A DNA stretch of 60,874 bases, filler included, from Nitrospinae bacterium RIFCSPLOWO2_12_FULL_45_22 (GCA_001803565.1; 5 parts of 5 records of this genome joined end to end with filler, not necessarily neighbours in it); one strand, 5' to 3'. Positions 1-60,874 are shown, counted from the whole stretch's first letter. The notes: a model not told the origin generated them from the sequence alone. Translations and numbers: made by a program.

Positions 1-1005
1 CCCAGCACCACTACGCAGGCAATGGCCCTTTAATACTTTGCTGGCGCCATTAACGAGTACCGGAATGCCCCAGGCCCAGGACTCCAGCAGAGTAAGTGAT
101 AGACTCTCATATGGAGAGGGGATAATAACCAAGGAGGCGCGGCGTAGCCAGGTTTCCTTTTCCTTCTCTGATAGGTAACCAAGAACCATAAGGTCAGGAT
201 CAGAAGGCAGCTTAAGGACTTTTTGCCCTACCAAAACCAGCTTTAACTCCCCTCCACCCTTCTCTCTTTTATAACGGAGAAAGGAATCTACCAGGTCACC
301 ACACCCCTTCTTGACATCTACCCGGCCAATATATATCAGATATCCATCTTTCTGGGGTCCTGCGTGATTTAGGTTATCTGACGAACTATCTTCTGCAGGG
401 AGATCAATACCTACTCCGCAGACCTCATGGGGGATATGATTATTTTTGAAGTGGCTCTGGACAAAGGCCTGCTCTTCTAAAGAATTATAGATAATAGCCC
501 GGGGTAATTGAAATAGGGAGCGGAAAATCTTGAGATAGATCGGGGGCTCATCATGGGCGGTAGGCACTAAGATAGCTTTTTCTGGGACTAACGGTAAGCC
601 AAAATAAGTTGTGCAGTAGAGATAAGTAAAGAATACAAAATAATCGTAACGGTAGCGGTTGTCTTCAATAAAGTTAAATAACTGAGAAGAGAAGGGCCCC
701 TGGCGCTTCATCCATTCTATCTCTTCTGTAATAGTACCCTCGCCCTTCAATATCTTACGCGAAAACAGGTTGAACCATCTGATCCTTCTGGACCGGTCTA
801 CCAGGAAGCGCCACACAGTTACACCATTTATCTCCACTTTACCCGGGGGATAGAAGTTTTTCCAGGTAATATAGTCTTTGGCGCAGGTAGTGAGGATTTC
901 GATTTGCCAATGCCGGGCAAGGCGTTCTGCCAGAAGCCGACAGAGCCTCTCAGCACCACCACTGACCTCCGGGCCATAGCGCTGGACAACAAAAGCCATC
1001 CTCAT
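1..1005 (-). CDS. Glycosyltransferase family 4 protein (partial, runs off window start)
   Basis: Own translation: MRMAFVVQRYGPEVSGGAERLCRLLAERLARHWQIEILTTCAKDYITW..., with later YIGRVD and PSPYESLSITLLESW GT-B motifs; its ATG overlaps the wzt stop (ATGA). Confidence 0.85.
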   Translation of the reverse strand, partial: MRMAFVVQRYGPEVSGGAERLCRLLAERLARHWQIEILTTCAKDYITWKNFYPPGKVEINGVTVWRFLVDRSRRIRWFNLFSRKILKGEGTITEEIEWMKRQGPFSSQLFNFIEDNRYRYDYFVFFTYLYCTTYFGLPLVPEKAILVPTAHDEPPIYLKIFRSLFQLPRAIIYNSLEEQAFVQSHFKNNHIPHEVCGVGIDLPAEDSSSDNLNHAGPQKDGYLIYIGRVDVKKGCGDLVDSFLRYKREKGGGELKLVLVGQKVLKLPSDPDLMVLGYLSEKEKETWLRRASLVIIPSPYESLSLTLLESWAWGIPVLVNGASKVLKGHCLRSGAG

Positions 1006-2294
1006 GGCGACATGACCCATTGGTGGGGGATGCGGCAGATGCCTAAGTCCTTCCGGTCAGCCCTGACCGCAAAGGAATAGAGGCGGGTCTGATAATCATA
1101 GTCATAACCATCCCGGGTATGGGCCGCTATATCCAACTGATAAGTCCCCTCAATAAGGTCTACTGATTTGATCAGTATCTTAAGCTGACCATCTTGGTTC
1201 AGATAAGGAATATCAATCCCCTCGATCTGGGTATTAGTACCGTAACAGCGTATCCCTTCGGGGGTATAGATACCGAATCCAAATACCGGGTCATTAACCG
1301 GGGAATTGACTTTATAATTGATCTCGATAGTCATGGGCTCTCCCCGGAAATAGACAAACTTCTCTCGGCCATTATAGTCCAGGAACCTCACACCGGTTAT
1401 CTCTATTTCCATACTACCCCAACGATTCAAGCGGTTCCGCTTCTGATCCGGACCTTCTTCGGCTGCCATAACAGAAGCAGGGTCACCAGATTCGGTAACG
1501 GCCTCTATGATTTCTGGGGGCTGTTGTGCCTGTCTGAATCGCTCTTCTTCCAGGGCCAGTACTTGCTGCCGGTACCGGTCTATAACCATCCGGGGAGTAC
1601 CTTGCTCTTTTATGATCCCTTCATCTAACCAGATAGCCTCATCACAGAGCCTCTCGATAGCAAACAAGTCGTGCGAGACGATAATGATGGTCTTTTTCTG
1701 GCGTTTAAATTCACCGATCCGGTCATTGCATTTACGGACAAAGGATTCATCACCCACCGCTAATATCTCATCTATCAGGAGTATATCGGGGTCTACATGG
1801 GTAGCGATGGAAAAGGCCAGGCGCATAAACATACCGGACGAATAAGTCCTTACTGGATAATCAATATACTCTTCTAGCTCAGAAAATCTTACAATCTCAT
1901 GATATTTTCTCTCAATCTCTCTCTTGGATAGGCCCAGGATAGTACCATTAAGATAGATATTTTCCCGGCCAGAAAAGATGGGATGAAAACCTATCCCTAG
2001 CTCTAGTAAGGACGATATCCTGCCATTTACCTGGATAGAACCGCTATCTGGCGATAGGATACCGCAGATCAGCTTGAGGAGGGTAGTTTTACCGGAGCCG
2101 TTCCGGCCAATAATACCCACCGTTGCCCCTTTTGATACTATAAGGTTTATATTGGTGAGTATCTCTTTTTTGCTATCGTCTCTGATGCTTTCTTTGCCTA
2201 AGCGAAATAGATGGGCCTTGAGGGTAGTGTAGTTGCTCAGCAGATTACGCCGCCGGAAGCTTTTTGAGACCTGCTCTAGTTTAACTGCTATCAT
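1002..2294 (-). CDS. wzt: Polysaccharide/O-antigen ABC exporter ATP-binding subunit with C-terminal carbohydrate-binding (Wzt_C) domain
   Basis: Walker A GRNGSGKTT, signature YSSGM, Walker B ILLIDE, C-terminal domain starting RWGSMEIEI. Confidence 0.9.
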   Translation of the reverse strand: MIAVKLEQVSKSFRRRNLLSNYTTLKAHLFRLGKESIRDDSKKEILTNINLIVSKGATVGIIGRNGSGKTTLLKLICGILSPDSGSIQVNGRISSLLELGIGFHPIFSGRENIYLNGTILGLSKREIERKYHEIVRFSELEEYIDYPVRTYSSGMFMRLAFSIATHVDPDILLIDEILAVGDESFVRKCNDRIGEFKRQKKTIIIVSHDLFAIERLCDEAIWLDEGIIKEQGTPRMVIDRYRQQVLALEEERFRQAQQPPEIIEAVTESGDPASVMAAEEGPDQKRNRLNRWGSMEIEITGVRFLDYNGREKFVYFRGEPMTIEINYKVNSPVNDPVFGFGIYTPEGIRCYGTNTQIEGIDIPYLNQDGQLKILIKSVDLIEGTYQLDIAAHTRDGYDYDYQTRLYSFAVRADRKDLGICRIPHQWVMSP

Positions 2295-2321
2295 ATTAAA
2301 TTAATCAGGACACAGATTTTC

Positions 2322-2600
2322 GTAATTGTTTAGCCAAAATTAGGATTTTAGCCACGGATGAACACGGATAGACAGATTCGTTTCAATGCAAAATGCAAAA
2401 TTAGCAATTAGCATTTCAAAATCAAAGATCTGAGATTAAGAGATTTATAGAGACTAGGGGACTAAATATCTAATCTCTTTTTAGTCTCTTAATCTCCTAG
2501 TTTCTCTAATTGTTAATTGCTAATTTTAGATTGTTAATTTTGCAATGAAGCCAATAATCTGTGTTCATCTGTGTACAGAATAAAATTCCTAAACTATTAA
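2322..2600. repeat. Nested palindromic intergenic element (outer GTAA shell, CCACGGATGAACACGGAT layer, heptamer layer, octamer core)
   Basis: Concentric inverted repeats read directly; the inner ~170 bp recurs at about 14400-14562. Confidence 0.75.
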
Positions 2601-2601
2601 T

Positions 2602-3390
2602 TTAGATCTCCTCGGTCAAGGTCTTTCGGTAGCGATCAAAGACCAAATAGCCGATATAAAAAGTACTGATAGAATACAGGAAAACTATGATCATCTGATT
2701 GAACCCAGGAAATCGGTGATAAAAAAGGATATCCTGATACGCCATCATCATTACCCCGAGGGGATTCAAGAAGAGCAAAGGCCGCAGTTGCTCTGGGACT
2801 AAGCTGATCGGATAGATGATCGGGCATAGGAAAAACCATAGGGTCAAGAAGTTCCCCAGGATATGCTGCACATCCCGAAAAAAGACATTCAAGGCGGAGC
2901 TGACCAGTGCCAGGCCGAGGGTGAATAGGAACTGGAGGGTTATTAATAGCGGCAGAAATACCAGTGGTATACCCAGCTTGATCCCTAAGAAGAGGAGAAA
3001 GACAAAAAGTATCAGTAAGCCCAGGAGAAAATTGACCAGATTAGATATTACCGGAACAGTAGGCAGGACTTCAGGAGGAAAGGGGACTTTAGTAAGCAAG
3101 GTACTGCCTTGAATGATAGAATTGACCCCCTCAGCCATCGAGGAGGAGAACCATATCCAGGGTAACAACCCACAAAAGAGATAAGCGGTATAGTTCTCCA
3201 TCTCTATCTTCATATAGACTGAAAAGACCAGGGTATAAACTAACATCAGGAGCAACGGGTTGAGAAAAGACCAGAAAAAGCCGATAAACGACCCTCGGTA
3301 CCGGGCCCGTAGGGTCTGACTGACTAGGCTCTTTATCAGATAGCGGTACCTAACTAAATTTTTTATATTCGTCCAAATCCTCATTGGCAT
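2602..3390 (-). CDS. wzm: Polysaccharide ABC exporter permease
   Basis: RYRGSFIGFFWSFLNPL and FFRDVQHI motifs, multiple TM segments, adjacent to wzt. Confidence 0.9.
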   Translation of the reverse strand: MPMRIWTNIKNLVRYRYLIKSLVSQTLRARYRGSFIGFFWSFLNPLLLMLVYTLVFSVYMKIEMENYTAYLFCGLLPWIWFSSSMAEGVNSIIQGSTLLTKVPFPPEVLPTVPVISNLVNFLLGLLILFVFLLFLGIKLGIPLVFLPLLITLQFLFTLGLALVSSALNVFFRDVQHILGNFLTLWFFLCPIIYPISLVPEQLRPLLFLNPLGVMMMAYQDILFYHRFPGFNQMIIVFLYSISTFYIGYLVFDRYRKTLTEEI

Positions 3391-3424
3391 AAAAAGCTTT
3401 ATAAGCGTTCACCACAGAGACACA

Positions 3425-3498
3425 GTTATTAGGTCATTAGGTTACTGGGTTATTGGGTTACTAAATAACCCAATAACCTAATGACCCAATCACCCAAA
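3425..3498. repeat. Octamer palindrome (GTTATTRG)n...(YAATNACC)n
   Basis: gttattag gtcattag gttactgg gttattgg ... aataaccc aataacct aatgaccc aatcaccc; related copy at 50832-50916. Confidence 0.75.
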
Positions 3499-3505
3499 TT
3501 CCAGT

Positions 3506-3943
3506 TTATTTTGCTGGTTTGGGTGGCTGTTCCTTCCACCATTGGTTCCATTGGTGGATAGCCTTCTTTTCCTGGTCTTTGGTCAAGGGGCCGGGATAAC
3601 CAAAGGAGTGACCCGTAATATATTTTAAACGATATATGACGAACTGTTTTTCTGTAATATCGGGGTCATTCAGGCCCTTTATCAAGGATTCTATCTCAGT
3701 GTAAGAAGGATGGAAGAGCTTCTTTCCTAATTCCCAGGGCATAGAGATCCCGGCTTTAGGGAAGTCATAGAAGGTAAATTTAAAAGCAATCAGAGGCAAG
3801 TAGATAGGGAACAAAAGGATAGCCGTATCGCTATGGTACTCAAAGACCCTTTCTCCTACAGCCTTGGGACTAGTGGCAGATACCGCGCTACTGCTACCTA
3901 TCACAATAACTATTACTAATAGCATCAGCTTAATAGTCTTCAT
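3506..3943 (-). CDS. Hypothetical exported/membrane protein
   Basis: Signal-peptide-like N-terminus, GAGGAG RBS, C-terminal AIHQWNQWW. Confidence 0.6.
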   Translation of the reverse strand: MKTIKLMLLVIVIVIGSSSAVSATSPKAVGERVFEYHSDTAILLFPIYLPLIAFKFTFYDFPKAGISMPWELGKKLFHPSYTEIESLIKGLNDPDITEKQFVIYRLKYITGHSFGYPGPLTKDQEKKAIHQWNQWWKEQPPKPAK

Positions 3944-4044
3944 CTTTATCTCCTCTTATGTTGCGATAAAATAGCCTGGTTATTTAGTTAATCCAGCCTT
4001 GAATCCCACAAGAAGAAAGCCAACTAACTCAAAGAACTGCTGGG

Positions 4045-5355
4045 TCAATCTTCCAACTTGCTAAGGCCCAGGCTCTGGATGAAAGTCTCCAGGCGATCCA
4101 GCACCTGGCTCTCATCTAATTCCCTAAAGTCGGCAAAATTTCCCTCATAGATGGCAACGGGAAACCCTGCTTTTTGCAGTTCCAGTTTGGCCTCTGGCGA
4201 ACCAAGGGTGCAGAGGGGACAGCCCCGGTTGTAATGCATTACTACTCCTTCACACCGCCAATATTTAGCTAAGGCTATTATATCGAAAGCCTTCCGTTTG
4301 GGAGAAGAGAACGCTTGGCTGAGGGGACTCTCTAGATGCCACAGGGCAATAGCTCGCAGGGCATCTGCTCTATTGTTTAAGGGCATATTCCTCTCTTCTG
4401 GGGTCTTTGCTGGCAAAACCACCCCGTCTTCCCTGATTTCTATCTGGCCGCTGTTTATGCAATAAACCCAGATGCCTACAAATACAACCCCGTACTTCTC
4501 AAAATATCTGAACATCTTAAGAAAATTCCATGGTGGGGTAAGATCGGTCATGAGCCTGCATCTTTCGTCACCTACCGCGGCAATTTGATTCGCTATTCGA
4601 TCTTTTACTTCATCCCGGAGTGCTTCATAGAAAGCCACCGCCTCGGGTTGGTGCCTTATTCCTATGGCAATGGGCATAAGAGCTAATTCGCTTTTTAGAT
4701 CCAGTGGAGCGGGGATCGCCTGGTTAAGCAGGCATATCTCCCCCCAGAGCGCTTCACTTTTGAAAAAGTTACGGGAGGCTTCGATTAGCTTTTCGTCATC
4801 ATACTTCCTCCCGGTAATTTTTTCCATCCATTCAATGGAGTCATATAGCTGAGAGGCAAGGTATTCTATGACATCTTCAAACCTTACTCCGGGGGGTGTC
4901 ACTGGTTGTTCATAGACAAAAAGGGGTACATCATAATATTCCTTGCACACCTGGTACCATTTGCCATGGCCGGCATCACATAAATGTCTGGTCAGGAAAA
5001 AATCGGGTTTAGGAAAAGGACCGCCAAAATAGTAACGATCCAGGAACATAGACCCCCAATAGTTCCTCATATAGCCGCACATATCCCGGGCATATCCTCT
5101 TGCCTCGGCAGCCTCCATAGCCTCTAGTGAAAATGCTGGATCATATCCTATGCTGGCTCCATAGGGTTCGCCACTGAAATAGACAAAATCACCTAAGCCC
5201 GCTGGGAGGGCAAGACAACTAGCCCCTGAACCACTGACTAGCAGCCTGCCTTCTTCCCTGGCTGTTATTAGACTTTTATAATAATTTAACCGCAACTCTT
5301 TACCCTTCTGCCAACAGTCTAAAGGTTTTGATTTGTATTTGGATTGAATGCCCAT
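4045..5355 (-). CDS. bzdO: Benzoyl-CoA reductase bzd-type subunit O-like (2-hydroxyacyl-CoA dehydratase family)
   Basis: N-terminus KYKSKPLDCWQKGKELR; GEPYGAS, ARDMCGYMRNYWGS, HYNRGC and YEGNFADFRELDE motifs. Confidence 0.75.
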   Translation of the reverse strand: MGIQSKYKSKPLDCWQKGKELRLNYYKSLITAREEGRLLVSGSGASCLALPAGLGDFVYFSGEPYGASIGYDPAFSLEAMEAAEARGYARDMCGYMRNYWGSMFLDRYYFGGPFPKPDFFLTRHLCDAGHGKWYQVCKEYYDVPLFVYEQPVTPPGVRFEDVIEYLASQLYDSIEWMEKITGRKYDDEKLIEASRNFFKSEALWGEICLLNQAIPAPLDLKSELALMPIAIGIRHQPEAVAFYEALRDEVKDRIANQIAAVGDERCRLMTDLTPPWNFLKMFRYFEKYGVVFVGIWVYCINSGQIEIREDGVVLPAKTPEERNMPLNNRADALRAIALWHLESPLSQAFSSPKRKAFDIIALAKYWRCEGVVMHYNRGCPLCTLGSPEAKLELQKAGFPVAIYEGNFADFRELDESQVLDRLETFIQSLGLSKLED

Positions 5356-5398
5356 CTGTCTTTCTCCTAATAGTTTAGTATATCATTTAACTGGAGAT

Positions 5399-6517
5399 TC
5401 AGATCACTTCCATCGCCAGCATCTCCAGGAAGGCTTCTACCCGAGTCCGGAACTGCCCTATGGGTGTGGTAATATCAAACTCGAGGAACAGGCTTGGGAT
5501 ATTCCGCTCCTTGAGCAGGGCTATCAAGGGCGGGATATCGAACTCATGAGGGTCACAGAATTTTTGCTGGATTAAAATTACCCCCTGGACATGGTAGTCG
5601 TCTATTAGCTTAAAGATATAGGGCCACCTGCGCCGCTCAGGAAAATCTTTGGCTGGGCAAGGGGGCCGTTCTATATAGCGCTGGGCAATAGCAGCGAGCT
5701 TATCTTCTTCCGAAATCACTTCATTCCAAAAATATCTGGTGCCGGTACAGTGCTCATCCACCACTATGGTAGCCCCCAGGGATTCTACCATTCTTACAAA
5801 CTCCGTATCATCATCCTCACTACCAATAAGCATCAGGCGAATGCCCGGATCGCGTTCATTTTGTCTCTGGTCTATATTTTGCCAGATTTCTTGCAGAAGG
5901 ACATTATGTTCTGCTTTATCCATCACCTGGCTGGAAAGGACTATATCCATAGCCTCCGCACCAAGGATCGGGGGGATGGTGCGTTGCCTTAGCATATAGA
6001 GTTGTTTGGTTAGACAGCGATTTGTGTTGTAAATATCAATTGCCCTTTCCATATCTTCCTGAGAGATCTCCTTTGCTGTCCATTCTTCCAGACTCTTTTT
6101 AAATCGGTCTAATTCCTTTATCAAAAAAGGTTTCGCTCTACTACTCTGAATATTTGAGGGAGTGCTTATAAAATGGCTATAGGATAAAGGTATGTTTAAT
6201 TCCCAACTGGCAAAGGCATTACGCATATGGATACAACTCCGGGCCTTAGCAATACCATCCAGGTAATCATATTTCCCCAGTAACCCTTGCGCTAAACAAT
6301 CACGGCAATAAGGACAATACATGCTATAGATATGCCGGTCTGTGACATCTTGAGGCTGATGGCTGCCGAAGATTCTTACTGGTAGTGCACCCGCTGCATA
6401 AGCCAATTCTTCTGGCAAATAAGTACAAAAATATCCCAATACTCTCCCGCCGGTCCTGGCTTTCCACTCTCTGGCATAATCATGGCGTTTGTCAAATATT
6501 TCTCGAAACCTATCCAT
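5399..6517 (-). CDS. bzdN: Benzoyl-CoA reductase bzd-type subunit N
   Basis: RHDYAREWKARTGG, GYFCTYLPEE, CPYCRDCLAQGL, DEHCTGTRYFWN, QQKFCDPHEFD; start placed at MDRF after the AAGGAG RBS. Confidence 0.85.
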   Translation of the reverse strand: MDRFREIFDKRHDYAREWKARTGGRVLGYFCTYLPEELAYAAGALPVRIFGSHQPQDVTDRHIYSMYCPYCRDCLAQGLLGKYDYLDGIAKARSCIHMRNAFASWELNIPLSYSHFISTPSNIQSSRAKPFLIKELDRFKKSLEEWTAKEISQEDMERAIDIYNTNRCLTKQLYMLRQRTIPPILGAEAMDIVLSSQVMDKAEHNVLLQEIWQNIDQRQNERDPGIRLMLIGSEDDDTEFVRMVESLGATIVVDEHCTGTRYFWNEVISEEDKLAAIAQRYIERPPCPAKDFPERRRWPYIFKLIDDYHVQGVILIQQKFCDPHEFDIPPLIALLKERNIPSLFLEFDITTPIGQFRTRVEAFLEMLAMEVI

Positions 6518-6563
6518 CTTAGAACTCCTTAGTAGAGCGTCTTCTAAATAACGTTGCAATGCT

Positions 6564-6638
6564 GTCATTTCGAGCGTAGCGAGAAATCTTAATGAATAAG
6601 GAATGTTACAAAGATCTCTCCCTTCGGTCGAGATGACA
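6564..6638. repeat. Palindromic repeat GTCATTTCGAGCGTAGCGAGAAATCT...AGATCTCTCCCTTCGGTCGAGATGAC
   Basis: Imperfect inverted repeat related to the cargo of the elements at 7517, 10555 and 42325. Confidence 0.7.
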
Positions 6639-6687
6639 TGGAATTTACGAAACGATCCACTAGTTAATCAGTAATTAATTAGCGTAT

Positions 6688-7473
6688 TTAGCCTGGATAG
6701 CACAGCCCACCATTTATGCTCAGGGTCTGTCCTGTGATGGCATTTGAGACATCAGAGGCCAGAAATAATGCCGCTTCGGCAATATCATTTTGGGTTACAG
6801 GAAATGGCTGTTTCTCCAGGGCCTTCTTAAATACCTTAGCGACAGGATGGTCTGAACCCAGCATATCTCTTATTAACGGGCTATCGCTGATTACAGTGAG
6901 AGATATGGTATTAATTCGGATCTTCCACCGGGCAAACTCTTGCGCCAGGGTCTTAGTCATCAGGACCAATGCTGCCCCTGAAGCACCCACCATTGATTCA
7001 CCTGGCGTGGGCCATCTTCCAGCATCGGTTCCCAGCATTACTATCTTACCTGATTGTCTTTCAATCATGTAGTTAATCGCTGCCTTCACGCAGTAAGCCC
7101 TATTTAACCACTGAATCTTGGCCAGGTCGAAATAATCTTCCGGGTCCGTATCTCTAAAAAACCTTGCTTTTCCGAACAATGCCACGGCTCCACCAGAAAC
7201 TACCAGGATATCAATCTTCCCAAACCTTTCTATTCCCCTGTCAACCATCCGCTTTACTTCCGGGTAGTTATTTATATCTGCCTCTTCAAAAATAGCTTCC
7301 CGACCCAAACTGATAACCTCCTTTACCACATCCTGACCTAACTCGGGGGTTGAATCCTTCCCATGTAGAATAAGATTAGCCCCATTTTCTGCAAACTTCA
7401 AAGCAATTGCCTTGCCAATACCCGCACTAGACCCAGTCACTAATGCTACCTTACCCGCTAGGTTTGATGGCAT
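6688..7473 (-). CDS. Short-chain dehydrogenase/reductase (SDR)
   Basis: TGSSAGIG Rossmann motif and C-terminal ITGQTLSINGG; the canonical YxxxK is not seen (ESMVGASGAA). Confidence 0.9.
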   Translation of the reverse strand: MPSNLAGKVALVTGSSAGIGKAIALKFAENGANLILHGKDSTPELGQDVVKEVISLGREAIFEEADINNYPEVKRMVDRGIERFGKIDILVVSGGAVALFGKARFFRDTDPEDYFDLAKIQWLNRAYCVKAAINYMIERQSGKIVMLGTDAGRWPTPGESMVGASGAALVLMTKTLAQEFARWKIRINTISLTVISDSPLIRDMLGSDHPVAKVFKKALEKQPFPVTQNDIAEAALFLASDVSNAITGQTLSINGGLCYPG

Positions 7474-7516
7474 GTTTTATCCCCTCCCTAATTATGGACT
7501 AAGAAACTCTATTCAT

Positions 7517-7652
7517 GTAACTGTTCACCAGCTTCCCATCACCACGTCATTCTGAGCCAAAGCCCTGAGCAAAGCGAAGGGGCAAGCCAAGAATCTCAAT
7601 CCCCAGCAGACCCTTCGTTCCGCTCAGGATGACAGGTACAGTGAACGGTTAC
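7517..7652. mobile_element. MITE with GTAACTGTTCAC/GTGAACGGTTAC termini and perfect 8-bp target-site duplication CTATTCAT (IS66-like ends)
   Basis: ctattcat|gtaactgttcac...gtgaacggttac|ctattcat read directly. Confidence 0.85.
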
Positions 7653-7690
7653 CTATTCATTTCAGCTTTTATCCTCTTGGCTCTAGTGAC

Positions 7691-8479
7691 TTATTTAAAC
7701 TGAGGTTTACGCCTCTCCTTAAAAGCTGTCAATCCTTCACGGACATCTTCGCCTTTGTAATGGAGCCCTATCGCCCACTGTTCCAATTTTAATGCCTCAT
7801 GAATATTCATCTGCATACCCTGGTTCACTAATAACTTAGCAATACGGGATGCCTCACTGCTCTTGCTGACAATCTTGTTCACCATCTCAGTAGCCGCTTC
7901 TTCCAGCTTATCTGCCGGTACCACCATATTTACCAGGCCCCATTCCATAGCCTTCTGAGGGGTTATCCAATCACCTGTAAGGATAAGCTCTTTAGCCCTA
8001 TTTATACCGATCTTTCTGGGTAGGCGCTGCGTTCCACCACCACCAGCAATCAGGCCAAAATTGGTATGCTGATCACCAATCCGGGCCTCCTCGGAGGCAA
8101 TCAAGATATCACAGACTAAAGCCAGCTCTAAACCACCTGCTAAACATAAACCATTAATAGCGCCTATGACCGGTACCCGACTATTCTCTATACCGTTAAA
8201 GACCCGTTCCCAGGTCCGGCCATACTCCGCAAATATCCTAGGATCACCGCCACCCTCCATAAGCTGTTTTACGAAGGATAAATCCGCACCCGCGGAAAAG
8301 GCCTTGCCCTTACCGGTTATTACTAATGCCTTTATACTGTAGTCCCGCTCCAGATCGTCCCAGGCCTGACCTATCTCCTGGATAATTTCTAGATTCAATG
8401 GGTTCATTAACTCTGGACGATTGAGATAGATCCAGGCCCCAGGCCCCCGCTTCTCATAAATAATGTTCTTGAAGTCCAT
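7691..8479 (-). CDS. Enoyl-CoA hydratase/isomerase (crotonase family)
   Basis: LNRPE, AFSAGADL, AINGLCLAGGLELALVCD, GGGTQRLPR, AFKERRKPQF. Confidence 0.92.
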   Translation of the reverse strand: MDFKNIIYEKRGPGAWIYLNRPELMNPLNLEIIQEIGQAWDDLERDYSIKALVITGKGKAFSAGADLSFVKQLMEGGGDPRIFAEYGRTWERVFNGIENSRVPVIGAINGLCLAGGLELALVCDILIASEEARIGDQHTNFGLIAGGGGTQRLPRKIGINRAKELILTGDWITPQKAMEWGLVNMVVPADKLEEAATEMVNKIVSKSSEASRIAKLLVNQGMQMNIHEALKLEQWAIGLHYKGEDVREGLTAFKERRKPQFK

Positions 8480-8697
8480 ACTTTAACCTCCTTTTTAAAT
8501 TAGTTAGGACACAGATTTTCACAGAAGCGTAATACGCTGCTGCTACCAATCCTTGGTGGCTGAACGGTTACCTTTAATAATTACGCAAAAGTTCTAAAAA
8601 CACAAATCCTTGCCATTATAGAAAATTTTTCTTTTTTAGCAACCGTATTTTGAATTGATAGAAGAAACTTCGGTGAGTTAAGGACTTGGTTCTCTTA

Positions 8698-8713
8698 TGC
8701 AGGTCTTGTGCCG
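8698..8713 (-). promoter_or_regulatory. Possible sigma54 (-24/-12) promoter for the crotonase-SDR-bzdNO operon
   Basis: Minus strand CGGCACAAGACCTGCA has GG-N10-GC spacing but deviates from the TTGC consensus. Confidence 0.35.
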
Positions 8714-8714
8714 C

Positions 8715-9058
8715 CTAACAGTTCACCGGCATCAGTTATCAAGCAGGCCCTTTTAGTGAGCAATGAGTAATAAGCAGTTAACTGCTCACTCTATTAAACC
8801 TTCGCGTTATCTACAACTAGCGATAATTACACAAAAGGGTATGGGGCGATGGGTTATGGGGCTTCCCTATTACCCATCGCCTCTAGCCCACATTTAATCC
8901 GAAAAATGCGGATATGCTCTCAAATAGTTGTAGGGCAAGGCTTCAGCCTTGCATGAAATATTCGCCGAAGCAGGCCTAAAGGCTTGCCCTACCTGAGTTT
9001 GGAAAAAGAATTGCATTTTTCGGGTTAAAGTCTTTTCCTGAACCCCGTGAACTGTTAC
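8715..9058. repeat. Composite nested palindromic element including a REP-like GTAGGGCAAG...CTTGCCCTAC hairpin
   Basis: Outer TAACAGTTCAC/GTGAACTGTTAC; inner TTTAATCCGAAAAATGC/GCATTTTTCGGGTTAAA (8893-9029); several further short inverted repeats. Confidence 0.7.
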
Positions 9059-9114
9059 CTTCCGAGACATTTTAGATGAGATACAGGAATGAACGAGTAT
9101 TGTAGCTAGCCCTA

Positions 9115-10533
9115 TTACTTGACCTCCTGGTATTTGGTACGTTTAGCCCAACCCCAGGGATCAAACCCACCCCGCTTATCCCACATCTCTTGGTGTTCCT
9201 TCATCTTTTTTTTCAGGTTTTCAGGCACAGTCTTGACGCCTTGCCGGTCTTTGGCCTTCTTCGCTTCATAAATATGTGGATAAGGAGGAAAATGCTCTGC
9301 ACTGGTCACCGGCCGATAATTAGGCGCTTTGCGCCAGAAATACTCCTTCTGGAGCTGCGGTATGGAGAAGAATCCTGGGCCATAAGTCGGATCATCTGTC
9401 ACTCTTTTGCCAAACTTAACATCACCGTACCAGAGATAGACTCTGAAGTCCCGGTAAAGATCAACAATCTGGGCTACTGAACGGGGATAGCCGCCCCCGA
9501 CATTACCACCTGGGTCCACCCGGTCGTATTTATAATCGCATATCCGATATAGATTTCCCTGACGGTCATACTGTTCGAATCGGATGAAATACTTGGTATG
9601 CTTTTCAATCCACCAGAGCATATGGCCCAGATAGTAATTGGGATCATACTTATGGACCATCTTGACTACGTAGCACTCTATACAACCATCTTTACGGTAG
9701 GGATTCTGCTCTACACCCAAGACCCCGGGCAGCAGGTCTTTAAGATTATCTACAATACTCTTGGGCTCGCCCATCATACCGCCTTTGACTCCAGCGCTAT
9801 CACATATTACATCTTCACCCACGATCCAGTAATCATACTCCCAGGGCTGGCGCTCACCATTGTCATCGTTACTGAAGGGATAGCCCAGGGAATCATCCTG
9901 CCGGTCACCACCGGCCGAGCGTCTAACCCGCCTCAGGGCTGGGACCCAGGCATAGCGGTCCGGGTCTTTCCATTTCTTGGGGGTATTATTATATTTGACC
10001 ATCAACTGAGAAAAACCCCGCAGCTCGGGCGGGTTATCCAGCAAAGAAAAATAGCTCAGGAAGACGTCATTGGTGCCTACCTTGCCTGACCGATCATAAT
10101 TTACTACATCGTCATAATCATCCCAGGGGCTGAGCCGCCTGACATAGAGATTCCTGCCGGTGACCAATCCCCTTTTATTGATTAAGGGGGTATACAATAC
10201 CAGGTCAACATATTTGCCGCCCCAGAAGAGAAAATCACTGAAGAAATATAATTGTTCGCCCGTATAGGGGACATCTTTTCTGGGCCAGGTGGGTTTGTAG
10301 GGGAAGGGGCCTTTGGGTACCCAGGGATAGTCTGGGTCACGTTCCGTGTTGGAAGGTATTGGTTCGGGATATTCTACCCAGCCTTCAATGGTTGAAGGTG
10401 CTGGGGCATATTTATCCTTCGCGGTTTCTTCTGCCCAGCTTAAATTTGTTATACTGCAGATCCCGCATAATAACATCACCACTACCGACAGCGCTAGAAC
10501 TTTTAGCCCTCTTATCATAACCAGTCCCTCCAC
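9115..10533 (-). CDS. DUF1329-family periplasmic protein (lipoprotein-sorting-like)
   Basis: Signal peptide; NPPELRG, YAWVPALRRVRR and YDRQGNLYR motifs typical of DUF1329. Confidence 0.75.
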   Translation of the reverse strand: MEGLVMIRGLKVLALSVVVMLLCGICSITNLSWAEETAKDKYAPAPSTIEGWVEYPEPIPSNTERDPDYPWVPKGPFPYKPTWPRKDVPYTGEQLYFFSDFLFWGGKYVDLVLYTPLINKRGLVTGRNLYVRRLSPWDDYDDVVNYDRSGKVGTNDVFLSYFSLLDNPPELRGFSQLMVKYNNTPKKWKDPDRYAWVPALRRVRRSAGGDRQDDSLGYPFSNDDNGERQPWEYDYWIVGEDVICDSAGVKGGMMGEPKSIVDNLKDLLPGVLGVEQNPYRKDGCIECYVVKMVHKYDPNYYLGHMLWWIEKHTKYFIRFEQYDRQGNLYRICDYKYDRVDPGGNVGGGYPRSVAQIVDLYRDFRVYLWYGDVKFGKRVTDDPTYGPGFFSIPQLQKEYFWRKAPNYRPVTSAEHFPPYPHIYEAKKAKDRQGVKTVPENLKKKMKEHQEMWDKRGGFDPWGWAKRTKYQEVK

Positions 10534-10554
10534 TAGGAAAAAGAGTTAACCACT

Positions 10555-10666
10555 GTAACCGTTCACCCACTTATCCACTGAAGGGTCATTCTGAGCCAAA
10601 GCGAAGAATCTCTTTCGCTGGAGACCCTTCGCTACGCTCAGGGTGACAGTCTCAGTGAACGGTTAC
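10555..10666. mobile_element. MITE with GTAACCGTTCAC/GTGAACGGTTAC termini and perfect 8-bp target-site duplication TAACCACT
   Basis: taaccact|gtaaccgttcac...gtgaacggttac|taaccact; perfect 12-bp TIR. Confidence 0.88.
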
Positions 10667-10721
10667 TAACCACTTATCGCTTTGTCAGCGCCATTTGAGA
10701 TATTAGAAATAAACTCCTTGC

Positions 10722-11978
10722 TTATTTAACCCCTACTAAGTTGGATAAGAAGGGTGCATATTTTGGCAAAAGGGCATCTGAAGAGACATTTTCTCCCCGA
10801 GGAATAACAACAATGCCTGTCTCACTGACCAGGAACCGTTCTCTATCCCGCACTGGATCATAGCCAATATCTATGCCTGCGGGGATAGTGGCGAATTTGT
10901 CAATAATAGCGCGCCGAACTCTGGCCCCGGCCCCCATCCTTACTCCCTCCAGGATGATAGATTCCCGCACCGTGGCATTGGCATCAATTTGTACCTCAGG
11001 AGATAGGATAGAGTTCTCTACTACCGCGCCCCGGATAAGGCATCCCGGGGAAATAATAGAGTTAACGATAGTAGCTACCTGGGGTACTCCATCAGTTGAG
11101 GGGACAACCCTGGCGGGCGAGAATTGTCCCTGATAAGTCCTGATAGGCCATCGGGCATTATAAAGGTTTAGAGGGGAATGGGGAAAGAGCAAGTCCATCT
11201 GGGCCTCAAAATATGCCTCTATAGTCCCTACATCCCGCCAGTATAAAGGCTTTCCACTGGTTTTGTCTACAAAGGGATAGGCATATGCCTGACCTTTACC
11301 AATCATATTTGGTATTATGTCCTTACCAAAATCATGCGGGGTATTCCGAGAACTATCTTCCTCCAACTGTTTATACAGAGTTTGCCGGTTAAAGATATAT
11401 ACCCCCATAGAGGCAAAAGGCCTTCCTGAGACAAAGGGGGGCTTTTCCCGGAAGCCAATAATCCGACCGTCTCTATCTGTCTCTATAATACCGAATTGAT
11501 GGGCCTGGTTGCCATTGACCGGTATAGCCCCCACGGTTAATTCTGCCCCCCTGGCCCTATGGAAATGGAGCATATCTCTATAATCCATGGCATAGACATG
11601 ATCACCGGAAAGGATCAGGACTTCCTCGGGCTTAATCTTATCTATAAAATAGATATTCTGATAAACCGCATCGGCTGTACCCCGGTACCAATCCTCATGG
11701 ACCCGCTTCTGGGGAGGGAGGGGAATAATGAAGTCACCTACTTCTTCCGAGAAAATGTTCCAGCCCATCCGCAGGTGTCGCTCCAGGGAGGCAGATTTAT
11801 ATTGGGTCAGGACGGCAATCTTTCTCAACCCTGAATTGATACAGTTGCTCAGGGTGAAATCTATTAGCCGATAGATGCCAGCAAAAGGGACGGCTGGCTT
11901 AGCCCGATCTCTGGTCAAAGGGGAGAGCCTTTCCCCTTTTCCTCCACACAATATGAGGGCCACTACATCCTCCATCAT
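10722..11978 (-). CDS. glgC: Glucose-1-phosphate adenylyltransferase
   Basis: GGKGERLSPLTRDRAKPAVPF, WYRGTADAVYQN, DFGKDIIP, YWRDVGT. Confidence 0.95.
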   Translation of the reverse strand: MMEDVVALILCGGKGERLSPLTRDRAKPAVPFAGIYRLIDFTLSNCINSGLRKIAVLTQYKSASLERHLRMGWNIFSEEVGDFIIPLPPQKRVHEDWYRGTADAVYQNIYFIDKIKPEEVLILSGDHVYAMDYRDMLHFHRARGAELTVGAIPVNGNQAHQFGIIETDRDGRIIGFREKPPFVSGRPFASMGVYIFNRQTLYKQLEEDSSRNTPHDFGKDIIPNMIGKGQAYAYPFVDKTSGKPLYWRDVGTIEAYFEAQMDLLFPHSPLNLYNARWPIRTYQGQFSPARVVPSTDGVPQVATIVNSIISPGCLIRGAVVENSILSPEVQIDANATVRESIILEGVRMGAGARVRRAIIDKFATIPAGIDIGYDPVRDRERFLVSETGIVVIPRGENVSSDALLPKYAPFLSNLVGVK

Positions 11979-12077
11979 GTCCCCTCACCTCCCCTTACTT
12001 TAGGGCTGATTTCTTAACTGTACTTGCCCCACACTTAAGCGTTCAGCTATCAGCCATCAGTTTTCAGCTAAATACAA

Positions 12078-12500
12078 TTATGCCTTCCAGCTCTTACCCG
12101 CAGCCAGCTCGGCATATTTTCTTATTATGTCACTGTTACTTATTATCCCGATTATGTTTTCTCCATCGAATACTGGCAGACGGCGATAGCCCAGGGTCTT
12201 CATCAGATGTGCGCAATATTTTACCGGGCAGTCAGGGGCAATAGTGACTACTGGCTTGTTCATTATGTCTCCCACGGTATAGTTCCGCTGCCCTACCCCG
12301 GGCTCTACAAATTTATCTATCAGGTCCCGCCGGCTAACAATGCCATAGGCATCATGCTTGCTCCGTTTATTAACAATCAAGCAAGAGACATTCTCTCCCG
12401 CCATCCGCTTTATGGCTTCCCAGAGAGCAACATCCTCATCAATAAACTTCACTTCCCTGGTCATAATCTCTTTTACCGGCATCTCCCTTACTTTTTCCAT
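12078..12500 (-). CDS. CBS-domain pair protein
   Basis: VKEIMTR, VGDIMNKPV and RRLPV...GIISNSDII tandem CBS motifs. Confidence 0.9.
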   Translation of the reverse strand: MEKVREMPVKEIMTREVKFIDEDVALWEAIKRMAGENVSCLIVNKRSKHDAYGIVSRRDLIDKFVEPGVGQRNYTVGDIMNKPVVTIAPDCPVKYCAHLMKTLGYRRLPVFDGENIIGIISNSDIIRKYAELAAGKSWKA

Positions 12501-12517
12501 AAAAAACCCCCTCTCGG

Positions 12518-12721
12518 CTAACGCTCTACACGGAAAGATACCTCTGCCCGCACCCGATACATATCTACCTTATCATCCTTCATCCTTACATCAAACTCGC
12601 TAACCCCTATGCGGGTTATACCCCGCAGGGTCTTCTGGGCCTCAGCAATGACATTATGGGTGGCTTCTTCCCAACTCTTCTCTGACTCCCCTACTAAGGT
12701 AATAATCTTTACTACTGACAT
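12518..12721 (-). CDS. Dodecin family protein
   Basis: VVKIITLVGESEKSWEEA...AQKTLRGI...YRVRAEVSFRVE. Confidence 0.9.
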   Translation of the reverse strand: MSVVKIITLVGESEKSWEEATHNVIAEAQKTLRGITRIGVSEFDVRMKDDKVDMYRVRAEVSFRVER

Positions 12722-12801
12722 CTCTCTTCACCTCCCTTTCGCTGGTTCATCAATTATTAGACCAGATAGTTATTGCTTATATAAGGGCATAAATATCAGA
12801 A

Positions 12802-12817
12802 AGCAATTTTTATGCCA
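12802..12817 (-). promoter_or_regulatory. Sigma54 (-24/-12) promoter upstream of dodecin-CBS-glgC
   Basis: Minus strand TGGCATAAAAATTGCT matches TGGCAY-N5-TTGCW. Confidence 0.65.
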
Positions 12818-13241
12818 CACCAATCTTTCCGGTACCACATCGGTATAGGCAATGGAAATGGGAGACATGAAGCTACTTGCATCATTAGCGTTTGTGCCCC
12901 TCCCTATAGCGCCTCTTTCATAAGCAAGAAGGCTATCTCGGGAACGGGCAGGGTGTCTCAATTATGACACAGTGGGGCGACGATTTGACGCAGTTGAGCC
13001 ATCCTGACTATAGAGGGATTTGATAGGGATTTAGCCAAAAAAAAATAGGTGATTTTACCCCCCTTAAATAGGGTAGAGTACCAATTGTTTGTAGCCCGTC
13101 AGACTCTTATATTATATAGCGGAAAGAGGAGAAAGGATACCGAGGAAGCTTTCCAAAAAGGATGCTGAGGATGATCTTCAGCGCCATGGGTTAACCACGG
13201 TATTGGTCGGGCTTACTCGACCTAGTAAGGAGGTGTTGATC

Positions 13242-13700
13242 ATGAGGCGTTATTATGGAGGCGGCAAGGTAAAGGCGGGTTTTTATTGGAACCCTCAAGG
13301 GTGGGAAATACATCCTATACCAGGCAAGGGAGCGATCTTACCAGGAGAGGCAGGCACCCACTATTATAGAGTACCTATGCTCCTTATGCTCTTTGGTGCC
13401 CCACTGTTAGGCATGGCGTATGTGCTCTTTCTGCCTTTTATTGGTTTTGCTATGGTCTTGAGCTTCCTGGGCCAGAAGCTCTATCACCTTGGGCAGAGGG
13501 TTGCTTACAGCCTGCTGGATGTAGTGGTCATCAATTGGAGACCTGGCGAGGCTTATCTGGTAGGGAAGAAAAAGGGAGGCCAAAAAAGGGTTCTTGCGCC
13601 ACCTGAAGAGACCCCCGGGGTTATCGAGACTAAAGAGGAGGATTATCTGGCGGAATTAGAGAAAGAAATAGCTGCCAGGCGGGAAGCAGAAAAGCGCTAG
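13242..13700 (+). CDS. Hypothetical membrane protein
   Basis: AAGGAGG RBS before ATG 13242; central TM hairpin PLLGMAYVLFLPFIGF. Confidence 0.7.
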   Translation: MRRYYGGGKVKAGFYWNPQGWEIHPIPGKGAILPGEAGTHYYRVPMLLMLFGAPLLGMAYVLFLPFIGFAMVLSFLGQKLYHLGQRVAYSLLDVVVINWRPGEAYLVGKKKGGQKRVLAPPEETPGVIETKEEDYLAELEKEIAARREAEKR

Positions 13701-14350
13701 GTGGTTATGATCCCTTTGCGGAGGGCAAACTTTATCAGTTCAGTACGGGTATGTAAATCCAGCTTGACCATAATATTGGTGCGGTGGGCCATCACCGTCT
13801 TGACACTAATACCGAGGATTTGGGCAATCCCTTTGCTGGTGTGGCCCTCCGCAATCAATTTTAGCACCTGCTTCTCCCGGTCAGATAAAGACTCATACGG
13901 GTCTTCACTGATCTCTTCCCTGTGCCTCTCTACATAACCTTCTATCACACCTCTGGCTACCTGAGGATGGAGAAAAGAGCCACCTTGATAAACCGCCCGG
14001 ATAGCCGAGACTAGCTCGGCCCCACCAGACTTCTTAAGCACATAACCAACTGCCCCGGCCTGTAAGAAGCGGAAGATGTACTCTTTGTCCTCATACTGGG
14101 TCAGGACAATAATCTTTGTCTTGGGGCTTATTTTGTGCAATTCCAGGGTAGCTTCCAGGCCACCTAAGCCAGGCATGGCAATATCCATAAGGACTATGTC
14201 CGGAGAAAACTTCATTGCTTGAGTAATGGCCTCCTTCCCATTACTGGCTTCCCCTACTACCTCTATATCCGGGTATTGGGAGAGTAGTGATCGGATACCT
14301 TCCCGTAATAGGGCATGATCATCGGCAATCAGAACCTTGATTTTATCCAT
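13697..14350 (-). CDS. NarL/LuxR-family response regulator
   Basis: IADDH and LMDIAMP receiver motifs; LSDREKQVL LuxR HTH. Confidence 0.95.
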   Translation of the reverse strand: MDKIKVLIADDHALLREGIRSLLSQYPDIEVVGEASNGKEAITQAMKFSPDIVLMDIAMPGLGGLEATLELHKISPKTKIIVLTQYEDKEYIFRFLQAGAVGYVLKKSGGAELVSAIRAVYQGGSFLHPQVARGVIEGYVERHREEISEDPYESLSDREKQVLKLIAEGHTSKGIAQILGISVKTVMAHRTNIMVKLDLHTRTELIKFALRKGIITT

Positions 14351-14355
14351 AATTA

Positions 14356-14592
14356 GTAACTATTCAGCCACAAAAAGGCCCAAAAAAACATCAGGTTATT
14401 CAATGTAAAATGCAAAATTAACAATTAGCATTTCAAAATTAAAAACTGAAACTAAAGAATTTATAGAAACAGGGAGACCAAATATCCCATTCTCCAGTCT
14501 CTATTAGTCTCCTGGTTTCTCTAATTGCTAATTTTACATTGCTAATTTTGTAATGAAGGCAACCAGTGCTCCTTAGAAACCTGAGTAATTAC
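14356..14592. repeat. Nested palindromic element with GTAACTATTCAG/CTGAGTAATTAC termini
   Basis: Shares its ~170-bp core with 2385-2552; the right terminus contains the TAA stop of the kinase gene. Confidence 0.75.
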
Positions 14593-16427
14593 GATAAAGG
14601 CGCTTCGATAGTAATGCGAGTACCCATAGCCGGTGCGGTTTCCAGGGTAAAGGAGCCTCCTAGTTGATTGATCCTTTCTTTCATCCCCAGGAGTCCTAAT
14701 CCCCTCTTTTTATCGGTTGAGCTTTTCAGTTCCTCAACATCAAAACCCTTGCCATCATCTTCTATTTCTATGCTGACCATTTGGTCTCTTTGGCTATAAC
14801 CTATAACCACATTCTCTGCCTGGGCATGTTTAGCAATATTATTAATCGCCTCTTGCATTACCCGGAATATGGCAGTCTCTATCGGAGCTGGGAGTCTTTC
14901 CCTCTCTTCCTTTCCTTCAAAGGTTATCCCTACCCCAAGGGGTTCTAGTTGTCTCTGCGCATACCACTGGATAGCGGGTAGAAGCCCTAAGTCGTCTAAC
15001 ATCGCGGGCCGCAGAGCAAAGATAAGGCGATGGATACCATCCAGTATCTCTTCAGCTAAGGAGCGGGTATCCTGGAGTTTCTTTTTGAATGAAGTGTCGG
15101 GAGATTTCTCCATCTGGGTATCTAGAGCCAGTATCAAGGCGGAAAGGCTCTGGCTGGTCTCATCATGCAGCTCCCGGGCCATCCGCTTACGTTCGTCCTC
15201 CTGGGCAGAGATCACTTTCTTTAATAATTCCTGATGGGCCAGCTCTTTTCTCTTTAATGCCGCTTGAGAGGTTTCCAGTTCCTTAGTCCGTTCTTTAACC
15301 CGTTGCTCTAATTCACGATTCCATTGTTCTATAGTATCAATAGAGTCTTTGAGCTTCACCCGCATATGGTCAAAGGTCAGGGCTAATCTACCAATTTCAT
15401 CCTGCCCTGAGACGGGAATGGGCTCTTCTAAATCGCCCGAGGAGATCCTTTGGGCTGCCTGCGTTAGGCTATTTACCGGCCGGGTAATGCTCAGGCCAAT
15501 CCCCCAGGCCAATACTATGGCCAAAAGGAACAGGAACAAACTATACATTAAAATCCGGCGCAACATACCTCTGGCGGGTGCTAACACCTCAGCCTCAGCC
15601 TGTCTGATAGATACCCCCCACGGCGCCATAGCCAGGGGGACAAAGGCGATAACCTCCTGGGCTCGGCCCGTTCTCCCAACCAGACTGGTATCTTCATGAC
15701 AACTGTGACAGGTACCTACCGCAGTCTTCTTGGTTTGAATGAGGTTGGACAGGTAATTACCGTGATCAGTTGGTTTAAGTCCCCGCTGAGGGATAGAGGA
15801 ACTAATGACCCTGCCTCCCTCATCAATAATATCGAGATAACCGGTATGGTTACGGTTGAGGGCAGGGAAATTGTGCATAAAATAAGGACTACTGGGATTC
15901 ATAATGCCCCCTACCCATCCTACCAGCTTACCTTGCCAGTTTTTGATCGGCATAAAGGCAAAGGGGCCTTCGTCTTCTATTAACGATGAAATAATGGGCC
16001 TATTATCCCTTAATAATCTTTTTATGGTGGGGTTAGTAAAAAGATCTCTGCCTGACCACTCTTTGCGATAAGGTTCGCTCCAGAGGAGGGCACCCTGGGT
16101 ATTGAGTAGAAACACTCCCCCACTAAAAATGGAATTGAGATAAGCATTATGGAGGGCCTCTTTTTCGGGGGTAAGGTCACTGTCTTCCAGGTCCACACCG
16201 GGTAAGGACGATACTGCTTCTAAACGGCTAAGGTTTTGCTGGAGGATATAATCCCAATGATTAGCTATGGCCTGGGTTAAAGTTAGCCGTTCCTGGAAAG
16301 TACGCTGGATATTTTCCTGCATACCGAGATAGCCCGAAATATTCAGGGTGCCAATAATAACCAGCATGCCCATTATCACCAGTACCATGACCCTTCGTTT
16401 GAGGCTGGAAAAAACCCTTCTTTTCAC
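14589..16427 (-). CDS. Sensor histidine kinase (Cache-like domain with CxxCH, HAMP, HisKA_3, HATPase)
   Basis: Two TM segments; CHSCH in the extracytoplasmic region; ERKRMARELHDE H-box; QEAINNIAKH, DDGKGF and GLGLLGM boxes. Confidence 0.92.
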   Translation of the reverse strand: MKRRVFSSLKRRVMVLVIMGMLVIIGTLNISGYLGMQENIQRTFQERLTLTQAIANHWDYILQQNLSRLEAVSSLPGVDLEDSDLTPEKEALHNAYLNSIFSGGVFLLNTQGALLWSEPYRKEWSGRDLFTNPTIKRLLRDNRPIISSLIEDEGPFAFMPIKNWQGKLVGWVGGIMNPSSPYFMHNFPALNRNHTGYLDIIDEGGRVISSSIPQRGLKPTDHGNYLSNLIQTKKTAVGTCHSCHEDTSLVGRTGRAQEVIAFVPLAMAPWGVSIRQAEAEVLAPARGMLRRILMYSLFLFLLAIVLAWGIGLSITRPVNSLTQAAQRISSGDLEEPIPVSGQDEIGRLALTFDHMRVKLKDSIDTIEQWNRELEQRVKERTKELETSQAALKRKELAHQELLKKVISAQEDERKRMARELHDETSQSLSALILALDTQMEKSPDTSFKKKLQDTRSLAEEILDGIHRLIFALRPAMLDDLGLLPAIQWYAQRQLEPLGVGITFEGKEERERLPAPIETAIFRVMQEAINNIAKHAQAENVVIGYSQRDQMVSIEIEDDGKGFDVEELKSSTDKKRGLGLLGMKERINQLGGSFTLETAPAMGTRITIEAPLS

Positions 16428-16960
16428 CTTTCACGCACCATGCTTTTGGCGATCTTTAAGAGCTCGGTCTCTGAGAACCGGGCAGTAATAATAACCTGCC
16501 GGTCAGAACCCCTCCACCATACGCAGTTCCACCTCTGCCCATCGTCCTTAATAAAGGAGGCAAAGGTGGCCGCCTGCCTATTCAGCTTAATAGGTATTTC
16601 CTGGCCATAGGAGTTTAGCGGGAACAGTTCGGGGAGGGAAGGGGTTTGTTCAGAAAAAACCTGATGGATAGTCATCATTAAATCTTGATTTCTTCGATCA
16701 CGAAAGGATAATGAAACCATGCGATAAGGCCTTTGCTGTGCCTGTGTCTCTGCCGGAGGCCAGGAGATATAATCGGGGAAATAGGCCGGTAGAAGCAGTT
16801 TGATTCTTAATTTATACTCCGCTTCTTCTACCGCATTAAAGGTTTGCATAGCTTGATCCTTATAGATCAACGGTGGGATCCCATTCAAAACAAACAATGT
16901 CCCGGTTACAATTCCCATAACCAGCATTAATGAGATCAATATCTTAAAAAGCTCTTTCAT
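16424..16960 (-). CDS. Hypothetical membrane-anchored protein
   Basis: N-terminal TM, LLPAYFP motif, ends ELLKIAKS; overlaps the kinase start. Confidence 0.7.
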   Translation of the reverse strand: MKELFKILISLMLVMGIVTGTLFVLNGIPPLIYKDQAMQTFNAVEEAEYKLRIKLLLPAYFPDYISWPPAETQAQQRPYRMVSLSFRDRRNQDLMMTIHQVFSEQTPSLPELFPLNSYGQEIPIKLNRQAATFASFIKDDGQRWNCVWWRGSDRQVIITARFSETELLKIAKSMVRER

Positions 16961-16982
16961 CTTTTGTAACTCTCATAATTTC

Positions 16983-17682
16983 TTATACAACAAAAAATAA
17001 GAGCAAGGCAAGGGCCATCGCGGTCATTACTAAGCGGGCATTAGGATAATTAAGATCGGGGTTAGGCCTGGGTCGTGCCAGTCTCTCTACCCGCTCCGTT
17101 AGGCAAGCCTTCTTGGCCTGAAGACCCAAGGATAGCCGGAGCCGGCGGCCCTTTTGTCTTAAAAGGGGGTCTCCTTCTATTATCCGATAGACCTTAATCA
17201 GGCCTGAGGCCAGGGCTAAAGGCTTTTGGCTTATGGCAACTGCCAGATCATCACAGGCCTTTTCTGTATCCTGTATAATACGGCGAAAAGCGATAAGGAC
17301 GATGGGATTAAAGAACATCAGGATACGGAAAAAAAATAACACCCCCAGTTTCAGATGATCTCTCCGGACAATATGAATTATCTCATGTGCCAGGGCCCCT
17401 TTCAATTCATCTGGGTCAAGACTATCTATAATGGATTTAGAGATCAAGATGTCCGACCTGATAAAACCCGAGGTATGGATAATCGGCTTAGTGGAGTTTG
17501 TAAGGACCACGGGGGGGATGCCTCCTCCAAGGCTATCATTTATATCCATCAGGGCCTTTTTTAACTTGGGGCTATTGACCTTACCCGTTTTACTGTGGCG
17601 TCTAATACGCATTACCTGCCTGATGAAAGGGATAACCTCTTGCCCCAGGAAGATAATGCTTACAAGACAAGTGAGAATAATC
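16983..17682 (-). CDS. M56 (BlaR1-like) metallopeptidase, 5' end lost at contig gap
   Basis: LAHEIIHIVRRD zinc motif, FFNP, EKACDD, LALASGL. Confidence 0.85.
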
Positions 17683-17782
17683 NNNNNNNNNNNNNNNNNN
17701 NNNNNNNNNNNNNNNNNNNNNNNNNNTTAATTAATTAANNNNNNNNNNNNNNNNNNNNNNNNNNNNNNNNNNNNNNNNNNNN
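17683..17782. other. Artificial contig linker (N-run with TTAATTAATTAA)
   Basis: Identical 100-nt linkers at 33904-34003, 46034-46133 and 55234-55333. Confidence 0.98.
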
Positions 17783-17989
17783 ACCCGCCGGCCTCTCTTC
17801 GCTACGCCGGAATTGAAAACGAAGATGAAAGATGTTCTGGCAAAGATTCGGTCCGGCGAATTTGCCCGGGAATGGACTGCTGAGCAACAGGCCGGTCAGC
17901 CCTTATTCAATGAATTGAAACGGAAGGCCCTGGAGCATCCATTGAATGCCCTGGAAGATAAAGTCAGGAAAGAATTGAAAGGCGGCTAA
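17783..17989 (+). CDS. ilvC: Ketol-acid reductoisomerase C-terminal end (partial)
   Basis: Own translation ...MKDVLAKIRSGEFAREWTAEQQAGQPLFNELKRKALEHPLNALEDKVRKELKGG*; stop overlaps the pyrK ATG. Confidence 0.75.
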   Translation, partial: TRRPLFATPELKTKMKDVLAKIRSGEFAREWTAEQQAGQPLFNELKRKALEHPLNALEDKVRKELKGG

Positions 17990-18837
17990 TGGAGACTCTC
18001 GTCATGGATAACATTCAACTGGGGCCGAACTATTTTTGTCTGAGGCTCCTCTGCCCCGAAATAGCGCCTGCTTACCAGCCTGGCCAATTCGTTATGCTCC
18101 GGGCATGGGCCGGCTATGACCCTTTACTGCCCAGGCCATTCGCTATTCATCAGACCTGGCAAAGACAAGATCAGGAGCAGCAAGGGATCGATATCCTCTA
18201 CCAGGTAGTAGGCCGGGGTACCAGATTGATGGCTGGACTTAAGCCGGGCGATCAGATATATCTTGTAGGCCCGTTAGGTAAGGGTTTTATTATCCCTGAG
18301 GGACTCCAGAGTGCATTTTTGGTGGGGGGTGGGATGGGGATAGCCCCTTTGCTGGCCCTGGCCCATAAGATTATCCGGGATAGTAGACCATCACCCAAAC
18401 TATCTCTTCTATTAGGTGGCAAGGGGAAAGAAGACCTGTTAAGGGTAAAGGAGTTTATTGAGTTGAAGGTATCGGTTCATCTGGCTACCGAGGATGGGTC
18501 AGTAGGACATAAAGGGTTGGTTACTGAGATGTTGCCTACTATTATACCCCGGCAGCGGCCCCAGGTGATCTATGCCAGTGGTCCAGAGGCAATGCTAAAA
18601 AAGATAGCGCATGAGGCCAGCTACTACGAAATACCGTGTCAGGTATCTTTAGAGAGACTCATGGCCTGCGGGATAGGGGCCTGTTTGAGCTGTGTAACCA
18701 AGACTAGACTAGCACAACCCCCGGAGGGCCTATCGCCAGATGGCGTCAGCCCTACACCATTCCAATACCAGAGGGTATGCCTGGATGGGCCGGTGTTTGA
18801 GGCCCAGGAGGTTATCTGGAATAATGGAGCTGAATAG
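17989..18837 (+). CDS. pyrK: Dihydroorotate dehydrogenase electron transfer subunit
   Basis: PGQFVML, LPRPF, GGGMGIAP and MACGIGACLSC...VCLDGPVF 2Fe-2S motif. Confidence 0.93.
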   Translation: METLVMDNIQLGPNYFCLRLLCPEIAPAYQPGQFVMLRAWAGYDPLLPRPFAIHQTWQRQDQEQQGIDILYQVVGRGTRLMAGLKPGDQIYLVGPLGKGFIIPEGLQSAFLVGGGMGIAPLLALAHKIIRDSRPSPKLSLLLGGKGKEDLLRVKEFIELKVSVHLATEDGSVGHKGLVTEMLPTIIPRQRPQVIYASGPEAMLKKIAHEASYYEIPCQVSLERLMACGIGACLSCVTKTRLAQPPEGLSPDGVSPTPFQYQRVCLDGPVFEAQEVIWNNGAE

Positions 18838-19753
18838 AGAACCGGACCTGTCTATCAATCTAGCTGGGATCAACCTCAAAAACCCGGTGATGACCGCCTC
18901 GGGCACCTTTGGCTACGGAGAGGAGTATGAACCCTATCTAGATTTGAATCGGCTCGGGGCTATAGTCGTGAAGGGCCTTTCTTTAAACCCTTCCCCAGGG
19001 AATCCTCCACCCCGCATGGTAGAGACGCCAGCCGGCATGTTAAACGCTATTGGTTTGCAGAATATCGGGGTAGAGGCTTTTATCCAGGAAAAGATTCCCC
19101 GATTAAAGCAGTTCCAGACCCCTATAATAGTGAATTTCCTGGGTAGCAGTGTAAGGGAATATTGCGATGTAGCAGAAAGGCTCAGTGTAGCCGAGGGGGT
19201 TGCTGGTCTGGAAGTGAACCTCTCCTGCCCCAATATCAAGAAAGGTGGTCTGGCCTTTGGGGTTGACCCAGAAGCTACTTATAGCTTGATCAAAGAAATA
19301 AAGCGGGCAACCTCGCTCCCTCTGCTGGTCAAGCTCTCCCCTAATATAACTGATATAACGGTGCCCGCCAGAGCGGCCGAGGATGGTGGGGCCGATGCCC
19401 TGACACTCATCAATACCGTCCTGGGTATGGCTATAGATATAGAGACCCGCCGGCCCAGGCTGGCCAATGTCACTGGCGGTCTATCAGGACCGGCTATTAA
19501 ACCTATTGCCCTGCGCATGGTCTACCAGGCTGCTCAAGCGGTTAAGATACCTATTATTGGGGTGGGTGGGATAATGACTGGAGAGGATGCCTTAGAGTTT
19601 ATTATTGCCGGGGCTAGTGCCGTACAAATTGGTACGGCCAATTTCTTGGACCCCACCGCTACTATAAGAATAATTGAGGAAATAGAAGCCTACTGCCGCC
19701 AACATAAAATCGCCTCTATCAAAGAGATAATCGCCACCCTAAAGGTTCAGTAA
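18824..19753 (+). CDS. pyrD: Dihydroorotate dehydrogenase (family 1B) catalytic subunit
   Basis: NPVMTASGTFGYG, NLSCPN, VKLSPN, GGLSGPAIKP; start reassigned to ATG 18824. Confidence 0.95.
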   Translation: MELNREPDLSINLAGINLKNPVMTASGTFGYGEEYEPYLDLNRLGAIVVKGLSLNPSPGNPPPRMVETPAGMLNAIGLQNIGVEAFIQEKIPRLKQFQTPIIVNFLGSSVREYCDVAERLSVAEGVAGLEVNLSCPNIKKGGLAFGVDPEATYSLIKEIKRATSLPLLVKLSPNITDITVPARAAEDGGADALTLINTVLGMAIDIETRRPRLANVTGGLSGPAIKPIALRMVYQAAQAVKIPIIGVGGIMTGEDALEFIIAGASAVQIGTANFLDPTATIRIIEEIEAYCRQHKIASIKEIIATLKVQ

Positions 19754-19798
19754 GCGTTCATCTCTGAGGGCCCAGAGCCCATGATTTCTTTGGTTCCT

Positions 19799-21472
19799 CT
19801 ATATGCCTTTGTTCCGCAATATCTGCACCGCTGTTGTAATCTCCACGGCTTGTGATTCAATAATAGCAATCAACTCATCTGGTGTCCTGCTATCTTCTCG
19901 ATTCTTTCGGTTAGGATTAACCGCCTTAAGATCGTAATTTTTCGCCTCAATCTCTTCTATCGGGACTCGCCAGGAACGCCAACTAGATTGCGGAATTTTG
20001 ATTGTGGATTGCGGACTGTCTTTATTCCGCATTCCAAATTCTGCATTCAACAATTGAAAGAACTCCTCAAATTGTTCTGCAGTTAAGGGCTGCTTTTTAG
20101 TTATATTGATATCGGATAAATCGTAATACCAGATTTCTTTCGTAGGCCCCCCTTTGTTAAAAAATAAGAGGTTAGTCTTGCTTGCTGCCCCGGCATTCAT
20201 GAAAACCTTTGGCGGAAGACTCACGATGAGCCATAGGTTGCATTCATTAAGGAGTTTACGCTTGGTCTGGACAAAGGCAGTCTCATTTGTGCGGAACAAG
20301 ACCCCTTCATCCATCACAATCCCGCATCTCCCACCCGGCTTGAGACTATCCATCACATGTTGCAGAAAAAGAACCTGCGTAGCGCTAGTCTTATAGGCGA
20401 AGCAAGTCTGGGCCTCTTTCCCCTCTTTACCGCCGAATGGAGGATTGGTAAGCACCACATCAAAAAGGGCTGGTGCGCTGGAGAAGAGCCCACCATAAAC
20501 CTCAAGCCCCGTCAGTGTGTTTCCATGCCAGATATGGGGTTCATCAATTTCCTGGAGCACGAGGTTTGCCAACGCAATCGGATAAACCAGGTTTTCCTTT
20601 TCTCGGCCATAAAAGGTGCTGGTTTTAAGAATTGCTATTTCTTCCCCTGTGTTTGCCTTCTGCCTCATGAGTTGATATGCTTGCGCTAAAAACCCCCCGG
20701 TTCCGCAACCCGGATCGTAGACTGTCTCTCCGACCTCTGGGTTAATTACCCTCACCATCACCCGGATAACCTCTCTTGGCGTAAAGAACTGTCCACCGTC
20801 ATTGTTTTTCTCCCCCATCTGCTGGAGCAATCCTTCATACACCTGTGAGAGGGTAAACATGTGGGTCTCATCAACCGTTACCGAATGCTGATTTCGGATT
20901 GTGGATTGCGGAATCTTAGATTGAGGAGTTTCTAATATATCCGCATTCCGCATTCCCAATTCCACATTCAAATTGTGGATTTTATCAAGGATATCCAGGA
21001 GGTTACGCTCAGTATCTATCCCGGTCTTTTCAATGGACGAAAAAACCTCACTAATGACTTTCTGCCGAGGAGTGGCTCCTGGTTTGCTTTTAAGGTCTCG
21101 TAGATAAGGTATAAGTTCCGCGTTTACAAAGGACATAAATGCCCCGAGCGTGCTGTTTTGAAGCTCTTTTCTTTTCAACCCTTGAACTTTTAAACCCTGC
21201 GACTCTTTAACTTTGTTTTGTGGCGGTGCGGCCCAGTCGCACCAGCGATATGGATATTCCAAAGACGGTCTAAAATCCGCGCCTACTGCCTTTGCCTGCT
21301 CTGCCTCTTTCTCTTCCCGCTCATCAAGGATACGAAGGAAGAGCATCCAGGTAAGTTCCGGCACATACTGAAGAGCCCCGGCCCGGCCGGAGCGCCGCAT
21401 AATATCGCAGATGCCTTTGATGTAGGCATTCAGCGATTGCGGGGTAGAAATTTTGCGGTTGTTTTTAGCCAT
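19799..21472 (-). CDS. hsdM: Type I R-M methyltransferase subunit with three repeat-derived in-frame insertions
   Basis: GQFFTPR, YDPGCGTGGF (motif I), TNPPF (motif IV); inserts at 19985-20047, 20881-20968 and 21172-21212. Confidence 0.93.
   Translation of the reverse strand: MAKNNRKISTPQSLNAYIKGICDIMRRSGRAGALQYVPELTWMLFLRILDEREEKEAEQAKAVGADFRPSLEYPYRWCDWAAPPQNKVKESQGLKVQGLKRKELQNSTLGAFMSFVNAELIPYLRDLKSKPGATPRQKVISEVFSSIEKTGIDTERNLLDILDKIHNLNVELGMRNADILETPQSKIPQSTIRNQHSVTVDETHMFTLSQVYEGLLQQMGEKNNDGGQFFTPREVIRVMVRVINPEVGETVYDPGCGTGGFLAQAYQLMRQKANTGEEIAILKTSTFYGREKENLVYPIALANLVLQEIDEPHIWHGNTLTGLEVYGGLFSSAPALFDVVLTNPPFGGKEGKEAQTCFAYKTSATQVLFLQHVMDSLKPGGRCGIVMDEGVLFRTNETAFVQTKRKLLNECNLWLIVSLPPKVFMNAGAASKTNLLFFNKGGPTKEIWYYDLSDINITKKQPLTAEQFEEFFQLLNAEFGMRNKDSPQSTIKIPQSSWRSWRVPIEEIEAKNYDLKAVNPNRKNREDSRTPDELIAIIESQAVEITTAVQILRNKGI
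19985..20047 (-). repeat. Heptamer palindrome inside hsdM
   Basis: AATGCAG AATTTGG AATGCGG AAT...TCCGCAA TCCACAA TCAAAAT TCCGCAA, translated as NAEFGMRNKDSPQSTIKIPQS. Confidence 0.85.
20881..20968 (-). repeat. Heptamer palindrome inside hsdM
   Basis: AATGTGG AATTGGG AATGCGG AATGCGG...TCCGCAA TCCACAA TCCGAAA TCAGCAT, translated as NVELGMRNADILETPQSKIPQSTIRNQHS. Confidence 0.88.
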
Positions 21473-21866
21473 TTAATTTCTCCTCGGGGAACATGGTCTT
21501 AATAAAACTCTTAGCCTCTTCCAAATCTTTCTCGATATCTTCACAGGTAAGCTCTAAATCTCCAAGAGGAGGATATCTATCAGCAAAATAATATCCTGTT
21601 ATACGTTCACATAATAGGTAGAAATTTTGAAGTTCAGAATTATATCGAATGGCTTCGTCCAGGAGAGCATCAAGTTCGTGGATCTTTTTAAGCTTCCAGC
21701 CGCACCGGAGAAGAAAGGCCTTAAGATACTTTTCCACACTCTGCTGGAGGAAAAAACCTGCCGCCTCTGGGTCCTGATGCTTTAAATTTCTTTTTGCTCG
21801 CTCCCAATCCTTACGAGCTATCTTTAACCAATCCTCCATATCCGAGTATTCATCAGATTTATTCAT
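21465..21866 (-). CDS. HEPN domain protein (MNT-HEPN pair)
   Basis: WLKIARKDW, FFLQQSVEKYLKAFL, KKIHELDAL, RYP. Confidence 0.88.
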   Translation of the reverse strand: MNKSDEYSDMEDWLKIARKDWERAKRNLKHQDPEAAGFFLQQSVEKYLKAFLLRCGWKLKKIHELDALLDEAIRYNSELQNFYLLCERITGYYFADRYPPLGDLELTCEDIEKDLEEAKSFIKTMFPEEKLNG

Positions 21867-22180
21867 AGTGTAATCCCTTCTTCTAATATATGACGAACAA
21901 ATTGATCCCCTTTTTTTCGCCTTTTTTCTACTTCGTCGGGAGTTAATACAATGGGGGACAGAGGAAGCCCGTTTCGCAAATCACGCATAAGACCTCTCAC
22001 CCTTGCCATCCTTTCAAAGAAGCGCTCATTAGTGGGTGCGATAATAAAAAGGTCTATATCGCTATCTTCCGTTTCCTCTCCTGTAGCATAAGACCCGTAG
22101 AGGATGACCTTCTCGGCATGATATTCTTTCTTCAATCTCTCACTTATCTTTCGCAGCCGTTCGTATATTTCCTGGTTCAT
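21863..22180 (-). CDS. Minimal nucleotidyltransferase (MNT)
   Basis: ILYGSYATGEETEDSDIDL (GS-x10-DxD); ATGA overlap with the HEPN gene. Confidence 0.9.
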   Translation of the reverse strand: MNQEIYERLRKISERLKKEYHAEKVILYGSYATGEETEDSDIDLFIIAPTNERFFERMARVRGLMRDLRNGLPLSPIVLTPDEVEKRRKKGDQFVRHILEEGITL

Positions 22181-22414
22181 ATCGTCACCTTCCTAATTTG
22201 GCCTTAGTATCGCCGATGCCCTTGATATATGCGCCAAATTGAGAAAATAGGGTCTGAGCAAGAATCTCATCTTATTGGTATCAAAGCTTATAAATTCTTT
22301 TTCCTTCTGGCAACTATCAATTATTATAAAGACCGCACGTCTTTCCCTCACATTTTCGTTTTATCAATATGAAAGCTCCGGTCATTTTAACTCCCAAGAA
22401 GAACTATATCATTG

Positions 22415-24256
22415 TCAAAAATAAAATTGATTCAGAATATTACTTTTGTCATTTTCTGGGAACATAATTGTGACAGACTGTCTTGCGCGGGTCACACCAA
22501 CATAAAATAGCTTCCTAAAATTTAGAGTATCCTTGAAACTCCTAGAGTCAACATAAGGTAAAATTATATGATCAAATTCTTTCCCCTTTGCCTGATGAAT
22601 CGTTAAGACATAAATTCCTCTTCTCAGTCTCTGTATGCGTGCAAACTGAAACTGGAGGAACTTACCCTCTATCAATTCAATTATTTCTGATGGAGACAGA
22701 TTGGGATGAACAGTGGCAATGCCTGCAAGGGATTCATAGAGATTAAAGATATCTCTATTGATTCTAAAAGCTCTTCTCAAGATATCGAGTTTTTTACTAA
22801 TCTCTCCGAGCAACGAGGAAATCGCATCTAATTTTGTCGCTAACAGATCATTTATATTCTCAATCAACAATGTGGTTTCTTCTTTTCTATAGCTCCCCTT
22901 GTCAATTGGGCCACCTATTTGGAGATAACTCTTCTCTATTTTATCCCACGGAACCGTATAATTACCATCGCACGATTCTGTTAAAATGGATCGATAAACA
23001 TAAAGAATTATTTTAAGCTTGTTAGACGTTACATCTCCAAGGGAAATTATTAGCCCTCTAAAGAAATTGTGTTGTTTATCTCCTTTGCTGATTTCTTTAC
23101 ACCCAATACCAAATTTTCTAAAGTGCCTGTTAATCTTATGTATATAATCATTCCGATAGAACAGAACTCCAATACTTGATAAAGGCTCCTGTCTTTGAAG
23201 TGATCGCACATATTTATCCAACAAATTAAAACAACCGACTGGAGCAGCTCTTCCTTGAGCATCGAAGGGTTGTAGTTTAAAGTCAGAGCAATTACGACAA
23301 TCTATCGAATTATTTTGCTCCTCTCGATAGTTAAATCGGAGATTTTCGAATATCCGTTTTAACTCAGGCTTATCTTTGAATCTATGCAAAGTGTTAAGGA
23401 ATTTGGGTTGTATGTTGTAAAAATCCTTTGCTTGCCGGAGACGATCTAATGCAGCACCTCGCCACTCATATATCTGCTGAAGCTCATCTGCAAAAAGCAG
23501 GAGATAACCGTTGCCCTTCAATCTCTTAACAATTTCAAACTGTAGATCCGATGAATCCTGAAACTCATCTACAATAATCACAGGATACTTCTCTTGATAA
23601 ATTTCTATTAGGACATTAGATTCGGAGATTATCCTATAAAAGTAATATCCAAAATCGTCAAAATATATTCGACCATTTCTGTTTTCGTTCAATATGAATT
23701 CCCTGATGGGATGAGTATATGCTTTCCACTTGTCAGGGAATTTTATTGGATAGTGAGGTGTCGGAAAAGCAGGGTTATAATACTCAAGCATATTTGATAA
23801 CTGCTCTAATTCCTGATTTCTCTGGTTCTCTCCTCTATGAAGAGCAGGTATTGATGAGTCTTTACGGATAAAAGACTCGAGGGCGTTATATCTTTCCTCA
23901 GGTGATATAATTTCCAAATTAAAAGGTAGTCCCAAATATGTCCTGAAAGCCCATACCTTTTGTCGGAAAAAGCTATGAAAATTTGTTATCTCAATTCTTT
24001 TCTGGGTTTCCTTTGACAATATACGATCAGCCTCTATCTGCAATTCGGCACGGGCATTTTTAGAAAAGGTTAAGAAGAGAGCCCTTTGGTGGGGTTTTAA
24101 TCGTTCCCCTTTATCAAGACCTTTCTCTATAATTGACTGAGCATATAGAACACCAGTTACTGTCTTTCCTGAACCAGGGGGAGCTTCTACAAGAATCACC
24201 TTATCTCTACAGTTGATAATACATTCTTGGTCAGGATCAGGATAGATAATAGACAT
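22415..24256 (-). CDS. gajB: UvrD-like SF1 helicase, Gabija GajB-like
   Basis: APPGSGKT, LTFSKNAR, VDEFQD, QQIYEWRGA, LTIHQAKGKEFD, FYVGVTRAR; overlaps the upstream OLD nuclease gene. Confidence 0.75.
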   Translation of the reverse strand: MSIIYPDPDQECIINCRDKVILVEAPPGSGKTVTGVLYAQSIIEKGLDKGERLKPHQRALFLTFSKNARAELQIEADRILSKETQKRIEITNFHSFFRQKVWAFRTYLGLPFNLEIISPEERYNALESFIRKDSSIPALHRGENQRNQELEQLSNMLEYYNPAFPTPHYPIKFPDKWKAYTHPIREFILNENRNGRIYFDDFGYYFYRIISESNVLIEIYQEKYPVIIVDEFQDSSDLQFEIVKRLKGNGYLLLFADELQQIYEWRGAALDRLRQAKDFYNIQPKFLNTLHRFKDKPELKRIFENLRFNYREEQNNSIDCRNCSDFKLQPFDAQGRAAPVGCFNLLDKYVRSLQRQEPLSSIGVLFYRNDYIHKINRHFRKFGIGCKEISKGDKQHNFFRGLIISLGDVTSNKLKIILYVYRSILTESCDGNYTVPWDKIEKSYLQIGGPIDKGSYRKEETTLLIENINDLLATKLDAISSLLGEISKKLDILRRAFRINRDIFNLYESLAGIATVHPNLSPSEIIELIEGKFLQFQFARIQRLRRGIYVLTIHQAKGKEFDHIILPYVDSRSFKDTLNFRKLFYVGVTRARQSVTIMFPENDKSNILNQFYF

Positions 24257-26126
24257 TGTCTTTAATCTTACCTGTAGCGAATCTTTGAATTATCCCAGCA
24301 AGTTTAACAAAGGTTTCAGGGATCCCCTCTTTATTATTTCTTATTGCCTCTGCAATTATTCTACTTTGTCTTACTGACTTGCAATCCATAGGTGCTTTCT
24401 TACCCGCAATTAGAAGATGTAAGAGTTTTCGTAATTGCATTTCATCAAACTTAGTTTTCATCTCCTTAACCCATTCCGGAAAGGATTCGGTTGATTTAAT
24501 TATATCTAAGTCTTCTGAACTAATAATGTTATCTTTGTCCACAAAATATTGATGGATATTCTTTCTTAGCTGGCTCCACGGTATATACTCCTCAACACAA
24601 TTTTTTATTCCTTCGATCAGTCCTGCAAGGCAGGCCTCTTTTGTAAGTAATTTGTCATAGGTATTCCTTTCTGAATCTTTAGGTAAAACGATAGTAAAAC
24701 TACTACTAGCTATGATTCTATTCAGTTCATCTCCTGATTTATCATTGTCCACAATAGAGATTACACTAAATTCAAGTCTTCTAAAGAAATTTGCGTACTT
24801 ATGAATATCCCCGTGTCCACCACAGTCTATAGACTCAACTCCCAGAGCTTCTAATCCTTCAAATAAGACATCTTCATTATCTGATTTTAGGGTTTTTCCC
24901 TCGAGGGCTCTAAAGAAAATGGGCAAACCTCCTCTTTCGGAAGGACCCTCTACAAGTAAAATATGTTTGGCGAAGAATGCTTGAAGCAATTGATTTCTTT
25001 CATATCTTTCAAAAAACTTTAGCTCTTCGGGAGAACATCTCTTTTCAATGGAGATTATCGAGTGTTCATCTGCTCCAGGTAGAACGATGTTGACAGAACC
25101 AAGGTCAAATGCAGATATGATGTCTGGTGAGTGAGAGGAGACAAATAATTGGAACCTCTTAGACTCGGGATTTTGAAGTCGTCTTGCAATGAGGCGTTGG
25201 TAATATGGTTCGAGGTTATGCTCTGGTTCCTCAAACGCTAATATTAAGTTTTGGCTTTTATCTTCGGATATAATTCTAAAAATTGTTGAAATCAGGACAG
25301 CATCTTGCATCCCAGAACCTTGCATTTCGATAGGAATTTCTGTATCCGTATCAACTCCTCGAAGCACTAAGTTTAAACTCTGCAATACCTTTCGTTCACT
25401 GAGATTTAAGATATTAAGTCGCATGGCTTCTACATTGTCCTCGATAAATTTAAGCCTTGCAATCTCAGACCTCAATTGCTCAAAGCTTCTTTTAAACTCA
25501 AGGTTTTCATCAAGTACAGGTTGTGATTCCTTCATCTTTTCAACTATTTGGGTAATACTGGAACTGAGATCGTGTTTCCCCAAGAGTTTTGAAAACATAG
25601 AGTTTTGATAAAATGCTAATTCATGCAATGGATCTCTATTAGAAGGGATATATAAAAACCCTATTTTCTCCTTCTCATCCCTACTCACTGTCCTCTTATT
25701 AGATTCTGGTTTAGGATAAAATATTGTAGGAGTAAAGGTACTATCACATTCTAATCTTATTCTTAGTACCAATTTATTGTTACCCTTAAATGCTTCTTCA
25801 AAATCTTCATAGGGCAGAAATCGCCCTTCAGGATCCATGACTTCAAGATGTTCATCAAAATGAGAAGCAATATCCTTTTCTTCTTCATCTATAGCGAATA
25901 TCAGTTCGATGACAATAGGTGTTTCAGTTTTTCTCTTGTGGAAATCAAACTCCGTAAATGACTCTCGGTACCAAGGAATATAAGGATTGAGACAGAAATC
26001 TAGTGCTTTGAAGATTGTTGTTTTACCAGAGTTATTACCCCCTATAATTAGATTAATATCATTAGGCCTATAATCTAATTTTTTGATCGAACGAAAATTT
26101 TCAATACTTATTCTGGCAATCTTCAT
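24237..26126 (-). CDS. gajA: OLD-family ATP-dependent nuclease (ABC ATPase + TOPRIM), Gabija GajA-like
   Basis: IENFRSI, GGNNSGKTT, QGSGMQ, FEEPEHNL, SSHSP; TOPRIM LVEGPSE and DND. Confidence 0.78.
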   Translation of the reverse strand: MKIARISIENFRSIKKLDYRPNDINLIIGGNNSGKTTIFKALDFCLNPYIPWYRESFTEFDFHKRKTETPIVIELIFAIDEEEKDIASHFDEHLEVMDPEGRFLPYEDFEEAFKGNNKLVLRIRLECDSTFTPTIFYPKPESNKRTVSRDEKEKIGFLYIPSNRDPLHELAFYQNSMFSKLLGKHDLSSSITQIVEKMKESQPVLDENLEFKRSFEQLRSEIARLKFIEDNVEAMRLNILNLSERKVLQSLNLVLRGVDTDTEIPIEMQGSGMQDAVLISTIFRIISEDKSQNLILAFEEPEHNLEPYYQRLIARRLQNPESKRFQLFVSSHSPDIISAFDLGSVNIVLPGADEHSIISIEKRCSPEELKFFERYERNQLLQAFFAKHILLVEGPSERGGLPIFFRALEGKTLKSDNEDVLFEGLEALGVESIDCGGHGDIHKYANFFRRLEFSVISIVDNDKSGDELNRIIASSSFTIVLPKDSERNTYDKLLTKEACLAGLIEGIKNCVEEYIPWSQLRKNIHQYFVDKDNIISSEDLDIIKSTESFPEWVKEMKTKFDEMQLRKLLHLLIAGKKAPMDCKSVRQSRIIAEAIRNNKEGIPETFVKLAGIIQRFATGKIKDNVYYLS

Positions 26127-26239
26127 CTTTATCTATTCCTTTTTGTTGCTTTTATTATAGAATTCTTGGGTATCCAACTATTGATGAGTTTCCTTTTGAA
26201 TTTCCATTGTCCTTGAGACTTTAAATGATGTAGAAATTA

Positions 26240-26570
26240 GGTAGAAATTAAGGACAGACACTATTTATTCATGCTTGGTTTCTTAGGCCTGTCTTTTAAC
26301 AAAGCATTTAACACTCTACCTACTTTTTTCCTAACTCGGAAAAAATATTGTTGTTCCCAATGTATAATAAAGAAAGGGACATGTCCCATATTATTATTTT
26401 TTTATAGGCATTTACACATTACTAGCCTTCCATCAAAATATAGTGCTTCTAGAAACATTTAAACATAAATTTTTGGGGGTAGAAGTCCTTTAGGCTAGTC
26501 AAGTACATAGGCCCATTTTTTTATATGTTTGAATTAGCAAATTAAATATAGGAAGTGTACCCCTACACCC
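26240..26570 (-). pseudogene. Possible decayed REP-associated tyrosine transposase (RAYT) 3' remnant with flanking motifs
   Basis: Minus-strand KKVGRVLNALLKDRPKK followed by AATAAATAGTGTCTGTCC; also GGGACATGTCCC. Resemblance only. Confidence 0.3.
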
Positions 26571-26604
26571 GTAATTAAGCCTCCCTTCTGTTCTGAATTA
26601 TTAA

Positions 26605-27870
26605 TCATAACTCACCTCTAAATGCCTTTCTTAAAATTGACTGCGGTAAGGCATTCAATGCGGATTGCTGATTTCGGATTGCGGATTGTAGATTTTCAAC
26701 TTGCACCATTTTTTCTTTGAGTTCATCAATAATATTTTTCTGGACTTCTATTGATGGTACAGGGATAACGTAATCTGATAAAAAACTATCAGGCACTCTC
26801 TGTTGGCCAACAGCACCAGTAAAATACGCTGTTGCCTCATTGAGAAAGTAGGGTTGTCGAATAAAACACCAAACCCATTCAGATAGAGCTTCATTGCTGG
26901 GTCTCAAGACATGAAATTCTGTTGTCCCAAAACCTATTCCGTCAATCAAATTTTTTCCAATAACATGTTTTCCATTTTGCATACATGGCGTAATTTTGGC
27001 AAAGAGAACATCGTTTTCTTCGAAGTAAGTATACCCCTTAGCAACCTTTGAATATGGCACAACTTCTGGTTTAGCAACTGTACCCGTTTTCTCATCCACT
27101 GCGGCCATTGGAATAAATGATGTTGGAGAATCAGAAGAGCGAGTGAAATTCTTAGGACGAGAAGAATTAATTTTGCATACTTCTCCAATCTTCTTTCTTT
27201 CCCACTTCTTTGCCGCTTCGCTTTCGAAGACCTCTTGTAGGTAGGCGGCGGGGAGGGCTTTGGCTGCCTCCAGTTGCTTTTCGCAAGCGGTTCGAGCGCG
27301 CCCCACCTCTTGCATCAGTTCCTGAAGCTTTGTGGTGATGCGCTTTTGTTCCTCTATTGGTGGTAAAGGGATAATGTAATTTAATAAAAAGCTATCGGGC
27401 ACTCTTTGCTGGCCAACAGCTCCTGTAAAATACGTAGTTGCTTCTTGTAGGAAATGAGGTTGTCGTATAAAGTAATAAATCCATTCAGGTAAAATTTCAT
27501 TATTGGATCGTAAAACATGAAATTCTGTCGTGCCAAAACCTATTCCATCAATTAAATTTCTTGCTATAACATGCTTGCCATTTTGCATGCATGGCGTAAT
27601 TTTGGCAAAAAGAACATTATTTTCCTCAAAATAAGTATAGCCTTTAGCAACCTTTGAATATGGGACAATTTCGGGTTCAGCAATAGTGCCTGTTTTTTCA
27701 TCAACTGCTGCCATTGGAACAAATGTAGTTGGTGCATCGTGAGAACGAATAAAATTCTTAGGCCGACGAGGATTTATCTCACATACCTGCCCCAACTTTA
27801 CTACTCTCCAATCTTCAGGGATTAAGCTGATTTCTGTTTGTTTGTATTTTATATGGTTAATTTTAGTCAT
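26605..27870 (-). CDS. hsdS: Type I R-M specificity subunit with two near-identical TRDs
   Basis: IPEDW, IPLPPIEEQKRI, SILRKAFRGEL; both TRDs carry FAKITPCMQNGK...GFGTTEFHVLR...GAVGQQRVP. Confidence 0.93.
   Translation of the reverse strand: MTKINHIKYKQTEISLIPEDWRVVKLGQVCEINPRRPKNFIRSHDAPTTFVPMAAVDEKTGTIAEPEIVPYSKVAKGYTYFEENNVLFAKITPCMQNGKHVIARNLIDGIGFGTTEFHVLRSNNEILPEWIYYFIRQPHFLQEATTYFTGAVGQQRVPDSFLLNYIIPLPPIEEQKRITTKLQELMQEVGRARTACEKQLEAAKALPAAYLQEVFESEAAKKWERKKIGEVCKINSSRPKNFTRSSDSPTSFIPMAAVDEKTGTVAKPEVVPYSKVAKGYTYFEENDVLFAKITPCMQNGKHVIGKNLIDGIGFGTTEFHVLRPSNEALSEWVWCFIRQPYFLNEATAYFTGAVGQQRVPDSFLSDYVIPVPSIEVQKNIIDELKEKMVQVENLQSAIRNQQSALNALPQSILRKAFRGEL
26657..26694 (-). repeat. Solo heptamer arm overprinted on the hsdS C-terminal helix
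   Basis: TCTACAA TCCGCAA TCCGAAA TCAGCAA TCCGCAT, translated as NLQSAIRNQQSAL. Confidence 0.8.
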
Positions 27871-27874
27871 TTGT

Positions 27875-28306
27875 TTAAGTTTTTTTAATATATTCTACCC
27901 ATCCAAAAGGCAATAAATCACATTTCCAGGGTAGTATTTCATATATACTTAAATGGTCTTTCGTTATTAGCTCTATTATTTTCCAAAAATATTCATCTAT
28001 TTGCCAAGGATAATGTCCTTTACTAATTCTTTCTTTCCAATGTCCTCGTGCTTCCTTTGGTAACATGGTCCACCAACAATCTACACTTATATGATACATC
28101 CGATAAACAATCCTCCACTTATCTAATTCTGGTTGCGGATCTTCATAGTCGCCAGATATTAAAGGATCATGATCTTTCAATCGATGTCTAATACCTGGCA
28201 TTTCTTGAGAATATTTATCCATTTGTGTATCTACTTTAACTTCTGGATAACCACACGCCCCAAAAGCCATTTTCCAAAGTTTCCTATGCAGTCTATTATT
28301 TGGCAT
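27875..28306 (-). CDS. Orphan Trp/His-rich protein in the defence island
   Basis: GGAGG RBS, AT-rich, no recognised family; RHRLKDHDP...YHISVD pattern. Confidence 0.7.
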   Translation of the reverse strand: MPNNRLHRKLWKMAFGACGYPEVKVDTQMDKYSQEMPGIRHRLKDHDPLISGDYEDPQPELDKWRIVYRMYHISVDCWWTMLPKEARGHWKERISKGHYPWQIDEYFWKIIELITKDHLSIYEILPWKCDLLPFGWVEYIKKT

Positions 28307-28326
28307 ATCCTCCCACTTTCCAATCC

Positions 28327-28695
28327 TCAGGGATTAAGCAAAAGTTTCTGTCGGCTTTGGTCATTTGAGCCCTTTGCAAGCCCTTTATGAGTCGTTTGAC
28401 GCCTTTCTGGCCCCTTTCTGACCCCTTTGGCTCCTCTTGGCACATATTCTGTTCCCTTACCAGTGATACCAATTTGCTCAATAATGTTTCTTTTAACCAA
28501 ATCTTCTAAATCTCTTGTAGCGGTTCTCTTTGAAACCATATTAAGTTCCTGATATTTTTTATTCGTAATCTTCTCTTTCTCCTTCACATACATCACCGCC
28601 TTTATCTGCCGCTCGCTCAGTCCCATCTTTGTCAGATTTTCCTCTGTATAAATATCTTTGTAGAAATAGACCGAAAAGCCGCCCATCTCTTCCAT
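28327..28695 (-). pseudogene. C-terminal HTH fragment of an ATP-binding (RecG-C/Schlafen-type) transcriptional regulator
   Basis: EEMGGFSVYFYKDIYTEENL.KMGLSERQIKAVMYVKE..KITNK.YQEL...SKRTATRDL resembles the C-terminus of that family; its ATG is supplied by a heptamer arm. Confidence 0.6.
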
Positions 28696-28809
28696 TGCGG
28701 AATTCGGAGTGCGGATTGATGATGTCGGAATGCGGAATTCGGATTGTGAAATTATTTGCCTTTTTTATCATTTCCTGTATTCCCCATTCCGAATTCTGCA
28801 TTCCCCATC
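28695..28809 (-). repeat. Heptamer palindrome at the 3' end of the four-helix-bundle gene
   Basis: GATGGGG AATGCAG AATTCGG AATGGGG...TTCACAA TCCGAAT TCCGCAT TCCGACA TCATCAA TCCGCAC TCCGAAT TCCGCAA. Confidence 0.88.
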
Positions 28810-29184
28810 TTTTCGATTTCTCCGAGCCGTTTTTATGGATGTAACCACAATTGCAATAATTTCGTTAGCTTCATTCATTAGGCGTTGAATCTGATTTTGC
28901 TCTACCAATCTTGCATCAAGTAGTAATTCTAACCAGTAAAGGGTTTCATCGGCTTCCTCTTCAACAATACCCATTTTAGAAATAAAATCAGCCCTTGATC
29001 TCGCTCTACAAGCTGCACGATAATTAGCTCCAATAGATGTTCCCGACCTCAGGATCTGTCTACCCAATACATCTGCAATACGATTTTTAGGGAGATTTTC
29101 TACCAATCTAATTATTTCCAAAGCAAACTTCCTTGTTCTTTCTTTCAAATCTTCATTCCGCATTCCCAAATCCGCATTCCGCAT
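28768..29184 (-). CDS. Four-helix-bundle protein (23S rRNA intervening-sequence protein family, TIGR02436-like, Avd-related fold)
   Basis: LKERTRKFALEII, QILRSGTSIGANYRAACRARSRADFISKMGIVEEEADETLYWLELL. Confidence 0.93.
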   Translation of the reverse strand: MRNADLGMRNEDLKERTRKFALEIIRLVENLPKNRIADVLGRQILRSGTSIGANYRAACRARSRADFISKMGIVEEEADETLYWLELLLDARLVEQNQIQRLMNEANEIIAIVVTSIKTARRNRKDGECRIRNGEYRK

Positions 29185-29185
29185 T
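29151..29185 (-). repeat. Solo heptamer arm encoding the start of the four-helix-bundle gene
   Basis: AATGCGG AATGCGG ATTTGGG AATGCGG AATGAAG, translated as MRNADLGMRNE. Confidence 0.85.
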
Positions 29186-30228
29186 TATATCAGTCCTGCC
29201 ATTGCAAAGCTAAAATAATCCTCTTGGTTTTTACCAATGATTATGTGGTCTAAAACCTTTATACCGAACAGGTTACAGGCATCTATAATGGCGTTTGTTA
29301 TTTTGCTATCTTCCGCCGATGGCTCGGTATCTCCTGAGGGATGATTATGAACTAAAATAATTGACGAGGCAGACCGCAATGTGGCCTCTTTTATAATCTC
29401 TTTCGGATCAACTATACTTGCGTTAATGCTGCCTTTACTGATCTCTACATTGTGAAGGGGTTTGTTCTTTATATCCAGGAGGATCACACTAAAAAACTCT
29501 TTCTTGGCATCCCTCAGGTATGGGCCGTAATATTCCGCTACATAGGCAATCACATCATCAGCCTTTTTTATCCTCTTCTTTTTTTCCGCTTCTTCTTTAA
29601 AAAATCTTTTACCCAGCTCCAGTGCCACTTTTATTTGAACCGCCTTGGCATACCCAATACCATCCATCTTACAAATTTCAGAGATAGGTGCGGAATCTAG
29701 CTCTCTTAATGTCCCAAACCGATTCAGTAACCTTTTGGCTAACTCTTCTGCATTAATCCCTTCTTTGCCGGTTCGCAGGATTATGGCCAGGAGTTTGGAT
29801 AATGGAAGAGAGTCTGGCCCATATTTTATCGCCATCTCCCTGGGCCTTTCTTCTTTTATCCACTCCCTGATCGGGCGATTTTCTCTATGGGCCGCTACCT
29901 GCTCCCTCACTGCTTTCCTTATCCTGTCGCAATCATCAGCGGTTTTGATGTTTAACTGGGCAATGATTTCCTGAGATCTGGCGTCAGTTAATAGCCCTTT
30001 CCTGGAGCATCTGAGAAAAATCTTGCCCCTTTTGCTACATAAAGGATAAATGGCATTCGCCACCAGGAAATCCATTATCTCCATTGTGGAATGCGGATTG
30101 TGAATTGCGGAATCATTCGAGTGCGGATTGATGATTTCGGATTGCTGATTAGAATATTGATGGCCTCTTTGCTCATTTTTCATTCTTCTATTCCCCATTC
30201 TAAAATCCGCATTCCTCATTGTGTTCAT
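29185..30228 (-). CDS. radC: RadC/JAB-domain protein with N-terminal extension (alternative start 30084)
   Basis: ERPRE, LLAIILRTG, GIGYAKA (HhH), VHNHPSGDTEPSAED, LDHIIIG. Confidence 0.92.
   Translation of the reverse strand: MNTMRNADFRMGNRRMKNEQRGHQYSNQQSEIINPHSNDSAIHNPHSTMEIMDFLVANAIYPLCSKRGKIFLRCSRKGLLTDARSQEIIAQLNIKTADDCDRIRKAVREQVAAHRENRPIREWIKEERPREMAIKYGPDSLPLSKLLAIILRTGKEGINAEELAKRLLNRFGTLRELDSAPISEICKMDGIGYAKAVQIKVALELGKRFFKEEAEKKKRIKKADDVIAYVAEYYGPYLRDAKKEFFSVILLDIKNKPLHNVEISKGSINASIVDPKEIIKEATLRSASSIILVHNHPSGDTEPSAEDSKITNAIIDACNLFGIKVLDHIIIGKNQEDYFSFAMAGLI
30084..30220 (-). repeat. Heptamer palindrome at the hsdR/radC junction
   Basis: AATGAGG AATGCGG ATTTTAG AATGGGG...TCAGCAA TCCGAAA TCATCAA TCCGCAC...TCCGCAA TTCACAA TCCGCAT TCCACAA. 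Confidence 0.88.
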
Positions 30229-32624
30229 GCGGCGAATAGTCTCCTCTTGGCCTCATTAATAATCTCGTGAGGTTCTCCAAGTATTTTTAAGGCCCCAAGA
30301 CCGCCTGCCTTAGCCACATCCGGGGCATTGAATATATAAGGATTTTCCAGCTCTTCGGTGCCGCCCCTTTCAAACTGCCTGGCAAGGGCGATCAAGGTTT
30401 CTGCGGCCCTCGGAGGCAAACTCTTAAACCACTCACTATGTTTGTATCGTAATGCCGAAACACGCTCAGCACGGTCTTTGGGAACGATTCCATATCCAAT
30501 CACCGCAAGGACATCGTAAAGGTCGCAATCTTTGCGGTTTAAAAGCTCCCGGAGCAATCGCAAGCCTTGCCCATCACCGGGCAACACTTCAATAAGTGCT
30601 TTTCGCCTCTGTGGGTCAATCCAGCAGTTTCTGAAGTCTTCCAGGGTCTTGACCTCTTCCAGCAAGCGAGCCGCTATGATCTGTTGATATTCCTCGAGGG
30701 TGATCATCCCCAGTTTACCCTTTACCTGGGTCGCTATATAAGTCCCAGCCGGATTTATATGAACATCAAACCCTTCTACCCGGATTATTTTTTCTTTTTC
30801 TACCTCCTCAGGTTCTTTAGACTCCCGTGTGGGCGAAGGGCGGCACTCAAAACCTTTTCCTAAGAGACGGGTGGCATTGGTGTAATCATAGACCCGAAAC
30901 ATCAATTTATTAGTCGGCAAGTGAATTCTTGAACCCCTTCCCATCATCTGCTGGAAAGAAATAGGAGAGCGGACATATTTGAAAAAGACGACATTGCGCA
31001 AAATGGGGACATCAACCCCTGTGGTTATTAAATCAACGGTAGTGGCGATAAAATGGCTGCGCTCGGAGCCGCGCAAATCGGCAATATACTGGGTCCCTCT
31101 TACCGCGGCAGTGCATTTGAAGGCATAAGGCTCGGCGCGAATGTGGAATTTGGATTGCGGACTGCGGAATTCAGAATTTGTTTTCTTATTCCACATTCCC
31201 AGTTCCGCATTCTGCATTCGTTTCCACCATTGGGCATAGAGATTGTTCATTTCGGCGGCAACTGCATCGGCATGGGTATCCCGGGTGCAAAAGATGACGG
31301 TCTTCTGGTGGGGACCGCCGGTTTGAAGAAACATTTCGAAGAGGTCCTGGCACATAGCTTTTACCCTGTCAGGCAACTGAATTATATCTTCAAAGGACGG
31401 CGCCTCGTAAGTCTCACGAGTCTCATCGGGAGTGAGTGCTTGCCCCGTGGTGGCGTCCCGTGCCCCCAGTACCTCAATATCCTCCCGGGTTACCCCTTTT
31501 ATATCGAGATTCACCTCTTGTCTGATGATTTCGCACGCCGGAAGATAACCGTCTTCAATCCCCTGCGCCATGTCGTATTCATAGACTGGTTCACCAAAGT
31601 ATTTGAGATTATCGGCAGTTATTTCTTCATCCTCCCCACGTTCATCCTGGGTCCCTCCTTCAAAAGAACGTGGGGTTGCGGTGAGCCCGATTTGAACCGC
31701 ATCTGGGTTTTGGCGCAGCACGAGACTCCATTTCCCCCACGCGCTTCTATGACATTCATCAATAATGATATGGCTGAAATAATTTTGGGGATAATTCTCG
31801 AGGAAAAACCTGGCATCTTCCGTCTCTCCTGCCACATTAAGTGTCTGGTAGGTTGCAATCAAGATGCGGGCATTCTTCTGAGGCTTTGCTGTTGTTACTT
31901 CGGCTGCATCAGCCCCGAAGACATTCTGGAAAGCACCCAGGGCCTGGGTACGCAATTCATCCCGGTCGCAGATAAATAAGGCACGGCGAAGCTGTCCAGC
32001 GTCCGCAATCTTCTTCAAGAGGTGCACCGCAATAAAAGTTTTTCCCGATCCGGTTGCCAGAAAGAGGAGTAATCTTTTTTGGCCCCTAACTATTTTCTCA
32101 AGCAAGGCCCGAATAGCAGCGTCCTGATAGTAGCGTCTGCTGGCCTCTCCACCTGGATATGGAACTAATAGCGGTTTGGCAGTTTCACTTTCCAGAGAAA
32201 CCCCGATGGATTTTTCGTAGCGCCGACGCAATTCAGAGGGAGAGGGGAATTCTCCTAAGGGACGAGGCTTAGAAGTTAGACCGGTAAGCTGGTTGTATTC
32301 CACGAATAGATGTCCATTAGAAGAATAAACAAAAGGAACATGGTTCAAACGGGCATATTTCTTTGCCTGTTCAAGACCTTTATCCGGAGGCTCATCGTTT
32401 CTCTTCGCCTCAATTAAGGCAATGGCTACCGGCTGGGTATTGATGTTTACCCGCACTCTCAAGAGATAATCTGTCCTACCCCACTCTTTTCGTTTTGGCC
32501 GGCCATCTATGATATCAATCCCGTGCTCGGTCTCTTCACGGCGGATAAGGTCTTCTGTCCAGCCCCGCTGGTGGAGGACAGGGTCAATGAGTTTTGCTTT
32601 AGTATCGGCCTCGCTTAATGACAT
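30225..32624 (-). CDS. hsdR: Type I restriction enzyme R subunit (EcoEI-like) with in-frame repeat insertion
   Basis: SEADTKAKLID, TDY...IEAK nuclease motif, RYYQDAAI, ATGSGKT, IIDECHRS, GLTATP, TTGVDVP, QMMGRGSR. Confidence 0.93.
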   Translation of the reverse strand: MSLSEADTKAKLIDPVLHQRGWTEDLIRREETEHGIDIIDGRPKRKEWGRTDYLLRVRVNINTQPVAIALIEAKRNDEPPDKGLEQAKKYARLNHVPFVYSSNGHLFVEYNQLTGLTSKPRPLGEFPSPSELRRRYEKSIGVSLESETAKPLLVPYPGGEASRRYYQDAAIRALLEKIVRGQKRLLLFLATGSGKTFIAVHLLKKIADAGQLRRALFICDRDELRTQALGAFQNVFGADAAEVTTAKPQKNARILIATYQTLNVAGETEDARFFLENYPQNYFSHIIIDECHRSAWGKWSLVLRQNPDAVQIGLTATPRSFEGGTQDERGEDEEITADNLKYFGEPVYEYDMAQGIEDGYLPACEIIRQEVNLDIKGVTREDIEVLGARDATTGQALTPDETRETYEAPSFEDIIQLPDRVKAMCQDLFEMFLQTGGPHQKTVIFCTRDTHADAVAAEMNNLYAQWWKRMQNAELGMWNKKTNSEFRSPQSKFHIRAEPYAFKCTAAVRGTQYIADLRGSERSHFIATTVDLITTGVDVPILRNVVFFKYVRSPISFQQMMGRGSRIHLPTNKLMFRVYDYTNATRLLGKGFECRPSPTRESKEPEEVEKEKIIRVEGFDVHINPAGTYIATQVKGKLGMITLEEYQQIIAARLLEEVKTLEDFRNCWIDPQRRKALIEVLPGDGQGLRLLRELLNRKDCDLYDVLAVIGYGIVPKDRAERVSALRYKHSEWFKSLPPRAAETLIALARQFERGGTEELENPYIFNAPDVAKAGGLGALKILGEPHEIINEAKRRLFAA
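31141..31218 (-). repeat. Heptamer palindrome inside hsdR
   Basis: AATGCAG AATGCGG AACTGGG AATGTGG AAT...TCTGAAT TCCGCAG TCCGCAA TCCAAAT TCCACAT, translated as RMQNAELGMWNKKTNSEFRSPQSKFHI. Confidence 0.88.
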
Positions 32625-33017
32625 ATCTGAACCCCTTATATCCCTTTCTTCTCTTTTCTTATTCTAGCTTAAGTAATCATTGTGGGTCAACAATTTCCTA
32701 TGGCTTTGCGGTTCCTCCGCTATAATAAATAATTGTCCTCATTTTCGATAAATACCGATGGGGAAAAGGTCAGGCGTTGATTTTTAAGCTCTTCATGGGT
32801 AGTCGTTCTGGGGGGATTTACCGTCGAGACACAGATGCGAGGAGGATAGAAAGTCTAACGAGCAAATCGCTTTTGCTTGCGCCTTTTCGGCAAGGGGAGT
32901 AGTTCAACCCTCTTTCCAAGAGAGCGTCGGCGTGGGTCTAGGAATGCCTCTTCCATCTCCCAGTCATGGATACCATGTCTGAACAAGTTTTTATTAATAG
33001 GGTATGGCTATTTTCTG

Positions 33018-33195
33018 TCATTTCCTGGCAAGAAAGACTACCAGGAGATTTAACCCTAGTCTTAATAATGAGGAAAAAATGTTCCGCTCCACTTCATGCA
33101 ATGCATGCTGCTGAGCATCTCCCTGCACGTATGCTAAAATATCCTGGAAAGATTTTTCTGCCTCTGCTATACTTCGATTCAACTTTAACAAGGTT
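33018..33195 (-). pseudogene. Frameshifted N-terminal remnant of an ISKra4-like transposase
   Basis: Own translation FQDILAYVQGDAQQHALHEVERNIF / LLRLGLNLLVVFLARK* resembles ISKra4 N-termini. Confidence 0.45.
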
Positions 33196-33345
33196 AATCC
33201 TCTTTTTGGCTTAATATGGAAACATTTAATAATGGTTAATATGTTTTTTACACATTATGCCTTAAGGAGGACCTTGTATCACTAATAAGTTAAAATTATA
33301 TTAAATTTATTCGTTTTTTTATTGACCTAAAATAGCCACAACCAA

Positions 33346-33903
33346 ATGATTAGTAAGTTAAGCTACTTCAAAGGATCCTTTCTGGTAACATTATTAGGAC
33401 TTTCTGCAGCATTTATGCTGGGTGGTCCCAATGCCATAATTATTGCGTCAGTCTTAAGTATTTTAGAAGTATCACTCTCATTTGACAATGCTGTTGTCAA
33501 TGCGACAGTTTTAAGAACTATGGAGGTAAAATGGCGCCACAGATTTATTACCTGGGGCATATTAATTGCGGTCTTTGGCATGAGGATAGTATTCCCTTTA
33601 TTGATCGTAGGCATTGTTGCTCACTTGGGACCAGTCGAAACAATAATTATGGCCATTAAGAATCCAGGAGATTATGAAAGATATCTAACTTCAGCCCACT
33701 TATCAGTCGCAGGGTTCGGGGGGGCCTTCTTGATGATGGTATTCCTGAAATTTTTCTTCAACGAGGATAAGGATATTCACTGGATAAAATTTATTGAGAA
33801 ACCTCTTACCAGGTTCGGGAAGATAGAGGCATTTGAAATTCTGCTTACCATAATGGCTATCTATGTAATTACTACTTATCTCCCAGAGCAGGGGAAATTT
33901 GAA
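33346..33903 (+). CDS. DUF475 (TerC/YkoY-like) membrane protein, N-terminal part cut by contig gap
   Basis: LEVSLSFDNAVVNATVL, WGILIAVFGMRIVFP, AGFGGAFLMMVFL. Confidence 0.85.
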
Positions 33904-34003
33904 NNNNNNNNNNNNNNNNNNNNNNNNNNNNNNNNNNNNNNNNNNNNTTAATTAATTAANNNNNNNNNNNNNNNNNNNNNNNNNNNNNNNNNNNNNNNNN
34001 NNN

Positions 34004-34161
34004 TAGGGATTATAGCGGCTTATGATACCAAACTTGACGACTTTTTTGTGGGAGTTAGGAGGATTAGCCGGTTCAGACCTGACTGGCGGAGAGATAAGGG
34101 AAAGGATTAAAAGGATTAATGGGCTGATAATGGCCTTTTTGTTCTTACAGCATCCCCACAT
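34004..34161 (-). CDS. Probable phosphate/phosphonate-type substrate-binding protein, N-terminus only
   Basis: Signal peptide then VVKFGIISRYNP; truncated by the gap. Confidence 0.45.
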
Positions 34162-34687
34162 TCCTCAGCACCTCTGCCATACGGGAATCAGCCTTAGCAA
34201 ACTCTTTTAAGGCCCGTTCTAGCTTGTCTTCTTTCACTTCTAACTCGCGGCTCTTAGCAATGGCGGGCTGGAGGGCGGTCTTCCGGTCCCAGATAGCAAA
34301 CCCTATAGTAATCGCTACTATGGCAGCAAAGGCCGCTACTATCCCGATAAATATGTTCACTAATCGGTCAATCTGGTGCTCTATATTCCTCTGCCCTTCC
34401 TCAATCCGCTTAATATCAGCCTTTAGGCCTTTAATATCCCCCTTTAACTCTTGCCTTAAGCTATTAATTTCTCCCTTTAACTCTTGCCTTACAGCATTAA
34501 TTTCTCCTTTTAACTCCTCCCTTACAGCTTTTATCTCACCTCTCAGTTCTTTTATATCCCCTTTTAACTCCCCAAGTTTTTCTATTATCTCTTTGTCAGA
34601 GATACTGGGCGCTACTTCTACGGCCCATGATGGGCAAGCTATGGCCAGGATAAAGATAACTAAGACTACCCCCCTCCTCCTTTTCAT
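34145..34687 (-). CDS. Coiled-coil membrane protein with 11-aa tandem repeats
   Basis: Signal peptide, (ELKGEINAVRQ)-type repeats from 33-bp DNA repeats at about 34431-34570, C-terminal TM ending FAIWDRKT. Confidence 0.75.
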   Translation of the reverse strand: MKRRRGVVLVIFILAIACPSWAVEVAPSISDKEIIEKLGELKGDIKELRGEIKAVREELKGEINAVRQELKGEINSLRQELKGDIKGLKADIKRIEEGQRNIEHQIDRLVNIFIGIVAAFAAIVAITIGFAIWDRKTALQPAIAKSRELEVKEDKLERALKEFAKADSRMAEVLRNVGML

Positions 34688-34721
34688 CTGATGTATTCCT
34701 CCTCTATTAATAAAATTCGGG

Positions 34722-35405
34722 TCAAAGGGCCTGAAGACCCAAGACGTTCAATAGGTGACTGATATCCGGGATAATCGCCTCCGGGCCTTCTATGGTAAGG
34801 TTGTCATAATTGCCCGTACCGGTCAATACTGCTATGGTTTTTACCCCAGCGGCTTTACCGGCCTTAATATCAATAGGTGAATCGCCGACATAAACCGCAC
34901 CCTCGGCAGGACAACCCAGTCTGTTCAAGCACTCCAGGATAATATCTGGTGCTGGTTTTAAGCGGCTTACCTCTTCTTTGGTAACGGTTGCTTCTAATAG
35001 CGGTAATAGGCCCCGCTCTACTAGATATTTCAGATATTTAGTGTCGCCAGAAGTAGCTATCCCGCGCAAGAACTTTTTCTCTTTTAACTTCTCCAGGGTT
35101 TTCCAGGTATCCGGAAAGGGTTTTAACTGTTCTTGTTGGAATCGTTGCCACAGGCCGAAACCGATCTCTCTCCCTTTCTGGAGCAAGGAATTTCTATTCT
35201 CTATGTTTTGTGGGATCATGGATTCCATAATCGAGAGGCCATTGCCCAGCATGTCGTTAGTAATTTCCCGGGAAGGGGGCTGGAGGCCAATCCCATTAAA
35301 AATATCCACTACCAGGCCGTAAAAGGGGGTAATGGAATCTATTAATGTGCCATCTAAGTCAAAAATTACGGCCTGGATATCAGTCAATCTGGTGGATAAA
35401 CTCAC
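34722..35405 (-). CDS. HAD-family hydrolase (phosphoglycolate phosphatase-like)
   Basis: FDLDGTLIDS, KPAPD, YVGDSPIDIKAG. Confidence 0.92.
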   Translation of the reverse strand: MSLSTRLTDIQAVIFDLDGTLIDSITPFYGLVVDIFNGIGLQPPSREITNDMLGNGLSIMESMIPQNIENRNSLLQKGREIGFGLWQRFQQEQLKPFPDTWKTLEKLKEKKFLRGIATSGDTKYLKYLVERGLLPLLEATVTKEEVSRLKPAPDIILECLNRLGCPAEGAVYVGDSPIDIKAGKAAGVKTIAVLTGTGNYDNLTIEGPEAIIPDISHLLNVLGLQAL

Positions 35406-35835
35406 AATAGCTATCTCCCTTCGAGAGCAGTGCTTCCAGCTTCTCTAAGCGATAAGTAGGGTTAAGGGTTTGAAAAGTAGCCCGCTCTAATTCATATGCC
35501 AGGTGGGTACAGAATTCCGGGCAGGACTTCAAGAGTTCAGAAAAGGGGCATTCCCTTTCTCGTTTAATCGCCCTTTTGGGGCCTCTTTCTACCCACTCTC
35601 CCTTCACGCCAGCCAACTGGTCTTCCCAGTCCTGGATCTTAGCCAGGCTGCTCATATCATTAACATCAATATTGAGCTCTGTCTGGAGTAATGGTGCGCG
35701 CTTCTGGCCTATATAGGTCATAAGGGGTAGCATGACCTGCCAGGACTTATCACCAAAAATCCTTTTGCTATAGACAATGCTTCTTAGCCATGGCCCGGCA
35801 CCATAACGAAAGAACAACTTAATAAAGAAGAGCAT
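35380..35835 (-). CDS. Hypothetical protein, L-2-amino-thiazoline-4-carboxylate hydrolase/V4R-like
   Basis: ECPF...CPEFC...LSKGDSYCEF Cys pattern. Confidence 0.55.
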   Translation of the reverse strand: MLFFIKLFFRYGAGPWLRSIVYSKRIFGDKSWQVMLPLMTYIGQKRAPLLQTELNIDVNDMSSLAKIQDWEDQLAGVKGEWVERGPKRAIKRERECPFSELLKSCPEFCTHLAYELERATFQTLNPTYRLEKLEALLSKGDSYCEFIHQID

Positions 35836-35838
35836 ACT

Positions 35839-37107
35839 TTATCCCTCCCGCGTTAGCAAGGCATTTCCTGGGCGGTTATAAAATGCGGTAAGGGTCCAGG
35901 GCAAGAGCTTAATAGCTACCTCTTCCCCTTGCCGGATGATCTGACAATCCTCGGGTATGATCGCTAAACCGTTGGCTAGGACCATAGATTTCAGGATAGC
36001 TGACCCTTGATCGCCCGTGCTAGAGGCTACATAACGGTTATCTTCTCGCCAGACCTTTACCCGCACATAATGACGTCGGCCCGGTTTCTGCTTGAGGTCT
36101 TCTTTTAATATGGCCCGGATAGTAGGATTAAATAGATTGGAGTGGCCCATCATCTTTAATATAGCTGGCCGCACAAACTCTTCAAAGACCACCATAGCCG
36201 CTACCGGATTGCCTGGGATACCAAAATAGGGCTTATGCTGCTTGAGACCAAACACCAGGGGCTTGCCGGGTTTCATAGCTACTTGCCAAAACTTTATCTC
36301 CCCCCCGATCTCTTTAAATATCTCCTTTACCAGGTCATATTCCCCGACCGATACGCCACCAGTAGTCAAGACCATATCGGCCTCTTTAAATCCTTCTTCT
36401 ATCTTTTCTTTAATGCCTTCTCGGGTATCCCCAGCCGTGCCTAACAGATAAACCTGGGCACCTGATTGGGTTATTTGAGCCCCTAAGGAATAAGTATTAC
36501 TATTCCTAATCTTTCCGGGACTTAAAGCCTCGTCTAGCGCAATCAGCTCATCTCCAGTAGCTAATACGGCTACTAATGGAGAAGGAATTACTTTTACTTC
36601 TCTGTTGCCCAAAGAAGCCAGCATACCTATTTCTGGTGGCCATAGTACAGTGTTATTTTTTAAGACCAACTCTCCTTGCTTAACATCCTCGGCTGCTAAG
36701 CGGACATTCTCGCCTGGCTTTACTGGTTTAAACATCAGAACATCTGATGTCCCCACAATTTGAGTCTCTTCTACCGGTAATACCGCATTGGCCCCCTCAG
36801 GTATCGGGGCACCGGTCATGATCCGGGCCGTTTCTCGTTGGCCTATGCTTTTGGCAGGTGATTTTCCTGCGGGTAAGTCCTCGATAATCTTTAAACTTAT
36901 TGGATTTTCTCGAGATGCCCCTACTATGTCCTCAGCCCGAACCGCATATCCGTCCATGGCCGAATTATTCCACGGAGGAATATCTATAGGAGAATAGATA
37001 TCTTCTGCTAAAACCCGGCCCAGGACCTCTAAGATAAACACCTTTCTGGGGGATAAAACCTTAATATTTTCTAACACTATCCCGATGGCTTCTTCTACTC
37101 TGATCAT
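35839..37107 (-). CDS. moeA: Molybdopterin molybdotransferase
   Basis: SAMDGYAV, IMTGAPIP, TGDEL, TTGGVSVG, MKPGKP, PGNPV. Confidence 0.95.
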   Translation of the reverse strand: MIRVEEAIGIVLENIKVLSPRKVFILEVLGRVLAEDIYSPIDIPPWNNSAMDGYAVRAEDIVGASRENPISLKIIEDLPAGKSPAKSIGQRETARIMTGAPIPEGANAVLPVEETQIVGTSDVLMFKPVKPGENVRLAAEDVKQGELVLKNNTVLWPPEIGMLASLGNREVKVIPSPLVAVLATGDELIALDEALSPGKIRNSNTYSLGAQITQSGAQVYLLGTAGDTREGIKEKIEEGFKEADMVLTTGGVSVGEYDLVKEIFKEIGGEIKFWQVAMKPGKPLVFGLKQHKPYFGIPGNPVAAMVVFEEFVRPAILKMMGHSNLFNPTIRAILKEDLKQKPGRRHYVRVKVWREDNRYVASSTGDQGSAILKSMVLANGLAIIPEDCQIIRQGEEVAIKLLPWTLTAFYNRPGNALLTREG

Positions 37108-37386
37108 CCTCTATCCTTCCCTTTTTTCTAGAAAATAGCACGGATAAATCCGCCCCTACACTATTTTTAGCCCTCATAGTATCCCTTGGGCCCTGAGGGC
37201 TTATGCCCCGAGTTTGTCAGATACACCTTGATTTTAATCAATTTAATATTAAAATAAGTCTGTACTGAAATCAATTAAAGATAGCATAGTATAACCTGAT
37301 AATTAACATTCCTGCTACCCCTTAGAGCTAGCAAGCTCGCTTCATGGGCAAGCTACTGTTATTTTTAGAAAGGAGATTCGTGAGGT

Positions 37387-37584
37387 ATGACTTATGAGGA
37401 ATTATTGGTTGAAGTTGTTACTCAGTATCCCAAAGCAAAGAAAGTTATTACTGATCTGCAAAGCAAAAACAAAGCCGCCTACCAAATAGTTGATATCTTA
37501 GAGGATATGGGCTTACTTTCTCAAGAGTTAAAACGCGAGTATGAAAAGCCACCTAGTTTTATATCATTTAAAGACGAGGATTAA
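37387..37584 (+). CDS. Small hypothetical protein
   Basis: GAGG RBS, 65-aa ORF in AT-rich DNA. Confidence 0.5.
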   Translation: MTYEELLVEVVTQYPKAKKVITDLQSKNKAAYQIVDILEDMGLLSQELKREYEKPPSFISFKDED

Positions 37585-37807
37585 ATAGTCCTTGTAGTAC
37601 CTACGAGAAGGATTCTAGGGTTCGAGGATTCAAGGATTCTAGTGAAACTCCCTTGACCCCTGGAATCCTGGTAAGTGAATCTTCCCTGGTCATTCTTCGC
37701 GTCCTTTGCCTGCCCGCGCTACTGCAGGTGGGCGTCTTTGCGGTTCTATCTAAGCCTAGATACTTTAATCTGGCAAAGTCAGATTAAAATTATCCCCCTA
37801 ATTTGCT

Positions 37808-38497
37808 TTAGAAACCGAGGTTATCTCCTACCAAAATAATCAGTATATCAGTGAGCATAGGGCGTCGTTCCAGGATAATTGTTGCCCGGCAGGCCCGTTG
37901 TGGGGAATTGCAGTCCGCACAAAAGCCGGTCTGGATACAAGGAACTGCTAGATCGGCCTCTTTTATGGCCTGAGGGGTGGCGATATTTTTGATACGCTGC
38001 AGGGCGCTGGGGATATCAGGCACCAATTTATTTATTCCAGCTACTATCATTACTTTTTGTGGCCCGAAGGTCATAGCACAGACCCGATTGCCAATCCCAT
38101 CGGTACTAACCAATTCTCCTTCTATAGTAAGGGCATTAGTGCTGGTTAAGAAGATGTCACAAGTCAGATGGGCCTTACGGATATTCAGAATCTCTTCTTG
38201 GGAGAGCCCGGGCTTCCAATGGTTATAGATGATATTGCCCTGGGCTTCCAGGGCTGCTAAAATCCCTATTTCTCTGATGGTCATGGAACCTCCTACCCCT
38301 ACCCGGGCTGAGGCCGGGATACGGTTCAAGAGCTCCGCATGGGCTTGATGCCGATCCGCCACATAAAGGGCCTCAAAACCATGCTCCTTCAAGGCATTAA
38401 TAGCCCTGATGGCCCGTTGTTCCTGGTGCCAGATGCGGATCTTTTCCATGTTTTTTAACCTTTCTGCATAAATATCTTCCGGTATTTCTTTCTCCAT
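37808..38497 (-). CDS. LUD-domain (lactate utilization C-like) protein
   Basis: GVGGSMT, FLTSTNALT.EG.LV..DGIGNRV, GINKLV, PCIQTGFCADCNSPQRAC. Confidence 0.88.
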   Translation of the reverse strand: MEKEIPEDIYAERLKNMEKIRIWHQEQRAIRAINALKEHGFEALYVADRHQAHAELLNRIPASARVGVGGSMTIREIGILAALEAQGNIIYNHWKPGLSQEEILNIRKAHLTCDIFLTSTNALTIEGELVSTDGIGNRVCAMTFGPQKVMIVAGINKLVPDIPSALQRIKNIATPQAIKEADLAVPCIQTGFCADCNSPQRACRATIILERRPMLTDILIILVGDNLGF

Positions 38498-38542
38498 AAT
38501 CTCCTCCTGGCAGAGACAATCTTTGCCACTACCTTTTCCTAA

Positions 38543-39715
38543 CTACTCCACCTTTTCTTGCCGGACTAATTTACCCCCTTCAAAAAAGAACCGCTGCTCT
38601 ATCCGGCCATCATAATTACTATCCTCCTCTTGTCGCACAATCTTATTGGCCTCATAATATGACCAGATATCTATCTTACCGTCCTTATTAGTATCAGCCT
38701 CTTGTCGTATCAGGCTCCCGTCTTGAAAATAGGAAAAGATATCGGGTTGGCTATCACCGTTGGTATCCTGTTCTTGCCGCTCTATCTTGTTATCTTTATA
38801 AGATAGCCATCGGTCAATTTTACCATTTTTTTGGGTGGACTCCTCCTGGCGCTGCAGTAGGCCGTTCTCATAATAATAGGTTACATCTGGCTTCCCATCA
38901 TCATTACGGTCTTCTTCGTATTTTATTAGTTGATTATTCCGGTAATATGACCAGAGGTCCACCTTCCCTCTTTTCTTGGAATCTACCTCCCGGCGTGCTA
39001 ATTTCTCATCCTCGAAAAAGGAGCGGAGGTCTATCTTGCCATCTCCATTGGTATCCTCTTCTTGCCTCACCAGCTTCTTATTGTCAAAATAGTTAATTAC
39101 TTCCGGCTTACCGTCGCTATTATTATCTACTTCTTCCTTGGTGATCCTACTGGCACTATCAAAGTAACTCCAAACCTCTATCTTGCCATCTTGGTCGGCA
39201 TCTTCTCCTTGCTTAATCAGTTTCTCATTCTGATAATAGAGAAACACATCCTTTTTCTGGTCATGATTCATGTCAGCCTCTTGTCGAACAATCTTTCCTT
39301 TTTCATAATAAGTCCAGAGGTCAGGCCTATTATCATTATTAGTATCTTTTGTCTTTTCCTGAGTATTACCTGCACTATCCAGCGCAAACCAGGTATCCGG
39401 GCGACCATCGTGGTCAGTATCCTTCTCCTGTTTGAATAAATTTCCTTTCTGATAATAGCTCCAGACATCGGGCTTAGCATCAAAGTTGGTGTCTTGCACA
39501 TGCCTCTGGACTTCTCCTTGCGTATAATAGATCCAGGTATCTGGCCGGCTATCATTATTGCTGTCCTCTTCCTGCCGGGCTTTTCCTCCCTCTTCGTAAA
39601 AAATCTGTGTCGGGGCCTTCTTTTTTTCCTGGGCTTGAGACCAGTAAGAATAAAATAGAGATAAAAATATTATTACTAGGAAGATATTCTTCCTAGTAAT
39701 AATATTTTTTGGTAA
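38543..39715 (-). CDS. Exported repeat protein with many DxNxDGxxD-W repeats (start approximate)
   Basis: ~22-aa periodic EEDxNxDGxPDxWxYY units after a hydrophobic signal segment; the ORF's first ~40 codons are repeat-element DNA. Confidence 0.75.
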   Translation of the reverse strand, partial: LPKNIITRKNIFLVIIFLSLFYSYWSQAQEKKKAPTQIFYEEGGKARQEEDSNNDSRPDTWIYYTQGEVQRHVQDTNFDAKPDVWSYYQKGNLFKQEKDTDHDGRPDTWFALDSAGNTQEKTKDTNNDNRPDLWTYYEKGKIVRQEADMNHDQKKDVFLYYQNEKLIKQGEDADQDGKIEVWSYFDSASRITKEEVDNNSDGKPEVINYFDNKKLVRQEEDTNGDGKIDLRSFFEDEKLARREVDSKKRGKVDLWSYYRNNQLIKYEEDRNDDGKPDVTYYYENGLLQRQEESTQKNGKIDRWLSYKDNKIERQEQDTNGDSQPDIFSYFQDGSLIRQEADTNKDGKIDIWSYYEANKIVRQEEDSNYDGRIEQRFFFEGGKLVRQEKVE

Positions 39716-39869
39716 CAGCTTTATATGGTTTTTATAACCGCAGAGACACAGAGGCCGCAAAGAGAGGAATTCTTTGCGTTCTTGGCGCCTTTGCGGTAAA
39801 TAATTTGAGTAAAAAAAATCTTTTTCTCTGTGCACTCTGTGCCTCCGTGGCTAAAAATATTACCCTTTT

Positions 39870-41009
39870 TCACTCCATATTATAGCCGAAGGTCCCGGCA
39901 ATAGCGAGGTTAGTTACTTTAACCTCTTGCGGGAGAGGAGAGAAGGGGGAGGCCCTGGATAAAGCCTGCATAGCTCCTTTATCTAAGACTGGATCCCCGG
40001 AGGTCTTCAATAATTCTATCCGGGAAACGCTGCCATCTCGCTCAACTGTAAAGGCCAATTGAACCGTACCCCTAAGCCCAGGTTTTGCCTCCATCGGATA
40101 GCGCCAAAAACTGAGGAGCCGTTCTTTAATCTGACTAATGTAGGGGATCAGAGCAGGGTCTTGTGTATTCAAAGAAGTAAATCCTCCCTTTATCAGAGAA
40201 GGATCAATCCCTTCTCTTCCCCGGGAGAAAGGACCTGGATCAGGGGCTGGAGGAACAACTGGGGGAGATATTTCGGCTGGGCCACCTAAGTGTTCTGCTA
40301 TCAATAAACCCGCTAACTGCTGAAGACCTCCTTTGCTCATGCCCTTGCCCTGATAAGATTTGACTTGCAGGGATTCGGGTATATCCATATACCTTCTGTC
40401 CTGGGCCAGCGTTGCCTTTCTCAGGGACTCGATTCTAACCGAGGGGATCAAACCAATACCTGTGGATAGGGTAGGGGGGGTAGGTTGCTCTCTGCCGGGA
40501 TTGAGTTCAGTCATTGCCCGTCGGGCTATAGTCTTCTTTGGGCTGGGAGGGTATAATAGCTGGCCCGTAATGGTATCGTTTCCTCGTCTTACTGCCTGGT
40601 CTGGTTTCAACCGGGTGGGATAAGCCACTTTCTTACTAAGGGCTGGAGGGTTGACCGGCTCTTCGGGGATAACGGCCAGGTCTTTAGCTTTTCTAAAAGT
40701 AGTAGGCTTAAAGATAGGTTTTAAGAAAGGAAGAAGGCCGGTTTCCCTTCTTTCTTCTTTTAGCCCCGATAGGTGAGGTAAAGGCTTCGGCTGACCCTTT
40801 ACGGGAGACTCTAAAAAATTGACCAGATTTACCCAATAGACAGGATATTTATCTGGATTTCGTTGCAGTTTCACCCAGCTATAATGGTATAAGAATAATC
40901 CCAGCAAGCCCAGGAGCAACGCATGGCTTAAAGAGGAAAATAGGAGCATCCCTCTAAGTTCTTCCCATAAGGCTGTTCCAATCCTTCTTTCCTCGCTTAA
41001 AGATTCCAT
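39870..41009 (-). CDS. TonB/TolA-like energy transducer
   Basis: SLSHALL TM anchor, Pro-rich linker, TonB_C domain (WRYP...GTVQLAFTVERDG...SG...LDKGA...ASPFSPLP). Confidence 0.85.
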   Translation of the reverse strand: MESLSEERRIGTALWEELRGMLLFSSLSHALLLGLLGLFLYHYSWVKLQRNPDKYPVYWVNLVNFLESPVKGQPKPLPHLSGLKEERRETGLLPFLKPIFKPTTFRKAKDLAVIPEEPVNPPALSKKVAYPTRLKPDQAVRRGNDTITGQLLYPPSPKKTIARRAMTELNPGREQPTPPTLSTGIGLIPSVRIESLRKATLAQDRRYMDIPESLQVKSYQGKGMSKGGLQQLAGLLIAEHLGGPAEISPPVVPPAPDPGPFSRGREGIDPSLIKGGFTSLNTQDPALIPYISQIKERLLSFWRYPMEAKPGLRGTVQLAFTVERDGSVSRIELLKTSGDPVLDKGAMQALSRASPFSPLPQEVKVTNLAIAGTFGYNME

Positions 41010-41022
41010 AACAAAATCTTTA

Positions 41023-41158
41023 GTATGCGTTCAGCCGTCAGTTGTCAGCGGTCAGAAAGACTTATCGTCAGTCGTAAGAGGTAAGGCGTGAGGGGTATCT
41101 CCTTACGATTGTTTTTAAATGAGAGCTGATGACTGATAACTGATAGCTGAATGCTTCC
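41023..41158. mobile_element. MITE-like element (GTATGCGTTCAG...CTGAATGCTT) with GCTGATA-type heptamer cargo
   Basis: Inverted homologue at 51282-51401; flanks AATCTTTA/AAGCGTTA match 6/8. Confidence 0.65.
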
Positions 41159-41163
41159 AAGCG

Positions 41164-41565
41164 TTAAAGGGGTTGGGTAACCATGCCTAGTTGATTTATC
41201 CCGGCCTTTTTTATCCGCGCCATGGTCTCTACCACAAACCCATATGGTACGTCTTTATCTGCCCGTAAGAATACCTCTTTGCGCTGGTCTAGCTCGGCAA
41301 AGGCCCTTAACTTTTCTTCTAATTCTTCCGGGGTAACCCGCCGGTCATTCAGATATAATCGCTGATCTTTAGTTACCGAGACTACCATGCCTCGTTCAGA
41401 GGTAACACTCTTGGCCTGAACCTGGGGGAGGGCTACATCTATCCCTTCTTGCATCATGGGAGCTGTTACCATAAATATCACCAGCAACACCAGCATCACA
41501 TCTACTAAAGGGGTTACATTTATATCAGATAAAGCACCATTAGAGCGAAAATCTTTAGTCTCCAT
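41164..41565 (-). CDS. tolR: TolR/ExbD protein
   Basis: DINVTPLVDVMLVLLVIFMVTAP, LRADKDVPYG. Confidence 0.9.
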   Translation of the reverse strand: METKDFRSNGALSDINVTPLVDVMLVLLVIFMVTAPMMQEGIDVALPQVQAKSVTSERGMVVSVTKDQRLYLNDRRVTPEELEEKLRAFAELDQRKEVFLRADKDVPYGFVVETMARIKKAGINQLGMVTQPL

Positions 41566-41572
41566 ACTATCT

Positions 41573-42289
41573 TTACCTCACCTTACTAAGCCGGGAAAAG
41601 GCTTCTGCACTAAAGTTACTCAGTTGAGTGCCTACTACCCTGATCCGGTGATTGAAATAGTTATAGGCGATTACTGCAGGGATAGCAGCGGCTAACCCGG
41701 CAGCGGTAGCTATTAGGGCCTCAGAAATCCCTGGCGCTACAGCCCCAATATGGGCACTACCCCTTACGCCAATGCCCCGGAAGGCATCCATCACACCCCA
41801 AACTGTACCAAAAAGGCCAATAAAAGGGGTGGTACTTCCTGTAGTAGCCAGGAAAGGCAATGCCCACTCTAGCTTAGTTATCTCTTCTGAAACAGCCTTA
41901 TTTAGTATCCCTTTTAACCGCTCTTCCCAATGCTCTTTGTCTTCTATACTACCAGGGTTATCCCCTTTGGCCTGCATCCGTCTCCTATACCATTCTGTAT
42001 AGCCAGCTACAAAGACCTGCGCCATAGAGCTGTAAGGGAGACGCTTCCCAGCCGAATAGAGAGAAGAGAGATTAGTGGCCTCATAGTAGAGCGACTGAAA
42101 ACGCTTAGTTTCTTTAGCTGCTCGGCGTAAGACCTTCCACTTGTGGCCAATGATGGCCCAGGAAAAAATAGAAAAAAATAAAAGAATTAATAGGACAAAT
42201 TTGGCCATAGGACCAGCATGGATAATCATCTCCAGTATATTACCACCGAAACTACTGGCTACAGCCCCTCCCAGGGGATTTTCTAGCAT
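41573..42289 (-). CDS. tolQ: TolQ/ExbB protein
   Basis: LATTGSTTPFIGLFGTVWG, VAPGISEALIATAAGL; start reassigned to ATG 42289. Confidence 0.9.
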   Translation of the reverse strand: MLENPLGGAVASSFGGNILEMIIHAGPMAKFVLLILLFFSIFSWAIIGHKWKVLRRAAKETKRFQSLYYEATNLSSLYSAGKRLPYSSMAQVFVAGYTEWYRRRMQAKGDNPGSIEDKEHWEERLKGILNKAVSEEITKLEWALPFLATTGSTTPFIGLFGTVWGVMDAFRGIGVRGSAHIGAVAPGISEALIATAAGLAAAIPAVIAYNYFNHRIRVVGTQLSNFSAEAFSRLSKVR

Positions 42290-42324
42290 ATCTTCTTCTC
42301 CCTTATGCTTACAATTATTTTTAA

Positions 42325-42436
42325 GTAACCGCTCGCCGGACCTGTTCTCCAGAGCGAAGCGAATGGTCTGAAACAAGGTAGATGCTTCGCTTTGGCTCAG
42401 AGTGACAACAAGCGGGATGAATGGATGAACGGTTCT
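42325..42436. mobile_element. Degenerate MITE of the GTAACC...TGAACGGTT family
   Basis: Same termini and GAGCGAAGCGAA...CTCAGAGTGACA cargo as 7517 and 10555. Confidence 0.6.
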
Positions 42437-42490
42437 CCATTCTCTTTAATAATTTTAAGAAATAAGAGCGACTAATGTCAATCTTTGTGT

Positions 42491-42967
42491 CTAAAAAGTT
42501 ACTATGTCTCCTTTGATCTTCCCTTCACCGATAGTCAATAGCCCTACCGAAGGGGTAACATAACACATCTTGATGGATGCTGCGCCGGGGTTAAAAAAGA
42601 AGAGTCCATCCCTTTGCCGAAACTCCGGGCTGTGGCTATGACCATATATTACCATATCTATATCCTCTAGACTCATTCCCTCGGGTAATAGGTTTTTTAA
42701 GCGGGTCAGAGGGCCTCCTATATGAGTCAGGAGGATGTTATTGCTTGATACGGTAACTATCTGCCTATCAGGAAATCTCTTTAACACAGAGTTGATATCA
42801 CCATTTCCATGAACGGCTATTACTGGAGCGACCTTTTCTAACTGAGTTATAACCTCTAGAGAGCCAATATCCCCTGCATGTAAGATCTGCATTACTCCCT
42901 GGAACAAGGGGATTATTTTTGGATCCAAATAACCGTGGGTATCGGACAAGACGCCAATTTTAATCAT
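42491..42967 (-). CDS. YfcE-like metallophosphoesterase
   Basis: SDTHG, HAGDIG, GNGD, GHSH, NPG motifs. Confidence 0.9.
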   Translation of the reverse strand: MIKIGVLSDTHGYLDPKIIPLFQGVMQILHAGDIGSLEVITQLEKVAPVIAVHGNGDINSVLKRFPDRQIVTVSSNNILLTHIGGPLTRLKNLLPEGMSLEDIDMVIYGHSHSPEFRQRDGLFFFNPGAASIKMCYVTPSVGLLTIGEGKIKGDIVTF

Positions 42968-43180
42968 ATACCTTTCCTCTTGGCTTCTATATTCATTTCA
43001 GGCTTGCTTTTATTCTAGCAGATAGTACAATGTAAATAAACTAAAAAAGGGCGAAAAGTGTAACACAAATTACCCGAATATACGAATAGCACGAATGAAG
43101 AGAACATGAGAGCTAGTGGTGTTATGAGTCCATTTGTGTTATTCGCGCTTAAGTCTTTGGTTTTAGGCGGATAAGATACG

Positions 43181-44185
43181 ATGGTGCAGGGGAAGGATAT
43201 TTGGGTAGTAGTAGAGCATGGTCGGGGCCGGTTGAAAAAGAGTTCCCTGGGCTTATTGACTGAGGGGAAAAGATTAGTAGCTAAGCTAGGTGGCTCATTA
43301 TGTGCGGTAGTGATTGGACAGCAGGTCGAGGGATTTATAGATACCTTAGCGCAGTATGGCGCCCATAAACTCTTCCTGCTCCAGGATAGCCAATATGAGC
43401 ATTATATTTCTGAAATCTATACTGATCTCCTGGCTAGCTTAGCGAATGAATACCATCCTGGTCTTATCGTACTGGCTGCTACTTATCAGGGGAAAGACCT
43501 GGCTTCACGGTTAGCAGCCCACCTAAACGTTGGCCTGGCCAGCGATTGTGCTAACTGGAGGTTCAATAATCAGGGATACCTGGAATATATCAGGCCGGTC
43601 TATGGGGGGAAGGTCTATGCTACCGAGATCTATCATTCACCCTTTATCCAGATCTTTACTATGAGACCTAATGTCTTAGATATAGATGACCCGAAAGACA
43701 GTTCTAAGCCAGAGATTATCCCAATAAAAATCACCTTGAACCATTCCATTCAGCGATCTACAGTATTGGATTTTCTACCGGCTGATCCGGCTACCATTGA
43801 CCTGAGCGAGGCTGAGATAATTGTGGCTGGAGGGAAGGGCGTAGGTAGTGCGGAAAATTTTCGGCTCTTAAAAAACTTGGCTGACCTATTAGGAGGTTCT
43901 CTGGGTGGTTCTCGGGTAGCAGTGGATTCCCGGTGGATACCCAGCGAGAGACAGGTGGGCCAGACAGGGAAGATAGTAGGACCGAGGCTATATATTGCCT
44001 GTGGCATTTCCGGGGCCATTCAGCATCTGATGGGGATGAAGGATTCTCAACGGATCATCGCCATCAATACTGATAAAAATGCCCCGATTTTTAAAATAGC
44101 GGATGTCAAGATTGTAGGGGATTTGAGAGAGGTTGTGCCAGCCATTTGTTGTAGATTGAGGAGAGAGAAATATGAAACAGCTTGA
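43181..44185 (+). CDS. etfA: Electron transfer flavoprotein alpha subunit
   Basis: RPVYGG, QVGQTGK, YIACGISGAIQH, AINTD..APIF. Confidence 0.93.
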   Translation: MVQGKDIWVVVEHGRGRLKKSSLGLLTEGKRLVAKLGGSLCAVVIGQQVEGFIDTLAQYGAHKLFLLQDSQYEHYISEIYTDLLASLANEYHPGLIVLAATYQGKDLASRLAAHLNVGLASDCANWRFNNQGYLEYIRPVYGGKVYATEIYHSPFIQIFTMRPNVLDIDDPKDSSKPEIIPIKITLNHSIQRSTVLDFLPADPATIDLSEAEIIVAGGKGVGSAENFRLLKNLADLLGGSLGGSRVAVDSRWIPSERQVGQTGKIVGPRLYIACGISGAIQHLMGMKDSQRIIAINTDKNAPIFKIADVKIVGDLREVVPAICCRLRREKYETA

Positions 44186-46033
44186 GGGTGTGAAATTGTT
44201 TCAGGAGATTCAAAAGAAGATTGTGGGGCGGAAAAAAGAGCTCAAAAATATCCTGGCAACTATCCGGGTAGACCGCAATATGGTGCTGGAAGGGGCTCCT
44301 GGGACCAGTAAATCTACTATTCTGCGGGAGATTACCCAGGCCATAGATATCCCTTTCTTTATGATTGAAGGGTCAGCGGAACTAACACCCGCTAAGCTCA
44401 TTGGCTCCCATAACCCAGCCGAGGTTATGTCCAGTGGGTATAGTGCCGATACCTTCCACCGGGGTCCCCTGACCCAGGCTATGGTCGAAGGGGGCTTTCT
44501 CTATATTGAGGAATTTAACCGGATACCAGAGGATGTAATGAATGTCTTGATCCGGGCTATGGACGAGCGTAAGATTTCTATTCCTCGCGTTGGAGAGATC
44601 ATTGCTGCGCCTTCTTTCCGCCTTATTGCCGCTATGAACCCCTTTGATGATGTAGGTACCGAAAGGATAAGTAGGGCCATCAGCGACCGGTTTTGTCGCC
44701 TGGTCTTAGATTATCAGAAAGAGCCGGAAGAAGTGGAAATAGTACGCACCAAGGCTGGTGACCCCTATGGGCTTGCCCCCCTGGCAGTGAACCTGGTCAG
44801 GCACACCCGGAGCCATCCGGAAGTAAAGATGGGCTCTTCTGTCCGGGGCGCTATTGATATGGTATTGATCGCAGGAGAGTTGCTAAGAATTGATGGGATA
44901 AATAGCCAGGCTGAGATGATTACCGGTTACGATTTAGGTGCCAAAGAGTCTATCCTGGATGCGGCCTTAATGGCCCTCTCCAGCAAGATCTGGCTGATAG
45001 AGACCTCTGAGAAAACTCCAGAAGAGGTTATCCGGGAGATATGGGACTCTATCTATTCTGTCTATCTACCAACTACTCCTGATGGAGAGGATGGTTCAGC
45101 CAAAGCGAGCGAAGAGAACCCCTCAGGAGAAGGCGGGGGCAATCCTGGCCAGGCCGGGCAAAAGGGCCAGGGAGAAAAAGATTCCTGTGCTGCCCAGGAA
45201 GACTGTCAGGAATTAAACCCAGATGCCTCTGATGCCTCCGCTAGTGATAACCTTGTCGGGGTGGCTGATAATACCGATAAGCCGTTTGATTTGCCCCTCC
45301 AACCCCAGGATAATCCAACCCCTCCTAATCCTTATTTATACTACCCTAACCCTTATGGCGATTCAGATACTATCCAGGAGGCTAAAAAAATGGCCCTGAA
45401 CTGGGTGCTTAATATTCCCAGAATATATAAGGTATCAAAGACCTCTTACGGGGATTTCAAACCCAATCGCTTTGATTTCAACTCTGATGAATTGGAGCTA
45501 GACAGAACCCTGGATAGGATCCTGGGCAAGAGGGAAATAGAGTATGACGACTTCATAGTGCGGGAGCGGAAGCAGGAGAAGCGGGCTTTTTCGCTGATTA
45601 TTGATGCCAGCGGTTCTATGAAGGGCGAGAATATCCTACGGGCAGCCATTGCAGTTACTACCCTGGTGAATAATCTGGGCAAGGATGACTATGCTATCGT
45701 CGCATTTAGCGAAAGGGCTAAAGTGATAAAATTCATACATGCCCATAAGGATATTAAGAGGTTGATTGATGACATATTCGATTCTTTTATTGGTGGCATG
45801 ACTGATATCGGCATAGGTTTAGAAATCGGGCTGCAACAGCTCTACCGCAGTCCCCGAAAAAAGAAGATCGGCATTATCCTGACAGATGGTGCCCATAATA
45901 AGCGGACTGATCCTTTAGTCCAGGCAAAAAAATATCCCAAACTATCTGTTATTGGTATAAGACCGCCCTGGGAGGATGCCGAGGAGAGGTGCCGCCAGAT
46001 GGCCCAATTAGGCCGGGGCAGGTGTATCCTTAT
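44172..46033 (+). CDS. MoxR-family AAA+ ATPase fused to a vWA domain (3' end cut by gap)
   Basis: GAPGTSKST, IEEFNR, AAMNP, acidic/Pro linker, MIDAS DASGSM, GGMTDI, LTDG. Confidence 0.88.
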
Positions 46034-46133
46034 NNNNNNNNNNNNNNNNNNNNNNNNNNNNNNNNNNNNNNNNNNNNTTAATTAATTAANNNNNNNNNNN
46101 NNNNNNNNNNNNNNNNNNNNNNNNNNNNNNNNN

Positions 46134-46415
46134 GCTATGGGTGTAGTTACTTACATTGCTGTCGATGGTTTTGGGGCATTCATGCAGTCAGGAGAAAAAA
46201 GGATGACCGAGGTGGTTGCAAAAACTGGGTTGGCATCATTTCTCTATCTTGAGCTGCTCGATGCTTCATTCTCTTTTGATGGAGTAATAGGTGCATTTGC
46301 CCTGACCAATAATCTACTTATAATTGCGATCGGTTTAGGAATAGGTGCTATGTTCGTTAGGTCTTCCCGCGATAACTCTAGGATAGACCTAGCTGGCATG
46401 GCAAAATATGGTTAG
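46134..46415 (+). pseudogene. DUF475 protein C-terminal part, prematurely truncated
   Basis: FLYLELLDASFSFDGVIGAFALT...GLGIGAMFVRS, then unrelated sequence and a stop. Confidence 0.7.
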
Positions 46416-46473
46416 GCTGTATATTGGAGGTTGGGTCAAGAAGGCTGATCCTGTCTTAAATATTTAGGCCTTC

Positions 46474-48810
46474 TTATTGGCCGGTGAGAAATTTGGGCTT
46501 TAATTGAATCATCAAGGCCGGCAGCAACAGCAGAGCCCCAAGCATATTGGCTGTTATTACTACAGCCAGCATACCACCCATTATAGCCTGGAAACGGATA
46601 GCTGATAACAAAAGGGTCAGAACCCCAAGCGTAAGAGACATACCAGTAAAGAATACGGCCGTACCGGCATGGGTGAGGCTGATAAAATGGGCCTCTTCCG
46701 GGCTCTTACCCGCCTGCCGTTCTTCCTGCATTCGACATACAGTATAAATGGCATAGTCTCCCAGCCCTAAACCTAATGTAGCTACTGAGACCGTATAAAT
46801 AAATAGGCCGATCTCTGTAAACCCCATGGCACCAAAGAGTATCAAGTTACTCAGTTCCAGAACGCCTATGACTAAAAATGCACCCCATACCGAACCGAAG
46901 GTTATCGAGATAAATACCAATACCGCTACCGAGATCAGGATGAGGGTGTCACGCTGCCCCTTCCGTATAGTATCCATAATAGCAGCGAAGACACCGATAA
47001 GGCCCGCCGCCTGCCGGAACTCGTATTTAGACTGCTGGTTTTCTTTCAGATACTCATCAGTATCCCGGATAATATCCCGGATAGTACTGCCACGGTGGTC
47101 CTTTACGTATATCCCCAGCATAGCTTCACTATAATCAATCTCAAAGAAGGCTTTGCTATCGTCTGGGCCACCACTGGTACGGAAGATATCCATAAATTGC
47201 CAGATGGTAGTATAATCATTGGGTAGGATGTACCAGCGGGGGTCATTATCATGGAAGGCCATATTTACTCCCTTAAGGACTTCGGTATAGGCGCTGCTCC
47301 CCCGCACATCGGCCCGGTCTTCCAGATGGTTCTTCAGGTTATGCACATCCCGCACCAGTTGAGGATCAGCCAGGGCACTGGCTTTGCCACCCCTAATATG
47401 AATCACATAGGGATTGACGCCAAAGAAGTTATTATTGATCAGCCTCTCGGCCTGATTATATTCTGAATCGTACCAGAACAGGGGCGAGCCTTCCTGCATA
47501 TCTCCTATCTCCATCTTATTGGCCCCAATAATCGTGATTACCAGGACGGCAGCATAAGCTAAGAATACGACTACTCGGCCCCGGGGATTCCAGGTGAGCT
47601 GGGCCACCCGACCTAAAATCTTCATAAATAGTTGATTGCGCCGCCTTACCCGCTCCATCTCCTTAGCTGTGGGCGCTGGCAGCACGGCAAGAAAGGCATG
47701 GATGAATACAGTAGTGGTGAAGAATATCCGCACTATCCCATAGGAGGCGGAGATAGCCATGTGCTGTATGAGGCTGAAAGGTATAAAGAACAGGACGACA
47801 AAACCGGCCCCATCGGTAATGATGGATGCCGCGCTGGGTATAGTAAGGCCTCTGAGTGTCTCTTCCGCTGCCCTCTTCTTATCCTCCCACTTCTCATACT
47901 CCTCATAGAAACGGTTCAGGATCTGTACACAGTGGCTCACCTCGATAGCCATGATCATGAAAGGGACAATGATGGTCATGATATCCATCTTCCAGCCCAG
48001 CAAGTGTTCCGAGCCAAAGCCCCAGGATACTGCTATAAAGGCGGCCCACATGGGCATGAAGATACCCCGCCAGGTGCCAAAGGCCAGGAACAGGAGCACC
48101 ACAATGGCAGCCATAGCTACCCCGAAGAGATAGACCATATAGCCCATAAACTGATGCAGATAGCCCATCTCTATCACCCGGCCGGCCAGATAAAATTTAT
48201 GATTAGCATTTTCTTCTTCCTTAAGGATTTTCCGGAGAGTCTGAAAAATATATTTAAACTCTTTGTCATCCCAGAACCGGGCCATGATCACAGCCGACTT
48301 TTGGTCCCAGGAGACCAGCTTGCCATAAATAGCCGCATTATTGAGGATAGTCTGGCGGTATGCAGTCATGAAATCAGGCTCGGTGATGGCCCGCTTAGCC
48401 AGGTCCCGGAAGCTCTGGCTATCCAGTACCGAGAGGCCCATCTCATCAAGATAAGTCCTGATATTCTTTACCCCACTATGGCTAGCAATAGAGACTACCT
48501 GACCCCGGATAATACCTCGCATATCATAGAGTTTTTGCCCTATCCGGTGCATCTTACTTATAGTCTCTTTATTGAATACGGTCCCCTCTTTTACCTCCAC
48601 CCCGATCTCTACCAGGGTACCTACACCAAATACATAATTCATAAAACCTTGCAACTCCACATTGGGATGACCCTTAGGGGCAATATTGGCCAGTTCCTCC
48701 GGCAAGGTTATCTTAGTAGTCTCGTAGGTAAGGAATAAGGTGATCAACAAGATGATAATGCATATAGGCCAACGGCCCTTGACAATAAACTTGGCAAAAA
48801 GCTCTACCAT
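46474..48810 (-). CDS. MMPL/RND-family transporter
   Basis: Two repeats of TM + periplasmic loop + 5 TM; SIITDGAGF, GLGDYAIY, GTAVFFTG. Confidence 0.88.
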   Translation of the reverse strand: MVELFAKFIVKGRWPICIIILLITLFLTYETTKITLPEELANIAPKGHPNVELQGFMNYVFGVGTLVEIGVEVKEGTVFNKETISKMHRIGQKLYDMRGIIRGQVVSIASHSGVKNIRTYLDEMGLSVLDSQSFRDLAKRAITEPDFMTAYRQTILNNAAIYGKLVSWDQKSAVIMARFWDDKEFKYIFQTLRKILKEEENANHKFYLAGRVIEMGYLHQFMGYMVYLFGVAMAAIVVLLFLAFGTWRGIFMPMWAAFIAVSWGFGSEHLLGWKMDIMTIIVPFMIMAIEVSHCVQILNRFYEEYEKWEDKKRAAEETLRGLTIPSAASIITDGAGFVVLFFIPFSLIQHMAISASYGIVRIFFTTTVFIHAFLAVLPAPTAKEMERVRRRNQLFMKILGRVAQLTWNPRGRVVVFLAYAAVLVITIIGANKMEIGDMQEGSPLFWYDSEYNQAERLINNNFFGVNPYVIHIRGGKASALADPQLVRDVHNLKNHLEDRADVRGSSAYTEVLKGVNMAFHDNDPRWYILPNDYTTIWQFMDIFRTSGGPDDSKAFFEIDYSEAMLGIYVKDHRGSTIRDIIRDTDEYLKENQQSKYEFRQAAGLIGVFAAIMDTIRKGQRDTLILISVAVLVFISITFGSVWGAFLVIGVLELSNLILFGAMGFTEIGLFIYTVSVATLGLGLGDYAIYTVCRMQEERQAGKSPEEAHFISLTHAGTAVFFTGMSLTLGVLTLLLSAIRFQAIMGGMLAVVITANMLGALLLLPALMIQLKPKFLTGQ

Positions 48811-49020
48811 AGATGATTCTCCCGTCAGCTAACCTCTTTTTTGGTTAGCGGTGGCCTTCATGTCAACGGAAAATAATATTTCAAATTTTTAGGTTTTGCC
48901 CATTATTTGTAGGGGAGTTATGATAGCACAGCGATAAGGAAAAGTGCAAACCTTTTTTTCTTAACTTTGGCTTGAGATTGCTATTTAACCCGAAAAGGGC
49001 AATTTTTTTTCAAACTCAGG

Positions 49021-49245
49021 ATAGGGGTAGGAACGACCGGTTGAAATCAGGTCCCTCCCCCCTCCGAACCATGCATGCCGATCTCCGGTACACGGATCTT
49101 CGGTCGGTAGCTCACCTCCGAGAGGATTGACAGACCGCGGCATGGGCTGCGGTCAAGGAGAACAACCCATGCTCAGCAAAGAAGGCATTGGGCCAGCGAT
49201 GGCCTCGCTCGAAGTGATACCCCAAGAAATCAAAACCCCCTTTCT
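49021..49245 (-). mobile_element. Group II intron (class C-like) 3' relic: RT fragment plus domains V-VI
   Basis: GFDFLGYHFERGHRWPNAFFAEHGLFSL...QSSRR*; degenerate DV (GATCCGTGTACCGGAGATCGGCATGCATGGTTCGGAGGGGGG); 3' end CCTACCCCTAT. Confidence 0.8.
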
Positions 49246-49327
49246 GGGGTGAAATTGCTAGAAATAGCGATTGGTATAAAAGGAGATTCTGAGAAAAGGA
49301 TGGCTTGGAAGATTTAGTAACCTTATC

Positions 49328-49376
49328 GGGGAGGACAAGCATGACCGAAGAGCTATGGTGTGTCCTCCCCCTTTTT
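49328..49376. terminator. Hairpin downstream of glnA, possible terminator
   Basis: GGGGAGGACA...TGTCCTCCCC stem; the T-tract is on the + strand side. Confidence 0.4.
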
Positions 49377-49396
49377 ATTCCTCAATTCACCAAAGT

Positions 49397-50809
49397 TTAG
49401 ATATCGTAGTAGAGGGCAAACTCGTAGGGGTGGGGCCGGAGGCGCAATTCATTAACCTCTTTGGTCCTCTTATATCTTATCCAGACATCAATAGCATCCT
49501 GGGTAAAGACATCCCCTTTCATCAGAAAGTCATGGTCTTTCTCCAGGGCATACAGGGCATCTTCCAAAGACCCCGGTACCGACGGTACATGGGCCAACTC
49601 CTCAGGGCCTAACTCATAGATATCCTTATCCAGGGGCTCGCCTGGATCAATCTTATTTTCTATGCCATCCAGGCCCGCCATAAGCATAGCCGCAAAGGCC
49701 AGGTAACCGTTACATGCAGGATCAGGGAAGCGCACCTCAATCCTTTTGGCCTTAGGACTAGGGGAATACATGGGGATGCGGACACCAGCACTGCGGTTGC
49801 GGCTGGAGTAGGCCAGGTTCACCGGGGCTTCAAAACCCGGGACCAGCCTCTTGTAAGAATTGGTGGTAGGGGCCACAAAGGCACATAGGGCCGGGGCATG
49901 CTTCAAGATACCACCTATATAATAAAGGGCCAGCTCACTCATACCAGCATACCTACTGCCAGCAAAGAGGGGTTTGCCGGCTTTCCAGAGGCTCTGATGG
50001 GTATGCATACCTGACCCATTATCGTTCCAGATGGGCTTGGGCATAAAGGTTGCAGTCTTGCAATATTTTTGGGCTACATTTTTGACAATATATTTATACC
50101 ACATAAGGTTATCAGCACACTTGACCAGCGGGGCAAACCGCATATCAATCTCCCCCTGGCCGGCTGTAGCTACCTCATGGTGGTGGCATTCAATCTCAAT
50201 CCCCAATTCTGTCATAGTCAGAATCATCTCTGAGCGAATATCTTGCAGGCTATCGGTAGGGGGTACAGGGAAATAACCTTCTTTATAGCGGGGCTTGTAG
50301 CCCAGGTTAGGATTCTCTTCCCGGCCCGAGTTCCAGCGACCCTCAATAGAATCTATATGGTAGAAGCTATGCTGTTCGCGGGAGTCAAAGCGGATATCAT
50401 CGAAGATAAAGAATTCTGCCTCCGGGCCAAAATAGGCCGTATCGGCAATACCGGTAGATTTCATATAGGCCTCGGCCTTCTGGGCAATATTGCGGGGGTC
50501 CCGGCTATACTTTTCTTTGGTAATAGGGTCCAGGATATTACAGATCATAGTCAGGGTAGGTACGGCGGTGAACGGGTCTAATACGGCCGTTGTTGGGTCG
50601 GGAACTACCAGCATATCACTGACATGGATGGCCTGCCAGCCCCGAATGCTGGAGCCATCAAACCCGAACCCTTCTTCAAAGGAATCCTCTGATAGTTCTA
50701 ATATCGGTACAGTGAAATGCTGCCATAACCCCGGATAATCCATGAATTTCAAATCCAACAGTTTTACACCTTTACTCTCAGCAAACTTCAATACCTCCTT
50801 CGGTGTCAT
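49397..50809 (-). CDS. glnA: Glutamine synthetase type I
   Basis: [49 protein letters not shown]; start at MTPKEV. Confidence 0.97.
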
Positions 50810-50831
50810 CTTGTCCCTCCTATAACAAACC

Positions 50832-50916
50832 GTTATTAGGTTATTAGGTAACTGGGTAACTGGGTCATTGGGTACTGGGTAACTAAATAACCTAATCACC
50901 CAATCACCTATTTACC
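50832..50916. repeat. Octamer palindrome between glnB and glnA
   Basis: gttattag gttattag gtaactgg gtaactgg gtcattgg...aataacct aatcaccc aatcacct; homologous to 3425-3498. Confidence 0.75.
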
Positions 50917-50918
50917 CT

Positions 50919-51269
<351 letters not shown>

Positions 51270-51281
51270 CTAAAAATAGAT

Positions 51282-51401
51282 GTAGGCGTTCAGCCTTAAG
51301 CCTTCAGCTAAAAACAATCGTAATAAGAAAAATTTCTCCTCATGCCTTGCCCCTCACGCCTTACGATAAGTCTTGCTGATGGATGACGGCTGAACGATTA
51401 C
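51282..51401. mobile_element. MITE-like element GTAGGCGTTCAG...CTGAACGATTAC
   Basis: Inverted homologue of 41023-41158; flanks AAATAGAT/AAATAGGC match 6/8. Confidence 0.65.
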
Positions 51402-51523
51402 AAATAGGCCTTGCCTCTCGGTCATCTAGTGAGTGAATATTAGACCATTTGGCCATTTTTGTAAAGAGATTGTTAACTGAGAGGCAGTGTTCATACCCTG
51501 TGTCTACGGTGTTCTCCCTTACT

Positions 51524-52882
51524 TTATTTTGTGTGAAAACCCGAATAAGCCACTTCCCCGTGCGCGCTTATATCTACACCCTCGATTTCTTCTTCTGGAG
51601 ATATCCTAAGTCCCATCATAACCTTAAGTACAGAGAGGATGATGAGGGTGCCTACAAAGGCAAAGATCCAGGTTGCCGCTACCGCGACGAACTGTACCCA
51701 AAGTTGCGCTGGATTGCCAAAGAAGAGGCCATTATTCCCAGCCGCATTAATGGCTTTAGAGGCGAACAGTCCCGTCGCCAGAGCCCCCCAGGTCCCGCCA
51801 ATCCCATGCACCCCCACTACATCGAGGGAGTCGTCATAACCCAACTTCATTTTAACATTGCAGGCAGTTGAGCAGAGGACACCCCCGCCTATTCCGATAA
51901 AGATGGAGGAGATTGGCCCAACAAAACCTGATGCCGGCGTAATAGCAACAAGCCCGGCAACGGCTCCGCTGGCAGCGCCTAGAACCGTGGGCTTGCCCTT
52001 CAAGACCCAGTCCATAACCATCCATGAGAGGGCTGCTGCTGCTGCTGCTGTGTTGGTAACGACAAAGGCATTAGTAGCCAGGCCATCAGCCGCTAATGCA
52101 CTTCCGGCATTAAAACCAAACCATCCCACCCAGAGCAATGAAGCCCCAATAACGCTAAAGGGGAGATTATGCGGTGGCATTGCCTCGCGTCCGTAGCCGA
52201 TCCGCTTCCCAAACATAAGAGCGGCGGCCAGGGCAGATACCCCAGAGCTGATATGCACTACTGTCCCCCCGGCAAAGTCTAAAGCCCCCAATTCCCTTAA
52301 CCATCCTTTTACCCCCCACACCCAATGGGCCAGGGGGTCATAGATAAAGGTTGCCCAGAGTAAGACAAAGAGGACAAAGGTGCTGAATTTTGCCCGTTCT
52401 GCAAACGTACCGGTGATTAGCGCAGGGGTGATAATGGCAAACATCAATTGGAAGACCATAAATGCCTGATGTGGGATAGTTGCAGCATAAGCTGGGTTGG
52501 GATCAGCTCCTACCCCGTTTAATCCAAACCAGCTCAGGCTACCAATGATTCCCCACTTGTCAGGGCCAAAGGAGAGGCTGTAACCCCACAGCACCCACTG
52601 AACGCTAATTAAGGCAGCAATAATGAAACTATGCATGATGGTGCCGAGGGCATTTTTTGTTCGGACCAGGCCACCATAAAAGAGGAACAGTCCAGGAATC
52701 GTCATCATCAGTACCAGGGCTGAGGATGTGAGCATCCAGGCGGTGTCCCCTTTGTCAATCGTGTGGAGCGGTTGTGCCTCCGGGGTCTCAGCGCCCAGGG
52801 CCAAAGGGGTCAAAATGATTAGTAAAAGGATGGGTAAGATCGCCCATATAAATGACTTCTTCATTACTCCTTTGACTTTCAT
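51524..52882 (-). CDS. amtB: Ammonium transporter
   Basis: GDTAWML, FQLMFA, DFAGGTVVH, WFGFNAGS, YDDSLDVVGVHG. Confidence 0.96.
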   Translation of the reverse strand: MKVKGVMKKSFIWAILPILLLIILTPLALGAETPEAQPLHTIDKGDTAWMLTSSALVLMMTIPGLFLFYGGLVRTKNALGTIMHSFIIAALISVQWVLWGYSLSFGPDKWGIIGSLSWFGLNGVGADPNPAYAATIPHQAFMVFQLMFAIITPALITGTFAERAKFSTFVLFVLLWATFIYDPLAHWVWGVKGWLRELGALDFAGGTVVHISSGVSALAAALMFGKRIGYGREAMPPHNLPFSVIGASLLWVGWFGFNAGSALAADGLATNAFVVTNTAAAAAALSWMVMDWVLKGKPTVLGAASGAVAGLVAITPASGFVGPISSIFIGIGGGVLCSTACNVKMKLGYDDSLDVVGVHGIGGTWGALATGLFASKAINAAGNNGLFFGNPAQLWVQFVAVAATWIFAFVGTLIILSVLKVMMGLRISPEEEIEGVDISAHGEVAYSGFHTK

Positions 52883-52961
52883 AACTCTTTCTCCTTCCTC
52901 CATGCCTTGCATTTTTGTAAGTTTTGCTGCAAAAGGGGTTACAAGCCTCCCCAAAACTCTT

Positions 52962-53768
52962 TTAGCTAATCTTTCCTACCCAGTTCTTAAGGAAACTCTT
53001 TGCCGTACTTATGTCTGTGTTTATATCCAATTGAAAGGTAAATTTGGTCTCACCATTAAGATTTTCATCTTTATACCATACCGGCCCTACCAGTAAGCTT
53101 ATATTCTTGGTGAAGTAAAAATAAAGGCCCACACCGCCGCCACCAAGGACATTGTCACCGCTCATATAATCAGCTGCAATCATAAGCTTATCCGGGATAA
53201 GCCATCTATCCCAACCGATCATAAAACCATCATTTTCTTCACCTCCATTAGCGTCTTTCAAGACACTGCTATTAGCGAAATAATAGCCTGCATGGAGCCT
53301 TCCGACAAATGGAAGACTCTTGCCCACGATAACATCTACTGCATTCTGAGCTGTTAAACCCTTACTTGTCCCTACATTGAATATACCGAGGTTTAATGCC
53401 GGAGAGCCTTTAAACCAGGCATTTTCCGGGGTGCCGAGCTTGGCATTGAAAAACACGGGATAGTCAGTGGGTTCAACTAGGTCAATACCCACCTCCAGTT
53501 GTAACTTTTCAAAGGGTAAGACACCCACTGTCAGCCCTAAATCCGTTGGGAAGTCACCGCCCCTATTGCTCAGCTTCCTGGCCATGGTGGTATAGCTATC
53601 ATAAGTTAAATGCCATATCCCAAAAGGCTGGATATCCATGGTGCATGGAGACCAATAAGTGGTTGAAGGCGTAGCCAGCACCCGCTCTGGCACCGCGAGC
53701 GCACCGATAAGTAATGATATAACTGCAAAAACTACTCCCCTCTTTACTAAAAAATTTCTGCGCCTCAT
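52962..53768 (-). CDS. Probable outer-membrane beta-barrel protein heading the amt operon
   Basis: Signal peptide ending VLA-TPSTTYW, alternating beta-strand pattern, FQLDIN near the C-terminus. Confidence 0.6.
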   Translation of the reverse strand: MRRRNFLVKRGVVFAVISLLIGALAVPERVLATPSTTYWSPCTMDIQPFGIWHLTYDSYTTMARKLSNRGGDFPTDLGLTVGVLPFEKLQLEVGIDLVEPTDYPVFFNAKLGTPENAWFKGSPALNLGIFNVGTSKGLTAQNAVDVIVGKSLPFVGRLHAGYYFANSSVLKDANGGEENDGFMIGWDRWLIPDKLMIAADYMSGDNVLGGGGVGLYFYFTKNISLLVGPVWYKDENLNGETKFTFQLDINTDISTAKSFLKNWVGKIS

Positions 53769-53920
53769 AACTCCTCCTTTCTTTTATATATGGTTACCCG
53801 AAGATAAAAAATGTAGAGTGCGGTTCCTGAACGTAGCGCAGTTCGCCTGGCATGATCAGGAGCTACGCACTACAAATATTGGTATTACTTCCCATGGGAT
53901 TGAATACCTATAGCCGAGGG

Positions 53921-53936
53921 AGCAAATAATATGCCA
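53921..53936 (-). promoter_or_regulatory. Sigma54 (-24/-12) promoter of the porin-amtB-glnB-glnA operon
   Basis: Minus strand TGGCATATTATTTGCT, upstream of nitrogen-assimilation genes. Confidence 0.75.
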
Positions 53937-54138
53937 GTTAGTAAAGGAAAGGGTCCCAGGGTTGCGGAAAAGGATTGATATATAAGACGATTATGATTGT
54001 TTATTTAAAATTAAAGGGGAGGGGCAAGGCCAATGCTATTATTGGGTGGTGCTGAAGGAGTAAGCAATAGCTAACCGTGGGGGTTGAGGAAATAAAGGGG
54101 CCAAATGGCCTGGGATAAGGGTTGGCTCAGGGTGCCTC

Positions 54139-55233
54139 CTATTTGGGCACCAGTGGGTTACCCTGCCTATTAATTGACCTTACCTTGAGTTCTTGGGCTA
54201 GCTTCTTCATCTTTACCAACCCTTTGGCTAGATCATAGAAGCCATGCCATTGAACATAATCAGGCCCCATCATCGCGGCACCCATTCTGGCCCTCCTTCC
54301 TTCATGGTGCCAGAGCTCAAAGAATACCCATTCAATCTCTTCATCAAATTTATTATCGCTGGTAAGGAGCCCTTGGGCATATAGCTCATTCATCATCGCT
54401 TGCATAGGTATAAAGTATTTAGTGTTATATAGTTCGACTGCGGCATCAAATTGTTGATAAAAGCCCTTTACCCATCCAGCGGAATGGCAACTAAGGCATA
54501 TCTTCTGCATCTTCGCCCTTTTCTCCTGCCAGTTCTCGGTCTTTACTGCCAGGGGCCTCTCTAATTCCCAGGAGAGCCTGGATGAAACATTGTGGGTAGA
54601 CTCCAGGACACCTACGCCGGACATGTGACAAGTAGCGCAGGTAGGGGCACGGTAATGTCTCGTATCCCAATAGGGGGTGGCAACATCCCAATCCCATTCT
54701 CTTCCTTCATGCTGGTAAATGGCCCCGTGTTTGGATTCTAAATAAATCTCTAGCTGGGGATGATCGGGCCCTATATGGCATTGACCGCAGGCCTCGGGCT
54801 TGCGAGCTTCGGCTATAGAGAACCGGTGCCGGGTATGGCAGGCCGAACAACTTCCCCGGCTCCCATCGGGATTGATCCTCCCGATGCCGGTATTAGGCCA
54901 GGTAGTAGGATCGGATGCCCCCTGGTTGAAGGTCACGATCGAGCCGTGGCACTTCTCACATCCCATCACGGCCGCGGCTTTACCCTCTACTACATAAGCC
55001 AGGAAATCATCCTTTCCCCTTTCTTTATCCAGGGGCTGGACAAAGGTAGCGCCCTTGCTATGCAGACTATCATTAAATTCTTTGACTGCTTTGGGGTGGC
55101 ACCGCTGGCAGTCGTTAGGAGTAACTAAGGCCGATATGCTCGCCCCTTCATGCTCTCGGGAGTCAGGCTCCTGTGGGTCGGCCTTGTGACACTCGAGACA
55201 ATCAACCTTGGCTTTACTATGGGAAGAGTTTTT
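54139..55233 (-). CDS. Multiheme (HAO-like) cytochrome c, 5' end cut by gap
   Basis: Frame is open to the gap; CLECH, CQRCH, CEKCH, CSACH, CGQCH, CATCH, CLSCH; GPDHPQ.EIY.ESKHG; GAAMMGPDYVQWHG. Confidence 0.88.
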   Translation of the reverse strand, partial: KNSSHSKAKVDCLECHKADPQEPDSREHEGASISALVTPNDCQRCHPKAVKEFNDSLHSKGATFVQPLDKERGKDDFLAYVVEGKAAAVMGCEKCHGSIVTFNQGASDPTTWPNTGIGRINPDGSRGSCSACHTRHRFSIAEARKPEACGQCHIGPDHPQLEIYLESKHGAIYQHEGREWDWDVATPYWDTRHYRAPTCATCHMSGVGVLESTHNVSSRLSWELERPLAVKTENWQEKRAKMQKICLSCHSAGWVKGFYQQFDAAVELYNTKYFIPMQAMMNELYAQGLLTSDNKFDEEIEWVFFELWHHEGRRARMGAAMMGPDYVQWHGFYDLAKGLVKMKKLAQELKVRSINRQGNPLVPK

Positions 55234-55333
55234 NNNNNNNNNNNNNNNNNNNNNNNNNNNNNNNNNNNNNNNNNNNNTTAATTAATTAANNNNNNNNNNN
55301 NNNNNNNNNNNNNNNNNNNNNNNNNNNNNNNNN

Positions 55334-55361
55334 CTTCTTTTTCACTAGGCTTGCCGATCAT
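55334..55361 (-). CDS. Start of a small gene (MIGKPSEKE...), resembling zf-TFIIB-domain proteins
   Basis: GGAGG RBS plus 9 codons before the gap. Confidence 0.35.
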
Positions 55362-55494
55362 ATAGACCTCCTTTACTATCGACTGGTATTGTCAAAACTT
55401 CACCACAGAGTACACAGAGTATTGCTCTGTGCTCTCTGTGGTTTCATATTTTTCCCTCTTTTTTCATAAAACTTTTGACATTACCTATCAACTA

Positions 55495-56349
55495 TTACTT
55501 TAATCCGGGGTTTTCTAAGTAGCGTAGCAAGTCCGAATCGGGTCTTAAGACCAGCGTAGTACCGGCCGTGAAGATCTTCTCATAGGTCTCTAGCCGTCGG
55601 CTGAAGGCATAGAATTCTGGGTCCTGGCCAAAGGCCTGGGCATAGATAGCAGTAGATTGGGCATCTCCAGTACCCATGAGCTTTTGACTCTTCTCATAGG
55701 CCTGGGCCAAGATGATCTCCCGTTCTTTATCAGCACCGGCCCGCACCTCCCGGGCCCGCTCCTCCCCCTCGGCCCGGTAGCGCTTACCAATCCGGTTCCG
55801 TTCAGCCTGCATCCGGGCAAAGACACTGGCTTGCACTTCCTCGGGCAGGTCGGCCCGCTTGATCCTTACATCAATAACTTCGATGCCAAAGGGGGCTGCC
55901 ATCTCCCGGGTCCCGGTGGCCACTGCCTCCATGATGGATTCACGTTTTTCCCGGATAATGTCTTTAAAATTGTGTTTGCCAATCTCCTGGCGTAGTCGGG
56001 CAAAGATAATATCATCCAGCCGGGCCATGGCCCCCCTTTCATCCCGTACCGTACGGAAGAATTGGAGGGGGTCTTTTATGCGCCAGCGGGAGAGATGGTC
56101 TACCGCCAATCGCTTCTTATCCAGGGTGAGATACTCACCCGGTTGGGCATCGGTCGTCAAGACCCTCTTATCGAAGCGAGTAAGGGAATGGAAGACGGGA
56201 ACGCGATAATAGAACCCTGGTTCCAGTATGGTCTTTATATGCCGGCCAAACTGGGTGAGGATGGCTTGCTCCCATTCGTTGATGACAAAGGCCACCTGGG
56301 AGATGACGATAAAAACCGCTATAGCCAGACCAATAATAAGGTTTCTCAT
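55495..56349 (-). CDS. hflC: FtsH modulator HflC
   Basis: LTLDKKRL.VD...WRI.DP, IDVRIKRADLP, RM.AER, DPEFYAF.R.LE.Y. Confidence 0.94.
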   Translation of the reverse strand: MRNLIIGLAIAVFIVISQVAFVINEWEQAILTQFGRHIKTILEPGFYYRVPVFHSLTRFDKRVLTTDAQPGEYLTLDKKRLAVDHLSRWRIKDPLQFFRTVRDERGAMARLDDIIFARLRQEIGKHNFKDIIREKRESIMEAVATGTREMAAPFGIEVIDVRIKRADLPEEVQASVFARMQAERNRIGKRYRAEGEERAREVRAGADKEREIILAQAYEKSQKLMGTGDAQSTAIYAQAFGQDPEFYAFSRRLETYEKIFTAGTTLVLRPDSDLLRYLENPGLK

Positions 56350-56355
56350 TATAAA

Positions 56356-57432
56356 TTACCTCCCTTCATTTTCTATAGGTAATGTCTCTTTTGCCTTTTC
56401 CGGGGTCGTAGGAGGGATTAGCTCCCTCAAGGGAAGTATGGGTAAGACCCCCCTTCCCTTCTCTCCCCCAGTGTCCAGGATGAACTTTTGCGTTGCTGGC
56501 AGAATTCGTTCTATACTCTCCAGGTAGAGGCGGTCTCTAGTTACTTCTTTGGCCTTCTGATACTCTTCTAACAACTTGAGGAACCTGGCCGCATTGCCTT
56601 GAGAGCGGATTACGCGTTGCTCCTTGTAAGCCTCGGCCTTCCGGAGCATCTCAGCCGCCTCCCCCCGGGCCTTGGGCACTACATCCTCCCGGTACCCCTC
56701 TGCCTCTCTCATCAGCCGTTCCCGGTCTTCCCAGGCCCTTACTACATCGTGGAAGGCATCCCTTACCTCCCGGGGCGGGTCTACTACCAGCAGCCGCGCC
56801 TCGGTGACCAATAGCCCGGTCTGATAGGTATCAAGGAGGTTCTGTAAATAGCTCTTTGCCTTCTCCTGCACCACTACCCGGCCTTCCGTCATAGTATAAT
56901 CAATAGTATTCTGGCCTACTACACCCCGCAGGGCTACCTCGGTCGAGGCCCGCAAAACCTCTTCCGGATTACGTGTCCGGAAGAGATACTTTACCGGGTC
57001 TTGTACCAGGTACTGGACGAAGAGTTGGACATCAACAATATTCTCATCCCCGGTAAGCATCAGGGACTCTTCAAAGACTGGTTGGGTAGCACTAGTAGGG
57101 CCCTCGGCAACCGTACGGAAGCCGACCTCAGCCCGTCTCACCCGGGCAATGTCTACTACATTATGGGCCTGGATAGGCCAGGGTAGCCGGTAGCGCAGCC
57201 CCGGGTCAGTCTGGGTTATTACCCTGCCAAATAAGAGCACCACACCTCGTTCGCCCGGGCCTACCATATAAAGCCCCGAGGCTAGCCAGACAAGCAGTAC
57301 AATAACCAGGATAAGCCAGCCGAGCTTCCCGGTACCCCATTGCTTCAGCCGTTCCAGGATGTTCACCAGACCTGGTGGGAGTCTGAAATCTTCCAAAGGA
57401 GATGTATCCCTCGGGAACCGTTTCTGATCCAT
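56356..57432 (-). CDS. hflK: FtsH modulator HflK
   Basis: MLTGDENIVDV, PP.EV..AF.DV..A.ED, VVPKARGEA, VTRDRLYLE. Confidence 0.94.
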   Translation of the reverse strand: MDQKRFPRDTSPLEDFRLPPGLVNILERLKQWGTGKLGWLILVIVLLVWLASGLYMVGPGERGVVLLFGRVITQTDPGLRYRLPWPIQAHNVVDIARVRRAEVGFRTVAEGPTSATQPVFEESLMLTGDENIVDVQLFVQYLVQDPVKYLFRTRNPEEVLRASTEVALRGVVGQNTIDYTMTEGRVVVQEKAKSYLQNLLDTYQTGLLVTEARLLVVDPPREVRDAFHDVVRAWEDRERLMREAEGYREDVVPKARGEAAEMLRKAEAYKEQRVIRSQGNAARFLKLLEEYQKAKEVTRDRLYLESIERILPATQKFILDTGGEKGRGVLPILPLRELIPPTTPEKAKETLPIENEGR

Positions 57433-57447
57433 AATTTATCCCCCCTG

Positions 57448-57597
57448 CTATAGTGTTATACTGAAGGCATTAAGCTTTTCGGGTCGGTTGAAAGCAATCC
57501 GTCCTACCCAACCCTCCATCTCTGTATGTTGTTTCTTCTTATAGATGATGTGGTCAAACTCAAAACCCTCCACCTTCTGCCAGGGTGTCAATCCCAT
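57448..57597 (-). pseudogene. Truncated MenB/BadI-like crotonase N-terminus
   Basis: WQKVEGFEFDHIIY...RIAFNRPEKLNAF then a stop after 49 codons; AGGAGG RBS. Confidence 0.65.
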
Positions 57598-57651
57598 CAC
57601 AAATCCCTCCTTATTAATCAGGTTAAAGATTAAAGATTCCAAATAAACCGA

Positions 57652-59010
57652 TCAACTATTTCTTCTCATTAATGATCTAAATAGATAAACTAACATTCCT
57701 TTTATCCCGGAATTGAGCCGGAACAACCCAATGGAATAGGTTTTTCGGGCTATTTTTAGGCACTGAAGGGGGGTATAAAAGCGCTTGTAAATCCGTTTCC
57801 TAATTCTCTTCAGCTCTTTCTTACCATATTTTTGAGAATAGATCCCATTGTCTGCCCCTATGTAATATCCATTAGTATCCTTAATGACAGCGTTCAGGGG
57901 AGAATATTTCTCGGTCCTGAGTATGCTTAAGTCCATGGTATCAGTCCCTATCTCTTTAGCAAAACCGCTGATTTTCATCATATCTTCCTCGTTCTCTCCG
58001 ATATTACCTACGATGAAAAAGCTATGGATATGAAAATTATATTTGGTTATGATTTGAAATGCCTTGCGCACATAAGAGATATCAAATCCCTTATTAATCT
58101 CCTTCAGGGTCTTATCCTTTGCCGATTCTATCCCAAAGCTTAAAATTCTAAAACCTGCCTCATACATCTTCTTTAAAATATCGGGCCTTTCACATATCTC
58201 TAACCGCAAGGTTAGCATAAATAACTTCCTTATACCTTCCTCCTGGATCAAATGGCATATCTGCTCCACCCTCTCTAAATCTACGGCAAAATTGTCGTCC
58301 ACAAACATTATCATCTCAGCTTCTATGGTCTTCAACTCGGCTATCACTGATTCAGGGGACCTTCCCGACCAGGGCCTCTTCTCCCCCAGGGGGTTTTTAC
58401 TGAAGGTACAAAATTTACAGGAAAAGGGACATCCCCTTGAGGTCGCCATAAAATCGATATTGTAGCCAAGATACATCCCCTTGAAGGATAGACGATATTT
58501 ATTCCGCCTCAGTTTTCTGAGGGGGAAGATTGTATCACTCAAGGAGGTTAGTTTACGTGAGGGATTGTGAATCACCTTAGTACCGTTTTTATAGGAAATG
58601 CCTGTTATATCTTCAACCGCAACATCCTCAACCAGTTCCCTGATGATCTCCTCTCCATCGCCCCTCACTATTACATCTATTGCCGGGTAGTCCTGGAAAA
58701 GCTCTTCCACATAAATCGTTGCGGTTCTCCCTCCCACAACCAAGGTTTTATCCCTGGGGATTCGGTCTATTAGCGCTCCCAGGGCAGCTTTTTCCCGGGG
58801 CCAGTTGACACTTATACATACTAGATCTGTGTCTCCCATTAGATATTGCATAAAATTCCTATTAAATCTCATATCTACCAGGGTTATATCCCCGACCGAC
58901 CCCTCCATGGAGGCGGCAATATATTCCAGGCCCAGAGGGGGGGCATATTCTTTCTTGGCATGTCCTTCTTCGTAAGGGAAGACACAGACAGCATGGTTAT
59001 ATTTCACCAT
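57652..59010 (-). CDS. B12-binding radical SAM protein (copy 2)
   Basis: PPLGLEYIAA, VVGG, RGDGE, SRGCPFSCKFC, DDNF, FGIES. Confidence 0.92.
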   Translation of the reverse strand: MVKYNHAVCVFPYEEGHAKKEYAPPLGLEYIAASMEGSVGDITLVDMRFNRNFMQYLMGDTDLVCISVNWPREKAALGALIDRIPRDKTLVVGGRTATIYVEELFQDYPAIDVIVRGDGEEIIRELVEDVAVEDITGISYKNGTKVIHNPSRKLTSLSDTIFPLRKLRRNKYRLSFKGMYLGYNIDFMATSRGCPFSCKFCTFSKNPLGEKRPWSGRSPESVIAELKTIEAEMIMFVDDNFAVDLERVEQICHLIQEEGIRKLFMLTLRLEICERPDILKKMYEAGFRILSFGIESAKDKTLKEINKGFDISYVRKAFQIITKYNFHIHSFFIVGNIGENEEDMMKISGFAKEIGTDTMDLSILRTEKYSPLNAVIKDTNGYYIGADNGIYSQKYGKKELKRIRKRIYKRFYTPLQCLKIARKTYSIGLFRLNSGIKGMLVYLFRSLMRRNS

Positions 59011-59189
59011 AATTCAATAACCTCAAATTATTCATTGTTTGGTATGAAAACAGATTTTCATGCTTGTTGGCGACCCGCTAGGGTCATGGAAGTTTTTAAA
59101 GAAAAAATAACTCTTTGTGCCTTTGTGGCTAACACAAGTTTTCATAGTATACTTTTTTATGAAACCCTCTACCAGTCTTAATAAACCGA

Positions 59190-60548
59190 TCAACTATTTC
59201 TTCTCATTAATGATCTAAATAGATAAACTAATATCCATTTTATCCCGGAACTGAGCCGGAACAATCCAATGGAATAGTTTTTTCTGGCTATCTTTAGGCA
59301 CTGAAGGGGTGTATAAAACCGATTGTGAATCCGTTTCCTAATTCTCTTCAGTTCTTTCTTCCCATATTTTTGAGAATAGACCCCATTGTCTGCCCCTATG
59401 TAATAGCCATCAGTATCCTTAATGACATCGTTCAGGGGAGAATATTTTTCGGTCCTGAGTATGCTTAAGCCCAGGGTATCAATCCCTATCTCTTTAGCAA
59501 AACCGCTGATTTTCAGCATATCTTCCTCGTTCTCTCCGATATTACCTACAATAAAATAGCTATGGATATAAAAATTATATTTGGCTATGATTTGAAAGGC
59601 CTTCCGCACAGATGAAATATCAAATCCCTTATTAATCTCCTTCAGGGTCTTATCCTTTGCCGATTCTATCCCAAAGCTTAAAATTCTAAAACCTGCCTCA
59701 TACATCTTTTTTAAAATGTCGGGTCTTTCACATATCTCTAACCGCAAGGCTAACATCAGTAACTTCTTTATGCCTTCCGCCTGGATCAAATCACATATCT
59801 GCTCCACCCTCTCTAAATCTACGGCAAAATTGTCGTCCACAAGCATTATCATCTCAGCTTCTATGGTCTTCAACTCGGCTATCACTGATTCAGGGGACCT
59901 TCCCGACCAGGGCCTCTTCTCCCCCAGGGGGTTTTTACTGAAGGTACAAAATTTACAGGAAAAGGGACATCCCCTTGAGGTCGCCATAAAATCTATGTTG
60001 TATCCAAGGTCTATCCTCTTGAGGGATAGACAATATTTATTCCGCCTCAGTTTTCTGAGGGGGAAGATATTGTCACTCAAGGAGGTTAGTTTACGTGGGG
60101 GATTGTGAATCACCTTATTACCATTTTTATAGGAAATTCCTGTTATATCTTCAACCGCAACATCCTCAACTAGCTCCCTGATGACCTCCTCCCCATCGCC
60201 CCGCACTATTACATCTATTGCCGGGTAGTCCCGGAAAAGCTCTTCCACATAAGTCGTTGCAGTTCTACCTCCCACAACCAAGGTTTTATCCCTGGGGATT
60301 CGGTCTATTATCGCTCCCAGGGCAGCCTTTTCCCGGTCCCAGTTGACACTTATGCATACTAGGTCTGTGTCTCCCCTTAGATATTTCATAAAATCCTTAT
60401 CAAATCTCATATCTACCAGGGTTATATCCCCGACCAACCCCTCCATGGAGGCGGCAATATATTCCAGGCCCAGAGGGGGGGCATATTCTTTCTTGGCATG
60501 TCCTTCTTCGTAAGGGAAGATACAGACAGCATGGTTATATTTCACCAT
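59190..60548 (-). CDS. B12-binding radical SAM protein (copy 1)
   Basis: Same motifs and 452-aa length as the adjacent paralogue. Confidence 0.92.
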   Translation of the reverse strand: MVKYNHAVCIFPYEEGHAKKEYAPPLGLEYIAASMEGLVGDITLVDMRFDKDFMKYLRGDTDLVCISVNWDREKAALGAIIDRIPRDKTLVVGGRTATTYVEELFRDYPAIDVIVRGDGEEVIRELVEDVAVEDITGISYKNGNKVIHNPPRKLTSLSDNIFPLRKLRRNKYCLSLKRIDLGYNIDFMATSRGCPFSCKFCTFSKNPLGEKRPWSGRSPESVIAELKTIEAEMIMLVDDNFAVDLERVEQICDLIQAEGIKKLLMLALRLEICERPDILKKMYEAGFRILSFGIESAKDKTLKEINKGFDISSVRKAFQIIAKYNFYIHSYFIVGNIGENEEDMLKISGFAKEIGIDTLGLSILRTEKYSPLNDVIKDTDGYYIGADNGVYSQKYGKKELKRIRKRIHNRFYTPLQCLKIARKNYSIGLFRLSSGIKWILVYLFRSLMRRNS

Positions 60549-60634
60549 ATCTAAACACTCCCAAGGTCTTCATAATAAAAAAAGTTCCTGGCTAAAGTAG
60601 GAGCCATCGTGGAGGACCTCTTTAAGTCTTAAAG

Positions 60635-60874
60635 CTACCTTATCCTGCCAGCCATCTGCTCCAGCCTCTCTACCCTCTCTTCTATTGGGGGATGGGTACT
60701 GAAAAGTTTCATTAACCCACCACCGGTTAAGGGGTTGACAATAAACATATGGGCAGTAGCCGGGTTGGCTTCCATCGGGGTTAATTGCACTCCTCTCTGC
60801 AATTTTTTCAAAGCCGCGGCCAGATAGAGGGGATTGCCTGATATACTTGCCCCGCCCGCATCGGCCAGGTATTC
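60635..60874 (-). CDS. htpX: Zinc metalloprotease HtpX, C-terminal part (runs off window end)
   Basis: Own translation [25 protein letters not shown]...[11 protein letters not shown]...[15 protein letters not shown]. Confidence 0.88.

Follow-up and report, generated by a model that had tools for sequence, protein, structure and literature searches.

Small hairpin or simple repeats inside type I restriction–modification (R-M) genes are represented by REP/BIME with RAYT transposases and by phase-variable hsd genes driven by simple-sequence repeats (SSRs), and bacterial heptamer repeats by cyanobacterial STRR, which are direct and mostly intergenic and have no known mechanism. Open reading frame (ORF)-bearing intervening sequences (IVSs) of 23S rRNA, found in helix 45 of Coxiella burnetii, in Leptospira and in others, are regarded as selfish; in Coxiella, S23p is preceded by tandem heptamers that differ in number from strain to strain, the first of which is the site of RNase III cleavage (available text of PMC4990558). 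Avd has sequence and structural similarity to PF05635 proteins, in line with the four-helix-bundle likeness put forward in the preliminary description of the present locus, and is required for retrohoming, a templated rewrite of DNA (PMC10053308, excerpts). In the RPE, an internal stretch of about 150 bp is conserved from copy to copy, as is the peptide (PMC10969869, excerpts). The TAACTGA heptamer repeats of Beggiatoaceae, Cyanobacteria and Bacteroidetes are direct and mostly intergenic, and the available text of PMC4679880 says nothing to connect them with IVP genes, with arms in inverted orientation or with copies in frame in coding sequence, and contains 'four helix' and 'intervening' 0 times each. 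Our literature search for heptamer repeats beside the PF05635 family returned the Coxiella rRNA IVS only.

Heptamer arrays in a type I R-M island

The window analysed here is a stretch of 60,874 nucleotides, filler included, from Nitrospinae bacterium RIFCSPLOWO2_12_FULL_45_22 (GCA_001803565.1). All seven heptamer sites of the preliminary description were confirmed (Table 1), each consisting, on the coding strand, of an array of the unit GGAATGC or its partner GCAATCC. Across the window, AATGCGG occurs 18 times against 6.95 expected and TCCGCAW 30 times against 12.4, counts reached in 0 of 100 shuffles in either case. Tandem runs (at least two units, at most one mismatch each) are confined to 20001-31218 in the window, and the nine array calls (at least 18/21 matches to three units) all fall inside 20024-31177, compared with a mean of 0.05 in 20 shuffles. 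The earlier statement that the heptamer occurs nowhere else in the window holds for arrays, which are restricted to 19985-31218, but not for single units, as 7 of the 18 AATGCGG copies stand alone outside this interval and 11 lie within it; the contrast is one between contigs of a single bin, the window being a string of distinct contigs with N runs and TTAATTAATTAA linkers between them and the island contig spanning 17783-33903 only. The other contigs of the window carry other periodic hairpin families with unlike units.

As previously suggested, no variant of the unit contains a stop in any of the six frames; the unit length of 7 nt is not divisible by three, and an array translates into one and the same cyclic heptapeptide whichever of its three frames is read. 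Five of the sites are complete and, in the folding of the arms that had been proposed as a check, form long interrupted hairpins of 63–137 nt on the coding strand (z −5.0 to −2.4; individual values in Table 1), whose loops are mutually unrelated, the shared part being the periodic arms only. Pfam confirmed the gene names of the island, in which all host reading frames remain open, and detected no transposase families among its 11 genes, the gene-carrying form encoding the PF05635 protein only.

Table 1. Genes, arrays and hairpins of the island, in window coordinates
Feature	Position	Strand	Basis and remarks
hsdM	19799..21472	-	557 aa (relatives 497-530 aa); Pfam N6_Mtase, HsdM_N
Complete hairpin in hsdM	19985..20047	-	residues about 477-492; fold z -3.0
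Complete hairpin in hsdM (hsdM-1)	20881..20968	-	residues about 171-197; fold z -5.0
hsdS	26605..27870	-	421 aa; Pfam Methylase_S, two stretches
GCAATCC array in hsdS	26657..26694	-	right arm only; in C-terminal conserved helix of HsdS
orf122	28327..28695	-	C-terminal remnant of AlbA_2/HATPase_c_4 gene; tblastn against relatives, Pfam
Outer 3' arm of cassette	28695..28721	-	pairs with 5' arm in whole-cassette fold
Inner hairpin, cassette 3' end	28722..28809	-	fold z -3.3; nested within outer stem
IVP (four-helix-bundle) gene	28768..29184	-	138 aa; PF05635 1.3e-21; TIGR02436 5e-29; PDB 2rld 3e-24
Outer 5' arm of IVP cassette, GGAATGC array	29151..29185	-	array scan; pairs with 28696-28720
radC	29185..30228	-	347-aa open frame, RadC family from residue about 128; Pfam RadC, UPF0758_N; NCBIfam RadC
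Complete hairpin in radC	30084..30220	-	after codon 3, in frame; fold z -2.4
hsdR	30225..32624	-	799 aa; Pfam ResIII, SWI2_SNF2, EcoEI_R_C; matches PDB 3h1t
Complete hairpin in hsdR	31141..31218	-	GGAATGC arm, loop, GCAATCC arm; residues about 469-494; fold z -5.0

A gene-carrying cassette and its gene-less counterparts

The PF05635 gene, the sole IVP ORF in the window, is an IVS-type cassette in which inverted arrays form an outer stem around the gene: 29153-29176 pairs with 28696-28720 in both the MFE and centroid folds of the whole cassette (z −3.1). The outer 5' arm doubles as coding sequence for the N-terminal residues of the longest IVP frame, and the N-termini of close IVP relatives are likewise encoded by a GGAATGC-type heptamer; at the other end, the left arm of the inner hairpin overlaps the IVP stop region and the outer 3' arm finishes at the orf122 start codon. 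Located between radC and the truncated AlbA_2/HATPase_c_4 gene, the cassette adjoins the point of truncation; the gene is intact in relatives (450–470 aa), and orf122 matches the 3' ends of their long ORFs (L017, L029, L080 and others). One repeat family joins the four-helix-bundle gene and the gene-internal copies, in agreement with the preliminary description.

Alignment with relatives identifies four lineage-specific in-frame inserts, in hsdR, in radC and twice in hsdM, and the observation that the internal copies of hsdR and hsdM keep the frame was borne out. The hsdR copy adds a net 22 aa that are missing from 14/14 HsdR relatives; aligned to four relatives at the DNA level it amounts to a net 66 nt, with diverged edges and no clear target-site duplication, and a contig of run X5 in which 31130 is joined to 31225 by 28 other letters represents a relative lacking it. 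In hsdM, hsdM-1 (+27 aa) is missing from 30/30 relatives and falls between two aligned parts of PDB 5ybb, and the second hairpin (net +16 aa) is missing from 29/30, the exception, L009, having it at the same site. No insert was found in hsdS, where the length is unchanged relative to related genes; among 50 related hsdS ends, 22 have the array-type allele, 23 a same-length non-repeat allele and 5 are divergent, and the array is an old allele of unchanged length common to 22/50 related operons.

The site earlier assigned to the hsdR/radC junction does hold a hairpin, but as an in-frame insert within radC, leaving the ATGA overlap with the hsdR stop intact; in five relatives this overlap is followed directly by the conserved RadC N-terminus, with no hairpin. 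At the same radC site, the related locus L045 retains roughly the first 12 codons of IVP between a left and a right arm, the whole in frame with radC; by its sequence this element is an internally deleted IVP cassette, and it shows such an origin for at least some gene-less copies. It is the only gene-less copy with recognisable IVP sequence. The radC hairpin of the island is likely a remnant of an IVP cassette as well.

Spread, related operons and alternative readings

The heptamer family is widespread and by no means peculiar to restriction genes. We counted at least 123 perfect arrays, spread over many phyla, with the element present in intergenic DNA as well, and the genomes with 1091, 417, 101, 55 and 49 strict matches hold 9, 3, 4, 6 and 10 IVP genes, respectively. 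Arrays in other genomes mostly adjoin or sit in housekeeping genes: 26 of 80 sampled lie within open frames, 80 codons or more from the edge (among them purL twice, mutL and cobQ), and only 1/80 adjoins R-M-like genes. Of 30 IVP loci from Planctomycetota genomes, 28 show period-7 arrays adjacent to the gene, with arrays on both sides in 19 and in inverted orientation in 16 of these 19, and cassettes with inverted period-7 arms are mostly found in ordinary operons, between housekeeping genes. The proposed link to R-M is not supported by these data. On the IVP tree the heptamer unit is clustered (14 changes versus 18.4 in shuffles; 0/200 as low), the nearest IVP relatives carrying a GGAATGC-family unit.

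We favour, with moderate confidence, the view that the island houses a widespread family of selfish elements in one gene-carrying copy and several copies that lack the gene. The gene-carrying form (28695-29185) is a PF05635 (IVP/S23p) gene inside inverted 7-base arrays able to pair as a long stem, that is, the design of an ORF-bearing IVS of 23S rRNA placed in a protein-coding operon; the gene-less forms are short hairpins with the arms of the cassette, at least some generated by internal deletion of cassettes. Because the unit is stop-free and yields one heptapeptide in every frame, intragenic copies would survive if they fall in a tolerant loop of the host protein and measure a whole number of codons, a rule that the hsdR, radC and hsdM inserts fit. 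Arrays already in the operon may have given the cassette a place to land or a stretch of homology, and nearby arrays may have been the source of new local copies, with the IVP protein as a possible nucleic-acid-binding factor; in the transcript, the stems would be RNase III substrates, as in rRNA IVSs. Against a selfish element stand the lack of a visible mobility enzyme in the island, the unrelated loops, unlike those of classical MITE copies, and the hsdS array, which substitutes native sequence without length change and goes beyond simple insertion. To our knowledge, no mobility enzyme is known for such elements, and IVP is no known transposase or recombinase. The earlier reading of repeat and small protein as a system acting on R-M is partly supported; we do not think that the element is a dedicated regulator of R-M.

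Comparison of 80 operons (this one and 79 relatives) suggests that the host is a mosaic, horizontally moving hsdR-radC-hsdS-hsdM family that swaps defence cargo and already bore heptamer arrays, namely the hsdS allele and those at an hsdM residue-90 hot spot. Both occur in operons without an IVP gene (the ORF is present here and in 0/79 relatives), which leaves the notion that all sites are tied to this IVP gene without support. Weak Y1_Tnp ORFs were seen in two related operons, L026 and L054. It is conceivable, if unlikely, that the arrays were gained in heptamer-rich donor genomes and were then carried along as the operon was horizontally transferred, the IVP cassette being an independent arrival, with no local spread and no need of a resident IVP gene. 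Genomes with hundreds of copies exist (for example, G001 and G005), the hsdS and residue-90 arrays are old and shared, and in the 79 relatives the operon spans (324 kb) hold 22 arrays and the flanks (307 kb) none, although the inclusion of near-duplicates (L042/L063, L047/L049, L010/L036/L038) makes these 22 fewer independent events. Hitch-hiking also agrees with the lack of local array clustering around the IVP genes of G301, the closest IVP relative, and G333, and with the plain sharing of non-consensus 15-mers, which shows no island excess (3/36 pairs versus a 13.8% background). Yet the sole IVP-bearing operon, which has nine array calls compared with at most two in each relative, shares four of its seven sites (the hsdR and hsdM-1 hairpins, the cassette and the radC hairpin in its enlarged form) with none of the others, and rare variants are common to 2/36 island array pairs versus a 0.42% background (nominal P about 0.01), as between the hsdM-1 right arm and the hsdS array (a 15-mer) and between the outer 3' arm and the radC-hairpin right arm (a 15–17-mer). 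In G191, moreover, 10 array calls lie within 8.5 kb of the IVP gene, in a chemotaxis operon, against only 7 strict matches in the 3.9-Mb genome. Local spread of arrays around the IVP gene, as first proposed, thus retains modest evidence from sequence comparison, with the plain 15-mer test and the G301 and G333 loci weighing against it.

Host-useful parts would be another origin, which we regard as improbable: the stems could be RNA processing or stability sites setting the HsdR:HsdM:HsdS ratio, or the 7-nt arrays slippage switches for phase variation. Arrays do mark each boundary between modules from hsdR through orf122, as well as the hsdS end, and they also mark the gene junctions of the G191 chemotaxis operon; RNase III cuts rRNA IVSs at such stems and heptamer number varies among Coxiella strains (PMC4990558, excerpts), and a unit that is not a multiple of three would suit a frame switch. 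Relatives, however, work without hsdM-1 (30/30) and the hsdR hairpin (14/14), so these are not conserved operon parts, and the same element occurs in purL, mutL, cobQ and intergenic DNA of many phyla. The arrays are degenerate, with at most two perfect units adjacent, which makes them a poor slippage substrate and counts against the frame switching by 7-nt slippage put forward earlier; a phase-variable SSR, with its long perfect tract, was rejected on the same observation. Low complexity, assembly error, mis-binning or chance is very improbable: the concatenation of contigs of a bin makes the remainder of the window a weaker contrast, but shuffles hardly ever yield an array call, the host frames are all open, an identical 16-kb metagenome contig exists (L001), and contigs of four other runs span the sites with 0 differences, these being assembled contigs, which drop rare variants (records cover 19724-21397, 21446-27167, 28566-29257 and 29228-31274, among others).

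Comparison with known systems

None of the 11 island genes encodes a reverse transcriptase (RVT family), as a diversity-generating retroelement would have, or a Y1_Tnp, as REP/RAYT (REPIN) would have; both assignments were rejected. The arrays also differ from those of diversity-generating retroelements in not being adenine-mutagenised copies and in forming no evident template/variable repeat pair, and from SSR-driven phase-variable hsd genes in lacking long perfect tracts. With the TAACTGA repeats (PMC4679880, excerpts) and STRR they have in common short 7-base tandem units that come in numerous sets in each genome, are scattered patchily over the phyla and have an unexplained origin.

Resemblance to RPE and intragenic MITEs is closer, in that short palindromes lie in frame in unrelated coding genes with a tolerated extra peptide (PMC10969869, excerpts); the island elements are short, have terminal inverted repeats and many copies (five island hairpins, hundreds of arrays elsewhere) and are inserted in frame into host ORFs (hsdR, radC and twice hsdM). 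Assignment to classical MITE/RPE was nevertheless rejected, there being no internal master sequence shared by the five hairpins and no transposase-encoding partner among the 11 island genes. Unlike RPE copies, those of the island share periodic arms of tandem 7-mers around unrelated loops, and the element has a gene-carrying form with an IVP gene.

The 23S rRNA IVS offers the nearest parallel: a PF05635/S23p four-helix-bundle ORF within complementary stem-forming termini and, as in Coxiella, tandem heptamers directly upstream of the ORF, here the GGAATGC array of the outer 5' arm (PMC4990558, excerpts). Unlike that IVS, the island element resides in a protein-coding R-M operon rather than an rRNA gene (no Rfam family matched the island contig at gathering score), both of its arms are multi-unit heptamer arrays, and it has gene-less copies in frame inside proteins.

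Heptamer arrays and in-frame inserts in the type I operon

The window is interrupted by runs of N around a TTAATTAATTAA linker (17683-17782, 33904-34003, 46034-46133 and 55234-55333) that chain at least five contigs, so that genes on opposite sides of these marks are not physically linked. The type I restriction-modification (R-M) island lies on a single piece, 17783-33903, identical in sequence to a 16,121-base metagenome contig (L001). Tandem runs of the heptamer occur in the window only from 20001 to 31218, and all nine array calls (at least 18 of 21 matches to three units) fall inside the island, compared with 0.05 per shuffled window; AATGCGG is found 18 times (6.95 expected) and TCCGCAW 30 times (12.4 expected), with none of 100 shuffles as high for either. 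Shuffles and tandem-run scan agree, as the preliminary description had it, that within the window the family is confined to the island. Periodic-arm hairpins of other kinds occur on other contigs (2376-2555, 41027-41150, 51281-51402, 14521-14547, 3425-3497 and 50832-50908), among them heptamer units (AATGCAA/AATTAGC and GTCAGC-type) and one octamer family with two copies; no IVP gene (encoding a PF05635 four-helix-bundle protein) stands beside any of them in the window.

On the coding strand of the island, GGAATGC units repeat along the left arms, and the right arms consist of repeated GCAATCC interspersed with GCATTCC. All five complete sites fold into extended stems whose mismatches recur at regular intervals (z −2.4 to −5.0 for the coding strand, the other strand about equal), bearing out their description as palindromes. 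The unit was also correctly described as stop-free: no variant has a stop codon in any frame and, as 7 is not a multiple of 3, an arm read in whichever frame yields one and the same cyclic heptapeptide (GMRNAEC from left arms, AIRNPQS from right arms). The idea that selection on the protein favours the A-rich unit variant in coding copies was dropped because unit ratios do not differ among contexts (exact GCATTCC:GCAATCC downstream of left arms, 9:8 in coding sense, 5:4 in antisense and 15:11 outside ORFs).

Features of the R-M island, in window positions
Feature	Position	Strand	Source
hsdR	30225-32624	minus	Pfam
hsdR hairpin	31141-31218		
radC	29185-30228	minus	Pfam
IVP cassette (IVP gene between inverted arrays)	28695-29185		
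IVP gene, PF05635 four-helix bundle	28768-29184	minus	Pfam
orf122 (small ORF, no Pfam family)	28327-28695	minus	Pfam scan
143-residue small ORF	27875-28306	minus	Pfam scan, no family
hsdS	26605-27870	minus	Pfam
hsdS array	26657-26694		
GajA-like (AAA_15 + OLD TOPRIM) and GajB-like (UvrD) pair	22415-26126	minus	Pfam
MNT/HEPN pair	downstream of Gaj-like pair in operon	minus	Pfam
hsdM	19799-21472	minus	Pfam
hsdM-1 hairpin	20881-20968		

We compared the island with 80 related hsdM loci from metagenomes, in which the usual operon order is hsdR, radC, variable genes, hsdS, variable genes, hsdM. The 27-residue hairpin peptide of HsdM (residues ~171-197) is missing in 30 of 30 aligned relatives and the 16-residue peptide (~477-492) in 29 of 30, the remaining relative (L009) having a copy at the same site; the 22-residue HsdR peptide, a net 66-base insert in DNA with no readable target-site duplication, is missing in 14 of 14. 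The copies in hsdR and hsdM are thus in-frame inserts of 22, 27 and 16 residues, as the claim that they preserve the frame implied. Five relatives have an ATGA overlap of the radC start with the hsdR stop, from which the frame leads directly into the conserved N-terminus; the window radC keeps the ATGA start and has its hairpin inserted in frame after codon 3, so the hairpin reported at the hsdR/radC junction is real but sits inside the radC frame, not between the genes.

The idea that the heptamer was written into the genes of the island therefore holds for hsdR, radC and hsdM and fails for hsdS, where a right arm alone is present with no change in length. The 3′ ends of 50 related hsdS genes divide into 22 with the array-type allele, 23 whose non-repetitive allele is equally long, and 5 that are divergent; because the array-type allele is so common (22 of 50), the hsdS array is old and independent of the window IVP gene. 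A third in-frame insert in hsdM, at HsdM residues 86-99 (about 21176-21217), is of an octamer-repeat type with GTTCAAGG-like units, and relatives have GGAATGC arrays, octamer hairpins (L013), a nested palindrome (L054) or, in many, nothing at this hot spot near residue 90. A long-range stem between the hsdS right array and left arrays at HsdM residue 90, considered as a regulator, was rejected since the window hsdM site is of the octamer type. An AlphaFold model of HsdM from a 32-row alignment (mean pLDDT 62.6, pTM 0.47) was too poor to count as evidence; pLDDT falls below 50 over residues 170-268, well past the first insert, and neat agreement with inserts is limited to the dips at 88-93 and 480-493.

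Across the 79 related loci other than L001, all 22 arrays of the family fall within the operons (324 kb in total), the flanks (307 kb) having none, although some loci are near-duplicates and independent array events are therefore fewer than 22. Nine of these arrays are at the hsdS C-terminus, nine at the hot spot near HsdM residue 90, and one each at the shared HsdM site, the radC start, the hsdS start and between genes. No IVP ORF was found in the 79 loci, and Pfam named none among 71 cargo ORFs. The genes carried between the hsd genes are highly diverse and comprise TIR, MNT/HEPN, IrrE-like, OLD/UvrD pairs, KAP, reverse transcriptase, Fic, PIN and others; the Gaj-like pair of the window, between hsdS and the MNT/HEPN pair, occupies a slot that holds OLD/UvrD genes in five relatives (L014, L017, L019, L021 and L055), and the 143-residue ORF has neither a Pfam or NCBIfam family nor a tblastn match in 79 related loci. 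In one relative, a reverse-transcriptase ORF (RVT_1) is carried between hsdS and hsdM (L029, 4723-6615). Two related operons contain ORFs with weak matches to IS200-like Y1 transposases (E about 7e-7; L026, 371-1054; L054, 9188-9568), which might bear on the movement of small hairpins in hsd operons.

Anatomy, generality and decay of the IVP cassette

The IVP protein has matches in Pfam (PF05635), in NCBIfam (TIGR02436) and among solved structures (chain 2rld). When 28685-29195 is folded, the 5′ array (29153-29176) pairs with the distal 3′ array (28696-28720) and encloses the whole IVP gene, while the cassette 3′ end contains a further, nested hairpin; outer stem and nested hairpin appear in both MFE and centroid structures (z −3.1). 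The cassette adjoins orf122, the final ~120 residues of an AlbA_2/HATPase_c_4 gene that spans 450-470 residues in relatives and is full length in at least nine related operons, so either cassette arrival or a later deletion took out most of that gene. An 11-base tandem repeat lies inside orf122 (28397-28428).

The cassette design is general. Close IVP homologues in the protein database have N-terminal peptides encoded by the same heptamer, and 57 of 401 Planctomycetota genomes have a relative of the window IVP at E ≤1e-20. Period-7 arrays stand directly beside the IVP gene in 28 of the best 30 Planctomycetota loci and on both sides in 19 of the best 30, where 16 of 19 unit pairs are reverse complements within one mismatch. 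The unit varies by IVP clade and clusters on the protein tree (14 changes, compared with 18.4 in shuffles, none of 200 reaching so low a count; the array-less loci L229 and L230 excluded), a clustering that shows only the joint travel of arms and IVP gene, since kin share unit labels. Neighbours of 17 cassettes are mostly housekeeping genes, defence-like only at L213 and L216. At one locus (L236) the IVP gene has about five 45-base modules upstream (4480-4707), each holding a heptamer array, and three inverted modules downstream (5164-5286).

A cassette can also decay to a hairpin. Right after the hsdR stop of one relative (L045, 3749-3920) lie a left arm, the first ~12 IVP codons, a short residual stretch and a right arm, the whole joined in frame to radC and aligning with the 5′ end of the window cassette; judged by this alignment, it is an internally deleted IVP cassette at the same junction as the window radC hairpin.

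Distribution of arrays inside and outside the island

Three perfect units occur at at least 123 places in many phyla (one-genome-per-species contigs). Of 80 array loci taken with their flanks, three have an IVP ORF no more than 300 bases away and one (L105) has R-M-like neighbours; our IVP HMM is narrow, built from close relatives, and Pfam on 178 ORFs gave the same loci except L144, whose IVP ORF was outside the Pfam set. Of the 80 arrays, 26 are found within an open frame at a depth of 80 codons or more, 18 in the GMRNAEC sense and 8 opposite, including interdomain positions of purL (twice), mutL and cobQ. Five whole genomes hold 1091, 55, 101, 49 and 417 strict two-unit matches against 9, 6, 4, 10 and 3 IVP genes, with 0-6 matches for reversed-pattern controls. 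With one R-M-like locus in 80 and hundreds of copies genome-wide elsewhere, the suggested link between the heptamer and R-M genes finds no support; a dedicated action of the element on R-M is not supported, and the locus is not evidence for a new control of restriction-modification.

On local spread of the arrays the evidence divides. The window operon is the sole one of 80 with an IVP gene and has nine array calls, against at most two elsewhere. The hsdM-1 right arm and the hsdS array have in common an exact 15-mer of odd unit variants, found elsewhere among 242 loci only in hsdS of L002, L011 and L013, and the cassette 3′ arm has a 17-mer in common with the radC hairpin; 15-mers absent from 192 background arrays are common to 2 of 36 island pairs against 0.42% of background pairs (P about 0.01). 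In one genome (G191), six gene junctions of a chemotaxis operon hold ten array calls, none farther than 8.5 kb from its IVP gene, where the whole 3.9 Mb has seven strict matches; nine pooled GGAATGC-type IVP loci have 5 strict matches outside cassettes in 124 kb, compared with 420 in 46 Mb genome-wide, a rough four-fold excess driven by G191. Against this, no arrays lie within 10 kb of IVP in two other genomes (G301 and G333), plain sharing of non-consensus 15-mers shows no excess (3 of 36 island pairs, 13.8% of background pairs) and the island hairpin loops are unrelated to one another. The proposal of local spread thus survives in part: rare-variant sharing, clustering in G191 and the nine calls suggest that arrays were copied locally, perhaps with some role for the IVP protein. 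Contigs from four further runs, aligned over 19700-32700, match the island without differences and show no letters lost or gained at the sites, although contigs drop rare variants and so do not speak to rare forms; one contig is an hsdR relative without the insert. Many contig joints between 26685-26688 and 29151-29165 have other letters between the sides, and we attribute them to further hairpin copies present in the community, not to excision; depth peaks at the arrays, and the community therefore holds many other copies.

A probable selfish repeat family and its known relatives

On our reading the island comprises one cassette of the type found in intervening sequences (IVS) of rRNA, together with gene-less relatives. 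The arrays are probably a selfish repeat family: copies can persist in coding sequence thanks to a unit free of stops, and the host operon family tolerates and exchanges inserts; in the transcript, the stems may be cut by RNase III. A bolder reading, which we think improbable, has IVP proteins act in trans, each specific to its own unit, in a copying process not yet described, which would write that heptamer into nearby DNA with neighbouring arrays as templates. If true, it would account for the unrelated hairpin loops, the length-neutral replacement in hsdS, the punctuation by arrays of an operon with an IVP gene and the heptamer repeats of many phyla, and would resemble an Avd-type chaperone of nucleic acids that has no reverse transcriptase dedicated to it.

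To our knowledge, no function has been assigned to PF05635/S23p proteins since their discovery inside rRNA intervening sequences, and we likewise know of no explanation for bacterial heptamer repeats. The locus links the two in testable form: a cassette paired with its cognate repeat, four well-understood genes holding dated daughter copies in frame, and a relative caught with its cassette decaying to a hairpin. A stop-free 7-base unit allows a probably selfish repeat to colonize coding DNA, from type I R-M subunits to purL, mutL and cobQ, which matters for gene annotation and for the reading of odd low-complexity loops in metagenome proteins.

In a literature search of open-access papers, we found heptamers beside an S23p ORF for the Coxiella IVS only, and neither heptamer-armed IVP cassettes in protein-coding operons nor in-frame heptamer hairpins. 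According to PMC4990558, the Coxiella 23S rRNA IVS has tandem heptamers upstream of its S23p ORF, varying in number between strains, and RNase III cuts the IVS at the first heptamer repeat. The Coxiella IVS resembles the window cassette in having heptamers upstream of the S23p ORF, but is built on a different unit (PMC4990558).
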